Source of the DNA: Candidatus Epilinea brevis
GTDB taxonomy: Bacteria; Chloroflexota; Anaerolineae; Epilineales; Epilineaceae
Length of the DNA: 64,000 nucleotides
Reading direction: 5' to 3'
Assembly (NCBI GenBank): GCA_016710785.1
Contig: JADJUE010000013.1
Span: 43,007 to 107,006, forward strand
The translations under genes were made by a program, and so were the position numbers. The notes below the pieces were generated by a model that did not search any database, was not told the origin of the DNA, and saw only the letters and a list, made by a program, of their open reading frames with translations. The stretch's first letter is position 1; each line of letters starts with the position of its first letter. This document shows, piece after piece, positions 1-64,000 of the stretch.

Positions 1-147
1 AACTGGACGGCCCGCGCTGCGTTAGTATGATTGCGTCGCCTGCGACAACAGTCCCTGCCCCCCTTGCATCGCGTGGTGCCGCGTCAGGCGGCCACGCAAC
101 CATCCTTATCCGGGTATCCTGTTTCTCCAAGGAGGGGACACCACACC

Positions 148-1011
148 ATGAAGCACCGTCTTTTCGCCGCTACCTGTCTGAGCCTCGCCGCGTTCGGCCT
201 GGGCTTGGCCATGGGCCTGCCCATGACCCATGCCGAAGGCATCACCAAGGGCATCGCCCCGTCGGTTCCGGTCGAGGCCGGCACCTTTGACATGGTCGTC
301 GATCCGCAGGAGATGGCTGAGGTCGAGCAGATCAGCGCCCGCATCGACGAGCATCTGTCCCTCGATGGCCAGGGTCTGGTGCAGCTGAACGCCGACGTCA
401 CGGCCGAGCAGTTGGGCGTGTCGCCAGAGTTCCTGGACAACTACCGCAAGGCCCTCACCTTCTCCAACCAGCTCATCAGCTCGGGTCAGATCACGGTCGA
501 CGCCAACCTGAAGGTCACCGCCACGGGCAACTTCGTGGGCTCGGTGAACATGCCGGCTCCGGGCAACCCGGGCGGCAAGGGCAAGGCGTCTGAGCCCGGT
601 GAGGGTGCCGTCGCCGACAACGACGTGCCGGACTGGTGCTCCTGGCGCTACAACTCGGGCGCGATGTACTACAACTCGTACAACACCTGGAACACCTACG
701 GCCGCAGCGGTCAGTACTACGGGCTCTGCAACTCCATGGCCGCCTACATCGGCTACCCCTGGATGAGCAGCTCGCTCAACAACATGTACACCTACAACAG
801 CAATTACTTCAACAACTACTGCTACCCCAACCAGGGCTCGTACTACTTCCTGCCTTACAGCAGCTACAACAGCTGCGGGGGCTACAACCCCTGCTACAAC
901 CAGTGCTCGATGAAGCCGGCCTACTTCTGGACCCGCAACTACACGTACTCCTACAGCTGCCGCTGCTACCAGTACCAGTGGCAGTGGTCGGGCTCCTGGG
1001 CCCGCTACTAG
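148..1011 (+). CDS. Secreted protein with a Tyr/Asn/Ser/Cys-rich low-complexity C-terminal region
   Basis: GGAGG at 131-135 lies 12 nt upstream of ATG 148. The N-terminus MKHRLFAATCLSLAAFGLGLAMGLPMTHA looks like a signal peptide. The last ~120 aa are dominated by Y, N, S, C and W (YYNSYNTWNTYG...CYNQC...YSYSCRCYQYQWQW), unusual in a 70% GC genome. A terminator follows. Confidence 0.55.
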   Translation: MKHRLFAATCLSLAAFGLGLAMGLPMTHAEGITKGIAPSVPVEAGTFDMVVDPQEMAEVEQISARIDEHLSLDGQGLVQLNADVTAEQLGVSPEFLDNYRKALTFSNQLISSGQITVDANLKVTATGNFVGSVNMPAPGNPGGKGKASEPGEGAVADNDVPDWCSWRYNSGAMYYNSYNTWNTYGRSGQYYGLCNSMAAYIGYPWMSSSLNNMYTYNSNYFNNYCYPNQGSYYFLPYSSYNSCGGYNPCYNQCSMKPAYFWTRNYTYSYSCRCYQYQWQWSGSWARY

Positions 1012-1060
1012 GCCCTGCCCACCCGCGGTCCTGACGACCGCGACCGCCGCACGCGATCCA

Positions 1061-1092
1061 GGCCCCCGCCGGCAACGGCGGGGGCCTTTTGC
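1061..1092 (+). terminator. Rho-independent terminator after the 148-1011 gene
   Basis: Stem GGCCCCCGCCG, loop GCAA, stem CGGCGGGGGCC, followed by TTTTGC. Confidence 0.5.
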
Positions 1093-1104
1093 GATGGTCC
1101 CGTA

Positions 1105-1275
1105 GGGGCGGGTTTGCGGCACGATCGAGAACCCCACGGCCGCCCGGCTGGTAAACCCGCCCTGCCGGTTTGCGCGCAACGGTCGGGACGGTGGGGGTTT
1201 CCGGGCGGTGTACGACAGGGCGGGTTTGCCGGTCGGGACGGTGGGGGTTTCCGGTGGTGGTTCAAACCCGCCCCT
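1105..1275. repeat. Structured repeat region upstream of the exosortase gene
   Basis: There are two copies of GGGCGGGTTTGC (1106-1117, 1218-1229), each partnered by the inverted copy AAACCCGCCC (1153-1162, 1264-1273). A 25-nt direct repeat CGGTCGGGACGGTGGGGGTTTCCGG occurs at 1180-1204 and 1230-1254. Confidence 0.5.
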
Positions 1276-1293
1276 ACGGGCTATCATCCGCCG

Positions 1294-2838
1294 ATGGCAT
1301 TCCGTCTGTTTGTCGGCCGGCGACCAGGGCCGACCGCCGCCTTGGCCAACCTCGCCATCTGGGGCCTGTGGCTCTGGCTCTTCCGTTCCGTCCTCGCGCA
1401 TCTGGGCAAGATCTACGCGCGTCAGGACATGAGCGTCAGCTTGGTCGCCTTGATCGGGATCCTGGGGCTCCTGGCCTGGCGCGCCCGCGGTCGCCGGCCA
1501 TCGTTCGCCGACTGGGCTCGCGCCCCTCGGCCGCGGCCGGCGCCGGCGCTCTTGGCCCTGGGCGCGGCCCTAGCCTACCTGGGTGTGGCCCGCTTCCTGG
1601 ACATCCACATCCTGGAGGACGCCCTGTTCGCCTTGGGCAGCTATGGCCTGGCCGGCCTGTGGGTGGCTCCTTCCGCCTGGCGCCGAGGCTGGCCGGTGCT
1701 GCTGCTGCTGGTGGCCACCCTGCCTTTCGGCTACCACCTGGACACCTTCGTGGGCTATCCGCTGCGGCTGTGGACGGCGGGGGCCGCCGCGACGATCCTC
1801 GGCGGGCGGGTGCCGGCGGGCGGCGGTGCGGAGGCCATCCTGCTCTTGGAGAACCAGGTGGCCGCGGTGGACCTGGCCTGCAGCGGGGTCAAGGGCTTGT
1901 GGACGGGGTCCCTGTTGCTCCTGGCCGCCGCCTGGCTGAGCGGCGCCGGCCTCGGTTGGCGCCTGGTGCTGGCCGCTGCCGTGCAGAACCTGCTCCTGAT
2001 CCTGGCCAACCTGCTGCGGGTGACCGTGCTGGCCGAGGTGGGCCTGGGCCTGGGGCAGCCCGTCGTCGCCGGCTGGCTGCACCTGCCGCTGGGCGTCCTG
2101 GGCTTCGCCGCGGCGGCATTGGTGGGTCTGCGCTGCCTGCGCGGGCCGGGCACCGCGCGGGCGGTGGACGGCGACAGATGGAAGACTGGTCCGTCCGAGC
2201 CCTACGCCATGCCGGACCGCCTGTCGGTGACCGCCGCCATCCTGCTCGCCCTGCTGCTGCTGAACCTTGCCTACCGCCCGCGCCCTCCTATACTCGCTCG
2301 CGCCGCCGCGAGCGGTGGCGGGACGGCCTCGCCCTGGGTCTGGCCGGCAACGCTGGCGGTGAAGGCCCTGCCCCTCAAGCCGTCGGACGCGGCCTGGCTG
2401 GCCGCCGACGGCGCCGATGCCGTGGAGCGCGTGCGCTTCCGGCATGGGGAGCTGCGGGGATCGCTGATCCTGGTGCGCGCTGGCACCTGGCGGGCCCACC
2501 ACGCGCCCGAGCGCTGCTTCGAGGTCTACGGCCTGAAGCAGCTGGACAGCAGTCCGGTGGTCCTCGAGGGCGGCGGCGGCCTGCGCCAGGTCACCCTGGG
2601 CGGCGCCGACGGCCGACCCAGCCATGGCGCGCTCTATTGGTTCCAGAGCGCTAGCGGACGGATGACGGGCGACTACGCGGCGCGGATCTGGGCCGACCTG
2701 CCGCCGCATCGGGAACCTTGGGTGCTGGCCTCAGTTCTCTTTGACGGACCCGTCGATGCCGAGGGTCCGGCGACAACCGATCTGGTCAACGCATTGCGCC
2801 GCGCCATCGACGCGGGCTGGAAAGGATCGACCCCATGA
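1294..2838 (+). CDS. Exosortase family protein with a C-terminal EpsI-like domain (fusion)
   Basis: The N-terminal region is a polytopic membrane domain. It carries the exosortase signature segments VDLACSGVKGLW (active-site Cys in the CSG motif) and ANLLRVTVLAEV (Asn/Arg motif). The ~200-aa soluble C-terminal domain resembles EpsI. The stop overlaps the next start (ATGA at 2835-2838). The upstream M at 1114 lies in the repeat region, so ATG 1294 (MAFRLF) was chosen. Confidence 0.7.
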   Translation: MAFRLFVGRRPGPTAALANLAIWGLWLWLFRSVLAHLGKIYARQDMSVSLVALIGILGLLAWRARGRRPSFADWARAPRPRPAPALLALGAALAYLGVARFLDIHILEDALFALGSYGLAGLWVAPSAWRRGWPVLLLLVATLPFGYHLDTFVGYPLRLWTAGAAATILGGRVPAGGGAEAILLLENQVAAVDLACSGVKGLWTGSLLLLAAAWLSGAGLGWRLVLAAAVQNLLLILANLLRVTVLAEVGLGLGQPVVAGWLHLPLGVLGFAAAALVGLRCLRGPGTARAVDGDRWKTGPSEPYAMPDRLSVTAAILLALLLLNLAYRPRPPILARAAASGGGTASPWVWPATLAVKALPLKPSDAAWLAADGADAVERVRFRHGELRGSLILVRAGTWRAHHAPERCFEVYGLKQLDSSPVVLEGGGGLRQVTLGGADGRPSHGALYWFQSASGRMTGDYAARIWADLPPHREPWVLASVLFDGPVDAEGPATTDLVNALRRAIDAGWKGSTP

Positions 2839-5800
2839 TCAAGCGCAGACTTCCCGGCCGCTCGTGGATCGGCTGGGACCCCCTGGGTGCGGGCCTCTTC
2901 TGGACCTGGAACCTGATCTTCGTGGCCTTCATGCTGCTGGGCTTCGGCCCGGCCCTGCTGCCGGAACTGCTGCGCACGGCCGGCCAGGGTGACGTGCCCT
3001 GGACCTTCGTCGGCCTGATCGCGGTTCTGACGGCCGTCCCGCTGGTTGCCCTGCTCCTGGGCTACTGGCGGCTGCGCGGCGACGGGCGGGGGCTCTTCGC
3101 CCTGGGCTTTGCCGTGGAAGGTCCGCTCATGGGCCTTCTGGCCCTGCGCGTCTTCGGCTTTCGCGAGGCCAACCCGGCGATGGCCCTGCTGCTGGCCCTG
3201 ATGTTCCTCGGCCTATCTACCTACCTATGGCAGCTGCTTGACCCGGGCATCGCCGCGCGGGGACGGGAGGCGCAACTGGCCCGCTGGACGGGCCTTTGCC
3301 TGTTGGCTTTGGCCGGCGTCTACGCCGCGGTCTGGGCGGCCTTCTACCTGCCGCCCTTCGGGCTGAAGATGGTGGAGGTGGCGCGCGACACCCTGGCCCA
3401 TCCGCTGGAGGCATTGCGGAACTACTGGAACGACCTCTGGCACGAAGGCTGGTCGCAGGTGCTGTTCGGGCTGCTCCTGCCGCCGACCGCGATCTTGACC
3501 GCCGTCCTGGTGTTTGCCCTGCCGGTCCTGTCCGTCGGGCATTGGCTGGCCGCATGGCGGCGAGCGGGCCGGGACCTGGCGGCGCGCTTCGGGCGGCGGC
3601 AGACCGCGGCCTTGGGCCTGGGGACGGCGGTCGCCGCGGTGTTGGCGCTGGTGCTGGCGTCGCGGCAGCCGCAGGCCGGGGCCTTCGCCGCCTTGGAGCG
3701 GCCGCCGGCGGACACCGTGGAAACGCAGGCCCTGCTCGAGCGCTCGGGCGCCATTCGCGAGGGCTTGCTCAACGCCTACCTGGCGGGCCAACGCTATCGG
3801 AGCGCCCGGGGTGAGGTGGGCCATATCCATCATGTCTACTGGGCGATGTCCTTCGGCGGACGCAAGCTGATCAGCGACGAAGCGGCCAGGCAGGTGCAGG
3901 CCGCCTACGAGCTCGTGGCCGGCCCCATGTACTACCAGCCGGCGCAGGCTCCGGCAGCCTACGGAACCCCTGGCAAGGCGTCCCAAAAAATGGCGGTGCT
4001 GCAGTCAGACCCTCGCCGCGCCGCCGAACTCTACCAGGATTTCTTCGACGCCCCCATCGACCTGGCCGAGCGGGAGACCATCCTGCGCACGGTCTCGGCC
4101 AACTGGAACCTGCAGCAGGCGTCGCTGGACCGCCTGGCCATCGATGACCGCGAGGTGCTCGTCAGCCGGCGCGACCTGTCGATCCGCGCCGCGGCCGACG
4201 GCTGGGCCGAGCTGGAGCTGCACGAGGTCTACCAGAACCAGACCACGCAGCAGCAGGAGGTGGTCTATCACTTCAACCTGCCAGAGAGCGCGGCGGTCAG
4301 CGGCCTGTGGCTGGGCGAGACGGAGGACCGCGCGCAGGCGGCGGCCTTTCGCGTGGCCCCACGCGGCGCCGCGCAGCAAGTCTACAAGGAAGAACGGGCG
4401 CGTCGCGTCGACCCGGCGCTGCTGGAGCAGATAGGACCACGGCAGTACCGCCTGCGCGTCTTACCGGTGCCGGCCCGGACGTGGCGACGTGTCGAAGGAG
4501 AGCGGAACGAACCGATCGCCGGGCCACGTCTGCACCTGTGGATGACCTTCGTGGTGCCGGCGCGGCCTATCCAGGCGGTGGACGGGATCGACGGGGTTGA
4601 CGGGATCGCAGCGGCCGCCGCCGGCGACGCGAACAGTGAGCCGGACGGGCCGCGGGTCTGGCCCCTGCCGCGGCTGGCCGAGCGGCGCAACGCCTACTGG
4701 GACGGGAGCACCGCATGGACCTTGCCGGAGGGCGTCGCGGCGCCGAAAGGGGACGTCTGGCTGCCGGACAACCTGCCGGCCGAGCCCGCCGCCGCCGCCC
4801 GCTCGCCAGAGGGCGTCACCATGGGTTATGGCGCCTGGCGCGTGGAGGCGCGACCCGCCGCGTCAGCGGCCGCGGACGGTGACCTTCCGCGGCCGCGCCG
4901 GCTGGCGGTGCTCGTCGATCGCTCCCGCAGCATGGCGGGGCGGCGCGCCGAGCTGGACGCGGCGCTGGCCCAGCTGTCGGCCGCGGCGTCGCCGGGCTCC
5001 GTCGATGTCATCCTCAGCAGCGCCGCGCCGCGGGGCGAGCCGGCGTCGCGCGTCGCCCTGGCTGCGCTGCGCCCGGAGCAGCTCCTGGCCTTCGGCGGCC
5101 AGGATCCAGCGGAACTGCTGCGCCAGCTGCGTGACCTGGATCCCGACGGAGGCCATGACGCTGTCCTGGTGCTGACCGATGACAGCCCCTACCTGCTCGG
5201 CGCCGCGAACACCTCGACGACTGCCTCCTGGCGCGGCGGACCCCTGTGGCTGGTGCACCTGGGCGACCGCCTGCCTCAGGGTTACGACGATGGAACCCTG
5301 GACGCCGTCCTTGCCTCCGGCGGCGGGGTGGCCGGGTCGGTGGCCGAGGCCCTGCGGCGCTGGGGGCTGCGGCAGCGCGCGGACGCGGCGGGGGACCTGC
5401 TGGATCAGGTCGACGGCTGGACCTTCATGGTCGACCGGGCGGCCGGAGCGCCGGCGGATGCCGGGCCGAGCACGCCGCTCCGCAAGGCCGCCGCCCGCCA
5501 GCTGATCCTCGCCCAGATCCGCGCCGCCGGCAACGCCGAGGTCGACAACGCCGAACGCGACCGGCTGCAGGCCCTGGCCAAGGCCGAGGGCGTCGTCAGC
5601 CCCTTCTCCTCGATGATCGTCCTGATCGATGAACGGCAGCGGCAGCGCCTGGACGCGCTGGAAGCGGATCAGGACCGTTTCGAGCGCGAGAACGATGGGG
5701 CCGCGGACGAGCCGGCCCTGCTGGCGGTCACGGCCGTGCCGGAGCCGGAGACCTGGATGCTGCTGCTGCTGGCGGCGGGCTTGCTTTGGTGGCAGCGGCG

Positions 5801-5849
5801 GCTGGTGGTCGGGGGGCTGGAGACCGGTCGGCTGGGGCGGCGGGGATGA
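2835..5849 (+). CDS. PEP-CTERM sorting-signal protein with an N-terminal polytopic membrane region, a VIT-like domain and a vWA domain (probable exosortase cargo)
   Basis: The C-terminus VPEPETWMLLLLAAGLLWWQRRL has the PEP motif, a TM helix and an Arg cluster. The vWA MIDAS-like motif is LAVLVDRSRSMAG, followed by LVLTDD. A VIT-like segment lies upstream (FNLPESAAVSGLWLGETEDRAQAAAFRVAPRG...DPALLEQ...YRLRVLPVP). About 250 aa of hydrophobic helices sit at the N-terminus. The gene is translationally coupled to the exosortase. Confidence 0.7.
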   Translation: MIKRRLPGRSWIGWDPLGAGLFWTWNLIFVAFMLLGFGPALLPELLRTAGQGDVPWTFVGLIAVLTAVPLVALLLGYWRLRGDGRGLFALGFAVEGPLMGLLALRVFGFREANPAMALLLALMFLGLSTYLWQLLDPGIAARGREAQLARWTGLCLLALAGVYAAVWAAFYLPPFGLKMVEVARDTLAHPLEALRNYWNDLWHEGWSQVLFGLLLPPTAILTAVLVFALPVLSVGHWLAAWRRAGRDLAARFGRRQTAALGLGTAVAAVLALVLASRQPQAGAFAALERPPADTVETQALLERSGAIREGLLNAYLAGQRYRSARGEVGHIHHVYWAMSFGGRKLISDEAARQVQAAYELVAGPMYYQPAQAPAAYGTPGKASQKMAVLQSDPRRAAELYQDFFDAPIDLAERETILRTVSANWNLQQASLDRLAIDDREVLVSRRDLSIRAAADGWAELELHEVYQNQTTQQQEVVYHFNLPESAAVSGLWLGETEDRAQAAAFRVAPRGAAQQVYKEERARRVDPALLEQIGPRQYRLRVLPVPARTWRRVEGERNEPIAGPRLHLWMTFVVPARPIQAVDGIDGVDGIAAAAAGDANSEPDGPRVWPLPRLAERRNAYWDGSTAWTLPEGVAAPKGDVWLPDNLPAEPAAAARSPEGVTMGYGAWRVEARPAASAAADGDLPRPRRLAVLVDRSRSMAGRRAELDAALAQLSAAASPGSVDVILSSAAPRGEPASRVALAALRPEQLLAFGGQDPAELLRQLRDLDPDGGHDAVLVLTDDSPYLLGAANTSTTASWRGGPLWLVHLGDRLPQGYDDGTLDAVLASGGGVAGSVAEALRRWGLRQRADAAGDLLDQVDGWTFMVDRAAGAPADAGPSTPLRKAAARQLILAQIRAAGNAEVDNAERDRLQALAKAEGVVSPFSSMIVLIDERQRQRLDALEADQDRFERENDGAADEPALLAVTAVPEPETWMLLLLAAGLLWWQRRLVVGGLETGRLGRRG

Positions 5850-5888
5850 TGGCGGGGGAATGGGGGGAACGGGGGTGGTCGCGCTGCC

Positions 5889-5951
5889 GGGCGAAGCATC
5901 CGCGCTGAGACAAACAGGTCATCGGGTCTGGATGCGGCGGATGCTTCGCCC
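5889..5951. repeat. Perfect 15-bp inverted repeat (long hairpin) downstream of the PEP-CTERM gene
   Basis: GGGCGAAGCATCCGC at 5889-5903 pairs with GCGGATGCTTCGCCC at 5937-5951 across a 33-nt loop. No U-tract follows, so this is not a canonical intrinsic terminator. Confidence 0.4.
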
Positions 5952-6016
5952 CTACCGGGATCCGGGATGATCACGTGGAGATCTTCTGACGTGGGACCAG
6001 GGCGCGTGAGGCAAGG

Positions 6017-7210
6017 TCACCACCCGCCCATCAGCGCCAGGCCCGCCCTTTCCAGTCGCCGCCAGGCCGACTGCGCCAGCAGGCCGCCCGCCGTGCGGAA
6101 GGACCAGCTGTGGGTGGTGCCGCCCTCGACGATCGTCACCCGGTACTGCAGGCCGGCCTTCAGCGGTGCGCGCGGCAGGAGGACGATGGCGTCGCGGCTG
6201 TCCAGCACCACCCGTCCCGTGCTCTGCGTGCCGCTGTTGGGGTTGACGTAACGCGTCTCGTCCAACAGGCAGTGGGGGTACTGGCTGCCCTCGCCATCGA
6301 CGAGCGCGGAGAAGCTGACGGCGGGCTTGCGGTCGCCGGCGCCGATCATCAGGACGATGGGCGCGCCGGTGGGCGCCTTATAGCCCGGGCAGCTCGTCAG
6401 CGGATCGGGGAACTCGTTGCCGCCGAAGCTCAGGTTGGGTAGGGTCTCGCCCTCTTCGGGGTAGCGGACCGGGAAGCGGAAGCCATCCGGCAGCTTCTTC
6501 CGGCCCCGGCCCACCTCCAGCGTCGCCCCGTAGGCCCAGCCGCTGCCCGCCTCGCGGTACTCGCCGAAGCCGCTGACCGTCAGCTCCGGGTCGAGCACCG
6601 CCACCATGTGGAAGGTGCCGGTCATCCAGAAGTTCACCGGTACCCGGCTGTCGGTGCTGGCCATCGAGGACACGAAGACGTTGCCGTTCTTGGCCGCGTC
6701 GAGGCCCTCGGCGCTGTAGAAGGGCTTGGTCGGGTCCTCGGAATGGCCCACCTCGTCGTTCTTCACCATGTAGCGGGCATGCAGTTCGCCCCCGCGGCTC
6801 CAGACCTCGTTCTCCGTGACCGGGCCCAAGCCGGCCAGAGCCCGGTGGCGGTTGGCCTCGACCAGGGCGGCGGGCAGGGGCTTGAGCGGCGTGGCGCTGG
6901 GCGGGGCTGTCGCGGTGGCCGTTGGCGTCGCCGTGGGCGGCGGGGGCGTCGGGGTTTCCGTGGGCGGCAAGGGCGTGGCGGTTGCCGTCGGCGGAACCGG
7001 GGTGGGCATGCCGGGCAGGTCCGCCATCCTGATCCCGCGCAGGGCCAGGGGCAGGTAGATGCGGGCGACCGGCTCGTCGGCGGCGGCCGGGCCGACCAGC
7101 GCGCCGAGCAGCGCCGAGGACAGGGCCAGCGCCGCCGTCAGGCGCCTGAGGCCGGATTGTCGTCGCGACGGATGCGCCGGCGAGCGGCGGTCATGGGGGA
7201 TCGGCAGCAT
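6017..7210 (-). CDS. Secreted protein with a Pro/Thr-rich linker and a possible CAP/SCP-like domain
   Basis: AAGGAAGGAG lies immediately upstream of ATG 7210. The N-terminus MLPIPHDRR...LTAALALSSALLGALVGPAAA is a signal peptide, followed by the linker PTPVPPTATATPLPPTETPTPPPP. The segment EANRHRALAGLGPV...GELHARYMV..DEVGHSE is reminiscent of CAP-superfamily proteins; this assignment is weak. Confidence 0.45.
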   Translation of the reverse strand: MLPIPHDRRSPAHPSRRQSGLRRLTAALALSSALLGALVGPAAADEPVARIYLPLALRGIRMADLPGMPTPVPPTATATPLPPTETPTPPPPTATPTATATAPPSATPLKPLPAALVEANRHRALAGLGPVTENEVWSRGGELHARYMVKNDEVGHSEDPTKPFYSAEGLDAAKNGNVFVSSMASTDSRVPVNFWMTGTFHMVAVLDPELTVSGFGEYREAGSGWAYGATLEVGRGRKKLPDGFRFPVRYPEEGETLPNLSFGGNEFPDPLTSCPGYKAPTGAPIVLMIGAGDRKPAVSFSALVDGEGSQYPHCLLDETRYVNPNSGTQSTGRVVLDSRDAIVLLPRAPLKAGLQYRVTIVEGGTTHSWSFRTAGGLLAQSAWRRLERAGLALMGGW

Positions 7211-7270
7211 GCGGGCTCCTTCCTTGGCGGTCATCGGACGCTGTCGCCCCCTCTTCTGGGGGAGGGGGCG

Positions 7271-10200
7271 TCAAGGGCATGCCGTCAGCCGCCCGGCGAT
7301 GCCGCGGTAGATGTCGGCCAGGTCCTCGCCGTCGGGGGCGAAGTAGTAGTCGGCGCGGGTCGAAGCCACCGCGCCCAGCAGCTGGTCCAGCACGTCGTCC
7401 GTCTCGCCCAGGCCGATGCTGAAGATCCGCGAGCCCGCGGCCTTGGCCGCCGAAGCCTGCTTCAGCACCGTGCATTCCTGGTTGGGGCATTCCGGGGCGA
7501 TGGACCCCGGCCCGAAGGGCACACGGTTGGGCAGGCCGTCGGTGAGCAGGATCATGACCGGCTGGTTGTTGCCCAGGCGTGGCCCGCGGGCGAGCGCATC
7601 CTGTCCCTGGGCCAAGGACAAATCGATGCGCGTGCCCTGGGCGATGCGCCCCGGCAGGCGGTCGAGGGCCGCCAGCACGGCGCCGCGGTCGCCCGACAGC
7701 CCGATCTCCGTCCAGGCCGCGTCGTTGAAGCCCACGACAGCCACCCGATCCCGGGCGCCGTAGGCGTTGGGCTCCAGCTTCATCTGGGCCACGAAGGCGC
7801 GGGCCGCGTCCAAGGCCGCCGCGTGCTTGCTGCGCCCCCCGCGGGTCTCGCGGTACATGCTCGTCGACATGTCCAGCACAAGTACGGCATCGGTGAAGAC
7901 GCTCTCCGGCCGGCAGAGCAGCCGCTCGGTAAAGGGCAGGTAGATCGCGTAATGCCCGGGCGTGGGCGTGCGGGTCACGGTGGGGGAGGCCGTGGCCGAG
8001 GCCGTGACGGTGGCCGTGGCGCTCGGGCTGCTCGTGGATGTCGACGACGCTGTCGCCGTGGCCGCGGGCACCGTGGGGGTGGGCGTCAGAGCGAAGCAGA
8101 GCGACTCGATGTCCCCCAGGCCCGCCGCCTTGCCGAAGGTCTGGTTGGCGCCGGCGTAGACCGTCTCGCGGGTGACGTCGTAGCCACTGACGTTGTCGTA
8201 CCAGGCCAGACCGCCGCTGTAGATCTGGATCGGGTCGATCACGGTGGACACCACCTGGTCCAGCCAGGGCAGGGAGGCCAGGGTGCCCCAGGAGGACTCG
8301 GCATGCAGGAGGTTGTCCTGATAGAACTCGGGAACGGTCAAGGGCATGTAGCGCTCGCCGGCCTTCATGGTCAAGACCATGTCGCCGCCGGCGGCGATCA
8401 GCACCCGACTGTCGGCCTGGCGATCGCGCAGCCCCAGCACCAGGTCGCCATCCTCCCGGAACTCGATGTCCACCAACATGGGCTGGTCGATGGTCTGTCC
8501 GTCGTCCACGACGCGCGGCCAGGGGTTCCAGACCGGCTGTCGGCCGTAGTCGAGGTCCACGCGCAACACCTCGGTCATCTCGGAGCCGTCCGGCCGGCTG
8601 CGGTAGACATAGGCCGCCAGTGGGCGCGGCGCGGGGTTGTTGGTGGCCTGGGCATCGCGCGTGCGGCTGTCCACCACGCCGTGGAAGAGCCAGCCCTCCT
8701 TCCAGGCCAGGGCGAAGGGGCGGGCGTCTTCGGCCCAGTCCAGGCCGGCCGCGCCGTGGGGAAAGGCGCCTAGCAGCCGCCCGGAGGGCACGGCGAAGCG
8801 ATACACGTAGCCGTCGCTCAGGTTGACGGCGAAGAGCTGGTCGCCGGCGGTGGTCAGCTCCAGGTCGCCCAGGGCGGTGACCCCCACACTGTTGGCCGCG
8901 GCCTGGTCGAAGCCCTGGTTGAAGCGATGGCTGTCGCGGCCGGCCGGCAGCGCGGCCCAGGGCAGCACCGTGCCCCGCGCCAGGTCCACCTGGTAGATGC
9001 CACCCGGGCCCAAGGGCCCGTAACCCGCCAGGCGCTTGGTGTAGGCGCCCAGGTAGATGCGGTCGCGGGTGAGGTCCATGGCGACGCCGAAGACCGCGCC
9101 CACCTGGTCCTGGAAGGCCAGGTTGTGGTGCAGGGCCAGGTCATCGCCCACCGTGTCGTTGAGGGCCACCACCGCGGCCTGCCCCTTCAGCCAGGCCTGG
9201 CCGTAGGCGTTGCCCGAGCCATCCGTCATGGGCACGAACTGGGTGACCGCCAGGTAGGGGTTGCCGCCCTGGCAGCTGTCCTTGACGTGCTGGTAGGCGT
9301 GGGCGTAGGCGGTGGCGGTGGAGGGCGGCGGCGCCGTCGCCTTGGCCGCCGCCGTGCCGATGGCCACCGCAGTGGGCGCCACCAGGGTGAGTTGGCGGGG
9401 CACCTCGACGGCGGCCGTGGCCAAGGCGCGCAGGCGGCCGGCCTCGATGGTCGGCGCTTCGGCGGTCAGGATGGGTTGCAAGGCGGTGGCGGTCTCCGCC
9501 GCCGCCGTGCGCCGGACCTCCTGGGTGGGGGCGTGGGCCGTGCGTGTGGCCACCACCTGGGTGGCCCGCGCGGCGTCGCGGGCGGCAGCGGTGGCCGTGG
9601 CCGCCTGGGCCGCCTCCACGGTCAGGGTGACCAGCACCTCCGGTTCTACCTGGTTGCCCGGATCGCAGAGCACGGCGACGTCGCCGGCGGCCAGTCGGCT
9701 GGGAGCGGCGGCGCCTTCCAGTATCCGGCCGGAGCGCAGGCGCATGCCCGAGCCGGCGTCGAAGCTGTCCAGGGCCAGGGCGGGGCCGGGGTAACCGGGG
9801 TCCGGCGGGCGCGCCGGGGCGACCAGCCAGCCCAGGCCGGGCAGGGGCGCCACGGCGCCCCAGGCCGTCTCCAGGCCGGCGGCGTCGCTGTCCCGGAACC
9901 ATTGCGGGCTGCGTATGAGCTCCCAACCGCTGCCGCCCTCGCGTTCGCGGGCCGGGAGCAGGTCGCCCAGGCTGGCGCCGCCGGGGCAGCCCGGCTGCCA
10001 GACGCAATCCGGATCCAGGTCTACGCGGCGGTCGCGCAGGCCCACCACGGGGAGGCCCGAGGGAAGAAAGGCGATGTCGGCCACCAGCGGCTGGTCGGGC
10101 GAGCTGTTGGCCGCCTCGGTGGTCCAGGGGCCCCAGGGGGCGCCGCGCTGGTAGCTGCTGTCGGTGCCCAGGCCGAAGCGCAGCACCTGGGCCATCTCGG

Positions 10201-10966
10201 CGCCATCGACGCGCGAGCGGTACACGCGGCCTTCCAGCAGGCCGAGGACGCTGTCGTCCTCGCGGCTGTTCACCAGGCCATGGTACAGCCAGTCGCCTTC
10301 GACCCCCAGGCCGAGCATGCGCGCGTCGCGCGACCAGCGCTCGCGCACCGAACCATGGGCGAAGGCGCCCAACACCTGGCCGCTTGGCAGGCTCAGGCGG
10401 TAGACCTTGCCGTCGAAGAGGTTGGCGACGAAGAGTTGGCTGCCGTCCAGGGCCAGGTCCAGATCGCCCAGACCGGTCTTGCCGGCCCAGTCCGGGTTCT
10501 CCGCCGCGCCCGAGCCGTCGGCGGCGGCGTGCCGGTCCGGGCCGGCCGGCAGCTGGGCGAGCAGCGTCACCTGGCCGTCGGCCAGACCTACGCGATACAC
10601 GGCGCCCGGTCCGCCCGGCCCGAAGCGGCCACCGCTGCGATGCCAGGCGCCGGCATAGACAACGCCGCGCCCGCCGTCGTAGGCCAGGCCGTAGATGTCC
10701 CCCAGCTGGGCGCGTCTGGCCAGGCTGGGGGAGCGCTCGCCCAGGGACTGGCGGGCCAACAGCAGGGCGGGTTCCGTTGCCGGCTGGTCCTCGGGCCGCC
10801 AGCCGCCCTGGACGGCGACGGCCACATAGGGGTCGATGCCCTGACAGGCGGCGTTCAGGGCGGCGGCGTCCGGCAGGGGGGCCGGCTGGGCGCGGGTGGC
10901 TCCGTCCAGCAAGGCCAGGGCGAGGAGGGTCGAGGCGGCCGCAAGGCCCAGATGCCGGCTGCGCAT
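7271..10966 (-). CDS. Large secreted protein with an internal ~400-aa duplication, Thr/Pro/Ala-rich linkers and a C-terminal vWA domain
   Basis: The ATG at 10966 (MRSRHLGLAAASTLLALALLDGATRAQP, a signal peptide) is preferred over the TTG at 11005. The two N-terminal repeats each start CQG(I/G)(D/N)PY and share the motifs LGDL(D/E)L...DG.QLF..NL.DG.VYR. The C-terminal vWA domain has DMSTSM and LLTDG. Confidence 0.6.
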   Translation of the reverse strand: MRSRHLGLAAASTLLALALLDGATRAQPAPLPDAAALNAACQGIDPYVAVAVQGGWRPEDQPATEPALLLARQSLGERSPSLARRAQLGDIYGLAYDGGRGVVYAGAWHRSGGRFGPGGPGAVYRVGLADGQVTLLAQLPAGPDRHAAADGSGAAENPDWAGKTGLGDLDLALDGSQLFVANLFDGKVYRLSLPSGQVLGAFAHGSVRERWSRDARMLGLGVEGDWLYHGLVNSREDDSVLGLLEGRVYRSRVDGAEMAQVLRFGLGTDSSYQRGAPWGPWTTEAANSSPDQPLVADIAFLPSGLPVVGLRDRRVDLDPDCVWQPGCPGGASLGDLLPAREREGGSGWELIRSPQWFRDSDAAGLETAWGAVAPLPGLGWLVAPARPPDPGYPGPALALDSFDAGSGMRLRSGRILEGAAAPSRLAAGDVAVLCDPGNQVEPEVLVTLTVEAAQAATATAAARDAARATQVVATRTAHAPTQEVRRTAAAETATALQPILTAEAPTIEAGRLRALATAAVEVPRQLTLVAPTAVAIGTAAAKATAPPPSTATAYAHAYQHVKDSCQGGNPYLAVTQFVPMTDGSGNAYGQAWLKGQAAVVALNDTVGDDLALHHNLAFQDQVGAVFGVAMDLTRDRIYLGAYTKRLAGYGPLGPGGIYQVDLARGTVLPWAALPAGRDSHRFNQGFDQAAANSVGVTALGDLELTTAGDQLFAVNLSDGYVYRFAVPSGRLLGAFPHGAAGLDWAEDARPFALAWKEGWLFHGVVDSRTRDAQATNNPAPRPLAAYVYRSRPDGSEMTEVLRVDLDYGRQPVWNPWPRVVDDGQTIDQPMLVDIEFREDGDLVLGLRDRQADSRVLIAAGGDMVLTMKAGERYMPLTVPEFYQDNLLHAESSWGTLASLPWLDQVVSTVIDPIQIYSGGLAWYDNVSGYDVTRETVYAGANQTFGKAAGLGDIESLCFALTPTPTVPAATATASSTSTSSPSATATVTASATASPTVTRTPTPGHYAIYLPFTERLLCRPESVFTDAVLVLDMSTSMYRETRGGRSKHAAALDAARAFVAQMKLEPNAYGARDRVAVVGFNDAAWTEIGLSGDRGAVLAALDRLPGRIAQGTRIDLSLAQGQDALARGPRLGNNQPVMILLTDGLPNRVPFGPGSIAPECPNQECTVLKQASAAKAAGSRIFSIGLGETDDVLDQLLGAVASTRADYYFAPDGEDLADIYRGIAGRLTACP

Positions 10967-11001
10967 GCGCTGTCCTTTGTTCGCGGCTCGGCGAACCCGG
11001 T

Positions 11002-11406
11002 TCAAACGGGTTGCGGCCAGGTGGCCAGGATGATGCCCACGGTGATGCAGGCCACGGCCAGGATCATGAAGAACAGGTGCAGCAGTCCGGCGTCCTCATC
11101 CGCCAACCCGGGCAAGGCGACCTGCACCTGCGGTCCGAATCGCAGCTGGTGGAAGCGGCGCATGCCGGCCTTGCCGGCCAGCAAGCCGTAGAGTACAGCC
11201 GAGAGGCCCATGAGCGCCGGTGTGCCGCGGAGGCGGTCCGCCCAGACCAGGGCCAGAAAGGGCAGGGCGATACAGAGGAGGGCGCGGCCGGGCTGCAGGC
11301 GCAGCCGTCGGCCGTCGCGCGCCCGTTGCCAGGCCAGGGCGGCGACGGGCAAGGCCGCCAGACAGGCGATGAGCGTCAGGTAGCCGGCTCCGGCGGGAAT
11401 GGTCAT
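11002..11406 (-). CDS. Small integral membrane protein (hypothetical)
   Basis: The 134-aa product has hydrophobic helices. It overlaps the downstream large gene by 4 nt, suggesting an operon. Confidence 0.4.
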   Translation of the reverse strand: MTIPAGAGYLTLIACLAALPVAALAWQRARDGRRLRLQPGRALLCIALPFLALVWADRLRGTPALMGLSAVLYGLLAGKAGMRRFHQLRFGPQVQVALPGLADEDAGLLHLFFMILAVACITVGIILATWPQPV

Positions 11407-11581
11407 GAGGATGCAGATGATACACGCGGGGCGCCGAATCTACGGCGGGCCATTGAATCCGCGGCGGGTAACCGGGACCGGGCTGGCCAGCGGCGGCAAC
11501 CGGGGTTATCCTCCGGCCTCCAGACAGCCTCCACCACTGGGTGACCGACGTGATTCCGTTTCCTTCCGCTGGAGCCGATGC

Positions 11582-11974
11582 ATGGTCCTCTCTCGCCGCC
11601 AGCTTCGTGGCATCACAGCCCTATACGTCTGCGGCCTCCTGCTGCAGGGTGGGATCACCCTCCTGGCGCGCCTGGTCCCGGCCGTCGATCGTGCCGCGCC
11701 GGCCATCCTCCAGCGCACGCAGATGATCGCGCCCCATTCGCTGCTGCATGTCGCCACCGGGCTCTTGGCGTTGTGGATCCTGGTCAAGGGACCCACGGAC
11801 GGCCCTTGGCGGTTCATGCTGGGCTTCGGGCTCATCTACACCACTCTCGGCGTCTGGGGCGCGGTCACCGACCTGCAGCTGGGTCTGGGCCTGCAGCCCT
11901 TCGACCATCCGATTCATATCGTCCTCGGCGGATTGGCGCTGGCCTCGGCCTGGTTGGGCCGGGGGGCCGCGTGA
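11582..11974 (+). CDS. Small 4-TM membrane protein (DUF4383-like)
   Basis: ATG 11582 gives MVLSRRQLRGITALYVCGLLLQGG...; the product is about 130 aa with 4 predicted helices. Its stop overlaps the next start (GTGA). Confidence 0.45.
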   Translation: MVLSRRQLRGITALYVCGLLLQGGITLLARLVPAVDRAAPAILQRTQMIAPHSLLHVATGLLALWILVKGPTDGPWRFMLGFGLIYTTLGVWGAVTDLQLGLGLQPFDHPIHIVLGGLALASAWLGRGAA

Positions 11975-12861
11975 AGGGTCCGCATGCCGAGCCGCGGGAC
12001 GCCGCGGCCACGCAGCGCCCCCTAGGCACCTGGGAGCGCCGCTTCCTGTGGGTGGTGGCGGCCTTCACCCTGTACATCGCCTTCTGGGGCCTGCTCTTTC
12101 CGGCTGGCTTGGGGGTGGACATCCCGGGCATGGCCAAGGACTTCAACCATGCCCTGCCCTTCAATCTGACCATCCCGCCGCTGCATGCCCGCTTCATCGG
12201 CTCCCTGTACCTGGCGGCCGGCGTGATCCTGCTGCTGGCCCTGCGCCGCGGCCAGACCTGGCGGGAGCAGCGCGTCTGCGTCTGGATGATTTTGGTGTGG
12301 ACGGCCATGCTGGAGCTGATCTCCCTCCGGCACCTGGAGATCTTCGACTGGGGCCGGCAGCCCCTGCGCCCGCTGGCAGCCTGGTGGCTGGCCTATACCT
12401 GGTTCCCGCTGCAGGCGGCCTGGTTGCTGTGGCGGCGCGGCGATCGACCGCTGTCCGTCGCCACCGCAGATGCGTCCGACCGGTCCCTGAGCCGCCTTCT
12501 GACCGGCCTGGGTCTGGCAGTCGTCGCCGTAGCGCTGCTGCTGCTGCTGGCCCCGCAGGCCGGCGCTGCCCTATGGCCCTGGAAGCTGCCGCCGATCCTC
12601 GGTCAGATCTACAGCGCCCCCTTCCTGGCCTTGGGCCTGGGCGCGCTGCTGGCGGCCCGAACGGCGGATCACCGGGAGCGCAGCGGCTTCCTGTGGTCCA
12701 GCTTGGTCTTCGCCCTGGCGGCGCTTTCCGCCAGCGTCCGCCACCGCGACCTCTTCGACTTCAACCGCGTCGCGCCCTGGATCTGGTTCGGCGGCCTGCT
12801 GCTCATCGCGGCCGTCTTGACGGTCCGCGGCGTGGTCCCCCAGCTACGGAGGCTCACGTGA
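11971..12861 (+). CDS. Polytopic membrane protein (hypothetical); paralogue of the next gene
   Basis: The GTG start overlaps the previous stop. Hydrophobic helices include FLWVVAAFTLYIAFWGLLFPAGLG... Its stop overlaps the next GTG start, again as GTGA. Confidence 0.5.
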   Translation: MKGPHAEPRDAAATQRPLGTWERRFLWVVAAFTLYIAFWGLLFPAGLGVDIPGMAKDFNHALPFNLTIPPLHARFIGSLYLAAGVILLLALRRGQTWREQRVCVWMILVWTAMLELISLRHLEIFDWGRQPLRPLAAWWLAYTWFPLQAAWLLWRRGDRPLSVATADASDRSLSRLLTGLGLAVVAVALLLLLAPQAGAALWPWKLPPILGQIYSAPFLALGLGALLAARTADHRERSGFLWSSLVFALAALSASVRHRDLFDFNRVAPWIWFGGLLLIAAVLTVRGVVPQLRRLT

Positions 12862-13694
12862 GCAGCGCCGATCCCCGCAATGCCACGCCCATCCACCCGC
12901 TCCTGCGGGCCTGGATCGGCGCCGAGGTCTTCTTCGCCGCCGTCGCCAGCGGCGCCACCTTCCTGAATCCCGCCCGCGCCGGCCTGACCGACCCCGCGGG
13001 CTTCGCCTGGCCCATCCCCGTGGTGGCCATGGCCGCCACCTTGGGCGTCTTCTACGCCGCCAGCTTCCTGCCCACCGTCTGGGCCTTGACGATGAAGACC
13101 TGGCAGGAGCTGCGGGTGCTGGCCATCCCGCTGGCGGTCTTCGCCACGATGATGACCCTGATGACCTTCCTTCACTGGGACAAGTTCGCCGTTGGCAGCC
13201 GGCCCTTCATCGTCTGGATGCTCAGCTATGTGCTGCCGCCACCCATCTTCGGCTGGGCCTACCTGCGCCACCAGCGGGACGCCGCGCCGGTGGGCACGGG
13301 CATCAGCCATCCCTTCGACGCCCCGACTCGCCGCTACCTGCGTCTCAACGGCGGCATCCTGGTGGCCGGGGCCATCCTGGTCTGGGTGGCACCGGCCCTC
13401 CTGGTAGACCACGCGCCCTTCAAGCTGACGCCGCTCACCGCGCGCTCCCTGGCCAACATGGTCCTGGCCGCGGGGATCACCCAGCTGTGGATGGCCTGGG
13501 AAGGCGATTGGCGGCGCGTGCGGGTGGCCTCTTTGCTGCTGATACTGGTGGCCGTGTTGCTGCCGGTGCAGCTGCTGCGCTTCCCGGAGGGCGTGGCTTG
13601 GGGCAACCCCGCGCTGCTCTTCCTGCTGGCGGATTCCGCGGTCACGGCGGTGCTGCTGCTGCGGCCGCTGCTGCGGGGACGTTCAGGCGGCTGA
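12858..13694 (+). CDS. Polytopic membrane protein (hypothetical); paralogue of the 11971-12861 gene
   Basis: The GTG start is at 12858. The helix pattern matches the previous gene, for example TFLNPARAGLTDPAGFAWPIP versus GLLFPAGLGVDIPGMAKDF. Confidence 0.5.
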   Translation: MSSADPRNATPIHPLLRAWIGAEVFFAAVASGATFLNPARAGLTDPAGFAWPIPVVAMAATLGVFYAASFLPTVWALTMKTWQELRVLAIPLAVFATMMTLMTFLHWDKFAVGSRPFIVWMLSYVLPPPIFGWAYLRHQRDAAPVGTGISHPFDAPTRRYLRLNGGILVAGAILVWVAPALLVDHAPFKLTPLTARSLANMVLAAGITQLWMAWEGDWRRVRVASLLLILVAVLLPVQLLRFPEGVAWGNPALLFLLADSAVTAVLLLRPLLRGRSGG

Positions 13695-13765
13695 ACCCGC
13701 GGTGCGTCCCGCTTCCACTCCAGCGGCCGATCCCGTCCCCGCCGGCAGCTGAACCCGCGTTCGCC

Positions 13766-14383
13766 TCAGCCGGCGACGGGTTCGGGATCCGCGGGCATCC
13801 GCCCTTCGAACACGAAGCTGGCCGTCTCCACCCGCCCGTTGGGCCGCTCGCGCTCCACCAGGTCTTCCGGCAGCACATCCACTGGGTCCGCCCGCCGTCC
13901 GACGGCGATGGCGGCCATGAGTTCATGCGTCGCCGGGTCCAAGCCCAGCTCCACGTAGGCCCGCTCCTGGTCGAAGCCGCCCATGGCGTGGGCGTGCAGG
14001 CCCAGGCGGCGGGCCTGCAGGGCCAGGCTCATCCAGGCCGCGCCGGCGTCGAAGCCGGCGTGGCGGTTGACGCGGCCGTTGCGGGCGATGGTCCGCCGCG
14101 TGGCCAGGAAGAGGAGCAGCGGGGCCTTTGGGGCCCAGTTGCGGTTGCCGCCGGAGAGCAGGTCGGCAAAGCGCGCCCTGTCTTCCGCCGAACGGGCGAA
14201 GAGGAAAACCCAGGGCTGCTCGTTGCTGCTGGAGGGCGCCCAGCGGGCGGCCTCGAAGAGCGCCGCCACCTGCGCGTCGTCCAGGGGCGCGTCATCGAAG
14301 GCCCGCGGGGACCAGCGGTCGGTGAAGGCCGGGTCGATGTCGACGGCGGCCTGGCGGGGGTTGATCGCCGGTACCACGGTCAT
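13766..14383 (-). CDS. Nitroreductase family protein
   Basis: Motifs RWSPRAF, RWAPSSSNEQPWVFL and PLLLFLATRR match the NADH/flavin nitroreductase fold. Confidence 0.75.
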   Translation of the reverse strand: MTVVPAINPRQAAVDIDPAFTDRWSPRAFDDAPLDDAQVAALFEAARWAPSSSNEQPWVFLFARSAEDRARFADLLSGGNRNWAPKAPLLLFLATRRTIARNGRVNRHAGFDAGAAWMSLALQARRLGLHAHAMGGFDQERAYVELGLDPATHELMAAIAVGRRADPVDVLPEDLVERERPNGRVETASFVFEGRMPADPEPVAG

Positions 14384-14438
14384 GCCTGGACTCCTTGGCT
14401 GCTGCGCGGGTTGGTGTCAGGTGCGGTAGCGATGCGGC

Positions 14439-16121
<1,683 letters not shown>

Positions 16122-16324
16122 GGGAGACCTCGGTATGCCGCGCTGCGCGCCTGGCCGATTCCAGACAACGACCTTTGATCGTAGCAGGCGGGCGGGTGGG
16201 GACCGAAATCGGGCGCGTCGCGGGCCCGGTTGACCAACAGCAGAGGCGGGTCTATGCTGCCGAGGCGGCGATCGCAACTCCGCGCCCTACATGCCCGTTC
16301 CCACGACCTCAGGAGGTCTTCACC

Positions 16325-16981
16325 ATGGCGTCCACCATGACGAACACGCGGGGCGACATCATCGTCCCCGATCCACCCCTGGCGCAGTTCTTGTTCGGCA
16401 ACACCCGCATGGCCTGGTTCTGGTTGATCGCGCGCGTCTACCTGGGTTACGACTGGGCCCTGGCCGGCTGGCACAAGGTGGCGGACGGCGGGGCGGGATG
16501 GTTGGACGGCGGTTCGGCGCTGCAGGGTTTCTGGACGAACGCGGTCAAGATCCCCGAGACCGGCCGCCCGCCGATCGCCTACGACTGGTACCGCAGCTTC
16601 ATCCAGATGCTGTTGGATGCCGATGCCTACACCTGGTTCGCGCCATTGGTGGCCTACGGTGAGCTGCTCATCGGCATCGCCTTGATCCTCGGCGCCTTCG
16701 TGGGCATCGCGGCCTTCGTCGGCGCCTTCATGAACTGGAACTTCGTGATGGCCGGCGCAGCCAGCACCAACGGGATGCTCTTCGCCATCGCCGTGCTGCT
16801 CATGCTGGCCTGGAAGGTGGCCGGTTGGTACGGCGCGGACCGCTACCTGCTGCCCAAGGTAGGCACGCCCTGGGGCAACGCGGGCGACGGCGGGTCGGCG
16901 AAGGCGGCGGGGGTCAAGCAGGCGGTGAGGCCGGCTGCGCCAAAGGCGTCGAAGCCCCCGCGGGCCTCTCGCCGAACCTAG
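16325..16981 (+). CDS. DoxX family membrane protein
   Basis: GGAGG at 16310-16314 precedes the start. MASTMTNTRGD... is followed by helices WFWLIARVYLGYDWALAGWHKV and GELLIGIALILGAF, typical of DoxX/DoxD-like proteins. Confidence 0.6.
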   Translation: MASTMTNTRGDIIVPDPPLAQFLFGNTRMAWFWLIARVYLGYDWALAGWHKVADGGAGWLDGGSALQGFWTNAVKIPETGRPPIAYDWYRSFIQMLLDADAYTWFAPLVAYGELLIGIALILGAFVGIAAFVGAFMNWNFVMAGAASTNGMLFAIAVLLMLAWKVAGWYGADRYLLPKVGTPWGNAGDGGSAKAAGVKQAVRPAAPKASKPPRASRRT

Positions 16982-17020
16982 GCTGCATCGGCGATTTCAT
17001 CACCGGCTGGAGCAGGCCGC

Positions 17021-20000
17021 TCAGCCGGACCGATTCTGGTGCCGAGGGCTCGGCACCGGTGACCGGGCCAGACGAAAGCCCACCGCATCCGGACGCGCGT
17101 CTGGATACGTGCCATCGCGGTACACCGCCAGGGCCAGGCTGCGGTCGAAGAGCGAGGAGCCGCCGCGCACGATCCGCCGCTCGCGGGCCGCTGCGGCGGG
17201 GTCTTCGCGACCGTCGTCGGGATCGTAGGGATAGCCGAAGGCCGGCTCATAGGGATGCTCCCCGGCCCATAAGCTTGAGGTCCATTCATCGACGTTGCCG
17301 GTGATGTCCACCAGACCCTCGGGGGTGTCGCCCGAAGGAAAGACGCCCACGGGGCTGGCCTGCCGCAGCCTTGCCTCGCTGGTGTTGGCCCAGAGGCGAT
17401 CGAAGGCATCGCCCCAGGCGAAGCGCCGGCCCGCAAGGCCGCGCGCGGCGGCCTCCCATTCCACCTCCGTCGGCAGGCGGAACGCCAGGCCGCTCTGGGC
17501 CGCAAGCCAACGGCAATAGGCGCGAGCCTCGTACCAGGACACCCCGACCACCGGCTGCGCGCGGCGGTTGTGCCGGGAATCCCGCCAATACGCCGGTTCG
17601 ACCTCCTGGTGGTAGCGCGAGCGGGTGGCGAGGATGGCCTCGAAGGCATCGTCGTCGATGGCGATCCACCCGCGCCAGCGCTCGACCGCCTCCTCCGAAC
17701 CCATCCGGCCTTCGGCCACCAGCCGTTCGAAGGCGCCCGGCTGTTCGCGAAAGCGCCGCCGCCAGTCGCGGTTGTTGGCCCGCGAGGCTTCATCGGGCAG
17801 TTCGCCGCGCTGCCAGCGGCGGCCGTCGTCGGTGTCCCACCAGCGCTCGTCTCCATAGCCGCCCGCGGCCATGAAGCAGGCCCATTCGGCGTTGGTCACC
17901 GGGGTCACGCCGATCTGGAAGGACGCGATGGGCACTGCATGCCGGGGCAAATGCGCCTCGCTGGTGCCGCTGGCTCCAGGTGCCGACCAGGCGATGGGCG
18001 TATCGTCGCCGATGGGGTAGGCTCCACCCGGGATCGTCACCAAGGGCGGCAGGAGGTAGTCGCCGTGGGGACCGACGCGGCGTGACAGGCGCGGATCGCC
18101 AAGGTCGCCCCATACAAAGCCGGCGGCGATCCGCTCGCGCAGGTCCGCCCCGGGATCGCGGCTGCGGTCCACGAGCGCCCAGCGCAGCCTGTCGAGCATG
18201 GCGCGTGGCAGGCGGTCCCGCACGTCGTCCTGCATGGCGCAGCGCCCGGCCAGGACGAGGTTGGCCTCCAAGAGACCGGCCACAAAGGCGTCCGGGGGGT
18301 CGGCCATGGCCGCCGCAAGCAGGGCGGTCTCCTCCCAACCCGTCTGAGGCAGCGGCGGCAGGGGGTCGGCGGGGTCGAGGCTGTCGAGCAGGGCCGCCAG
18401 CGATGGCTGGATCTCCGCCTCGCGCCAGGCGCCGCGTGCGAGATCCGCCGCGAGGCCAGGCGCCGCTGCCAGCCGCCGTGCCGCGAAGTACTCCTGCAAC
18501 AGCTGGTGCACGTAGAGCAGGGTGTCTGCCGCTTCGTCCTCGTCGAGCACGGCCAGAGCCTCGCCGGCGGCGACGATGCGCTCGTCGTCGTCGCAGTCCA
18601 GCAGTGCCAAGGCATCGTCATAACGGATGCGCACCTGTGACGCCCCGCCGTCCGCGCGCCCGCGCTGCATGCCAAAGGCGAGGTCGGCAAGCTTGGGCAG
18701 GAGCGGACCGCGCTCCGGCAGATCCCAGGACGAGCGCCACACGCCGCTGGTCAGGCGCCGTCTGTCCCGGGCATCGACGAGCGCGCCTGGTTCGAAGAGC
18801 GGATGGCCCCGCTCCACCTCGCGGCGCAAGGCTTGCCGGACGAAGCCGGTGAACAAGGCCGCGCGTCCGACAGGCATCGCGCCTGTGGCTTCCACCTGCT
18901 CGACGAGCAGCGACAGGAAGTAAGGGCTTCGGAGCAGCTCCAGCTGCGGCGATCCCTCGACTGTCTGCCAGACCTCGCGCCAACGTGCCGGGCAGTTCTG
19001 CACCAGGAAGTCGCGCACCTGCCGGTCGGCCAAGGGTTCGATCCTGACCTGCGGTACGCGCAAATCGGGTGTCGAGAGGGGCTGACTGTAGTCGAGGCCG
19101 CGGCAGCTGAAGATGACGCGGTTGCCCGGGCGCTCCGCCGCCAGCCGCTGCAGCCAGATCTTCCACAGCTGCACCCGTGCGTGCAGGTCCTGTTCGCCGG
19201 TCGCCGGCATCTCGTTGAGCGCGTCGAGCAGCAAGATGAGCCGGCCCTGGCCAAGGAGATCTTTGAAGGGCGGAAGCTCCGGGTTGCGGGCGGCCCAGCG
19301 ATCGGCGAGCCAGCGGTCAGGCGGTGGCGGGGGTTTGCCCGGATCCGCCGCGTACTGATTGAGGCCGATGAAGAAGGTCAGCGGCGCGCGGTCCGGGTCA
19401 CCGGCGCGCAGGGCGTCGACGGCTAGGTCCAGCTCCAGCCGACGCAGCAAGGTGCTCTTGCCGCTGCCCGGGGGACCCAGCAGGACGAGTGCCGGATCCG
19501 GCAAGGCGGCCAGGAGCGCCTGCAGGTCTCCGCCGCGTTCGGCTGCTTCCTCCCAGCGACCTTGCGGTGCCTGCTCCCCCTGATCGAGGAGCAGGGTCAG
19601 GCCCACGAAGCGCTTGTCGAGGCGGTAACGCGGCTGGCTCCATTCGGCGACCCGGCCGAGACGGTACTCCCGCTGGCTGGCTGGCTTGTGCCGCGCCGCG
19701 GCCAGTACCTGCTCCTTGGTCAGCACGACCTGGCCCTGATCACCGCGCAGCACCTGGGAAAGGGCCTCGAAAGTCTCGGGCACCGTCCGGTTCAGCACCG
19801 TGGCGCCCGAATTGGGCGAAGGGTCCGCGCCGGTCTCGCGCCAGTCGACGACCATGACGCGGTCTTCCGCCCCGATGGCGCCGGCGCTGCGCAGCGCGCG
19901 CGTGTCGTCCGGCAGGCCGGCGATGACCACCTGGGCGATCCGTTCGGCCTGCCCCAGGTCGCGCAGGCGGTGCTCGCCCAGGTCGCGAAAGCGCAGGCCT

Positions 20001-20452
20001 GGAAGGGGCTCCAAGGTCTCGAGCAGAGCGCGCGACACCGCTGAGACCAGGAGCTGTGCGCCGTTGGCGGCGGCCTCGATCCGCGCGCAGCGGTTGACCG
20101 GTGGACCGAAGTAGTCCCCCTCGCGCTCGGCGGCCTCGCCGGTATGCAGGCCCATGCGCACCTTGATGGGCGGGAAGCCGTCGCCGAAGCGCGTCCACTC
20201 CTCCGATGTCACGGCCCGCTGGGCGTCCACGGCCGCTGCCAGGCCGGCGCGCGGGTCGCGAAAGGCCACGCAGAACGCGTCGCCGACAGTCTTGAACACG
20301 AAACCGCCCTGCCGCTCGACGGCGGCACGCAGCAGCGCGTCATGACGCTCGAGGGCGGCGCGCATGGCCGCTGGGTGGCGGTCCCAGCGCTCGGTGCTGC
20401 CTTCGATATCGGTGAAGAGGAAGGTGACGGTGCCGGATGGTGGCTGCGTCAT
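17021..20452 (-). CDS. Multidomain STAND protein: N-terminal class III adenylyl/guanylyl cyclase domain, NACHT-type NTPase, C-terminal FGE-sulfatase (SUMF1)-like domain
   Basis: Cyclase motifs are FLFTDIEGSTERW, KTVGDAFCVAF, RMGLHTGE and NRCARIEAAANG. The P-loop is LLGPPGSGKSTLLRRL and Walker B is RLILLLDALNEMP. FGE-like motifs are VTNAEWACFMAAGGY, GVSWYEARAYCRWL, RGGSSLFD and AVGFRLARS. The start was set at ATG 20452; an alternative ATG lies at 20521. Confidence 0.7.
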   Translation of the reverse strand: MTQPPSGTVTFLFTDIEGSTERWDRHPAAMRAALERHDALLRAAVERQGGFVFKTVGDAFCVAFRDPRAGLAAAVDAQRAVTSEEWTRFGDGFPPIKVRMGLHTGEAAEREGDYFGPPVNRCARIEAAANGAQLLVSAVSRALLETLEPLPGLRFRDLGEHRLRDLGQAERIAQVVIAGLPDDTRALRSAGAIGAEDRVMVVDWRETGADPSPNSGATVLNRTVPETFEALSQVLRGDQGQVVLTKEQVLAAARHKPASQREYRLGRVAEWSQPRYRLDKRFVGLTLLLDQGEQAPQGRWEEAAERGGDLQALLAALPDPALVLLGPPGSGKSTLLRRLELDLAVDALRAGDPDRAPLTFFIGLNQYAADPGKPPPPPDRWLADRWAARNPELPPFKDLLGQGRLILLLDALNEMPATGEQDLHARVQLWKIWLQRLAAERPGNRVIFSCRGLDYSQPLSTPDLRVPQVRIEPLADRQVRDFLVQNCPARWREVWQTVEGSPQLELLRSPYFLSLLVEQVEATGAMPVGRAALFTGFVRQALRREVERGHPLFEPGALVDARDRRRLTSGVWRSSWDLPERGPLLPKLADLAFGMQRGRADGGASQVRIRYDDALALLDCDDDERIVAAGEALAVLDEDEAADTLLYVHQLLQEYFAARRLAAAPGLAADLARGAWREAEIQPSLAALLDSLDPADPLPPLPQTGWEETALLAAAMADPPDAFVAGLLEANLVLAGRCAMQDDVRDRLPRAMLDRLRWALVDRSRDPGADLRERIAAGFVWGDLGDPRLSRRVGPHGDYLLPPLVTIPGGAYPIGDDTPIAWSAPGASGTSEAHLPRHAVPIASFQIGVTPVTNAEWACFMAAGGYGDERWWDTDDGRRWQRGELPDEASRANNRDWRRRFREQPGAFERLVAEGRMGSEEAVERWRGWIAIDDDAFEAILATRSRYHQEVEPAYWRDSRHNRRAQPVVGVSWYEARAYCRWLAAQSGLAFRLPTEVEWEAAARGLAGRRFAWGDAFDRLWANTSEARLRQASPVGVFPSGDTPEGLVDITGNVDEWTSSLWAGEHPYEPAFGYPYDPDDGREDPAAAARERRIVRGGSSLFDRSLALAVYRDGTYPDARPDAVGFRLARSPVPSPRHQNRSG

Positions 20453-20537
20453 GTGGCCCTCGGGTCCCGATCGTTGCGGCGGTGCTCCCGGCGGATCGCG
20501 GTGCGAATTCCGATGGGGCACGGCCGAGCGGTCCTGC

Positions 20538-21902
20538 TCAGGGACCTACGGCCGCGGCGAGGGCTGGCGCGAAGCGGCCCAGCCCCCCGTTCAGGTCGCG
20601 GCGATCCGCCGGCTCGACATGCCGCAGCAGGCTGCGGTAGGACACGCAATGGTGCAAGGGCAGGATGATCTCGTTGAGCCTCCAGGCCTCTTCCAGGCGG
20701 TCCCGCGAAACCAAGGACTGCCAGACCTCCAGGTAGACGGCCCGCCATTCGGCTGCCAGTTCCGGGTCCTCGGCCCTGAATGGAACCAGGAGATCCACCA
20801 TCGGCGGTCCGATGCAGGCGTCGGTCCAGTCGATAAACACCGGAGTGTCGCCGCGCAGCAAGGCATTGCCGAAATGCAGGTCGCCATGCACCAGGGCCGC
20901 GGGCAGGGCGAGCGCGGCCAGGCGGTCGATGGCGCGGCGGATCTCTCCTTCGGCCCGGCGTAGGCGCTCCAGTTCAGCGGGTTCAACCGCCGCCGCGGTG
21001 AGCGGATCCGCCAGCAGCGGCGACACTTCGTCCGCCAGCCCTTCCAGGCGCCGGTCGATGCAGCCGGCGGCCAACAGGCCATCCACCTGGCCGGCGCTGG
21101 CCAACTGCAACGCGGCATGGTCGCGGGCCAGGCGCAGGGTGAGCGCGCGGCGCTCGGTGGCGGAGAGCGACTTGTACTGGATGAGGGTCGGCCCGTCGTC
21201 CTCCATGAGCAGCCAGCCGGGTCCGGGCCGCGCGGCCAGCACCCGCGGCATGCAATCCGGAAAGCGCCGGGCCAGGTCCGCGGTCATGCGCGCCTCGTCG
21301 ACGAAGAGCGGCGGCGCGGGGGCGGCTACCTTGAGGTAGGCCGATCCCTGATCGGTCTCCTGCTGGTACACAGCGGCGAGGCACCAAACCTTCACCGGAC
21401 GCGGCTCGCCGCGGGGCGCCCGGCCGGACCGCGCCAGCGCGTCGTCCATCCAGCCGCGCAGCTCGCTCCACCAGCCAGAGCGTTCGACGGCCCAGGGCGG
21501 CCTGAACGTCGGGGTCGGGCGCTCGGCCAGCGCCGGGAAGAGGTCTCGCATGGCCGAGCGCGTCCATTCGTCCGCGATTTCCGCCGTCGCGGCCGGGCCG
21601 ATCCAGTGCCAGCCGGCGGGGGCCCGATCCGGCGCTTCGCCCACCAGTTCCGCCAGGAACAGCACCCGCCGCTCCGCTAGGGCAGCGTCGCCGGATGGAT
21701 CCGGCTCATCCTTGGCGGCCAGCCGCCGCAGCAGCCGGACCGGTCGCCCGAGCGCGGCCGCCAAGGCGTCGCCCAAGGGCCCATGCTCGGCATGCCAATG
21801 CGCGGTTGCGAGGCGGGCCGTGGGCAGTTCCACGGCGTCGGCCAGGGCCAGCACCTGGTCCTGGTACGGGTGCAGGACTGCGGCGATGAGGGTGGTAGGC
21901 AT
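20538..21902 (-). CDS. Phosphotransferase (APH/ChoK-like kinase) family protein
   Basis: ALVHGDLHFGNALL is the Brenner motif and VFIDWTDACIGPPMVDL the DxD region. The gene lies immediately upstream of, and on the same strand as, the cyclase-NACHT-FGE gene. Confidence 0.6.
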   Translation of the reverse strand: MPTTLIAAVLHPYQDQVLALADAVELPTARLATAHWHAEHGPLGDALAAALGRPVRLLRRLAAKDEPDPSGDAALAERRVLFLAELVGEAPDRAPAGWHWIGPAATAEIADEWTRSAMRDLFPALAERPTPTFRPPWAVERSGWWSELRGWMDDALARSGRAPRGEPRPVKVWCLAAVYQQETDQGSAYLKVAAPAPPLFVDEARMTADLARRFPDCMPRVLAARPGPGWLLMEDDGPTLIQYKSLSATERRALTLRLARDHAALQLASAGQVDGLLAAGCIDRRLEGLADEVSPLLADPLTAAAVEPAELERLRRAEGEIRRAIDRLAALALPAALVHGDLHFGNALLRGDTPVFIDWTDACIGPPMVDLLVPFRAEDPELAAEWRAVYLEVWQSLVSRDRLEEAWRLNEIILPLHHCVSYRSLLRHVEPADRRDLNGGLGRFAPALAAAVGP

Positions 21903-22093
21903 GGGGTGGAATGATACCTCGTTCAGGCGGCTCAGGCTCCCCGTCCACACGGGTTCGTGAACGGGAGGTTGACGCGGAACCGGGTTGGGCCTACGGTCAA
22001 CCCACTGGTGTGTGGCTGAAGGGCAGGCCGATGATCCGGTCAAAGGTGGCTGGACGATGACTTGCCTGGTCGAGAATGGATGAGGAGCCTGCT

Positions 22094-23764
22094 ATGCGCA
22101 CCTACCGACTGCCCGCCATCGCCCTGCTGAGCCTTGCCGCAATCGCGGCGACGGGCGTCCAATTCGCTGCTTCGGCACGCTCATCGGGGTGGGCCGCGCC
22201 ACGAGGTGCGCGCCTCACGTCCGATCGCCGGCAGCCTGTCGGGCTCCTACAGGACGTCACGGTCACGCCCGACCCGCGGCCCAACCTCGTCGTCTCGCGC
22301 GGCTACTGGCTGGTCAAGGGTCGCAACATCTCGACGGTTCAGCGTTGCATCAACGGTGACGGCGGCGGCATCCAGCAAGGCCTCCACCTATGCGTCGAGA
22401 ACGACGGCAATGCGCCGTCCGGCCCCTTCATCGTCGTCGCCGACAATGCCCCGACGCGCCCGCTCCTCGCGACCGGCGGGCTGGCGGTGAACGAGACGCT
22501 CTGCGCTCCTGTCGATGTGGCACCCGGCATCGGGCTGGTCGTTGACGCGCTCGATGCCGTGGCTGAGTCGAGCGAGGACGACAACTGGCTGCCGCCGGTG
22601 CCCGTACCGACGCTGCAAGCCGTCGCCCTCCCCACCTGCGTGCCGCATCCGACGCCGCTGGCCGAGCTTTCAGGCAGCGGCTGGAAGGGCTTCATCGACA
22701 CCCAAGGCTTCGGCTGCTGGCCTTCCCATCTGCCGACCAAGGTCAATTCCGGGGTACGTGTGGCCAACGACGGCGAGTTGGCCGCCGGGCCGTTCCGCGT
22801 CGGTCCCCCCGACTGGTCGATCCCTGACCTGCCGGCTGACTCCCACCGGGCGATCAACGACGGCAAGGTCGACTGGCCGATGTCGTCCACCATCGACGCT
22901 GACAACTCCGTGCCCGAGCACGACGAGTCCAACAACACCATCAACTTCCTGCGCGCCACCGCGCCGGCGACCTGCACGCCAGGACCCACCCGCACGCCCC
23001 AGCCCGAGCCGATTGTCGTCATCGATCGCGCCGAGTACCGCCACATGGGCTTAGATGACGCCTGCCCGCCGGCCTTGACCGCCCCGCGGGTCCACGTCCG
23101 CGTGGCAAACGTCGGCGACAGCCCGGCGCTGCGGCTGGCCGTCCATGCCGACAGCGGCGCCGCGCCGCGCGAGGTCACCCACCTGGCCCCAGGCGCGCAC
23201 GTCGACATCGAGCCCTTCGATGCGCCCGTCCGCCATGTGCGTGTCGTCGTCGCCGACCGCTTCGGCAGCGACCAGCTGGGTGTCGGCAGGCGCATCGCCC
23301 AGGTGACCCTGACGCCGCCCCCGACCTGCACGCCGGTCCTGACACCGGCGTCCCGCCGGCCCGACCTGCGACCTCTATACAACTACGTCTTCCCGCGCTG
23401 CACCGGGGTCGACGGTCGGCCAGTCCCTCCCGTCGGACTGCGGCTGTGCGTGGCCAATGACGGAGATGCCGCGGCGATGGGCTTCGTCGTTCAGATTCGA
23501 CGCTCCGGCGGATCCGAGGATGTGGCGATCGACCAGCTCGACGGCGGCAAGACGGTCTGTCTGCCGGCGCTGAGGGACCTACCGCGCGAGGTTGCGGTCG
23601 ATCCCGACAACCGCGTCGCCGAGTCGGACGAGACGAACAACGTCGCGGTGATCATTCAGCCGACATACCCGCAGCTCGCGACCTGCACGCCCGACCTGCC
23701 GCCGACTGCTACGACACCCGTCGGTCCACACGGGCGGCTGTTCGCCCCCATGGTCGGCCGATGA
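22094..23764 (+). CDS. Secreted protein with multiple CARDB-like beta-sandwich domains
   Basis: GAGGAG RBS. MRTYRLPAIALLSLAAIAATGVQFAASA is a signal peptide. The product carries repeated motifs LHLCVENDGNAPSGPFIVV, VRVANDGELAAGPFRV, VRVANVGDSPA and LCVANDGDAAAMGFVV. Confidence 0.55.
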   Translation: MRTYRLPAIALLSLAAIAATGVQFAASARSSGWAAPRGARLTSDRRQPVGLLQDVTVTPDPRPNLVVSRGYWLVKGRNISTVQRCINGDGGGIQQGLHLCVENDGNAPSGPFIVVADNAPTRPLLATGGLAVNETLCAPVDVAPGIGLVVDALDAVAESSEDDNWLPPVPVPTLQAVALPTCVPHPTPLAELSGSGWKGFIDTQGFGCWPSHLPTKVNSGVRVANDGELAAGPFRVGPPDWSIPDLPADSHRAINDGKVDWPMSSTIDADNSVPEHDESNNTINFLRATAPATCTPGPTRTPQPEPIVVIDRAEYRHMGLDDACPPALTAPRVHVRVANVGDSPALRLAVHADSGAAPREVTHLAPGAHVDIEPFDAPVRHVRVVVADRFGSDQLGVGRRIAQVTLTPPPTCTPVLTPASRRPDLRPLYNYVFPRCTGVDGRPVPPVGLRLCVANDGDAAAMGFVVQIRRSGGSEDVAIDQLDGGKTVCLPALRDLPREVAVDPDNRVAESDETNNVAVIIQPTYPQLATCTPDLPPTATTPVGPHGRLFAPMVGR

Positions 23765-24432
23765 AGCGGTCGCGTCGCACCGGCTTGCAGCAACCGCTGC
23801 CGCTCTTGGGCCTGATGGTCCTGTTGTTCGTGGCCTGGACCCTGCTGCAGCAGGACGAGCCCGGCAAGGCTCCGCCCTTGCTGCCCGCTGCGGCGACCCC
23901 TGAGGCGCCATCGGGAGACGCGACCGCGACCGATGGCCTGCCTGAGGAGCCGCCGACCCGGCTGCCGCCGGCGCCGGTCGCGACGGACCTTCCCGCACCG
24001 GAGGTCCCCACCGATGCGGCCACGGCCGACGAGCCGGCCCAGGACCTGATGCTCGATGCTTCCTTAGCGGTATTGGACGAGGTCAACGCCCTTCGCCGTG
24101 AGGCGGGCCTGCCCGAGCTGCAGATGGCCCCCGCGCTCCTGGCCTCCGCGCAGGCGCACAGCGCGGACATGGCGGCCGGCGACTTCTGCGATCACCAGGG
24201 CAGCGACGGCCGCAACGCCACGGAACGCATGCGAGCTGCGGGCTTCAACGGGGTGTTCACCGGGGAGAACATCGCCTGCGGCAACAAGACCGCGGCGCAG
24301 GCCGTGGCGTCCTGGACGGACGACGACCTGCACCGCGACAATGTCTTGGGGCCGCGTTATCGCTACGCCGGCGTCGGGGTGGCGCCCGGACGCTACGGGC
24401 CCAGTTGGACCTTGGACCTGGGGAGCGATTGA
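23761..24432 (+). CDS. CAP (SCP/PR1, YkwD-like) domain secreted protein
   Basis: The start overlaps the previous stop (ATGA). There is an N-terminal TM or signal segment and a Pro-rich linker. CAP motifs include LDEVNALRREAGLPEL, HSADMAAGDFCDHQGSDG and GENIACG. Confidence 0.65.
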   Translation: MKRSRRTGLQQPLPLLGLMVLLFVAWTLLQQDEPGKAPPLLPAAATPEAPSGDATATDGLPEEPPTRLPPAPVATDLPAPEVPTDAATADEPAQDLMLDASLAVLDEVNALRREAGLPELQMAPALLASAQAHSADMAAGDFCDHQGSDGRNATERMRAAGFNGVFTGENIACGNKTAAQAVASWTDDDLHRDNVLGPRYRYAGVGVAPGRYGPSWTLDLGSD

Positions 24433-24456
24433 ATCAAGGCCTGCGGGCTGGGCGAC

Positions 24457-25470
24457 TTACCAGGCGCCCGGCGTCGGCCCGTCCTCGACCTTGTTCGGCA
24501 CCGAGTTCCGCGCGCCCAACAGCACGAGGGCCAGCAGGGCGACCAAGGGGACGAGGACCAGGATGGGCGAGGGAGCCATGGCGAGTTTGGGACCGCCGCC
24601 GGTCTGGGGTAGGCCCTTGGGCTGTTCGACCACGGTGGAGGTCTTGACGGCGTAGATGCCCATGTCCTGCTCGGCGGGCATGGCGGCCTTGAGCACCAGG
24701 CCCAGCGGCGCATAGACCTCCAGCGCTGAGCTGCCCAGGTTCTTGATCACCAGCGTTCCGCTGCCGTAATACGGCGCGTCGCCGGGCAGGGCCTTGGGGG
24801 CCGAGGCTTCCATCCAGCCTTCCACGCTCGCCGAGACCTTGCCATCACGGATGGCTTCGTCAAGCGGCACGCCCTTGCTGCTCAAGGCGGCGGTGCTCTG
24901 GTCCTTGGCGCTCGCCGTCAAGGCCTTGGCCCCGCTGAGGTCCACGTCGGTCTCGTAGTAGCCGTACTTGCCGGCGATGGCGTTCCAAACGGCCAGCTGG
25001 GTCTGCAGGACATCGCTGCTGCCGGTGCCGCTCAAGGCCGCGGCCTTCAGCACCTTGACGGCATCATCGGTGGTCCGACCGCTGGAAACGTTCACGGACT
25101 TGGGGAAGGGCTCCCCGAAATTCAAGCAGAAGGCGTTGAAGGGCAGTCGGGCCTCGCCTCCCGCGGGGATGCTGACGCTGGCTTCGCTGACGACGGTCTG
25201 GCGCGCGGCGGTCACGACCGCTGCGGCGGCCGTGGTGGGCGCGACCATGACCGGAGCGGCGGCGGTGGTGGGGGCGACAGCCATTGTTGGAGCGATGGCC
25301 ACGGTAGGGGCAACGGTCATTGTTGGAGCGACGGCCACGGTCGGGGCGATGGTAGTGATCGGCTCGGTGGCCATCGTTGGTGCGGCGGTCTGAGCGTCGG
25401 CGATGGACATGCCACTGCTGAGCGTGAAGGCGGCCAACAGGCCACCGAGCAGAAGGGAGCGACTGGTCAT
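24457..25470 (-). CDS. Cell-surface protein with APTMAV-type tandem repeats and an LPXTG-like C-terminal sorting signal
   Basis: GGAGG sits 9 nt upstream of ATG 25470. MTSRSLLLGGLLAAFTLSSGMSIADA is a signal peptide, followed by APT(M/V)A(V/I) repeats. The C-terminus is LPQTGGGPKLAMAPSPILVLVPLVALLALVLLGARNS. The remainder of the 726-aa tracked ORF is antisense to the hydrolase gene and was discarded. Confidence 0.5.
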   Translation of the reverse strand: MTSRSLLLGGLLAAFTLSSGMSIADAQTAAPTMATEPITTIAPTVAVAPTMTVAPTVAIAPTMAVAPTTAAAPVMVAPTTAAAAVVTAARQTVVSEASVSIPAGGEARLPFNAFCLNFGEPFPKSVNVSSGRTTDDAVKVLKAAALSGTGSSDVLQTQLAVWNAIAGKYGYYETDVDLSGAKALTASAKDQSTAALSSKGVPLDEAIRDGKVSASVEGWMEASAPKALPGDAPYYGSGTLVIKNLGSSALEVYAPLGLVLKAAMPAEQDMGIYAVKTSTVVEQPKGLPQTGGGPKLAMAPSPILVLVPLVALLALVLLGARNSVPNKVEDGPTPGAW

Positions 25471-25815
25471 GGGAGGGACCTCCGTAAGGGCTAAGGCGCA
25501 AGGATGGATGCATGAGCCCGGACCGGCGTCCAGGCGCGCGACAAGGCTCCTGCGGAGCCCCATGGCGATGGTATCACCGCGGCTGAGGGCGGACAAAGGC
25601 CATCTGGCCGATCTTCCCCTCCACCGCATGGGCAGATCGCAGGCCCGACGACTGGCGGATGGAGTCAGGGGACAGGTCTCGAGCGCTATCATGTCGGAGC
25701 AGGGTTCGCCCTTGGATGTTGCATCGTTGCCTTGGCCAGCCAACTGGATGGGGCAACGCGATGGATCATCCCACCGCTGACCACCCATCTCCCCCAGGAA
25801 GAAAGTGAGCATCGT

Positions 25816-26625
25816 ATGAGTCAAGTCCAGTTGGGCGACATCCGCATGGCGGTCGAGTTGAAGGGTGATGCGGGGATGCCGCTGGTCCTGCTGCACGGCT
25901 TCCCGCTGGACCACGACATGTGGCGGCATCAGATCGACGCCCTGTCGGCCAGGGTCCAGGTCATCGCGCCCGACCTGCGCGGGTTCGGGCAGAGCGACCT
26001 CGGCAGCGGCCCCGTGACCATGGAGCGTATGGCGGATGACATCGGCGCCCTCCTGGATGGCCTGGGTGTCAGCGAGCCTGTGGTGTTGGCGGGATTCTCG
26101 ATGGGCGGCTACGTGGCGTTCCAGTTCTGCAAGCGCTTTCCCGATCGGGTGCGGGGCCTGATCCTCTGCGACACGCGCGCCGTGGCCGACAGCCCCGAGG
26201 CCGCAGCCGGGCGGGCCCAGACAGCGGCCAAGGTGCTGGAACATGGCGCGGGCGTGACGGCGGAAGCCATGCTGCCCAAGATGTTCGGGCCCGGGACCGC
26301 TGCCGCGAACCCGGAGCTCGTCGCCCAGACGCGAGCGATGATGCTGGCCTGCCCGCCCGCGGGTATCGCCGCCGCCCTGCACGCCATGGCCGCGCGCAGC
26401 GACGCGCGAGCCCTGTTGCCGACCCTCCGCGTGCCATGCCTGGTGCTGGTGGGCGAGCATGACCCCATCTCCAGCGCGGCGGAAATGCGCGAGATCGCCG
26501 AAGCCATCCACGGGGCCGACTACCATGTCGTGCCGGAAGCCGGACATCTGGCGCCGATGGAAAAGCCGGCGGAAGTGAACGCCGCCATCGAGCGCTTCAT
26601 CGCCGGCCTGCCTGCGGTTGGCTAG
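25816..26625 (+). CDS. Alpha/beta-fold hydrolase
   Basis: [26 protein letters not shown] (nucleophile elbow GxSxG) and a C-terminal [12 protein letters not shown]. Confidence 0.7.
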
Positions 26626-26635
26626 GAGTCGCGCC

Positions 26636-27265
26636 ATGACCCATGCGCAGTTCCACCACTTCCGACCCCATCCCTGGCACGGGCTGCCCGCCGGCCCCCA
26701 GGCTCCGGAACGGGTTTCGGCCTACATCGAGATCACGCCCTTCGACCTGGTGAAGTATGAGGTGGACAAGGCCAGCGGGTACCTGCGCGTGGACCGCCCG
26801 CAGCGAACCTCATCGCAGCCGCCCAGCCTATATGGTTTCATCCCGCGCACCTATTGCGGTACGCGGGTCTGTGGTCTGAGCGAGGGTTCGCAGCGCGGCG
26901 ACGGTGATCCGTTGGACATCTGCGTCATCAGCGAGCGGCCGATCGCGCGGGCCGAGGTGCTGTTGACCGTTCGGCCCGTCGGCGGTCTGCAGATGATCGA
27001 TCACGGCGAAGCCGACGACAAGATCGTCGCCGTCCTGGAAGGCGACCTGATCTGGGGAGCGGCACAGACCATCGCCGAGATTCCGGCCATCCTGCTGGAG
27101 CGCCTGCAGCATTACTTCCTGACCTACAAGCTGGTCCCCGGTCAACAAGAGGCCGTGGCCATCCGGCGGGTCTATGACCGCGACCACGCCGCACGGGTCA
27201 TTGTGGCGGCGCAGGAGGACTACCTGGAGCAGTTCGGCAACGAGGCGTCGTCAACCGAGCTCTGA
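26636..27265 (+). CDS. ppa: Inorganic pyrophosphatase (family I)
   Basis: AGGAG RBS. Motifs [33 protein letters not shown] and DGDPLDICV match soluble PPase. Confidence 0.85.
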
Positions 27266-27434
27266 ACCAGCGCTGGAGCGCTCCGTTCGTCCCTTTGGCC
27301 GCGCTGGTATTGGGGAGAGCCGCTCCCCGTTCGCTTCCGTGCCACCTGATTGGCAGGACGAGCAACGGCCGGATCCAAGGGCGATTCGATGCGCTCCCTG
27401 AATCCGGCCGCGTGACGATGCAGGTCGTCGGTGC

Positions 27435-27971
27435 TCAGTCCTTGAAGTTCATCGCGCCTTCGTTGTTGACCAGACCGATCGTCAACTCCTCACCCTCTAC
27501 CAGGTAGGTGTCGGACTTCTGCAGCTGCTCGATGAAGGCGTCGGCCATCGAGCCCTCGGCGCAAGCGTCGGTGGAGATGACCTTCAGGTCGAAGATCAGT
27601 CGGGTATCGTCGGCCGTGTAGGTGCCGCCTGCAGTCTTGCAGTCGGCCTTGACCGCCACCGAGCCGCCGGGCACGAAGGTGACCGTGTAGTCGCTGGGCA
27701 TAGGCGACATGGTCGAGCTGTCACCCGGCCCCGTCGAACCTTCCCACTGCCAGACCTGCGCCGAGAGGCGGTTCTCGATGTCCTGGGCGGCGCCTGCAAT
27801 GGCGTCGCCGGCTTCCGATCCGGCTGTCGCCAGGTTCGATCCGGCAGTTGCCACAGCGACATCGGCTGTAGCGCCGGCTTCCTGCAGGCTGTCGGCGCCT
27901 TCCGGCCCCGGGCTGCGGCACGCGCCGCCAACCATGGCCAGTAGACCGAGCATCAGAATGTGCTGCTTCAT
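27435..27971 (-). CDS. META-domain lipoprotein (HslJ-like)
   Basis: GGAGG RBS. MKQHILMLGLLAMVGGAC is lipobox-like. META-like segments are WQWEG, YTVTFVPGGSVAVKADCKTAGGTY and LIFDLKVISTDACAEG. Confidence 0.6.
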   Translation of the reverse strand: MKQHILMLGLLAMVGGACRSPGPEGADSLQEAGATADVAVATAGSNLATAGSEAGDAIAGAAQDIENRLSAQVWQWEGSTGPGDSSTMSPMPSDYTVTFVPGGSVAVKADCKTAGGTYTADDTRLIFDLKVISTDACAEGSMADAFIEQLQKSDTYLVEGEELTIGLVNNEGAMNFKD

Positions 27972-28340
27972 GACGGTTCTCCTCCGGTGGAATCTGCACG
28001 TGGAATTTCAAGCGGACCGGCGCCGGATCCAGGTCGGATCTGGCGCAAGACCTGCTCTCTACAGTCTACAGCCCCAAGCAACAAGCAGCATCCGCCTTTC
28101 AGCGGGTCTGAAAGCCAACCGTTTGGGGGAGAGGGTCCGACGTCAGCCTGCGCCGGACGCGGTAGACCGCTGTTCGGAGTGGGGCTCGGGGACAAGACAC
28201 ATCGGCGGCGCGGCCATCGGGAGTGCGGGCCTTTCGCGTTCCTGATTCAACGCGGTGGCGACCAGCCCGCACTCCCGGCGATTCGTCGTTGCGACCGATC
28301 CGTTATCGAACGGGATCGGCCGATGGCGCTCGAACTGGGT

Positions 28341-28493
28341 CTAGCGGCCGACCAGGATCATGAGGCCAGCCACCAGCGCGAGGATCGCCATCACCGTTCC
28401 CAGACCTGCAATGGCCGGGATGAAGGCCCCGAGGCCGGTCAAGATCAGGTAGATCGACAACAGGATCATGCCAATGCTGCTCGTAAGTCTCAT
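28341..28493 (-). CDS. Small hydrophobic membrane protein (50 aa)
   Basis: AAGGAGAAG RBS. MRLTSSIGMILLSIYLILTGLGAFIPAIAGLGTVMAILALVAGLMILVGR. The longer tracked ORF has an implausible N-terminus. Confidence 0.35.
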   Translation of the reverse strand: MRLTSSIGMILLSIYLILTGLGAFIPAIAGLGTVMAILALVAGLMILVGR

Positions 28494-28656
28494 GTCGCTC
28501 TTCTCCTTGGTCGGGTCAGTCGCGATTCGTCGAGGGATTGCGAGATCCGCCTTCCCCGCGGGCAGTATATCGCGACCGAATTCGGACGTCAACCCAGTTG
28601 GCCAAGCGATCGGCCAGGCCCATTCGCTGAGAGCGGAACCCCGTGAAGGGGCCACC

Positions 28657-29565
28657 TCAGCCTGGCACGCCAAGCAGCCGCCCGAATGCCTCTGCCAGCT
28701 CGAAGGCCGCGCGTACGTTGCGCGGGTCGCGGCTGTTGATGTACTCCACGTTGACGCCGAGGCGGTCGGCGGGGATGCCGATCTCGCCGGCAAAAGTGGA
28801 GAGGCGCTCCCAGATCAGGGTCAGCTGGGCCATGGAGGCCTCGGCCATGTTGCGCGCGCCGCGCAGCATGCGCTCCACGTCGGGCGGCACGTAGACGCCC
28901 AGGTACTTCACCGCGAAGTTCAGGTCTTCTTCGCAGACGAAGGGCGAGAAGGTCAGGAAGAGCTTGGGGAAGTCCTCGGGGGCCAGGGCGCGGGTCATGT
29001 CCATCAGCAGGCAGCTCATCCACTCGGCTTCATAGAGCAGCTGGGTGGAGAAGAAGCGCATGCCCCAGGTATGGATCTTGTCCTGGATGCGCGCGATCTC
29101 GTCGAGCGTGGCCGGGCGGCCGACGAACTCGCGGCGGCGAGTAGGGATGATGATGCCCCCGCAATGGAAGCCGCGGCGCATGGCCGCCTTGGTACCGCCG
29201 CCCACCGAGAGCACTTCGTCGCCGTAGTCCTTGCCGCTGGTGTCGCCGCCCACCACGAAGACGTCGCCGCAGCCCAGCTCGGCGGCCCGCTCCAGCCAGC
29301 TGTCGAGGCTCGGGCGAGGTGTGGCCACGGCAACCTTGTAGAGGCAGAGCGGCCGGTCGCTACGCTCCCTCAGCCAGGCCGCGAACTCCAGGCTGCCCAC
29401 CCGCCGCCGCGACCGCCCGAACTCCGCCGAGTCCTGGATGTCCGGAACGCCCAGCACCTGATACCGCGTGTAGGCCTTCAGGCTTTCCTCCAGGATGGCG
29501 TATGCCTGGTCCTGGTGGGCGACCAGGGGCGGGCAGGCCTCCAGGACGACGCGAGCGGAGGCCAT
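28657..29565 (-). CDS. Methylenetetrahydrofolate reductase (MetF)-family protein, putative
   Basis: Weak but colinear similarity to MetF: VFVVGGDTSG resembles ALRGD, FFSTQLLYEAEWM resembles ITQFFFDVESY, and IIIPTRR resembles the AAYPE region. The start is uncertain; ATG 29565 or 29592. Confidence 0.4.
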   Translation of the reverse strand: MASARVVLEACPPLVAHQDQAYAILEESLKAYTRYQVLGVPDIQDSAEFGRSRRRVGSLEFAAWLRERSDRPLCLYKVAVATPRPSLDSWLERAAELGCGDVFVVGGDTSGKDYGDEVLSVGGGTKAAMRRGFHCGGIIIPTRRREFVGRPATLDEIARIQDKIHTWGMRFFSTQLLYEAEWMSCLLMDMTRALAPEDFPKLFLTFSPFVCEEDLNFAVKYLGVYVPPDVERMLRGARNMAEASMAQLTLIWERLSTFAGEIGIPADRLGVNVEYINSRDPRNVRAAFELAEAFGRLLGVPG

Positions 29566-29664
29566 GGCAGAGGGGAGGGGACTGGGGGGCATGGGGGGGA
29601 ATTGTAGACGATCTCGTTCCACGCCTGCCCTGCTATGATCCCTCCCGCCCAGGAGACTAGCCCC

Positions 29665-32569
29665 ATGTCCGAGCGATCCGCGAAGCCTCCCCTTCTCCTC
29701 CTCGTCGATGGTCATGCCTTGGCCTATCGGGCCTACCATGCCCTGCGCGAACCCATGAGCGCTCCCGATGGCGAGCCTACCGGCGCCACCTTCGGCTTCA
29801 CCAACATGCTTCTGGCCGCGTTGAACACCCATCGCCCCACGCATCTGGCGGTGGCCTTCGACCGTGGCAGGAGTGGGCGGGAGGCGCTGTATCCGCCCTA
29901 CAAGGCCAACCGCGCCGAGCGGCCGCCGGAGCTCGACGTGCAGCTGCAGCGCATCGCAGAAATCGTGGCTGCGTTCAACATCCCCGTTTACACCCTGGAT
30001 GGTTTCGAGGCGGATGACGTGCTGGGTACCTTGACCGCGCAGGCCGAAACGGCGGGGGTGGACAGCCTGGTCATCACCGGGGACAGCGATCTCCTGCAGA
30101 TGGTAGGCCCGCATACGCGCGTGGCGATCAGTGGCCGGCGCATGTCGGAAGTGGAGATCTACGACGCCGCCCGGGTTCGCGAGCGCTATGGTGTCGAACC
30201 GGTCGACCTGGCGGAGTGGAAGGGCCTCAAGGGGGACAGCTCGGACAACATCCTCGGCGTCAGCGGCATCGGCGAAAAGGGTGCAACCGAACTGATCCAA
30301 GCCCATGGAACAGTGGATGGAGTGCTCGCCGCCGCGCCCGGATTCAAGCCCGGACGCCTGCGCGACAACCTGATCGCCCAGGCGGATCAGGCGCGCCTCT
30401 CAGCCCGCCTCTGCCGCATCATGCGCGACCTGCCCGTCACCCTGGATATGGAGCAGGTGGCGCTCACCGGTTATGATCGGGAGGCGGTGTTGGCCATCTT
30501 CCGCCGCTTGTCCTTTCGCAACCTCATGGATCGCTTGCCGGCCCTCGACGCTTCCGCGCCTGGTGACGCCCCGGCCGCTCCGGCGCCGGCCGCGCCGTCG
30601 GGCGACTACCGCCTGGTCGCCGATCTGGCCGAGCTGGAGGACCTGACGGCGACGTGGGCCGCAGCCCCCCGCCTGGCGTTTGACACCGAAACCACCGGCG
30701 TGGACCCCATGCGCGCCCGGCTGGTGGGCATCGCCATCTCGGATGCGGTGGGGCGGGGCTGGTACATCGCGGTGGGCCATGGTGCGACGGCTGCGGAAGG
30801 GGATCCGTCCGCGGCGCCGGCCGCCCATGCGCAGCTGACCATGGACTTCGGCGTCGGCGCGACCGGAGCCGGCGCCGGCGGCGGGGGCCAACGCCACCGA
30901 TCCGCTCGATGGTCCACCTGACGGTGATCCGCCGGCTGCGCTCCCCGATCGCAATCTCCCATGGGCCGAGGTGCTCAGGTTGCTGGGTCCGGTGCTGCAG
31001 GGGCCGGCCATCAAGGTGGCTCACCATGCCAAGTACGATCTGACCGTTCTGCTGCGCGCCGGCCTGCCGGTGTCCGCACCGGTCTTCGACACCCTGGTGG
31101 CAGCCTGGCTGGTGGATCCGGGACGGCGCGGTCTGGGTCTCAAGGACCTGGCCTTTACCGAACTGGGCGTGGAGATGACGCCCATCTCGGCGTTGATCGG
31201 CAAGGGCAAGGGGCAGCGGACGATGGCTGAGGTGGACCCCGTCGATGCGGCGGCCTATGCCGGGGCCGATGTGGACATGACGCTCCGCCTGGCGCATTGG
31301 GCGGCGCCGCACTTGGAAGAACGCGGGGCGCGGGAACTCTTCGAGCAGCTGGAGATGCCCCTGATGTGGGTGCTGGCGGAGATGGAGCGCACCGGCATCC
31401 GCGTGGACGCCGAGGTGCTGGCGGAGATCGCCCGGGACCTCAACGCGCGGGCGGCGGCCCTGGAGGACCAGATCTTCGCGGGCGTTGGGCATCGCTTCAA
31501 CCTGGCTTCTCCCAAGCAGCTCTCAGAGGTGCTGTTCGGCGAGCTGGGCATCCCGCCCACGCGCAAGACGGACACCGGCTTCTCCACCAACGCCGACGCC
31601 CTGGCGGACCTGGCGGCGCAGTACCCCATCATCCAGACCATCCAGGACCACCGGCATGTACGCAAGCTCCTGGGTACCTATGTGGAAGCCCTGCCGCTCA
31701 TGATCAACTACGAGACCCTGCGCATTCACACCAGCTGGCAGCAAACAGGCACCGTGACCGGGCGCCTGTCGTCTACCGAACCCAACCTGCAGAACATTCC
31801 GGTGCGCTCCGAGTTGGGCGGCCAGATCCGCCGGGCCTTCGTGGCGGAGCAGGGCTGGCTGATCCTGGCGGCGGACTACAGTCAGATGGAGTTGCGTATC
31901 CTGGCGGCGCTCTCGGGCGACGAAGCGCTTACGGCCGTCTACGCCGAGGGTGGCGACGTGCACGCCGACACGGCGGCCTACCTGTTCCAGAAAGACCCGT
32001 CGGCAGTGACCGCCAATGAGCGCCGTCTGGCCAAGATCGTCAACTTCGGCATCGTCTACGGCATGGGCGCCTTCGGCCTCTCGCGTTCGACGGGCTGGTC
32101 GCGGTCGGAGTCGGCCGCCTTCATCGACCGCTACTTCACGCGCTACGCGGGGGTCAAGGCCTATTTCGACCGCCAGCTGGCGGACTGCGCCCAGACTGGC
32201 TACGTGTCCACCTTGCTGGGCCGCCGCCGCTACTTCCCGATGCTGCGCGAAGGCTCGGGTGTCGATGCCAACACAAGGGCGCGAATGGAGCGGGAAGCCC
32301 TCAACGCCCCCATTCAGGGTGGGGCCGCAGACATCACCAAACGGGCGATGATCGACTTGTCGGCAGCGCTCAAGGTGGGCGGCTATCGCGCCCGGCTGCT
32401 GCTGCAGGTCCACGATGAACTGTTGCTCGAGGTCCCCCCCGATGAGATCGACGCCGTGGCGGCGCTGACGCGGGCCATCATGACCGGCTGCGTGCCGCTG
32501 CCGGGCGTGTCGCTGGCGGTGGATGTCGCGGTCGGGGTGAACTGGGGGGAGCTGGTGCGGGTGACTTGA
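29665..32569 (+). CDS. polA: DNA polymerase I, interrupted by an apparent +1 frameshift between the Exo I and Exo II motifs
   Basis: AGGAG RBS. The 5'-3' exonuclease part has LLLVDGHALAYRAYHA and GIGEKGA. Exo I is LAFDTETTG. The frame-1 stop is at 30919-30921. The colinear remainder continues in frame 2 from about 30839: Exo II KVAHHAKYD, then RRAFVA, LILAADYSQMELR, KIVNFGIVYG and LLQVHDELLLE. A G5 run at 30883-30887 lies in the 80-bp window where the frames must switch. Confidence 0.8.
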
Positions 32570-32639
32570 CAGGTCCTGCCAGCGGCCGACGTGAGCGCTT
32601 GACTGAGGATCGCGGTCGAAGGCTGGTCGCTCGAGCGGT

Positions 32640-33746
32640 CTACCCGAACCACCGACCCACGCCCGCCGCACCCAACCCGTCCGCCAGCAGCCGCAGCTTC
32701 TTCTCCGTCTCCACCCAGGTGATGGGCGAGAGGCCCAGGAGTTCGCGGAGGTCGTCGGGGGCGAGGCCCGAGCGCCAGGCGCGCAGGGCCGCGGTCCAGC
32801 GCAGGGTCTCGAAGCTGACCTCGTCACCCAGACCGGCGGCCCGTGCCAGGTCGGCCAGCACGTACTCCAGGTTGCGGTCCGTCCATGGGAAAAGGCGCTC
32901 GGCCGTTCGGTAGCGCAGCAGGTAGGCCGGAAAGAGGCCGGACACCTTGGGCCCAACCGGCACGCGGCGCTCCTTGCGGGCGAAGCGCGGCTGGTCGTAG
33001 CGCACCAGGATGCTGGGCGGGTCCGCATCCAGGTTGAGGTCATCCGTACGTAGACGCACCAACTCACCCTTCTTGAGTCCCGTGTCCAGGAGCAGGCGCA
33101 GCATGAAGGCCGGACGCGGGTCGCGGGCTTCACCGCTGGCCAGTCCGTCCGCGACGGCGAGCAGCGTGGCCGCCTCCCTGTCCGTCAGCACCCGGGCCAG
33201 CGGCGCCTGCGCTCTCCTGTGCACCAGCGTGAGGGCGATGTCTCTTGGCAGAGCCCCGGCTGCGTGCAGCCAGCCGAAGAACACCTTCAGGGTCGTCAGG
33301 CGACGGGCGTAGGTCTTGGGGCTGCAGGGTTCGCCGCGGTACGCCAGCATCCAGGTCAGGAAACGGTTCAGGTCGTCGGTGCTGATGGCTGCCAGCGCCT
33401 TGTCGGGGCCTAGGAACTCTGCTAGCAGCCGCAGGTCGCTGGCGAAGGCGCGCCGCGTGTTGACCGTCTTGGCCAGGCGCCCGAGATGCTCGTCGAAGGC
33501 CGAGGCGGCGCCCTGCAGGCTGCTGGCGGCCGTCGGTATGGGGAGCGGCGCGAGGTAGGGGGAGGGGCTGGTGGCGGTGGAAACCACTGCGTCCGGATCA
33601 CCCTCGCGCGCCGCGGGTAGCGGTTCCTCGTCACCGCCGACCGCGGCGCCCGAGGCTGGTGCCACGGTCGGCAACGACGCAGCCGACGCCGCCTTGGACG
33701 GTGTGTCGAACAACGAGAGCTGTGCTTCGAGCGAACGTTTGTTCAT
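32640..33746 (-). CDS. Tyrosine site-specific recombinase (XerC/XerD-like) with an Ala/Ser/Pro-rich N-terminal extension
   Basis: The N-terminal SAM-like region has TRRAFASDLRLLAEFL. The C-terminal catalytic region has RLLLDTGLKKGELVRL and ETLRWTAALRAW, followed by LRELLGLS. The start is ATG 33746 (MNKRSLE). Confidence 0.65.
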   Translation of the reverse strand: MNKRSLEAQLSLFDTPSKAASAASLPTVAPASGAAVGGDEEPLPAAREGDPDAVVSTATSPSPYLAPLPIPTAASSLQGAASAFDEHLGRLAKTVNTRRAFASDLRLLAEFLGPDKALAAISTDDLNRFLTWMLAYRGEPCSPKTYARRLTTLKVFFGWLHAAGALPRDIALTLVHRRAQAPLARVLTDREAATLLAVADGLASGEARDPRPAFMLRLLLDTGLKKGELVRLRTDDLNLDADPPSILVRYDQPRFARKERRVPVGPKVSGLFPAYLLRYRTAERLFPWTDRNLEYVLADLARAAGLGDEVSFETLRWTAALRAWRSGLAPDDLRELLGLSPITWVETEKKLRLLADGLGAAGVGRWFG

Positions 33747-33804
33747 GCGGGCAGAATAGCAGGCGTCGGTTGGATTGGGAAGCCGGGCCTGCTCCGGCGC
33801 GACC

Positions 33805-35553
33805 CTAGCGCCGCGCCACCATCCGATTGCGCCTGAGGCGCGCCGCGAATCCGCCGTCGATCCCGTGACGCTGCGGCAGGCTGCGGTAGAAGCCCCGTTC
33901 ATCCACCAGGTCGGCCGGGATCAGGCCCGCCGCCGACTCCAGGCCGAAGTCCGGATGGCGCTCCAGGAAGGCGTCCACGCGGGCCTCGTTCTCTTCGGGT
34001 TCCAGGCTGCAGGTGCTGTAGACCAGCAGGCCATCCGGGCGCACCAGGGCCGCCGCCGCATCCAGCATGGCGTCCTGCGTCTTGCACAGGGTCGCCAGGT
34101 CGCCAGGTTCCCGGTTCCAGCGTAGGTCCGCACGACGGGCCATCACGCCGGTGCCGCTGCAGGGGGCGTCCAGGAGGACCCGGTCTGCCTGTCTGGCAAG
34201 CGGTTGGCCGGACTCGTCGCGCAACTCGTGCAAGGAGAGCAGGTCCGCCACCGCGCAGCGGACGCTCTTCAGGCCCAGGCGGGCGGCCGCCGCCTCGATC
34301 AGCTTGACCTTGCCGGGATGTACGTCCAGCGCCAGCACCTGGCCACGGTCCTTCATCAGCTCAGCGGCGTAGGTCGCCTTGCCGCCTGGAGCGGCGCAGA
34401 CGTCGATGATCGACTCGCCGCGTTGAGGGTCGAGCACGCGGACCACCAGCGCCGCAGCCTCGTCCTGCACCACGCAGAGCCCGCGGGTGAGAAGGCCCGC
34501 GGCCAGCACCGGTTGCAGGCGCGTCACCCGGATCAGGTCGTCCGGCAGCCAGGTCGAAGGCTCCTGCGGGGCTTCGAGCTCGGCCAGCTCGCCGGCGACA
34601 TCGGCTACTGTCGTGCGCAGTCGGTTCACCCTCAGCCCGTGGCTGGGTCGGGCGTTGTTCCAGTTGAGCAGGGCGGTCAGCTGATCGATGCCGAAGCGGT
34701 CGCGCCAACGCTTCACCAGCCAGCTGGGATGCGAATGGCGGATGGCCAGGTCTTCCAAAGGATCGCCGGTGGCCGGCTGCGGCAGGTCGTCGCGGCGGTT
34801 GTCCAGGTTGCGCAGCACGGCGTTCACCAAGCCCATCGCCTTCTCCGCGCCGACATCCTTGGCCAGGCTCACCGCCGCGTGAACCGCCGCATGGGGCGGC
34901 GTGGAGGCGTAGAGCAGCTCGTAGATCCCGAGGCGCAGTACCTGGCGCGCCCGCTGATCCAGGTTCTCCGGCTGCCCACTGAACGTGGCGTCGATCAGGT
35001 GGTCCAGCCAGCGCCGCCAACGGGTGACCCCCGCCACATAATCCGTCGCCGTGCGCCGCGCGCCGGGCCCGAGGCCGGCGTCCGGCTCCAGACGGGCCAC
35101 GTAGGCCCTGTCCTCTTCGATGCGCCGCAGCGCGGCCAGGGCCCAGGAGCGGGCGTTGAGCGGGCCTTCTACGTGCAGCCGATCGCCGCGAACCGGCTCC
35201 TCGGCGCCCCCTGCCGAACGGGTATCGGCCACCCGCGACCGGTCCCAAGGACGGGCCGTTCCGCGCTCCTCGCCCATGCCGCGGTGGTCGGGCCGATCGC
35301 CCATCGGCCGTCCGGACTGGGGACGATCACCGCTGGGGCCGCGGCGGTCCGGCCGATCGCTCATCGGCCGACCGGACTGGGGACGATCGCCGCCGGGGCC
35401 GCGGCGGTCGGGGCGGTCGCCCGTGGGGCGTCCGGACTGGGGACGATCACCGCTGGGACCGCGGCGGTCGGGGCGGTCGCCCATCGGCCGTCCGGACTGC
35501 GGGCGATCGCCGCCGGGGCCGCGGCGATCGGGACGGTCGGGTCGGTCGCCCAT
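33805..35553 (-). CDS. rsmB: 16S rRNA (cytosine-C5)-methyltransferase RsmB/Sun with a repetitive N-terminal extension
   Basis: NusB-like and Fmu regions are present, with IDVCAAPGGKAT, VLLDAPCSGTGV and STCSLEPEENE. The N-terminus holds GDRPDRRGP.GDRPQSGRPM repeats. The repeat-encoding frame continues upstream to ATG 36179 after a 14-bp tandem duplication at 35584-35611, so the true CDS may be 33805-36179. Confidence 0.75.
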   Translation of the reverse strand: MGDRPDRPDRRGPGGDRPQSGRPMGDRPDRRGPSGDRPQSGRPTGDRPDRRGPGGDRPQSGRPMSDRPDRRGPSGDRPQSGRPMGDRPDHRGMGEERGTARPWDRSRVADTRSAGGAEEPVRGDRLHVEGPLNARSWALAALRRIEEDRAYVARLEPDAGLGPGARRTATDYVAGVTRWRRWLDHLIDATFSGQPENLDQRARQVLRLGIYELLYASTPPHAAVHAAVSLAKDVGAEKAMGLVNAVLRNLDNRRDDLPQPATGDPLEDLAIRHSHPSWLVKRWRDRFGIDQLTALLNWNNARPSHGLRVNRLRTTVADVAGELAELEAPQEPSTWLPDDLIRVTRLQPVLAAGLLTRGLCVVQDEAAALVVRVLDPQRGESIIDVCAAPGGKATYAAELMKDRGQVLALDVHPGKVKLIEAAAARLGLKSVRCAVADLLSLHELRDESGQPLARQADRVLLDAPCSGTGVMARRADLRWNREPGDLATLCKTQDAMLDAAAALVRPDGLLVYSTCSLEPEENEARVDAFLERHPDFGLESAAGLIPADLVDERGFYRSLPQRHGIDGGFAARLRRNRMVARR

Positions 35554-35830
35554 CGGCCGTCCGGACTGCGGGCGATCGCCGCTGGGGCCGCGGCGGTGGG
35601 GCCGCGGCGGTCGGGACGGTCGGGGCGGTCGCCCGTGGGGCGTCCGGACTGGGGACGATCACCGCTGGGACCGCGGCGGTCGGGGCGGTCGGGTCGGTCG
35701 CCCATCGGCCGCCCGGACTGCGGGCGATCGCCGCCGGGACCGCGGCGGTCTGGACGGTCGGGACGGTCGCTCGTCGGTCGTCCGGACTGGGGCCGTTCAC
35801 TACCAGGACCGCGGCGGTCTGGACGGTTGC
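35270..35830. repeat. Coding tandem repeat array (60/66-bp units, ~9 copies) inside the rsmB 5' region
   Basis: Units such as catcggccgtccggactggggacgatcaccgctggggccgcggcggtcgg... recur with a 60-bp period and encode a 20-aa GDRPDRRGPSGDRPQSGRPM-type repeat. Confidence 0.6.
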
Positions 35831-36168
35831 CCATCGGCAGTCGCGGTCGGGTCCGATGTGAAGGACCGTAGGGTCGCGGTGCGGGAGGCGGCAGGTCAGT
35901 TTTCGTTTCGGACCGCGGGGCCGAAAGGTCGGGGGCCGGCTCTACGGCATCCGCCGGGTCTGCCTTCCTGGCTTTCGGCCGGTCGGCGGATGGCGGCTTG
36001 GCTTCGGCGCCCTGCTTTGGAGAGCCAGCCGCGATTGCGTTTGCGGCCACCGGCATTGGCCCGGAACCACGAGGCTTCTTCTTGACTACCGTTTCCGGCA
36101 AGCCGGCCGATTCGCCGTCCGTCGGTCTGTTCTTGGGCACCGCTTTGCGGCGGCGCGGCGTGTTTCCT

Positions 36169-37830
36169 TCAGCGGCCATCGACGAGTACCTTCAGCATTG
36201 TGGGCTCACGGTCCGGTAGCATGCGGGCGGACACGGTGAGGAGAATGAGGTAGAGGACCGACCCGTAGATCAACGCGGCCAGGATGCATGCTGGGAGCCA
36301 TGACGGCCGCAAGAGCGCGGCGGCGACAAGGACGCCCATGGACGGGGCCAGGAGCAGGGGGCTGCCGAAGAGGATGACCAGCACGCCGGCGAAGCTCGAC
36401 TGGTTGGTCTCCGCTCGGCCGCGTTCCAGGTCGACATAGGTTGGAAAACGCACGCTGCACAACTGGCCCAGGCCGGTGATCACCAGACCCGCGGCCGCTG
36501 CGGCTGACAGGATGAGGAGCGGCGCCAGAAGCGACGGTCGAGCAAGATAACTGCCTGCTGCGCAGGCCAAGGCGATGACGCCGGTGGTCACGAGCTGCAG
36601 CAGGCCATGGCTGAACAGGATCAGGTGGCGCGGAGCGGGGCTGGCCAGCAGCGTGCCCGTGCCCACATGGTCATACATTCCGAAGCGGTTGTTGCCCATG
36701 CTGCCGCTGACAAAGCCGGCCATGCCCCCGATGGCCAGGGCGATCAAAGCCGGTGGCGCGTGCTCCATGTCGGCTGATCGGCTGACCTGCCAGGCCATGA
36801 AGCCGAAGAGGATGGGCACGATCGAAAGCCGCAGCGTCATCGGGCTGCGCTGCAGGGTCAGCCAGTCCTTGCGCAACAGGCCCCAAAGGATCCGGCTGCG
36901 CTGGGCGCCCAGACCGGGCAGAATCGGCCGTTCGCGGAGCGTGCCGGCAGGGCCGGTTGCCATGGCCCCGCCGCGAAGCAGGTCGCCCCAAAGCAGGCGG
37001 CGCAGCAGCAGCAGTTGCAGTGGCACCAGGGCGGCCCCCAGAACCGCCAGCAGCAAGGTCATGGCCATCCACGCGCCCATGTCGCCGCGCGACAGACTCA
37101 GGAGGGCGTGGGCGGCCCAGCCGGCAGGTAGCCAGGTGGCCAGCTTGGTCGACAGAGCGTCGGGCCGGAAGAAGCCCGGCGAGCTGTTGGCGGCCATCCG
37201 TTGCAGACCCATCTGATCGAAATAGACCACCAAGAAGCCAACCATCAGCAGAAATGACGCGAGCGTGCGCAGGCGACGATCCTCACTGGCCAGGTCGGCC
37301 AGCAAGGTGGATACTGCTTTCAGGGTCAGCATGATCCACCCGACCAGCACCATTGTCAGGAGGGCGGCCATGGTCTGGATAGGACCGCGAGCCGTGCCCA
37401 GGGCAGCGGCCAACAGTACGGGTGCGCTGATGACGCCCAACAGGCTGAACAGGCCGCTGAACTGTCCGCCCAAGGCCAGGCTCAGCAAGCTCAACGGCTG
37501 GTGCAGCAGCCGCAGGTAACCCACGTTTTCGAGAAGCGGCTGCCCCGTCAGCGGTGCCATGGCCCAGAACATCAACAACGCGCCCATGCCCACGGCCAGG
37601 ATGCGTTCGGCCGTGCCTGGGTCCACCGACCGCAAGGCGATGTAGAGGCCCACCGTGCCCACGGCCAGGTAGGGCAAGGTGCCCAACAGGATCAGTCCGG
37701 TGAGCAGTAGGCGTCCGCGGCTGCGGGCGTCGCCGCGCAGGAGGCCGTTGAGGAGGAGGCGACGTTGCAGCCAGAACAGATGGCCCACCGTCTTCAGGGC
37801 CGCTCCGGCCTCATTCACTCGTCGAGCCAT
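36169..37830 (-). CDS. ABC transporter permease (polytopic membrane protein)
   Basis: The 553-aa product has about 12 hydrophobic helices. It overlaps by 16 nt the stop of the upstream ABC ATPase gene on the same strand. Confidence 0.5.
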   Translation of the reverse strand: MARRVNEAGAALKTVGHLFWLQRRLLLNGLLRGDARSRGRLLLTGLILLGTLPYLAVGTVGLYIALRSVDPGTAERILAVGMGALLMFWAMAPLTGQPLLENVGYLRLLHQPLSLLSLALGGQFSGLFSLLGVISAPVLLAAALGTARGPIQTMAALLTMVLVGWIMLTLKAVSTLLADLASEDRRLRTLASFLLMVGFLVVYFDQMGLQRMAANSSPGFFRPDALSTKLATWLPAGWAAHALLSLSRGDMGAWMAMTLLLAVLGAALVPLQLLLLRRLLWGDLLRGGAMATGPAGTLRERPILPGLGAQRSRILWGLLRKDWLTLQRSPMTLRLSIVPILFGFMAWQVSRSADMEHAPPALIALAIGGMAGFVSGSMGNNRFGMYDHVGTGTLLASPAPRHLILFSHGLLQLVTTGVIALACAAGSYLARPSLLAPLLILSAAAAAGLVITGLGQLCSVRFPTYVDLERGRAETNQSSFAGVLVILFGSPLLLAPSMGVLVAAALLRPSWLPACILAALIYGSVLYLILLTVSARMLPDREPTMLKVLVDGR

Positions 37831-38609
37831 GACAGGGCGGCCGACGAGGGCTTGTCGGCGCCCACCAGAGCCAGAAACACGTTTTCCAGCGTCGCCGTGG
37901 CTTCCAGGCCGGCGGCCGCTCGCAGGTCCGCCAAGCCGCCTTCGGCGACCAATCGACCGTTCTGGATGATCGCCGCCCGATCGCAGAGCCGTTCAACCAA
38001 TTCCATCATGTGGGTGCTGAAGAACACCGTCACGCCGCGCTCGTCCACAAGGGCGCGCAGCAGATCCTTGATGGCCCGAGTCGAGACCGGATCCACACCT
38101 TCGAAGGGCTCATCCAGAAACAGGACCTGTGGATCCGGCAGCAGGGCGCAGGCCAAGGACAGTTTCTTGCGCATGCCGGTCGAGCCGTCGACCACCAGGC
38201 TACCGGCCTTGTCGGCCAGGTCCATGCGCTCCAGAAGCGCCGCCGATCGTCTCTCGATCGTCGCTGCCGGCAGCCCGTGCAAACGGCCCACCAGCTCCAG
38301 GTGCTCGCGCAGGCTCAGGCGTTCGTACAGCCCCAATTGCTCCGGAACCACGCCGATGCGCGCCTTCAGGGCCAGGCGCTCGTTGGCCACGTCGAGTCCT
38401 GCGACCACCGCCCGTCCCTCGCTGGGCATCATCAGGCCCGTGAGCATCTTCAACGTGGTGGTCTTGCCGGCTCCGTTGGGGCCAAGAAAGCCGAAGATGC
38501 AACCGGCGGGCACCGCAAGGTCAAGCCGGTCGACGGCGGTCATGGTTCCGAAGCGACGCGTCAGCCCGAAGGCTTGGATGGCCACAGGATGGATGGTGAC
38601 AGGGGGCAT
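37815..38609 (-). CDS. ABC transporter ATP-binding protein
   Basis: Walker A is GPNGAGKTTTLKML, the signature is STGMRKKLS and Walker B is VLFLDEPFEGVDP. Confidence 0.8.
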   Translation of the reverse strand: MPPVTIHPVAIQAFGLTRRFGTMTAVDRLDLAVPAGCIFGFLGPNGAGKTTTLKMLTGLMMPSEGRAVVAGLDVANERLALKARIGVVPEQLGLYERLSLREHLELVGRLHGLPAATIERRSAALLERMDLADKAGSLVVDGSTGMRKKLSLACALLPDPQVLFLDEPFEGVDPVSTRAIKDLLRALVDERGVTVFFSTHMMELVERLCDRAAIIQNGRLVAEGGLADLRAAAGLEATATLENVFLALVGADKPSSAALSWLDE

Positions 38610-38766
38610 GTTCAGATCTTAGCACAGGGCGCAATGACGGCCTGCGGCGACTGTAGACGAGTGCCGCTGCCAGAAGCCGCCGACCCACGAGGTCCGGACC
38701 GCCCGAAGTGGCTCACCCGCCGACTGTCTGCCCTTGTCGGCCCTCGATAGAGCGGTAGCGCAACGC

Positions 38767-39207
38767 TCAGCCGAGACCCAGGGCCACCTGGCGCGTCTGC
38801 CGGATCCCCTGGCGTCGACGGACCAGCATGACCACGCTCAAGGTCGCGACCACGGCGGTGCCGGCGCCAAGCAGGCGCAATGCATCCGGGCGCCTCAACA
38901 CCATCAGGGATCGCCGCCCCAAGTCCACGCCGCGCTCAGCAAGCGGCGCCTGTCGTCGAAGCTGACCTTGCTGTTGGCTCGCGGCGGCCACCAACTGCCG
39001 GCGCAAACGGTCCCGACCCGGCTGGTCCATTGACCGGGGCGGCAACGCGGCATCCAGCGAATAGGCCAAGCCCATCAGTAGACGCAGGTCATCCGTCTGC
39101 GCCGCCGCCAGTCGCCGTGCGGCGGTGCGGTCGCCCTGCCGCAGAAGTTCGGCATGGGCGTTCAAGCTGGTCTCGGCGTCCGTTGCCCGTTGGCTGTTGC
39201 CCATCAT
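38767..39207 (-). CDS. Putative anti-sigma factor (single-pass membrane protein)
   Basis: The start overlaps the ECF sigma stop (ATGA). The C-terminal TM is GAGTAVVATLSVVMLV, and the size and position are typical of anti-sigma factors. Confidence 0.45.
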   Translation of the reverse strand: MMGNSQRATDAETSLNAHAELLRQGDRTAARRLAAAQTDDLRLLMGLAYSLDAALPPRSMDQPGRDRLRRQLVAAASQQQGQLRRQAPLAERGVDLGRRSLMVLRRPDALRLLGAGTAVVATLSVVMLVRRRQGIRQTRQVALGLG

Positions 39208-39872
39208 GATGCTTGTCCCGTCGTTGTGGCCCCATCGGGGCCGGCATTCAGCTGCGCACGCAGCTCGCTCAAGGTACGGTGGTAGAGGCTCTTGATCGCG
39301 CCCTCCGTTCGCCCCAGAATGGCGGCGATCTCGGCGTTGCTCAATCCTTGACTGAATTTGTAGACCAGCAACGCCTGGCGATCCTCCTCCAGAAGTCGCA
39401 TGGCGGACAGCAGCAGCTGTCGGTTGAACAGGGTATCGGCGTCGCTGTCGTCGGAAGTGCCCGCCTGTGCGGCGGGATCGTCAGCCAGATCCTCCCACGG
39501 GGTCTGCCTGTGGCGACCCTGGCGCCGATGCCAGTTGGCCACCAGATTGTGGGCGATGCGGTAGAGCCAGGCCGCAAAGGGGTGACCGCGGCTCTCATAG
39601 GTGGACAGGCTGACCAGAGCGCGATGAAACGTCTGGGCGGTCAGATCCTCGGCATCGCTGGTGTTGGCGATGCGGTAACGGATGTAGTTGTAGATCGCGT
39701 CGCCATAGCGATCGTAGAGCCGACCGAAAGCCTCAGCGTTCAACCTGGCTTCAGCCACAAGCACATCGTCATGAGGTTCTACTGTATGTAACACGGCCAC
39801 CGCCAGATAGTTGCGCGTTGCGATGTCCAAAGTCGAAATGCACGAGCGCGGAACTGCCCGTGGGCCCATCAT
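39204..39872 (-). CDS. ECF-type RNA polymerase sigma-70 factor
   Basis: The region-2 motif is FGRLYDRYGDAIYNYIRYRI...AEDLTAQTFHRAL. Region 4 is LSNAEIAAILGRTEGAIKSLYHRTLSELR. The true start is probably internal to the tracked ORF. Confidence 0.7.
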   Translation of the reverse strand: MMGPRAVPRSCISTLDIATRNYLAVAVLHTVEPHDDVLVAEARLNAEAFGRLYDRYGDAIYNYIRYRIANTSDAEDLTAQTFHRALVSLSTYESRGHPFAAWLYRIAHNLVANWHRRQGRHRQTPWEDLADDPAAQAGTSDDSDADTLFNRQLLLSAMRLLEEDRQALLVYKFSQGLSNAEIAAILGRTEGAIKSLYHRTLSELRAQLNAGPDGATTTGQAS

Positions 39873-40006
39873 ACCGCGTAGGAGCGCCGGCGCACAAGGC
39901 GCGAGGGATGTATTGGCGCTGTGCTAGACTGTCGCTGGCGGTTCGGCATTCTCGCTACGGCAATGCTCGGACCGGCACAGGCGGTTGGTCCAGGAGGCAA
40001 GAAGCG

Positions 40007-40411
40007 ATGGCGACGAAGAGCACCAGCGTTGTCGTACCCATGGGGCGACGGATGACGGCCTGGTGGATGACCGGCCCAGCCATGCGGCCGGACAATCCCT
40101 TTGTGTGGCGTCCCCCCACCAATGTCTACGAGACGGTCGAGGGTCTCGTCATACAGATCGAGGTGGCCGGGCTGGCGGCGGATGACTTCCGGATCATCCT
40201 GCGCCCCAGGCGCCTCACCGTGTCCGGCGTCCGACGGCCGGTGCCGGGCTTGGGCCACAGCACTGCTTGCCTCCAGGTGGAGATCCCGGGCGGCAGCTTC
40301 CGCAGCGACGTCGAGCTTCCCTGGCCGGTGAACGTGGATGCCGTGCGCGCCGCCTACCGCCACGGCTTCATCTTCGTCGAGTTGTCCCGCGCCCAGGACG
40401 GCAGCCCGTGA
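40007..40411 (+). CDS. Hsp20/alpha-crystallin family small heat-shock protein
   Basis: GGAGG at 39994-39998 precedes ATG 40007. The alpha-crystallin-like core is WRPPTNVYETVEGLVIQIEVAGLAADDFRIIL...LTVSG. The gene lies immediately upstream of lon. Confidence 0.75.
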   Translation: MATKSTSVVVPMGRRMTAWWMTGPAMRPDNPFVWRPPTNVYETVEGLVIQIEVAGLAADDFRIILRPRRLTVSGVRRPVPGLGHSTACLQVEIPGGSFRSDVELPWPVNVDAVRAAYRHGFIFVELSRAQDGSP

Positions 40412-40422
40412 GCGCGGAATGG

Positions 40423-42918
40423 ATGCCGTCCCTGAGCAACGATGCAAATCCTGAGGACGAACCAGGGCGCTCGGTTCCTGTTCATATCCAACCTGGCGCG
40501 GAGGGTCATCCGGAGGAAGATGAGCCGGCGATACCCGATGAGCTTGCCGTCCTGCCCTTGCGCAACGCGGTTGCCTTCCCCCTGAGCTTCATGCCGTTGG
40601 GCGTCGCTCAGCCCCGTTCCCGGCGGCTGGTCGATGCCGCGACGGTGGGCGAACGGGTCATCGCCCTTTTGGCCTCGAAAGACCCCGAGAAGGACGAGCC
40701 AGGTCCGGATGACGTCTACCAGGTAGGGACGGCAGTCTATCTGCACCGCATGGTGCGCAGCTCGGAAGGAAACGTCGCCATCTTCGTGCAGGGCCTCAAG
40801 CGCATCCGCATCCTGTCCTGGACCGATACCGAGCCCTACCTCAAGGCTCGAGTGGAGGTGCTGCCGGATGAGCGACCGGAGCCCGGCGTCGAATTGGAGG
40901 CGCTGGAGAAGAGCGCGCGAGAGCTCTTCTCACGGATGGTCAATCTGGTGCCGTACCTGCCTGATGAGTTGCTCGGGGCGGCGGAGCATATCGAGGATCC
41001 ACGGGCCTTGTCCTACTTCATCGCCTCCAACCTGCGCATCGACTCGCCGCTGGCTCAGGAGATCCTGGAAATGCCGGACGCCGCGGACCGTCTGCGGTCG
41101 CTGATCGGATTCCTGTCGCGCGAGCTTGAGGTGCTGGAGATCGGCCGGCGCATCCAACAGGAGGCGCGCGGCGAAATGGACAAGGTGCAGCGCGAGTACT
41201 ACCTCCGCCAGCAGCTGAAGGCCATTCAGAAGGAGTTGGGCGAGCGCGATGAGAGCCAGGCCTACGCCACAGAGATCGAAGCCCGCCTGGAAGCGCTGCA
41301 GCTGCCCAAAGAGGCGCGGGAGGAAGCTTTCCGGGAACTGGGGCGGCTCAAGGCATTGCCGGAAGCTTCGGCTGAGTACGGCGTCATTCGCGGCTACCTG
41401 GATTGGATCGCCAGCTTGCCATGGAACACCTACAGCGATGACAACCTGGACATCGCCCATGCCCGCTCAGTGCTGGATGCCGACCACTTCGGATTGAAGG
41501 ACGTGAAGTCTCGCATCCTGGAGTACCTCGCCGTCCAGAAGCTGCGCCGCGAGCGAGTGGAAGGTGAGGGCAGCGAGCTGTCCGGGGCCATTCTGGCCCT
41601 GTTCGGTCCTCCAGGCGTTGGCAAGACCAGCCTGGGCCGATCTGTGGCCCGCGCCTTGGGCCGCCAGTTCGTGCGCATGAGCCTGGGTGGGTTGCATGAC
41701 GAGGCGGAGATACGCGGGCATCGCCGCACCTACATCGGGGCCATGCCCGGCCGCATCATCCAGGGCCTCAAGCGCGCCGGGACCCGCAATCCCGTGTTCA
41801 TGCTGGACGAGATCGACAAACTGGGCTCGAGCTTCCGCGGTGATCCGGAGAGCGCGCTGCTAGAAGTGCTGGATCCGCATCAGAACCGCGAGTTCCGAGA
41901 CCTCTACCTGGACATGCCCTTCAACTTGAGCGAGGTGCTCTTCATCTGCACCGGCAATGTGCTGGCCCAGGTGGCCGGTCCGCTGCGCGACCGGATGGAG
42001 GTGATCGAGTTGAGTGGCTATACCGAGACGGAGAAGGTCGCGATCGCCAAGGGCTATCTCGTCCCACGGCAACTGACCGAGAACGGATTGCGTCCCGGCG
42101 AACTGACCCTGGAAGATGCGGCGCTGAGCGAAATCATCCGTCGCTATACCCGGGAGGCCGGAGTGCGCGGCCTGGAGCGACAGATCGGCAAGGTAGCGCG
42201 CAAAGCCGCTGTGCTGGTGGCCGGTGGAGAGAAGGAGGCCATCACCGTTTCGGCCGTCCAGGTGCCAACCCATCTCGGCCAGCCGCGCTTCTTCGACGAG
42301 GTGGCTGAGCGTACGGCGGTGCCCGGCGTGGCCACGGGGCTCGCCTATACCGCGGTGGGTGGAGATGTTCTCTTCGTGGAGGCCAGCGCCGCCGCGGGTG
42401 GCAGAGGCTTCCTGGTGACGGGACAGCTGGGCGATGTCATGCGTGAAAGCGCGCAGGCCGCCCTCAGCTATGTGCGCTCGCGCGCCGAGGACCTGGGCAT
42501 CGAGCCTGGCTGGTTCGCCGGCCATGACCTGCATCTGCATGTTCCGGCGGGCGCCACCCCCAAGGATGGCCCTTCAGCCGGCGTGACCATGGCCACCGCG
42601 CTATTGAGTCTGATCTCCGGCCGTTCGGTGCGCCCCGACGTCGGAATGACCGGCGAGATCACCCTGCGTGGGCGGGTACTGCCTATCGGCGGCGTCAAGG
42701 AGAAGGTACTCGCGGCTCACCGCGCCGGACTGCGGACCATCATCCTTCCCGCGCGCAATCTGGCCGACCTGGACGAGGTGCCCTTAGAAGTGCGGGAAGC
42801 GATGCACTTCGTCGGCGTGGAGCGGATCGACGAGGTCTGGGCGGAGGCCTTGGTGGGTGGCATCCCGCGGCCGGGCCTGGCCAGCGTGGAACTGCCGCAA
42901 GACCAGGCCGTGGAGTAG
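40423..42918 (+). CDS. lon: ATP-dependent Lon protease (LonA)
   Basis: There is a Lon N-terminal domain. The AAA+ module has GPPGVGKTS and DEIDKL. The catalytic-Ser region is [18 protein letters not shown] with a [12 protein letters not shown] Lys. The in-frame GTG at 40408 is an alternative start. Confidence 0.9.
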
Positions 42919-43048
42919 CTGGCCTGTGCCGCCTACCGGCGTTGCTACCGGTGGCGCCGGCTCGGCGTAAGCGACGGCAGGGCCCCATCGGACCGGGCGG
43001 CGTCGTCGCTCCGATTGCGCTGACGGGGCAGGTGCAGGAGGCACCGTC

Positions 43049-45118
43049 ATGCAATATGTTCTCGGAACGCTGGTATTGGTCGTGGCTATCTACTTCCTCT
43101 TGGGGTCCATCACCGGCATCCGCCTGATCCCCAACAACCGGGTGGGCATCGTGGAGAAGCGCTTCAGCGGGCGCGGCTCCTTGAAGCAGGGTTTCATCGC
43201 CCAGGCCGGGGAGGCCGGTTTCCAACCGCAATTGCTGCGTGGCGGCCTGCACTTCCTGATGCCGGTGCAATACCGGGTGCACACCACATCGCTCGTGACC
43301 ATTCCGCAGGGCAAGATGGGCTATGTCTTTGCCCGTGACGGCCAGCAGCTCCAGCCCGGCCAGGTGCTGGCCAGCAATGCTCAGGTGGTGGACTTCCAGG
43401 ATGCCGGCGCCTTCTTGCGCGGCGGCGGGCAGCGCGGACCGCAGCGGCAGGTGCTGCGCGAGGGCACCTACGCCATCAACCTGGCTCAGTTCGTGGTCAT
43501 CACCGAGGACGAGGTCTTCGCGATGCCGCTGTCCGCGGAAGATAAGGCCATGATCAACGAGATGGCCACGGTCATCGAGCAGCGCGACGGATTCAGGCCG
43601 GTGGTGATCAAGGATGCTGACGATTCAATGGGTGTCGTGACCGTTCACGACGGGCCTTCGCTGCCCCCCGGCGAGATCATTGCGCCCACCGTCGGTGAGG
43701 ACCGGGAGCATTCGGACACATTCCACAACAGTTTTCAGGACGCCGACCGCTTTCTGGCCGCCGGCGGCATGCGCGGTCGCCAGCTGCAGGTGCTGGTGGA
43801 AGGCAGCTACTTCATCAATCGCCTCTTTGCCACGGTGGAGATGGTCCCCAAGACGGTGATCGAGGTGGGCTACGCTGGGGTGGTGGTGTCTTACACCGGC
43901 CAATCCGGCCAGGACATCTCCGGTGAGACCTACCGGCACGGCGAGCTGGTGTCACCCGGTTTCCGGGGCGTCTGGAGCGAGCCGCTCCTACCGGGGAAGT
44001 ACGCCTTCAATACCTACGCCGGCAAGGTCGTGAGCGTGCCCACCACGAACATCATCCTGAAATGGAGCCGCTCAGAGTCCGGCGTGCACCGCTACGACGA
44101 GAACCTGGCCGAGGTGAGCCTGATCACCAAGGACGCTTTCGAGCCCAACCTGCCTCTATCGGTCGTCATCCACATCGACTACCGCGAGGCGCCTCTGGTG
44201 ATCCAGCGTTTCGGGGACATCAAGCGCCTGGTGGAGCAGACCCTGGACCCGATGGTCAGCGCCTACTTCAAGAACATCGGCCAGACGCGGACGCTCATCC
44301 AGCTCATCCAGGACCGTTCGGTCATCCAGATGCAGTCCTCGGAGGAGATGAAGAGCAAGTTTGCGCATTACAACCTGCACCTGGAAGAGGTGCTGATCGG
44401 CACGCCCACCTCTTCGCCGGGTGACAACAAGATCGAGGTCATCCTCACCCAGCTGCGCAACCGCCAGATCGCCGAGGAGCAGGTGGAGACCTACCAGCGG
44501 CAGGAGAAGGCAGCGGTTCAGGAACGGATGCTGCGCGAGGCCGAGTCCCGTGCTCGCCAACAGCAACTGCTGACGGAATCCGAACTCAACATCACCGTGT
44601 TGACCAATCAGGGCAAGGCGGACTACCAGCGCGCCTTGCAGCAGGCCGCGCAGATCCGTGCTCTCGCCGAGGCGGAGGCGGAGAAGTCCGCGCGCATCGG
44701 CATCGCCCAGGCCTTGGCCATCGAGGAACAGGTCAGGGCTTACGGCGGGCCGCAGTTCCAGGTGGCACGAGAAGTGATGTCGCGCTTCGCCGACGCCATC
44801 CAGCATTCGAAGGTCGATGTGGTGCCCAAGATCCTGATCGGCGCTTCTGCCGGTGCTGGAGCGCAGGGCGGCGGCACGGGCTCGGTGATCGAGGCCCTGC
44901 TCACCCTGCTGCTCTCGGAGCGGATGGGGGTGTCGTTGGGTGGCGATCTCCCGCGCAGCCCGGAGGTGGATGTCATGCGCGATCGGCTTCGCGCAGCCCT
45001 GGCGGCAGCGCCGGCTGCTCCGGACACGGAGAGATCCCAGATCTCTACCGTAGTCCCGCCGACTGCGCCGTCGTCTCCTGCGGATTCTTCAGACGACGCG
45101 AGTCCGCCCACGGTATGA
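43049..45118 (+). CDS. SPFH/band-7 (flotillin-like) membrane protein
   Basis: AGGAGG RBS. There is an N-terminal TM helix (LGTLVLVVAIYFLLGSI), then a long SPFH-type region, a coiled-coil with EAEAEK-like Ala/Glu repeats, and a Pro/Ser-rich tail. Confidence 0.7.
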   Translation: MQYVLGTLVLVVAIYFLLGSITGIRLIPNNRVGIVEKRFSGRGSLKQGFIAQAGEAGFQPQLLRGGLHFLMPVQYRVHTTSLVTIPQGKMGYVFARDGQQLQPGQVLASNAQVVDFQDAGAFLRGGGQRGPQRQVLREGTYAINLAQFVVITEDEVFAMPLSAEDKAMINEMATVIEQRDGFRPVVIKDADDSMGVVTVHDGPSLPPGEIIAPTVGEDREHSDTFHNSFQDADRFLAAGGMRGRQLQVLVEGSYFINRLFATVEMVPKTVIEVGYAGVVVSYTGQSGQDISGETYRHGELVSPGFRGVWSEPLLPGKYAFNTYAGKVVSVPTTNIILKWSRSESGVHRYDENLAEVSLITKDAFEPNLPLSVVIHIDYREAPLVIQRFGDIKRLVEQTLDPMVSAYFKNIGQTRTLIQLIQDRSVIQMQSSEEMKSKFAHYNLHLEEVLIGTPTSSPGDNKIEVILTQLRNRQIAEEQVETYQRQEKAAVQERMLREAESRARQQQLLTESELNITVLTNQGKADYQRALQQAAQIRALAEAEAEKSARIGIAQALAIEEQVRAYGGPQFQVAREVMSRFADAIQHSKVDVVPKILIGASAGAGAQGGGTGSVIEALLTLLLSERMGVSLGGDLPRSPEVDVMRDRLRAALAAAPAAPDTERSQISTVVPPTAPSSPADSSDDASPPTV

Positions 45119-45221
45119 GCGCTTATCAGTAGGAGAATGCAAGGGCGGGGTGGCCCGAGAGGGCGCCCCGCCGTAGCTCCCCGGCCGACCTCCCCAGGTC
45201 TGTTCGACCGACCGGAAGCGA

Positions 45222-46190
45222 TCAATCCCGCAAGGTCTGGGCAATGAGCAGCAACTCAGCGTCAAGGTCTTTCTGCCGGCTTCCCACCTGCTCCAAGGTC
45301 AGTGCGCGAAGGCGTCCCTCGTGCGAGCCCAGGAGCACACCGTGTTCGCCATGCGCCAGGCAAGCCACTGCGGCGGCGCCGAGTCGCGTCCCAAGCATGC
45401 GGTCGGCGTAAGTCGGGGTGCCACCACGCTGCACATGGCCAAGGATGGTCAAGCGAACCCGAGGGGCATTGTCATCCAGTTGTGCTTCCGCAAAGGCCCT
45501 GGCGAGGCCCGCGGCGCCGCCACGCCAACCTTCGGCTACCACGCCCACCGCATACCCTTTGCGGTCGAAGGCATCACGCAATTCGACCATGAGGTCCAGC
45601 TCGTCGCTGTCTGTTTCTGGAATGGCGATGATCTCGGCCCCTCCGGCGATGCCGGCGTTCAGGGCTAGATAGCCGCAGTCCCGTCCCATCACCTCAACCA
45701 GGAAGATGCGCCCGTGGGAGCTGGCGGTGCTCCGGATGCGGTCGAGCGACTCCAGCACCACATTCAGGGCCGTGTCCACGCCGAGGCTGACGTCGACCCC
45801 CCAAAGGTCGTTGTCGATGGTCGATGCCAGACCGACCACCGGGAACCCCAAGCGGCTGAGAGCCAGCGAGCCCCGCTGACTTCCATTGCCACCCACCACC
45901 ACGAGGCCGTCGATGTTCCGCTGCGCCAACTGCTGGAGCGCTGCTTCCTGACCGACCGCGCCGCTGAACTCTGGTGCTCGAGCCGAGCGCAACATCGTGC
46001 CGCCCAGCTGCATGATGCCGCCGACCGCGCGGCTGTCCAAGGGCTGGAAGTCACCTGCCATCAAGCCACGGAAGCCCTCGAGAACGCCAACAACGTCCCA
46101 GTTGCGCTGGCTGCCCGCGCGCACCACGGCCCGAATGGCCGCATTCATACCCGGGGCGTCGCCGCCGCTGGTCAGGATGGCGATGCGCAT
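45222..46190 (-). CDS. pfkA: ATP-dependent 6-phosphofructokinase
   Basis: MRIAILTSGGDAPGMNAAIRAVVR, GLVVVGGNGS and VMGRDCGYLAL are diagnostic. Confidence 0.85.
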   Translation of the reverse strand: MRIAILTSGGDAPGMNAAIRAVVRAGSQRNWDVVGVLEGFRGLMAGDFQPLDSRAVGGIMQLGGTMLRSARAPEFSGAVGQEAALQQLAQRNIDGLVVVGGNGSQRGSLALSRLGFPVVGLASTIDNDLWGVDVSLGVDTALNVVLESLDRIRSTASSHGRIFLVEVMGRDCGYLALNAGIAGGAEIIAIPETDSDELDLMVELRDAFDRKGYAVGVVAEGWRGGAAGLARAFAEAQLDDNAPRVRLTILGHVQRGGTPTYADRMLGTRLGAAAVACLAHGEHGVLLGSHEGRLRALTLEQVGSRQKDLDAELLLIAQTLRD

Positions 46191-46192
46191 CG

Positions 46193-47074
46193 CTAACGCC
46201 TGCCGGGGGGCATGCGTCCCGGATCGACCACCCTGGTGGGCTCCTCGGTTGGCTTGATTTCGGGTGTCTCGGATACATCCCGCCCGGGTGTCGGCGTCCT
46301 GGTAGACTCGCGCTGTTCGGTGGGCTTGAACGTCGGACTCGCGGGTGGACTCGTGGGAGGCAGGTCGGTTTTGGACGGCACGATGACGGGTGTGTCAGTC
46401 GGGACGGCCGTCTGGGTTACCGGTGGCGGCGTTTCCGAGTGACGAACAGTTGCTGTGGCTCTGGCTGTTGGGTCTTCCTGGTCCGGAGCGGCGGGTTGAG
46501 GCGGGAGCATGGTCGAGGTAGGCGTCATCGTGGCGCTGCGTGTCACGGCCCGATGCTGCGGTAACGCTGTGCCGAGCGTCGAGCGGGCCGAGGCCGCCGC
46601 GCCAGCTGTGGCGCTGGGCGTGTGGGTCGCGCTGGCGGAAACGCTGGCGATCGCCGTCGCGGCAGGTCGAATGGCAGTTGCGCCGACTGTCGGCATCGAA
46701 GGAGCCACAGAGGTTCCGGACTCTTCCCTGACCGCCAGCCAAACCAAGATGGCGAGCGCGGCCAACGCCGCAAGGACCACGGCCGCGCGGGTCCGGCCGG
46801 GCGGCGCGACGGCAGGCTTAGGTGCCGGACCTGGAGATTCCGCCGATGGCTCGGGTCGCCTGGGTCCGCCGGGTTCCAGAGCCAGGCGAGCCGCCAGCCG
46901 TTCGGCCAAGCCGAGTGGCGCGGGCAAAGCCTGCAGCCGTCTGACATGCCCGGCGGTAGCCAAGAGGTCGGCAAGCTCGCCCTGAACGGGCGATGCAGGA
47001 GCGCCCCCCCCTGAATCGGAGGCCAGCGCCACTTCCAGAGCCCGAGCGAAGTCCCGGTCGGAGGCGTCGCTCAT
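46193..47074 (-). CDS. Putative anti-sigma factor with a Pro/Thr-rich extracytoplasmic region
   Basis: The start overlaps the ECF sigma stop (ATGA). There is a single TM, AAVVLAALAALAILVWLAV, followed by low-complexity T/P/A/S-rich sequence. Confidence 0.45.
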   Translation of the reverse strand: MSDASDRDFARALEVALASDSGGGAPASPVQGELADLLATAGHVRRLQALPAPLGLAERLAARLALEPGGPRRPEPSAESPGPAPKPAVAPPGRTRAAVVLAALAALAILVWLAVREESGTSVAPSMPTVGATAIRPAATAIASVSASATHTPSATAGAAASARSTLGTALPQHRAVTRSATMTPTSTMLPPQPAAPDQEDPTARATATVRHSETPPPVTQTAVPTDTPVIVPSKTDLPPTSPPASPTFKPTEQRESTRTPTPGRDVSETPEIKPTEEPTRVVDPGRMPPGRR

Positions 47075-47643
47075 CGGTGCGCCGTTCCGCGCTGCTCGTT
47101 TGCCGAAAGCTGCCGTCTGAGGGCAGCCAGACCATGATGTTGCAGGTTGTGCACGGCGTTCTCCGAACGGTCCAGAATCCCTCCCGTCTCGGCGGCGCTG
47201 AGGCCGACAATGAACCGAAGGGTGACCACCTGCCGCTGAAGGGCGGTCAGGCTTTCCATGGCTGTCATCACTTCCTGGCTGAGAAGAAGCTGCTCCGCAG
47301 TAGCCCGCGGGTCCCCTTCAAGCGAAACCGCCGTATCCACAGGTTCACGGTCGACTGGAGGCGCTGGGCGCCGTGCCTGATCGCGCCAGTGATTTCGCAC
47401 GCGATTCTGCGCGATACGCAACAACCAGACCCGGAAGCGGTCCGGATCGCGCAACTCGCCGAGTGATCGGTGGGCTTGCAGAAACACCTCTTGGCAGATG
47501 TCCTCGGCCAGCTCTCGCTGCCGAACCTGGAACAGGACGGCTCGATAGACCAGCGCAAGGTGTCCGCGGTAGAGCTGCGCAAAGGCGGCGTGGTCTCCGC
47601 GGCCGGCGGCCTCGACGACCGCAGCGTCCGTGGACTCAGTCAT
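47071..47643 (-). CDS. ECF-type RNA polymerase sigma-70 factor
   Basis: Region 2 is FAQLYRGHLALVYRAVLFQVRQRELAEDICQEVFLQA. Region 4 is LSAAETGGILDRSENAVHNLQHHGLAALR. Confidence 0.75.
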   Translation of the reverse strand: MTESTDAAVVEAAGRGDHAAFAQLYRGHLALVYRAVLFQVRQRELAEDICQEVFLQAHRSLGELRDPDRFRVWLLRIAQNRVRNHWRDQARRPAPPVDREPVDTAVSLEGDPRATAEQLLLSQEVMTAMESLTALQRQVVTLRFIVGLSAAETGGILDRSENAVHNLQHHGLAALRRQLSANEQRGTAHR

Positions 47644-48005
47644 GAGTCGACCAATCCGCCACTACGTATCCCGTGCTCCATACAACCGACACCGGAAGCA
47701 TCCATGTCCATAGACTCTGGCAAGAGGTTGACGTCGGCACACTCGACCCACCGCCGGTCGTAGCGGCCGCAGGCTTGGATCAGATCCAGGAAGAACCTGG
47801 CAGGCATGGCGAAGAGCCCCTTATGCTGGCGCCGCTCCGGCCGACCCGGTCAATCGGCCGGCCGGTCGGCAACGACCTGCATTGTGCGCTGACCGAATCT
47901 CACTTGTCAAACCGATGGCCACGACGCCACAACCCCTTCGGCCGAAGCTGAATGCCGGACGACGAGCCTGGCGAAGGGGAATCCGCGCACCCGTCGCGAG
48001 TCGCC

Positions 48006-50450
48006 CTACGACGCAAGTACGTCGGAGGTAGACAGTTGCAGCCGTCGCTCCACGAGCTTGCGCAGACGGAGTTCGACCGCTCCGTTGACCGTCCCCGCCG
48101 GGTACTGTCCGTCAGCCTGTCGTTCGCCCGCAGGGTGTCCGGTCAGCAAGGCCATCGCCTCGTCTACCGTGGCGATTGGGAATAAGTAGAAGCGTCTTGC
48201 CTGAATGGCCTCCAAGACGTCGTCGCTCAACATCAGCTGCTGGACGTTGGCGAGGGGCAGAAGGACCCCCTGAGTCCCGGTCAGTCCGTTCTGCCGGCAG
48301 ACCCTGAAGAAGCCTTCTACCTTCTCGTTGATACCGCCGATTGGCTGGACCCTCCCCATTTGGTCCAGGGCCCCGGTGACAGCCAGGTCTTGCCGCAAGG
48401 GCATCTCGGTCAAGGCCGACAGCAGAGCCGCCAATTCGGCTGTAGAAGCGCTATCTCCATCGACAAGCGCATAGGACTGCTCGAAGGTAATGCTCGCCGC
48501 GATGCTGAAGGGTTCGCCCGAGAGGTAGCGTCCGCGCAGGAACCCCTCCAAGATACGGACACCCTTGCTGTGAAAGGCGCCGCTGAGGGCCACCTCGCCC
48601 TCGATGTCCGAGACCAGACCAGTGCCCAGGCCAACCACCGCGGTGATCCTGGAGGGCATCCCGAAACTGAACTCCCCCCGAGTCAGAACAGTCAGCCCAT
48701 TCACCTGACCAACCGCCATCCCCTCCGTGAAACAGGTCAAAAGGCCGTAGTCGACGGCTTCCAGCATGCGCTGCCGCGAAAGGTCGGAACGGGACTCTCG
48801 CTGGTGCAAGGCCTGGTTGACATCGCCTGCGGCGATCGTTGCACGACCGGACTTTCCCGCCCAATAATCCGCCTCGTGCATCACGTTCGTCAGATCGAGG
48901 AAGTGGTTCGAGAGCCGCGCTCCGTTGTCAGCATCGCGGGCGCTGTACTCGATCAACCGCGCCACGGCGGGCGCGTCCAAGTGCCGAATGTTCTCGTTGC
49001 GGCAGGTGTTGGCGACGAAGCGTGCCAGAAGCAACTCGGATTCCGGCGTTCGGTCCATACTCGCCGCGAATTCAGCACTGACCTTGAACAGCTCGGCCAG
49101 GTCGTTGTCGGCCTGATGGAGAGCAAAGTACAGACTGGTGGAGCCGGTCAGAATGACCTTGCAGCCCAGGGTCATGGGCTGGGGATCCAGGCTGATCGCC
49201 GTGATGGGATTCTGGTCCGAGTTCGGAGGCTCGATTCGCACCTCCTGATGCCGCAGAGCCCGCTTCAGAGCGTCCCAGGCGTAGGGCTGGGCTAGCAGGT
49301 CTTCAGCCTCCAGGACGAGGTAGCCGCCGTTGGCGCGGTGCAAGGCCCCGGGCTTGATGAGCGTGTGGTCGGTCATGGCTGAACCGCCCCGTTGCTCATA
49401 CTCGATCCGTCCAACCAGGTTGGCCAGGGTGGGCAAGCGCTCGAAATGCACTGGCGCCCCGGTGGTCCCGGCATGATCCACGAGCACGTTCGCGGCCCAG
49501 CGCCGCAGCCGAATGTCCGACCTGCGACGCACGCGAGCCCGCGCGGCCGAATCAAGGCCGGCGACCGACGAGCCTTCGCTTTCATCGCCATCGCCGTTCG
49601 GAGGCCGGAGCAGCTCCAAGTGGTCCAGAATGTCGTCTCTGACCTTGCTGAGGTAAGTCATGACGTCCGGCAACTCTGCGAAGTCATCGTCGAGTTCGGC
49701 AATCCGGTGGTTCACCTCTTTGGCCGCGATATCCCGATCCAGGGTCGCATTCGCGTCGGCCGCCTCACGCTCCAGCAGGCGCTGCGACCGGGTGGCGGTC
49801 TCCAGCACCGCCTCGGCGCGCTGCAAGGCGTCTCGCAACCGCACACGATCAGGCTCAGGCAAGGCGGCGAAGGCCTCCCGCGTCATCGGCCCGTCAACCG
49901 AGAGTGGCGCAACGGTCAGCCCTTCCGGTGTCTGCAGGAGCCCGATGCCGTCTGTGGCGACAGTGGTTCGCACCGTTTCGAAGAGGTCTTGACTGCGACT
50001 CTCGAATGTATGAATCAGGTCTTGACGGCGGTTGGCGGCCGCATCGGTCTCGAAGGCCGCGGGTAGGGCGATGAGCAGCTCTTCAACCACGCGATTGAGT
50101 TCGGCGCTCAGCTCCGCGCCCCTCCCCGCCGGTAGGCGGAGGAATCGCGGACGATAGGGTTCCTCGAAATTGAAGATGTAACACAGATCATCCGCAGCGG
50201 GTCGCAATGAGGCCACCTGGTTGAGGAAGAGCCGCAAGGTGGTGGACTTGCCAGAACCGCCCGGACCGTGGGCGAAGATGTGGTAGCCGCGACGATCGAT
50301 CTCCACCCCGAAGCGAACCGCCTCCACTGCCCTGGGCTGACCGATGATTTCCACCAACGGCTCGAGTTCCGCTGTGCTTGCGAACCCGAGGGTCTCAGGG
50401 TTGCAGCGGCGGATGCCGCTGTCCGGCGGCAACGGTCGAGGCACGGTCAT
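48006..50450 (-). CDS. Lon-like ATP-dependent protease (YcbZ/LonB-type AAA+ ATPase with a C-terminal S16 proteolytic domain)
   Basis: The P-loop is HGPGGSGKST, followed by a long helical insert. The C-terminal segments VTGALDQMGRVQPIGGINEKVEGF resemble the Lon_C Ser-Lys dyad region. The product is 814 aa. Confidence 0.7.
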   Translation of the reverse strand: MTVPRPLPPDSGIRRCNPETLGFASTAELEPLVEIIGQPRAVEAVRFGVEIDRRGYHIFAHGPGGSGKSTTLRLFLNQVASLRPAADDLCYIFNFEEPYRPRFLRLPAGRGAELSAELNRVVEELLIALPAAFETDAAANRRQDLIHTFESRSQDLFETVRTTVATDGIGLLQTPEGLTVAPLSVDGPMTREAFAALPEPDRVRLRDALQRAEAVLETATRSQRLLEREAADANATLDRDIAAKEVNHRIAELDDDFAELPDVMTYLSKVRDDILDHLELLRPPNGDGDESEGSSVAGLDSAARARVRRRSDIRLRRWAANVLVDHAGTTGAPVHFERLPTLANLVGRIEYEQRGGSAMTDHTLIKPGALHRANGGYLVLEAEDLLAQPYAWDALKRALRHQEVRIEPPNSDQNPITAISLDPQPMTLGCKVILTGSTSLYFALHQADNDLAELFKVSAEFAASMDRTPESELLLARFVANTCRNENIRHLDAPAVARLIEYSARDADNGARLSNHFLDLTNVMHEADYWAGKSGRATIAAGDVNQALHQRESRSDLSRQRMLEAVDYGLLTCFTEGMAVGQVNGLTVLTRGEFSFGMPSRITAVVGLGTGLVSDIEGEVALSGAFHSKGVRILEGFLRGRYLSGEPFSIAASITFEQSYALVDGDSASTAELAALLSALTEMPLRQDLAVTGALDQMGRVQPIGGINEKVEGFFRVCRQNGLTGTQGVLLPLANVQQLMLSDDVLEAIQARRFYLFPIATVDEAMALLTGHPAGERQADGQYPAGTVNGAVELRLRKLVERRLQLSTSDVLAS

Positions 50451-50518
50451 CGCTGGCTCCGATGGGTAGGTGGTGAATCCCCATTATAGCCAACGCGCTC
50501 CGGCACCTGGGCGACCGA

Positions 50519-51691
50519 CTACCTACCAGCCGCTAGCCGCCGTTCAGCGTTCTGCACCAGACGCTGACCGCCGGCCGACCACCAGCGACTGAAGGTGCTC
50601 GACTCATCGGAGCGTCGATCACGCCACATCCCTCCCACCCAGTCCACGTAATGAGCCGTTTCGGCGGGCAGAGACCGCTTTCCGGCGAGCATCGCGAGGA
50701 CGGTTCCGGGTCCGCCGTTGTAGGCCGCCGCGGCCAGTTCGACCGACCTCTGCCAATCTGGGTCCGCGCTTTGGCCGAAGCGGCCCAGTTGTTGCGCGAT
50801 GTATGCGGTGCCTAACTCGACATTGGTCAATGGGTCGGTCAGCCGGCTGAGGTTGAAGGCGCTCATTCCCAGCTGCTGGGCGACTTCCGTCGCCGTAGCA
50901 GGCATCAGTTGCATCAGCCCGGTGGCACCCGCTGAGCTGCGTGCCTCTGGGTCGCCACCGGACTCCACCAGGATGATGATGGCCACAAGTTCAGGATCCA
51001 CTTTGTGCCTGGCTGCAATCCGGGCGACATCTGGCCACCAGCGCTGAACGGACTGCGGCAGCCATGCGATATCTGGCGACGAGGAACGGCTGGAGGACGT
51101 CAGGGCGAGGCTGTCAACAGAGGACTCGCTCGTCGCTACGATCGTCTCGCCACCGCTGTACGAGGCTGCGGACTGAGGCTGTGACCAACGCTCCGGACGA
51201 AGGTCTGCACTATCCAGAAGGGCTGGCTCGCCGGCAGTGAGCCGTATGGCATCGGCGGTAACGAAACCGTAGCGGTAGCCGTCGGAATCGACGATCCGAA
51301 CCCAGTTGAGGGCATGCAGGCCGAGCCCGGAAGCCACGCGCAACTGTCCGCCTATCTCGACCGACGCGCCCGACGGGATCTCCTGACTGGCCACCACCGC
51401 CCCCGGAGCGTCGTAAAGGGGGACGGCGCGTTCGGTCGAACCCAGGGCTTGCACGCTGAAAGGCATGGGGGGCGCTAGAGGAGGAGCGCTGGCTACTGCT
51501 TCTACAGCGTCGGTGGTTGTAGCGGCCAGGTTCTGCGGCAGGGCGGCCGCACCGAGCATCACGAGACCCAGAACCAGGAGCCCCACTGAGGTGACGGATC
51601 CACCGCGGACCGAGCGGGGCAAGGATGCTGGTGAGCGGTAGTTGCTGTGGCCGGAGCCATGGGGGGCGTAACTGCTGACATGGGCGGTCAT
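50519..51691 (-). CDS. Membrane-anchored lytic transglycosylase (SLT domain) protein
   Basis: There is an N-terminal TM. The SLT core is LVAIIILVESGGDPEARSSAGATGLMQLMPATA, with AYNGG following. Confidence 0.65.
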   Translation of the reverse strand: MTAHVSSYAPHGSGHSNYRSPASLPRSVRGGSVTSVGLLVLGLVMLGAAALPQNLAATTTDAVEAVASAPPLAPPMPFSVQALGSTERAVPLYDAPGAVVASQEIPSGASVEIGGQLRVASGLGLHALNWVRIVDSDGYRYGFVTADAIRLTAGEPALLDSADLRPERWSQPQSAASYSGGETIVATSESSVDSLALTSSSRSSSPDIAWLPQSVQRWWPDVARIAARHKVDPELVAIIILVESGGDPEARSSAGATGLMQLMPATATEVAQQLGMSAFNLSRLTDPLTNVELGTAYIAQQLGRFGQSADPDWQRSVELAAAAYNGGPGTVLAMLAGKRSLPAETAHYVDWVGGMWRDRRSDESSTFSRWWSAGGQRLVQNAERRLAAGR

Positions 51692-51782
51692 GGTCGGACT
51701 CCTGACTCATTGATTCCGTTGCCCTTGGAACAGGCTACGGATGCGGCCGCGCCCTCGTGAAGCCGTGGTGGCGAAGTCGCTT

Positions 51783-51817
51783 AGAACAGATGTTCACATT
51801 CTATAAGAACAACTGTT
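51783..51817. promoter_or_regulatory. Two tandem GAAC-N4-GTTC palindromes (Cheo-box-type, candidate LexA/SOS operators)
   Basis: GAACAGATGTTC is at 51783-51794 and GAACAACTGTTC at 51806-51817, with centres 23 bp apart. They lie in a locally AT-richer intergenic stretch about 95-125 bp upstream of the minus-strand SLT start. Confidence 0.4.
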
Positions 51818-51885
51818 CGGAGTCAAGTCCGTTGACGACAGTACATACCCGAACGAGACGGCACCCGATACCAGGCGCAGTGAAG

Positions 51886-51930
51886 GCAAAAAAAGGACCC
51901 CGCCCAGGCGTCAACAGGGCGGGGTCCTCG
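51886..51930. terminator. Bidirectional rho-independent terminator
   Basis: A7 run, then stem GGACCCCGCCC, a loop, and stem GGGCGGGGTCC. On the minus strand the stem is followed by T7, matching the end of the HiPIP gene at 51956. Confidence 0.55.
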
Positions 51931-51955
51931 GAAGCCTGCGTCGCCGCAGGCCCGA

Positions 51956-52312
51956 TCAGGCGGTCTTCTCAGCCCAGCTGTCGCAGTAGCCTCCGGGGTT
52001 GATGGACCCTGGGACTACCAGGCACTTGCCGCAGCTTGCGGTGGCATTGGCAGCATCCGGCTGGAACTGCTGGCAGTTCGTGCAGTTCTTGCCTTCAGTG
52101 ACCGACGCGTCGACGTAGTTCAGCGTCGTCCGCGTGGTCTTCTCATCCTCAGTCAGTGCCGAAACGTCCGTGCAGGCAAGGGCGGTGGCATCGTCAGTAT
52201 CCGTACCGGCGCCCTCGGTCCCGCAGGCTGCCAGAGCACCGGCTCCGACGACGACCGTGCCGACGACGGCCAGGCGCTGAATGAAATTACGGCGGGTCAA
52301 GGTGTCGCTCAT
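51956..52312 (-). CDS. High-potential iron-sulfur protein (HiPIP) with a Tat signal peptide
   Basis: TRRNFIQRLAVVGTVVVGAGALAAC is a twin-arginine signal. The Cys ligands are CTNCQQF...CGKC...GGYCDSW. Confidence 0.7.
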   Translation of the reverse strand: MSDTLTRRNFIQRLAVVGTVVVGAGALAACGTEGAGTDTDDATALACTDVSALTEDEKTTRTTLNYVDASVTEGKNCTNCQQFQPDAANATASCGKCLVVPGSINPGGYCDSWAEKTA

Positions 52313-52424
52313 CGCGTGCTCTCCTCATGGTTGGCCGCGCCAGGTGCAGTCCCCGCGCAGGTTATGAAGGCCGTCGGGGAATCCGATCCGGCTACACCCT
52401 CCATTATCGAATCCAGACGAGCCC

Positions 52425-53417
52425 ATGTCAAGCGGGCTGCGATGCGAATTACGTTCGTGGTCGGTCGGAGTGCAACCTGATTGCACCTGGTTTGACGGAG
52501 AACGGGATGGCGTGGGACGCCGGACCGCTAAACTGGTGCATGGCATCCCGTTGTCCCATCGCCACAGCGCATCCCCGATCCGCGTCTGCCGACAGCCGCA
52601 GTGCGGTTCTCCTCGCCCGATCCGTGCATGCATGACCGGATCTACTGGAAGGGAACAGGCCTGGCTGCGCGTCATGGCATCAGTGGTGGGCCCTCTAGGA
52701 ACCCAGCGACTGCCGCAGGTCCTCGCCGGCTTGGGCCGGACGGTTGCCGATTTCCGCTACTCGGAGGCGGAGTTGCTCGCGCTCACCGGGAGGTTGTCCG
52801 GTGTCTGTGTCGCGATCGGGATCGCGGCCTGGAGCGGGCGATCGAAGGGGACCTTGCGCGACATAGGGCATCGCTGCCGCGACCTCATGATGGTTGGTCT
52901 GGTTCGGCTCGGACTTTCCGCGCTCGTCGTTGGCCTGCCGTCGCTGTGGGTCCCTCGCCCTGAGTCTGCTTCTCTTGCGGTCCTTTCCTCACTGACGCTC
53001 GCCTTCCTGTCGCTGCGCCTCAGTCCCGCTACCGCTTTGGCGATGCGTGGCGTCGGTGCGGCGGATGCCATCGTCTGCGGATGGCGATGCTCGGGGCGGC
53101 GGCCGCTCGCAGCGGCCCGCCTGGCGTTGCTGGAATGGGCACCGGCCGCATGGGTCGCCGGCAGCGGCTGGAACGTCGCGGGCGTACGGTTGAGCCTGTT
53201 GGGACAGCCCTGGGCGGCGTGGGATCCGGGTCCGTCATGGACTCCCGCTCCGACACTTGCCTGCCTGGCGGCTGGGGTGGCCTTCTGGCTTTGGATGGCG
53301 GAAGCGGATCGCTGGGATGCTGCAGCTGCGGCAGATGACCGCGGTTGCGAGTTGGCGCGGACTCGGACCGTCTCGATCGGCTCGTCCGAAGGAGGTGTGG
53401 CGACTTGGAGAAGTTGA
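52425..53417 (+). CDS. Hypothetical protein (possibly membrane); weak call in a region of atypical codon usage
   Basis: Only a long ORF supports this call. Third-position GC is lower than in neighbours, with many T-ending codons. There is no recognisable domain. An alternative start is at ATG 52674. Confidence 0.2.
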   Translation: MSSGLRCELRSWSVGVQPDCTWFDGERDGVGRRTAKLVHGIPLSHRHSASPIRVCRQPQCGSPRPIRACMTGSTGREQAWLRVMASVVGPLGTQRLPQVLAGLGRTVADFRYSEAELLALTGRLSGVCVAIGIAAWSGRSKGTLRDIGHRCRDLMMVGLVRLGLSALVVGLPSLWVPRPESASLAVLSSLTLAFLSLRLSPATALAMRGVGAADAIVCGWRCSGRRPLAAARLALLEWAPAAWVAGSGWNVAGVRLSLLGQPWAAWDPGPSWTPAPTLACLAAGVAFWLWMAEADRWDAAAAADDRGCELARTRTVSIGSSEGGVATWRS

Positions 53418-53422
53418 ACTGC

Positions 53423-53908
53423 ATGCGTGTTCTCGAGCGGGCGCGGATTCCATTCGCCATGCACCACTTCGCTGCTGAGCACCTCTCCGCTATCGAAGTA
53501 GCCGCACAGGTCGGCGTGGATCCGGCGAGGGTATACAAGACCCTGGTCGCCATTCCGGCTGGCGGCAAGCCCGTCCTGGCCATGTTGGCCGCCCCGTCCA
53601 GCCTGGATCTCAAGTCGCTCGCCCGGGTGCTTGGGGTGAAGCAGGTGGCCATGGCCACTCAGGCCCAGGCGGAGTCCCTGACGGGGCTGCGGGTCGGAGG
53701 CATCGGAGCGCTGGCGCTCCTGAGCAAGGGATGGCGAACGGTCTTGGACCGCTCGGCTCTGACGGTGCCCCAAGGCAGCATCCTGGTGAGCGCTGGTCGA
53801 CGGGGCATCAACCTGGAGATCTCAGTCGCAGACCTCATCGGGCTGTTGTCGCCGATCGTGGCCGACGTGTCCCTACGGCAAGAGTCGGGTGAGTCGAAGG
53901 CCAGGTGA
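53423..53908 (+). CDS. ybaK: YbaK/EbsC-type aminoacyl-tRNA deacylase
   Basis: VYKTLVAIPAGGKPVLAMLAAPSSLDLKSLARVLGVKQVAMA and the segment from GLRVGGIGALAL to SAGRRGINLEI are colinear with E. coli YbaK. Confidence 0.7.
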   Translation: MRVLERARIPFAMHHFAAEHLSAIEVAAQVGVDPARVYKTLVAIPAGGKPVLAMLAAPSSLDLKSLARVLGVKQVAMATQAQAESLTGLRVGGIGALALLSKGWRTVLDRSALTVPQGSILVSAGRRGINLEISVADLIGLLSPIVADVSLRQESGESKAR

Positions 53909-54094
53909 TGGGCCGCCTGGAACCGGGTGCGGCATAACAACTGCCGACATTGTCCCGTCATATAGGCGATGGTTTCCCTCGCTGATTCGATCGGCGCTTG
54001 CCCGAACGAGTGAGTCGCCTCAGCCCAGGACTTCTTTGTGCGGATAGCCCAGACGCCCCCAGCCGCATTCATCGCCAAGTCGCGACCGATCCGG

Positions 54095-57000
54095 ATGCTT
54101 CGCGATCTGGCTCTCGCAGCCGCAGCGCTCGTCACCTTGGTCGGTGGCTTGGCGCGGGGCGATGACAGCAGCACTGCGTCCTCCCCCGGACCCTTGGCCG
54201 GAGGAAGCTGGCACAGTTTCGCCAACGGGGACCGCGTGGCTCAAGTACTTCCCGATGGCGATCGGCTGTGGGTGGCCAGTCTGGGCGGCGGCGTCTTGCG
54301 CTGGACTCCCGGCGACGGCGGCTACCGGCAGTATCTGGCGCCGCAGGACGGGCTGCCGTCGAACCATGTCAATGCCCTGCTGCGAGACATTGATGGCACA
54401 GTCTGGGCCGCGACGGACGGAGGGCTTTCCTGGTTGCCGCCCGGTGCTGACCGCTGGTCTGCGCTGACCCCGCGCCTGTCTGTCGACCTGCCATCGGCGC
54501 GTGTTACGGCATTGGCGCTCGATGGTCAGGGCGGTATCTGGGTGGGTTTTGCACAACGTTGGGATCCCGAGCGGCCCAATCCGAGAACAGGCGAAGCAGG
54601 CGCCTTTTCGTTGGGCGGATTGGCCCGATACCATCCATCGGAAGGGTTGTTCACCGATATCACCCACGTGACCAGGGACGGGAGCCCGGCTCGCGAGGTG
54701 TACACCACACTTCCCTCTGAAAATGTCACGGCCTTGGCGACGCTTCCGGACGGCACCCTCTGGGTTGGAACCCGTCCGTACCACGTATGGCAGGACCGCG
54801 ATTGCGGCGGCGAAGCCTGTCCCGGCGATCAAGGTTCGTGGATTCAAACGGGAGGCGGACTGGCTGCCCGCAAGGGCGCTGATTGGGGGGTCTGGGCCAG
54901 CACGGAGGACAGCGCGGCCTGCTTCCCTGCACATGTGACCGGACTGGCCGCAGACCTTGCCGGTCGCATGTGGGTCGGCACCATCGGCCATGGTGCCCTG
55001 GTCATGCGTCATGGCCTGCAGGTCAAGGGTTGCCAGGGGGGACAGGCATACTACCTGCGGCCACGGCAGCAGGGACAGCCAGGAGGTTTGCGCGGCAACA
55101 CCGTCTGGTCCATCGCCGCCGGAGCGGACGGTCGCATCTGGATGGGGCAGGGCGACGGTACTGGGGGAGGCCTGGGCATCGCCATCCTCAACCACCGGGG
55201 CACTTTCGACGACTCTTCGGCCTGCAGGGACTGTCCAACGGCCAATGTGGACGACGAATGGACTGTGTTGGACGTTGATGGGCGGGCCGGCGATACCAGC
55301 CTCCTGGTGTCGGCCCTGGCGGTGGATCCGTCGGGTGCTTGGATGGGCAGTCGCGACGACAAGTTGGGGGACGGCGACGGTCTGCGTCGGTACACCCTGC
55401 AGGGCGAATCCTGGCGAATGCTGCGCCATGCCGACAGCGGTCTGCCCTCCAACCGCATCGCCGACATGGCCTTCCAGCCGCAGCGCGGCGAATGGTGGGT
55501 TGCCACGGCTCGCCGTGGCGTCGCGATGTTCGACGGTCGCAGCTGGCGTCGTTGGCCTCGGGTGGGCGCGGCAACGCCCATGGGGGTCGTCACCGGTGCG
55601 GTTCGCCGCGGACAGGGTCTGCTTCCGGTGGCGGTGGCAGACCGAGCCGATTTCGATGCGGCTTTTCCCAGCCTCCCAGGCCTGATCCAGATCGGCGATG
55701 ATGAGACCATCTACCAGGTGAAGGGCTTCAAGCCAGCCAGCGCGGGCCTGGGACCCTGGATGGAGATCAGTCCTGGCCTGGTGGCCCAGGCAGATGCCGG
55801 CAGCCCTATCCGGCGACTGGAACGAGGACCGTCCAGCGATGCCGCGGCGCAGATCGCCGTCGATCCGCAAGGGGGGGTCTGGCTGGGTGGGCGAGAGACC
55901 ATCTGGCAGTCTCGCGGCTGTCCGTCCGACCGTCAGGCGCAGGCTGCCTGCTGGATGGACGGGGGACTGTCCCATTGGGACGGCCGACTCTGGAAGGTTT
56001 ACAACCGTGACAACAGCCCTATTCCGGATCAAGAGGTAGGGGCTGTCGCCGCCGGGTTGGACGGCCGGATATGGATCGGCACCGGCGACGGCAAGTCGGA
56101 GGGCGCCGGGCTGGCCGTCCTGGACCCGAATGCCGGAAGTTGGACCGTCTACAACCGCGCCCGCCTACCGGTGGGCCAGACCTTGGGCAGCAATGGCACC
56201 AATCGCCTGGCGGTGGACCCACAGACCGGCGCCATCTGGGCGGCCCACCACTCGGTGGTCGAGGTCAGCCAGGATGTCAGCGGCCAGCTGCAGCGCAATA
56301 CCCTGGGCGGGGGCGTGTCGCGTTGGGACGGAGCACGATGGTCGGCCTGGACCCGTAATGGTGGCGCTCGCCTGGTGGCTTACGCGGCCACCCGCGACAA
56401 GGGCCAACCCACGACGGGCGGGGAGCTGAACGCCCTTCACGTAGATCGAACCGGGGGCCGTGTGTGGGCGGGCGGCTGGAATGCCGAAGCGAGCTTTCAC
56501 TGGTTGCAGGGCTATGGACTGGACGCCGCGTTGAACTGGTGCCCCTTGGACAGTTGCAGCAACGACAGCTGGCAGAGCCTGATCTTTCCGGATGACGGCC
56601 GGGTCTCGGCCATCGCACAGGACGACAAGGGCCATATCTGGGTGGGGACCAATCGCGCCGGAGCGGGAATCGTGCCGCCGACGGGCGGCGTGAAGGTCTT
56701 CGACGGTACGGACTGGACCACCTACACGCAGGCCAATAGTGGCTTGGTGGACATCGAGATCTCGGCCATCGCGTCGGCCGGGAAGGACACCTGGATAGGC
56801 AGCCTCCAGTCCGGGATCAGTGCTTTTCAGGCCTATCTTCCCCCGACGCCCACCGCCACCGCCACGCGCACGCGAAAGCCGAGCGAGCCATCGCCGACGC
56901 CCCAGCCGACAGCGACGGCCACGCCCACAGCGACTGCCACGTTCACCGTCACGCCCAGCCCTACAACCTATGGTCGCTGTCAGAGTGGCGCCGGCAATTG

Positions 57001-58204
57001 TCGCGTCCTCATGCCCGCGGTGGCGAGCGAGGGCTTGTGCCGGGATTGCGTAGTTCCGACAGCAACCACCGTGGCGCAGGCCACCGCAACCCGCCCGGTT
57101 GAAGCGACGCCTTCCGCGACGGAGTCCGTCTTCGCTACGGCAACCGTTCGCGCCACGCCTTCGCTACCAGCTTCCCCGTCGCCGACCTTGGCCCCCGCGA
57201 CGGCGACTACTGCCCCGCGACCATCCTCCACGGCCACGCCGACGGCCAGTCCGAGCAGCCCCCCGCCACCGACGCAGACCACGATTCCTACCGCCCCCGC
57301 GACGGCTACCGCTGCCCTGGCTCCCTTGGGCAGCTGGTTGCCGTACAGTGCTCCCGGCGCGCACCTGCCCAACGACACCCTCTATGCCGTTCACGGGACC
57401 GCGGCCGATAATGTGTGGATGGTAGGCGCTGGTGGCAAAGCCTGGTTCTGGGACGGCAAGGAGCTTCTGGAGGAGAACCTTGGCAGCACGGAAAACCTGC
57501 GCACGGTGCAGATGCTGTCGCGCGACCGAGGCTTTCTTGCCGGAGACAACGGCTTGGTGATGGAGATGCGCAGCGGTCGCTGGGTGACTTCAAACACCGG
57601 CGGGATTCCCGACAATTGGAGCGGACTGGCGGCCGTCGAGGACGGGGGCAATCGGCGCGGCTGGGTGGTTGGCAACCTGCGCGGCAACCGGCTCTACTAC
57701 AACGGTCAGTCCTGGATCGCTCCTAGCCCGGATGATCGCAACACGGGCCGTGACTTCACTGCCGTGGGCATGGTGGGTCTGACCAGCGGCTACGCCATTC
57801 AGGGCTCTGGTAGTGGCCGACTGTATATATGGGACGGTGGCCGCTGGAACCCGGGCCCCACCGTGGGACCCATGCGGGCCATGCACATCGCGTCCCCACA
57901 GTTGGGTGTGATGGGTGGTGACAACGGCAACGTACAGCTGTTCGATGGTTTGGGATGGACGCCGATGGCCCAGAAACCGGTGACCTTGGGCGCCACGATC
58001 AACGCCATCCGCATCGTCTCACTCGAGCGTATCTTTGCTGCCACCAGTCTCGGCGGCTTCTTCGCTTGGGACGGCAACCGCTGGACCACCTTGCGCGGCC
58101 CGGTGCAGCCCCGCCAGGTCAATGGCCTTTGGATGAGCGACGATGGCCGTGATGGCTGGGCGGTGGGCGCGGATGGGCTGGTGCTGCGCTATAAGCTGCC
58201 CTGA
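54095..58204 (+). CDS. Very large secreted protein with beta-propeller (two-component-regulator propeller / Y_Y_Y-like) repeats, a Thr/Pro/Ala-rich linker and a second C-terminal propeller-like region
   Basis: ATG 54095 gives MLRDLALAAAALVTLVGGLARG, a signal peptide. Propeller repeats include DGTVWAATDGGLSW, GGIWVG, GTLWVGT, GRMWVGT, GRIWMGQ, GRIWIGTGDG and GHIWVGT. The linker is at about 56830-57300. The C-terminal WD-like repeats end in NGLWMSDDGRDGWAVG. Confidence 0.6.
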   Translation: MLRDLALAAAALVTLVGGLARGDDSSTASSPGPLAGGSWHSFANGDRVAQVLPDGDRLWVASLGGGVLRWTPGDGGYRQYLAPQDGLPSNHVNALLRDIDGTVWAATDGGLSWLPPGADRWSALTPRLSVDLPSARVTALALDGQGGIWVGFAQRWDPERPNPRTGEAGAFSLGGLARYHPSEGLFTDITHVTRDGSPAREVYTTLPSENVTALATLPDGTLWVGTRPYHVWQDRDCGGEACPGDQGSWIQTGGGLAARKGADWGVWASTEDSAACFPAHVTGLAADLAGRMWVGTIGHGALVMRHGLQVKGCQGGQAYYLRPRQQGQPGGLRGNTVWSIAAGADGRIWMGQGDGTGGGLGIAILNHRGTFDDSSACRDCPTANVDDEWTVLDVDGRAGDTSLLVSALAVDPSGAWMGSRDDKLGDGDGLRRYTLQGESWRMLRHADSGLPSNRIADMAFQPQRGEWWVATARRGVAMFDGRSWRRWPRVGAATPMGVVTGAVRRGQGLLPVAVADRADFDAAFPSLPGLIQIGDDETIYQVKGFKPASAGLGPWMEISPGLVAQADAGSPIRRLERGPSSDAAAQIAVDPQGGVWLGGRETIWQSRGCPSDRQAQAACWMDGGLSHWDGRLWKVYNRDNSPIPDQEVGAVAAGLDGRIWIGTGDGKSEGAGLAVLDPNAGSWTVYNRARLPVGQTLGSNGTNRLAVDPQTGAIWAAHHSVVEVSQDVSGQLQRNTLGGGVSRWDGARWSAWTRNGGARLVAYAATRDKGQPTTGGELNALHVDRTGGRVWAGGWNAEASFHWLQGYGLDAALNWCPLDSCSNDSWQSLIFPDDGRVSAIAQDDKGHIWVGTNRAGAGIVPPTGGVKVFDGTDWTTYTQANSGLVDIEISAIASAGKDTWIGSLQSGISAFQAYLPPTPTATATRTRKPSEPSPTPQPTATATPTATATFTVTPSPTTYGRCQSGAGNCRVLMPAVASEGLCRDCVVPTATTVAQATATRPVEATPSATESVFATATVRATPSLPASPSPTLAPATATTAPRPSSTATPTASPSSPPPPTQTTIPTAPATATAALAPLGSWLPYSAPGAHLPNDTLYAVHGTAADNVWMVGAGGKAWFWDGKELLEENLGSTENLRTVQMLSRDRGFLAGDNGLVMEMRSGRWVTSNTGGIPDNWSGLAAVEDGGNRRGWVVGNLRGNRLYYNGQSWIAPSPDDRNTGRDFTAVGMVGLTSGYAIQGSGSGRLYIWDGGRWNPGPTVGPMRAMHIASPQLGVMGGDNGNVQLFDGLGWTPMAQKPVTLGATINAIRIVSLERIFAATSLGGFFAWDGNRWTTLRGPVQPRQVNGLWMSDDGRDGWAVGADGLVLRYKLP

Positions 58205-58365
58205 CAGCGGGCGACAGCACCTCGTGGTGCGATAAGCGATACCGACAGGGTCTTGTCTCGCCTGGACTCCGTCGATCGGTGCGGCTCAGCGCCTGGAACT
58301 GCATTGCTGAACCGGGCCGACCGAGGCAATCGTTGTTGCCTCGACGTACCACCGAACCTCCGAAC

Positions 58366-59895
58366 TCAGTCGACGTGCTGTTCCAATCGGGGGCAGTACA
58401 GGCGGTATCTCGGCGTCGGCGTGGTTCGGGTAGCCGTCTCGATCGGGGTGCGCGAACCGGTCGGGGTGCGTGTCGGGGTCGCCGGGGTCCCGCGTGTGGG
58501 CGTGGCCTCCGGCGTGCGGCGCGGGTCGACCGTCGGTGTGCGGGTGGCGCTGGGCGACCGCGTCGGAACGGGCGAGCGCGTGGCGCTGGCGGTCATCGAT
58601 GCCGTAACGGTGACGCTGGGACTGGGTGATGGAAGCAACGGTCGCCACCGGGCGTAGAACACATCCGTGAAGTCGCTGCCCGGGACCCGGGCCAGCCAAA
58701 CCGCATGGACGTCGCCAGAGGCTCGGTCATAGACGATGTCCGGCTGACTGGCTTCGCCTTCCCAGATGTTGCCCTGATGCGGAGGGAGCTCCTGACGGTA
58801 TCGAAGCCCGCGGCCTGCACCCGGCGTACCGCCATCCTCTTGGCGCCAGGCGAGTAGCAGACCCAGCTGGCGATCCATGTCGATGCTGGGATCGGCAGCC
58901 GGCCGGCCCGTCTCACTCTCGCTGAAGGCCTCCTGCCAGGGGGAGCAGCTCCGAACGATATCCTGGCGCCGGTCCGGCGGTGGCAACGGCACCACCTCCT
59001 GCCATGCCAGGCAGATCGTGCTTCGGTCTGAGGCGGCGATGTCGGGTAGGCGCGGGAGACCCTGGGCATAGTACGGCCCGAGATCCCCGTTGACCTGGGG
59101 GGTGGGCGCGGCGGCGGCCATCCATAGATGCGTGATCCAGGAATCCTGGGCGCTCTCGTCCATCCAGGCTACGTGTAGGTCTGCGCTGCCGACCTGGTCA
59201 ACGGCGGCCGCGATTCGTGGCGACTGGGCGTTGTTGATGATGCCATCGAAGGTGCTGCCCCTGGGAGCCGGGGTTCCGGACGGGAAACGTGACTGCCAGG
59301 CTGTACGCCGGCTGCCCGTGCTCGTGTCCACCCACACCAGCCACAGCCGGCCTTCGGCCTGGACGACATCCGGCTGCACGCCGCCATCGCCACCAGGGAC
59401 AGGCTTGCCCGCGAGCGGCCAGCGATGTTGGCTGGGGTCATAGGCCTTGACGTAGATCCCCATCTTGAGACTGCCATCCGGCTCGGAATAGCCGCCCACG
59501 TAGGCGACGGCCACTTCGTCCTTGTCGAAGCTGGTGATGGCCGGCTGGCGTCCCGAATACTCCAGCACCGCCGGCGCGGACCAAGCACCGGCAGGGACCT
59601 TGCGGCGGGTGATCAGGTCGCTTCCCAAGCTCGAGTCGGCGTCCTCCTGCCACACCACGTGCACCGAGCCGCCTTCGGTCACCACCAGCCGCGGACTTTC
59701 GGCACCGGCGCCGGGCGAATTGCTGAGGTTCAACGGCGCGTCGCCGAAGGCCAGCCCCAGATCCCCGGCTTCGCGCGGTGTGAGAACGTTGCGATGGGTT
59801 CCCAGCACGGCGAGGCAGCCGGCCACCAGCATCACGAAGACGCGCAGCAGCGGCCGCGCGTCCCGATTCGGCTGAGGGAGACCAGTCAGACTCAA
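58366..59895 (-). CDS. Secreted hypothetical protein with a Thr/Pro-rich C-terminal tail
   Basis: The N-terminal TM or signal is LLRVFVMLVAGCLAVLG. Repeated W-containing blades (VHVVWQED, LWLVWVDT, LHVAWMDE, ICLAWQEV, LLLAWRQED, VHAVWLAR) suggest a BNR/sialidase-like propeller; this is an inference. Confidence 0.5.
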   Translation of the reverse strand: MSLTGLPQPNRDARPLLRVFVMLVAGCLAVLGTHRNVLTPREAGDLGLAFGDAPLNLSNSPGAGAESPRLVVTEGGSVHVVWQEDADSSLGSDLITRRKVPAGAWSAPAVLEYSGRQPAITSFDKDEVAVAYVGGYSEPDGSLKMGIYVKAYDPSQHRWPLAGKPVPGGDGGVQPDVVQAEGRLWLVWVDTSTGSRRTAWQSRFPSGTPAPRGSTFDGIINNAQSPRIAAAVDQVGSADLHVAWMDESAQDSWITHLWMAAAAPTPQVNGDLGPYYAQGLPRLPDIAASDRSTICLAWQEVVPLPPPDRRQDIVRSCSPWQEAFSESETGRPAADPSIDMDRQLGLLLAWRQEDGGTPGAGRGLRYRQELPPHQGNIWEGEASQPDIVYDRASGDVHAVWLARVPGSDFTDVFYARWRPLLPSPSPSVTVTASMTASATRSPVPTRSPSATRTPTVDPRRTPEATPTRGTPATPTRTPTGSRTPIETATRTTPTPRYRLYCPRLEQHVD

Positions 59896-59983
59896 GGGTG
59901 TCGGTGCTCTCAGTGGGGGCTGACGGCCTGGATGAACCCTGGCGATGGATGGATGTTGAAAGGAACAACGAACGGCAAGGGCG

Positions 59984-62900
59984 TCAAGGCCACAGTACGC
60001 GAATGCCCAGAACCGTTCGGTCGCCTTGGGCTTCTCTCACCACGGCCTGCACCCGGTTGCCGAGCAGTGCCGGTGCTTCGCGCGTGTCGATCACCGCCAG
60101 GTTGGGCACATGCACCACCTCTTGAACCCGCTGTCCTTCGACCTCGCGCTCGATGGTCCAGTCGCCCTGCAATCCGCTGGCGGGCAGGCCGACCAAGGTG
60201 CCGTCCAAGCGCTCCGTGATGGCCGGCGCTGCCAGCAGCTGGATGTCCGTGGCCAGCACATTGTCGCCCATGCGCTCGCCGCGCACTTCTACCGAGCGAC
60301 CCAGCAATTGCGTCAGCGAGCCGAGCCTGGTCGCCAGCTCGGTTCCGGCGAAGACCGCGTAGGGCGTTACCGTCCAACCCATCACGACGTTGGGGAAAGG
60401 CGCGTTGGGACCGGTCGGCGCGCCACCCTGGATCACGCCGCGAAAGGTGATGGGCTCAGAACGAAGGACGGCCGGCGTCACGAGATCCACCCGCGAGGCC
60501 ACAAATCGGTTCTGTCGATCGATGATGCCTTCGACGAGCACTGTGGCGCCGAGCAGGAGGTCTGCCATGCGATCTACCTGGGAGAATCCGTCTACCAACA
60601 GCACCCGGTGATCGTCCACCATGAGCCATTCGGGCAAGTCCCCGGGCTGCAGTCCCGGCTCAATGGCATTGACCTCGCCAACCAGCTTGCGCTCCGGACG
60701 CCCGCTGCGCAGCGTGACCTGCGTCGCCCACCACAGGCCGGCGGCGTCGGCCTCGAGTTCAGCTTCCACCCGATCACCGATCCGCGGGACGAAGCTGGGT
60801 GGCAGCAGTACCGTGTCGGTGCTGACCTCCACCGACCAGAGCGCCCCCTGGGGGTCGCGCAGCTGCCAGCCGCCCGTGTAGAGCGTGGCCGCATCCGGCA
60901 GCTTGATCACGGTGGCATCGATGACCGCCCGACGCGGTCCAGGGAGGCTGCCATCCCTTGGATAGGCCGTGCGGCAACCCTCGGCGAAAGCCAGCGAGAC
61001 CTTGAGTGCGTCCTTGAGCAGGCCAGGGTCACGCAGCTGAGTGAAGCGTAAGCTCAAACGCACCGAGTCGGAGCGGGCCGGGACGGAGACCGGCGGCAGC
61101 TTCAGATCGGCCATTCGGACCGCCACCGGCGGGGCGAGGTTGGGCTCGAGCCCGAGATCCAACTCATCCACCCCGTTGCGCACGATGCTCGCCCCCAGTA
61201 GCCTGGTGAGCTGCCAGCCGTCCACCTTGGGCCAGTCGACCTGGATGTCACCAAGGGTCAAGGGATCCTGCCCGCGATTCTGAATCGTCAGGTCGGCCCG
61301 GCTGTCGTCGACAACCTTGATCTCGGTGCCGAGTTGGCAATCCGGCTCCTGCGCCGGGGAAGACACGCGGATCTCCGAGCAAGGGGCGTCCGTGCCGTCC
61401 ACGAAGCTCAACAGCGCTGTATAACCCAACCGGGCCGCGGGCCTTTCGAATTGCAGGCGCAGATGGGCATTGCGGTTGCGCTCCAAGGGCGGCAGATCGG
61501 TGGGTACCGTAAGCAACCGCGCGGCGTTGGGATCATGCGGGAGCGCTTCGCGCAGGATGGGATCGTCATCCAGCCATACCCCGGTCAGCGCGCCATTGTG
61601 AACCGGCCAGCGTAAAGCGATCTGCCTCAATCGTGCGCTGGCGCCGTCGTTGCTGAGGACCGAGACCATGTCAGTGGTGTCCGACGGGGTTCCGGTATCA
61701 GGCACGAGGTCCGTGCCAGAGACATGGCAACCGAGCTGCTCATCCGGGCGGACGGTGCTGAGCACCGCGCCACAGCCATCGCTGAAACGCGCCAACACGG
61801 CCAGATCACCCAGGCCCAGGCTGTTGCCGGGGTCATCGGAAGGCCGCCGCGTCGCCGCGCCATCGGCGATGCCCGGGCCTTCGGCCGCCGCAAAGACGAG
61901 CGCGAGATCCGTGAAATGGCCGGGAAGCACGGGATAGGGAGGATCCAGGATGACGGTGAAGGGAGAATCCTTCGCCTTTGCCGTTCGAAGCAGCTTGCCC
62001 CCGATCCAGACCTCCGCCAATGCGCCGGCGTTGCGCTGATCCCATTGGAAGCCCAGGCTACGCAAGGTGGTCGTCAGGCCGCCCGCGTTGCCCAGCTGCA
62101 ATGCCACGGTGCGCTGGTCGAGCTTGAGTCGCTGGAGGCTCACGGCGCAGCCGTTGTCCTGCGGCAAGTCCGACCAGTTGCTGCGACAACCTTCATCGGT
62201 GCCGATGCTGACGCGGTATCCATCGGCCGCCACGGGTCGCTGAAAGCTCAAGGTGATGACCAGGGAACCGCGCGGGGGCAGGCCTCCCGCCGGCAGCAAT
62301 CCGCGCGAGATGGCACCCAGCGGCAACAACAAGGGGGGCCGGCCAAGCTCCAAGCCCGGCGGGGGTGTGGGAAGCTGTTGCAGTGGAGCCGCGGTTTCGC
62401 CGTCGATCACCGGACCGGGACGGACAACGGCGGACCAGGCGGCCAGCAGCGGTGGCCGGTAACTGACCTGCCAGCCCCGCAGCGACCCATTTAGAGCGAC
62501 GGGCCACACCAGTTCCATCGCATTGGGCTGGAAGGCCTGCTTGCCGCGGTTCTCCAGAACGATCTCCAGCTGGTCCGGCCGATCTTTAGGCACGGTGGGC
62601 GATGGTATCGCCAGGCCGCAGCGGCCATCGGGGAAGGCGAGGCCTTCGAAGAGCGGCAGAGCGCAGCCGTCCTCGGACAGGAAGAGCACCGGTCCCAGCG
62701 CGAACAGTTCCGGGGCTGCATCGGGGTCGGGGACGAAGTAGAGCACCAGGGTCTGCGAGGTGCCTGGGGCAACAGCCATGCCTTCCGGCCCGCCGAGCGA
62801 CACCAGGGCCGGGCTGCCGAGCCCGGTGGCAACGACCTTGCCGTCCAATTCGATCGAGCGGAGACGGTAAGGCCCACGCCAGGATGCCTGGAGTACCCGC

Positions 62901-63202
62901 AAGCTCACGATCGAACGGCCGATGCCCCGCACCCGCCCATCGAAGCGGATGCCTCCGGGCTCGTCGGTGCGGACCAGAGGGTCGGCCGTCAACCGACATG
63001 GGTTTCCGGGCAGGTCCTCGGCGATCACCGCCGGCGCCGGCGAGGCAGCGTCGGCGACCAAGCCGGCGTCTACCGACAGGGGAGATGGGCGCAGGCCACT
63101 CATGGCGCCGAAGCAGCCAGCCACCAGCAGCCAAGTCGGCCACGCCAGCGACGCAGGCCGCCGAAAGGGGTGATTTCCAGATGGGGAGGATGATGACTTC
63201 AT
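59984..63202 (-). CDS. Very large secreted hypothetical protein with repeated beta-rich domains
   Basis: ATG 63202 (MKSSSSPSGNHPFRRPASLAWPTWLLVAGCFGAMSG) gives a signal peptide. About 1070 aa of repeated low-similarity modules follow. Confidence 0.55.
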   Translation of the reverse strand: MKSSSSPSGNHPFRRPASLAWPTWLLVAGCFGAMSGLRPSPLSVDAGLVADAASPAPAVIAEDLPGNPCRLTADPLVRTDEPGGIRFDGRVRGIGRSIVSLRVLQASWRGPYRLRSIELDGKVVATGLGSPALVSLGGPEGMAVAPGTSQTLVLYFVPDPDAAPELFALGPVLFLSEDGCALPLFEGLAFPDGRCGLAIPSPTVPKDRPDQLEIVLENRGKQAFQPNAMELVWPVALNGSLRGWQVSYRPPLLAAWSAVVRPGPVIDGETAAPLQQLPTPPPGLELGRPPLLLPLGAISRGLLPAGGLPPRGSLVITLSFQRPVAADGYRVSIGTDEGCRSNWSDLPQDNGCAVSLQRLKLDQRTVALQLGNAGGLTTTLRSLGFQWDQRNAGALAEVWIGGKLLRTAKAKDSPFTVILDPPYPVLPGHFTDLALVFAAAEGPGIADGAATRRPSDDPGNSLGLGDLAVLARFSDGCGAVLSTVRPDEQLGCHVSGTDLVPDTGTPSDTTDMVSVLSNDGASARLRQIALRWPVHNGALTGVWLDDDPILREALPHDPNAARLLTVPTDLPPLERNRNAHLRLQFERPAARLGYTALLSFVDGTDAPCSEIRVSSPAQEPDCQLGTEIKVVDDSRADLTIQNRGQDPLTLGDIQVDWPKVDGWQLTRLLGASIVRNGVDELDLGLEPNLAPPVAVRMADLKLPPVSVPARSDSVRLSLRFTQLRDPGLLKDALKVSLAFAEGCRTAYPRDGSLPGPRRAVIDATVIKLPDAATLYTGGWQLRDPQGALWSVEVSTDTVLLPPSFVPRIGDRVEAELEADAAGLWWATQVTLRSGRPERKLVGEVNAIEPGLQPGDLPEWLMVDDHRVLLVDGFSQVDRMADLLLGATVLVEGIIDRQNRFVASRVDLVTPAVLRSEPITFRGVIQGGAPTGPNAPFPNVVMGWTVTPYAVFAGTELATRLGSLTQLLGRSVEVRGERMGDNVLATDIQLLAAPAITERLDGTLVGLPASGLQGDWTIEREVEGQRVQEVVHVPNLAVIDTREAPALLGNRVQAVVREAQGDRTVLGIRVLWP

Positions 63203-63350
63203 GACCTGCCTGACCGTTCTTCGTCGCCGCGACGGCACCCTGGGCTATCGGCCTGGCCGATAGCTTCCAACCTTCCCCCCGGACCAATGTTAGCGGTATC
63301 GAGCTTGCTGACCAAAAGCCCCGGCCTGGGATCCGGCGGTCATTCGGGCG

Positions 63351-63953
63351 TCAACGCGACGGAGCGTCCCCGCGCCAGATGGCGCGGGCGGGATCTATCG
63401 GAAGCGGAAAGGTCTCCACGGCCGCCGTCGGCTGCTGGGTGGGGGGCACCGGGGTCATCGATGGCGATGGCTCTGCCGTTGCCGACGCGGCGGGAGTCTG
63501 CACCAGCGCCAGGATCTCGATGCGCACGGCGAGTACCATACCGTTCTTGTCCTCCTGCCCGATGACGCGCACCAGCAGCCCGGGGATCAACGACGCCACG
63601 CCGTCAAGGCCGCGGCCGCCGACGAGCGTCTGCCCGTCTGCTCTGACCTGCCGGGTACCGTCGTCCATCAGCAGGTCGAAGCGAATCCCGCCGTCCATGG
63701 CTACCAGGCCTCCCACCAGACCAGTGCCGACGAAGGCGCTGCGAGCGCTCGCCTCGACGGACTCCACCTGCAGCCCGGAACCGCAATCGCGGAAGCTCAG
63801 GCTCAGCTCGGCTCCCGGCTGCAGATCGCCGACGACGCGAGCGGACCGGCCGACCCGGAAGCTTCGTCCGTCGTCCAGGACCAGAAGATCGCCGTCGAAG
63901 GATCGCAAGGTGCCTACGGCGCTCTGCAGCGGACAGGCCTGCGACTGCAGCAC
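63351..63953 (-). CDS. Hypothetical protein, possibly the 3' part of a gene extending beyond the window edge
   Basis: The ORF is in the same orientation and style as the preceding large secreted protein. The frame may stay open to coordinate 64000. Confidence 0.3.
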   Translation of the reverse strand: MLQSQACPLQSAVGTLRSFDGDLLVLDDGRSFRVGRSARVVGDLQPGAELSLSFRDCGSGLQVESVEASARSAFVGTGLVGGLVAMDGGIRFDLLMDDGTRQVRADGQTLVGGRGLDGVASLIPGLLVRVIGQEDKNGMVLAVRIEILALVQTPAASATAEPSPSMTPVPPTQQPTAAVETFPLPIDPARAIWRGDAPSR

Positions 63954-64000
63954 AAGGATCCGTACGGCGCGCCGTGGTGCGCTGCCCCGGAGGTAGCTGA

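Follow-up and report, generated by a model that had tools for sequence, protein, structure and literature searches.

Two tandem palindromes upstream of a lytic transglycosylase gene of Candidatus Epilinea brevis appear to be LexA-type (SOS) operators set within a strong sigma-70-type promoter from which a family-1 lytic transglycosylase (SLT) with a membrane anchor would be expressed, a reading to which we assign a probability of about 0.7. The DNA analyzed was a window of 64,000 nucleotides, within which the palindromes lie at 51784-51795 (GAACAGATGTTC, box 2) and 51807-51818 (GAACAACTGTTC, box 1), reading GAACATCTGTTC and GAACAGTTGTTC, respectively, on the minus strand. Both have a perfect GAAC-N4-GTTC core, and they are spaced 23 bp from start to start with an 11-bp gap between them. 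The 51-bp stretch that contains the boxes has a GC content of 39%, compared with 59% for the intergenic region between the upstream HiPIP gene and the SLT gene and 68.5% for the window. The original prediction had described two such palindromes, 23 bp apart in an AT-richer stretch upstream of the SLT gene, and its positions, spacing and base composition all agree with these data; the end coordinate that it gave, 51817, falls one base short of the end of box 1. GAAC-N4-GTTC occurs four times in the window, whereas dinucleotide shuffles predict 0.47 occurrences and none of them reached four, and two sites no more than 40 bp apart were seen in 0 of 400 simulations under a first-order Markov model of the window.

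A promoter scan of the minus strand placed a -35 hexamer, TTGACT, at 51821..51826 and a -10 hexamer, TAGAAT, at 51798..51803, giving a near-consensus promoter (TTGACT-17-TAGAAT) with 10 of 12 matches. Box 1 (51807..51818) begins 2 nt past the -35 and fills the 17-nt spacer, while box 2 (51784..51795) begins 2 nt past the -10 and lies over the predicted transcription start, so that two bound dimers would block RNA polymerase. Overlap of this kind with the core promoter elements is expected of a LexA (SOS) operator of the GAAC-N4-GTTC class. On the far side of the promoter, a terminator scan identified an intrinsic terminator of the HiPIP gene (hairpin and T-run, 51888..51920, minus strand), which insulates the SLT promoter from upstream transcription and whose hairpin is also kept in relatives.

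The SLT gene itself (50519..51691, minus strand), with a Shine-Dalgarno GGAG at 51699-51702, encodes a protein of 390 aa that matched Pfam PF01464 (E=4e-26). Its N-terminal part consists of a disordered tail (residues 1-33), one transmembrane helix (about 36-52) and an all-beta domain (78-160); a disordered Ser-rich linker then leads to a family-1 lytic transglycosylase domain (205-390). The translation contains the intact catalytic set, with E243-S244, GLMQ and AYNGG motifs, and an alignment of 39 orthologues showed E243, S244, G258-Q261 and Y324-N325 to be invariant. The AF2 model (pLDDT 80) had Slt70, MltE and MltC as its top Foldseek matches, with a probability of 1.0 to Slt70 and MltE. 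The protein is a family-1 lytic transglycosylase (SLT/GH23) anchored in the membrane by a single pass. It shares the fold, the catalytic Glu-Ser and the GLMQ and AYNxG motifs with the E. coli GH23 enzymes Slt70, MltE and MltC. It differs from the E. coli family-1 enzymes in being held by an N-terminal transmembrane helix rather than by a lipobox or being soluble in the periplasm, and in adding a conserved all-beta domain and a C-terminal helical extension (WVGGMWRER...AGG). This protein type is confined to Anaerolineae-type Chloroflexi.

In order to judge the conservation of the boxes, orthologous SLT promoters were compared across 13 lineages of Ardenticatenales, Anaerolineae and Caldilineae, with protein identities of 40-67%. 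A TTGAC[AT] -35 at the equivalent place, a spacer box with at most one mismatch and a TAnnnT -10 were found in all 13, and 11 also have a second box, which lies 2-14 nt past the -10. Three lineages (L009, L211 and L213) have a degenerate box 1 (GCAC), one lineage has two boxes with one mismatch each (L014), and another has one box only (L216). The alignment (A1) kept the block CTTGACT..GAAC-N4-GTTC..ATAnnnTG.GAAC-N4-GTTC between diverged flanks, the half-sites being constant and the N4 spacers variable; a refined motif, GAACA-N2-TGTTC, matches nearly all boxes of the close clade. Absence of the palindromes at orthologous loci had been named beforehand as evidence against the prediction, and the spacer box in 13 of 13 and the downstream box in 11 of 13 lineages are the opposite outcome. 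Their position inside a TTGACT-17-TAGAAT promoter and their retention in 13 lineages despite diverged flanks further support the proposal that they are genuine operator-type sites. The -35 elements of ECF-sigma promoters often contain GAAC, and a gene for an ECF sigma factor lies downstream at 47071-47643, forming with a putative anti-sigma gene a pair that comes after lonC in the close clade; the GAAC elements might then be ECF -35 boxes and their palindromy incidental. We regard this as very unlikely, since the inverted repeat is kept in both half-sites of both boxes, a canonical TTGAC[AT]/TAnnnT pair is conserved around them, distant lineages retain the boxes with no ECF sigma gene nearby, and no CGT-type -10 is found at ECF spacing.

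That the repressor is LexA is inferred from the identity of the motif, the architecture of the promoter and the literature on the phylum. GAAC-N4-GTTC is given as the LexA motif of Firmicutes and Actinobacteria, and variants of it are reported for Chloroflexi LexA, including that of Dehalococcoides (PMC4951493, citing Fernandez de Henestrosa et al. 2002). The source organism belongs to the Chloroflexi, which supports reading the boxes as operators of the Cheo-box type. We also scanned genomes for tandem GAACANNTGTTC pairs 7-15 bp apart, and among the matches listed, which comprise 120 loci, lexA itself adjoins the pair at about 20. Elsewhere the partner was a single-pass membrane protein with LysM (two clusters, of 26 and 8 loci), dinB or a radical-SAM gene, and these, like lexA, are classic SOS genes. 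Three of the matches listed are from Chloroflexi, and in each of them the elements follow the order -35, box, -10, box; they include an SLT orthologue (L201), and in two other Chloroflexi short FtsK-like genes stand behind tandem boxes. In addition, GAACATTCGTTC lies 15 nt before the ATG of a lexA gene on a metagenome contig that also carries LonC. The sole lexA seed found (L048) is closest to LexA proteins of Thermoleophilia/Actinobacteria, and the genes of the 64-kb window include neither lexA nor recA nor any other core SOS gene.

The same data bear on whether the palindromes are instead bound by some other dimeric helix-turn-helix repressor dedicated to this cell-wall gene, such as a regulator of envelope stress or of the cell cycle in Anaerolineae-type Chloroflexi. 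The link from motif to LexA is indirect, in that the DNA examined holds no LexA-regulated core gene of this lineage, and the Chloroflexi genes behind tandem boxes in that DNA are SLT and short FtsK-like genes with no textbook repair genes among them. However, the core, the spacing and the A..T preference within the spacer are those of the Gram-positive-type LexA box, the motif is the one reported for Chloroflexi LexA, and an unbiased scan placed the tandem arrangement beside lexA, LysM division inhibitors and dinB; we therefore consider another repressor fairly unlikely. Compared with the Cheo/SOS-box LexA operators of Bacillus subtilis, Mycobacterium and Dehalococcoides, the boxes have an identical 4+4 core, a 4-bp spacer with A/T-preferring edges, the same placement over the -35/-10 spacer and the start site, and the tandem arrangement seen at lexA promoters. 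They differ in that the gene controlled encodes a lytic transglycosylase and is not among the described SOS genes, and in a fixed register (box 2 nt after the TTGAC -35) that is typical of the lineage and is also found at the FtsK-like genes. We know of no other widespread regulator with a GAAC-N4-GTTC motif. LexA thus remains the preferred repressor, and the membrane-anchored SLT enzyme is probably induced by DNA damage.

The next gene on the same strand, lonC (48006..50450), follows the SLT gene after a gap of 68 nt and encodes 814 aa, so that coordinates and domains agree with the SLT gene and 814-aa Lon-like gene of the original prediction. The product matched the Pfam domains LonC_helical, AAA_32, LonB_AAA-LID and Lon_C, with profile scores of 46 bits for PF20437, 161 bits for PF13654 and 74 bits for PF20436, all over their cut-offs. 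The check for a Lon_C (S16) domain that had been suggested for this protease gave the Lon_C match together with a Ser667/Lys710 dyad, and neither S667 nor K710 varies among 34 homologues. Its Walker A motif, GPGGSGKS, is intact, while Walker B reads E-A and lacks the catalytic Glu; that residue is Ala in 30 of 34 sequences, but the Walker A GxxGxGK is invariant. The best PDB match by phmmer was 4fwd, LonC of Meiothermus taiwanensis (E=5e-88). Judged by sequence, the protein is a LonC-type Lon-like protease. Its earlier label, "YcbZ-type", finds no support in the PF20437 match and the best match to LonC 4fwd, and the best NCBIfam match was to LonB, far below the cut-off; the choice of LonC over YcbZ rests on these LonC/LonB matches. 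The protein shares with MtaLonC, the ATP-independent TTC1975 peptidase, the LonC helical insertion, an AAA-like module without the Walker B Glu and the Ser-Lys domain. MtaLonC is shorter (732 aa against 814 aa) and has GPPSLGKH at the Walker A position, whereas GxxGxGK[ST] is intact and invariant in the clade studied here. An intact Walker A with a missing Walker B Glu suggests that nucleotide binding without hydrolysis may be possible.

The gap between the two genes contains a candidate -10 of a separate lonC promoter, TATAAT at 50483..50488 (minus strand), some 32 nt before the ATG of lonC. Four lineages have TATAATG invariant in the gap while the spacer has otherwise diverged, and in distant lineages the gap is 157-369 nt with strong hairpins and separate -10-like elements. 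Box-bearing SLT genes without LonC downstream occur in three lineages (L201, L213 and L216). Conversely, tandem boxes were found at 0 of 80 more distant LonC loci without SLT, and a perfect core, a single one some 100 nt before LonC, is present at only one of these (L013). Because lonC has its own TATAAT -10, and because three box-bearing SLT genes lack LonC, SLT would be the direct target; lonC is conserved as a neighbour but, as its sequence context indicates, forms a transcription unit apart, with a -10 of its own. The alternative is a single SOS-inducible operon of SLT and LonC, with the box-bearing promoter as its only source of transcripts. The shared strand, the absence of a terminator-like hairpin or T-run from the 68-nt gap in this clade, and the adjacency of SLT and lonC in 10 of 13 lineages although the flanking genes differ are in its favor, but the invariant TATAATG, suitably placed relative to the lonC ATG, the long, hairpin-containing gaps of distant lineages, the SLT genes without LonC and the LonC loci without tandem boxes make it quite unlikely. 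On the same grounds the idea of one SOS-inducible protease and hydrolase module was not upheld: the boxes track SLT and not the protease. With lonC taken as a separate unit, the lack of a terminator in the gap means that read-through could add an SOS-inducible component to lonC, and lonC could be SOS-induced by this route alone.

Both lytic transglycosylases and Lon-like proteases are known from phages and defence systems, and the original prediction drew an analogy to BrxL-like proteases with a domesticated lysis or defence function. If the locus were a lysis cassette domesticated from a prophage, or an anti-phage cassette, controlled by a phage-type repressor, the tyrosine recombinase 18 kb away might also agree with such an origin. 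We found no BREX genes (pglX, pglZ, brxA-C) and no phage genes, structural and holin genes included, among the neighbours of the locus. It is flanked by genes for HiPIP, a YbaK-type editing protein, an ECF sigma factor, PFK and LonA, which are housekeeping genes in a synteny conserved across species. The 814-aa protein matches LonC and had no match to the BrxL model TIGR02653 at E <= 0.001, so the analogy was abandoned and a cassette of this origin is, in our view, extremely unlikely. A weak, sub-threshold TIGR02653 match was made only by the canonical LonA at 40267-42918. Upstream neighbours of SLT across lineages include genes for HiPIP, a hypothetical protein, SpoU, a DEAD helicase and others, but never lexA.

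If LexA is the repressor, DNA damage would lead to RecA-stimulated self-cleavage of LexA and derepression of the SLT promoter, and the resulting burst of SLT enzyme would cut glycan strands from the membrane's outer face. Its role would most likely be damage-linked remodelling of the septal or lateral wall. By analogy, SLT may be a functional counterpart of YneA of B. subtilis and ChiZ (Rv2719c) of M. tuberculosis, SOS-induced, membrane-anchored, peptidoglycan-binding division inhibitors; all have LexA-type boxes and an N-in single-pass membrane topology with an extracytoplasmic part that targets peptidoglycan, and LysM membrane proteins are the commonest tandem-box partners in other phyla among the loci listed in our scan. 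The association with a Lon-family protease that has its own, apparently constitutive promoter also recalls the reset proteases of such inhibitors (YlbL/DdcP and CtpA, and E. coli Lon for SulA), and in one known case an SOS membrane inhibitor is reset by a constitutive protease with a Lon domain (PMC6051672). It is plausible that LonC turns over the SLT protein via its cytoplasmic tail, much as Lon does SulA or YlbL and CtpA do YneA. The analogy with YneA and ChiZ is functional only: SLT has 390 aa against roughly 100-170 aa, an all-beta domain and an intact SLT domain with no LysM match, and a gene that is not divergent from lexA, and LonC is a soluble protein of the cytoplasm, unlike YlbL and CtpA, whose site of action is outside the membrane. 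That in Anaerolineae-type Chloroflexi (Ardenticatenales, Anaerolineales, Caldilineales) a LexA-repressed, active lytic transglycosylase serves as an SOS envelope or division checkpoint, with the adjacent LonC as its dedicated turnover or reset factor, is a tentative proposal that we think rather doubtful.

Were the checkpoint proposal true, SLT would be a new type of effector for a bacterial DNA-damage checkpoint, unlike the small LysM or SulA-type inhibitors, and the locus would give the first physiological substrate context for LonC, which to our knowledge is known structurally but has no known physiological context. The conserved pairing of SLT and LonC also offers a concrete idea of what LonC may do in the cell. 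Should LexA control not be borne out, the boxes are still a well-defined, deeply conserved operator for another regulator of a cell-wall enzyme. The operator type is an ordinary one, and it marks SLT as a probable new member of the SOS regulon. That regulon is essentially uncharted in filamentous Chloroflexi, a group abundant in activated sludge, and the source bacterium is one of the wastewater Chloroflexi; the SLT locus is a conserved and easily tested candidate member, and, given the action of its product on peptidoglycan, it may reveal how DNA damage is linked to wall growth or septation in these bacteria.

Two perfect GAAC-N4-GTTC palindromes, GAACAGATGTTC at 51784-51795 and GAACAACTGTTC at 51807-51818, lie 23 bp apart (start to start) upstream of the SLT gene, which encodes a 390 amino acid membrane-anchored family-1 lytic transglycosylase (50519-51691, minus strand). 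As originally predicted, the DNA is AT-richer here: the 51 bp around the boxes has a GC content of 39%, against 68.5% for the window. The window holds four GAAC-N4-GTTC sites where 0.47 were expected, and a pair of sites no more than 40 bp apart occurred in none of 400 Markov simulations; a chance pair is therefore excluded. Of the other two sites, the one at 13751 has a GC-rich spacer, lies between convergent 3' ends and was judged to be chance.

All genes of the locus are on the minus strand. The HiPIP gene (51956-52312) is separated from the SLT gene by 265 nt containing an intrinsic terminator (hairpin 51920-51897 plus a T-run), and the SLT gene is followed after 68 nt by lonC, encoding an 814 amino acid Lon-like protease (48006-50450). 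Beyond a further gap of 362 nt (47644-48005) lie genes for an ECF sigma factor, a putative anti-sigma factor and phosphofructokinase; this gap has its own promoter-like site, TTGACA-18-CACAAT at 47910-47881, and some gene calls of three identical contigs (L003-L005) include a 55 amino acid ORF overlapping the sigma start. An identical LonC protein is encoded on JADJNM010000001.1 (GCA_016709185.1), on CAWKSS010000003.1 (GCA_963851905.1) and on wastewater metagenome contigs, under the NCBI label 'Ardenticatenia bacterium'. Five kb from the LonC locus is a likely stress cluster (39200-45118) with an ECF sigma gene (39204-39872, minus strand), an Hsp20-family gene, the canonical LonA (40267-42918) and a 689 amino acid SPFH/Band-7 protein.

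On the coding strand the SLT promoter reads CTTGACT-CC-GAACAGTTGTTC-TTA-TAGAAT-GT-GAACATCTGTTC. A promoter scan of 5 kb found just three sites of this kind (0.5 expected), TTGACT-17-TAGAAT among them. Box 1 (51807-51818) fills the spacer between the -35 and -10 hexamers, and box 2 (51784-51795), which begins 2 nt past the -10, lies over the predicted start site. With a dimer bound to each box, RNA polymerase would be kept out, the textbook arrangement for a repressed SOS promoter. The leader, predicted to be about 100 nt long, carries a GGAG Shine-Dalgarno sequence and showed neither significant structure nor an Rfam match; an Rfam scan of 45000-54000 likewise gave no matches. Folding z-scores of -0.65 for the SLT 5' UTR and -1.27 for the SLT-lonC gap indicate that no riboswitch or terminator signal is present.

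The arrangement is conserved well beyond this genome. Four close relatives keep the order HiPIP-SLT-LonC-sigma (LonC 72-83% identical), and in them CTTGACT..GAAC-N4-GTTC..ATAnnnTG.GAAC-N4-GTTC is preserved amid otherwise diverged intergenic DNA, with the half-sites fixed and the N4 spacers variable. We then read the DNA upstream of SLT orthologues of 40-60% identity and added one orthologue (L201) found independently through a DNA pattern scan. These promoters came from lineages whose NCBI names include Ardenticatenales, Anaerolineae/Anaerolineales and Caldilineae MAGs. In all 13 lineages TTGAC[AT] and a TAnnnT -10 flank a 16-18 nt spacer that holds a box with no more than one mismatch, so that the palindromes are present at the orthologous loci, and 11 lineages have a second box 2-14 nt past the -10; L201 has four boxes in all. 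Locus L049, with one site, was not informative. Conservation of this kind argues strongly that these sites work as operators. The boxes might instead be promoter elements for an ECF sigma factor, given the sigma gene downstream of lonC, but their palindromic conservation, the retained sigma-70 hexamers and the distant lineages with no sigma factor nearby argue against it. The HAIR, CIRCE, RDRM and PafBC motifs, compared by eye with the sequence, did not fit.

The reading of the palindromes as LexA-type operators, put forward in the original prediction, is probably right, in view of the motif class, the promoter design and the 13-lineage conservation. In Firmicutes and Actinobacteria LexA recognises GAAC-N4-GTTC, and a review of LexA motifs states, citing a Dehalococcoides study, that Chloroflexi carry variants of it (PMC4951493), in agreement with the proposed Gram-positive and Chloroflexi core. 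Papers on RegPrecise and on the Vibrio SOS response gave no details of Chloroflexi sites.

In an unbiased search of 185,579 species genomes, at least 120 loci carried a pair of GAACANNTGTTC boxes separated by 7-15 bp. The matches listed were mostly from Actinomycetota and Firmicutes, and about 20 among the 120 listed had lexA directly beside the boxes. Other partners among these matches were LysM single-pass membrane proteins resembling YneA and ChiZ (clusters of 26 and 8 loci) and dinB or a radical-SAM gene. The lexA, LysM and dinB partners identify tandem perfect boxes as a signature of the SOS regulon in GAAC-box organisms. Three of the matches listed were from Chloroflexi, all arranged as -35, box, -10, box: an SLT orthologue and two short FtsK/SpoIIIE-like genes. 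The latter lack TM segments, follow 'TTGACA, box, -10, box' and come one each from an Anaerolineae MAG and from Chloroflexota bin156, CP070785 (promoters and genes at 863-901 and 945-2147 on L139 and at 4837-4871 and 4898-5689 on L190); this gene type could be a further regulon member specific to the lineage.

Judging from motif, promoter architecture and literature, we put the probability that LexA itself is the repressor at the SLT boxes at about 0.8; the main alternative is another repressor of the same specificity. Neither lexA nor recA was found in the window. When E. coli RecA and the E. coli and B. subtilis LexA proteins were compared by tblastn with 90 loci, lexA was found only on L048, a metagenome contig that also bears LonC. 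There (5040-6001) lexA has GAACATTCGTTC 15 nt before its ATG and is divergent from the LonC gene, with a tRNA gene between. The nearest relatives of this LexA are Thermoleophilia and Actinobacteria proteins; none is named Chloroflexi and none is on contigs of the present MAG. A LexA tblastn of PLSDB plasmids found no Chloroflexi replicon with lexA.

The original prediction joined the protease and the hydrolase in one SOS-inducible module, which the comparisons do not bear out: the boxes track the SLT gene, not the protease. LonC is downstream of SLT in 10 of the 13 lineages, and three box-bearing SLT genes lack it: on L201 a convergent hydrolase lies there, on L213 RNase II takes its place, and the third gene is that of L216. 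The last belongs to a pair of SLT paralogues in one Ardenticatenales MAG (L214 and L216, GCA_020853525.1), of which one has LonC downstream and two boxes, while that on L216 has only one box and a DEAD-box helicase gene divergently oriented beside it. A metagenome scan with a LonC profile returned 80 loci (39-47% identity); SLT lay upstream in only one (L014), and none had tandem boxes at LonC, which argues against LonC itself as the box-linked gene. In the window's clade the 68 nt gap varies in sequence except for an invariant TATAATG, which precedes the lonC ATG by about 32 nt. More distant lineages have a gap of 157-369 nt, in which strong hairpins occur together with separate -10-like elements. 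Since the boxes also follow SLT, lonC is best read from these sequences as a separate transcription unit. Terminator scanning and folding found no terminator in the window's gap, and read-through into lonC from the SOS-type promoter is thus possible.

The protease has the Lon_C domain together with PF20437 (LonC helical), AAA_32 and the LonB lid, and among solved structures it is closest to Meiothermus taiwanensis LonC (E=5e-88). Residues S667 and K710 do not vary, nor does Walker A (GxxGxGK), while the catalytic Glu of Walker B is Ala in 30 of 34 homologues; 'LonC-type' is the label that its sequence supports, and the label 'YcbZ-type' seems unnecessary. The suggested analogy with BrxL-like defence or domesticated lysis functions does not fit, nor does a prophage or BREX-like cassette, since no phage or BREX genes lie nearby, the neighbours are housekeeping genes and the protease is LonC, not BrxL.

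The AlphaFold model of the SLT protein (38 homologues; mean pLDDT 80) has a disordered cytoplasmic tail (1-33), one TM helix, a confident all-beta domain (78-160), a disordered Ser-rich linker and a confident helical domain (205-390) with Foldseek matches to Slt70, MltE and MltC. The catalytic motifs E243-S244, GLMQ and AYNGG do not vary among 39 orthologues, so activity is expected. Only about 120 sequence clusters make up the family, and those that are named are Chloroflexi.

Several other features of the window deserve mention. The third GAAC-N4-GTTC site (33733-33747, minus strand; GAACAAACGTTC on that strand) overlaps an ATG (33747-33745) that is probably the real start of a tyrosine recombinase/integrase gene (32640-33747), just past a TATTCT -10-like hexamer, the position of box 2 in the SLT promoter. 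LexA control is known for integron integrases, and by analogy this recombinase could be LexA-controlled. DNA polymerase I (29635-32569, plus strand) appears to be split into two ORFs, 29635-30921 (5'-3' exonuclease and the start of the 3'-5' exonuclease) and 30971-32569 (the remainder and the polymerase domain); the cause may be a frameshift or an assembly error, or the gene may be a pseudogene. A 1166 amino acid protein (17021-20521, minus strand) has an unusual STAND-type architecture of adenylate/guanylate cyclase, NACHT NTPase and C-terminal FGE-sulfatase (SUMF1-like). The genes for an exosortase (EpsH) and, after it, a PEP-CTERM/VIT protein, near that for a 1244 amino acid VWA protein, resemble an exosortase-dependent surface-protein cluster, here in the genome of a Chloroflexi bacterium (1114-11005).

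A strong, operator-laden and deeply conserved promoter thus stands before an active-looking membrane-anchored lytic transglycosylase, with a LonC neighbor that has its own -10. In the mechanism we propose, LexA would occupy both boxes, DNA damage would relieve repression, and the lytic transglycosylase would then cut glycan strands outside the membrane, altering septal or side-wall synthesis during repair. The proposed analogues are YneA and ChiZ, SOS-induced peptidoglycan-binding membrane proteins whose genes and their like were the commonest tandem-box companions in other phyla among the matches listed. They are cleared by proteases; one of these, the Lon-domain protein YlbL, is present at levels that damage does not regulate (PMC6051672). 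The recurrence of the SLT-LonC adjacency in different genomic neighborhoods suggests that LonC might degrade the SLT protein, or else other proteins induced by damage, a speculative idea that we consider rather unlikely. The operator type is ordinary, and the novelty lies in the target gene. This conserved, lineage-specific, membrane-bound lytic transglycosylase is likely a new SOS regulon member in Anaerolineae-type Chloroflexi, and LonC is a conserved but separately promoted neighbor of that likely SOS target.
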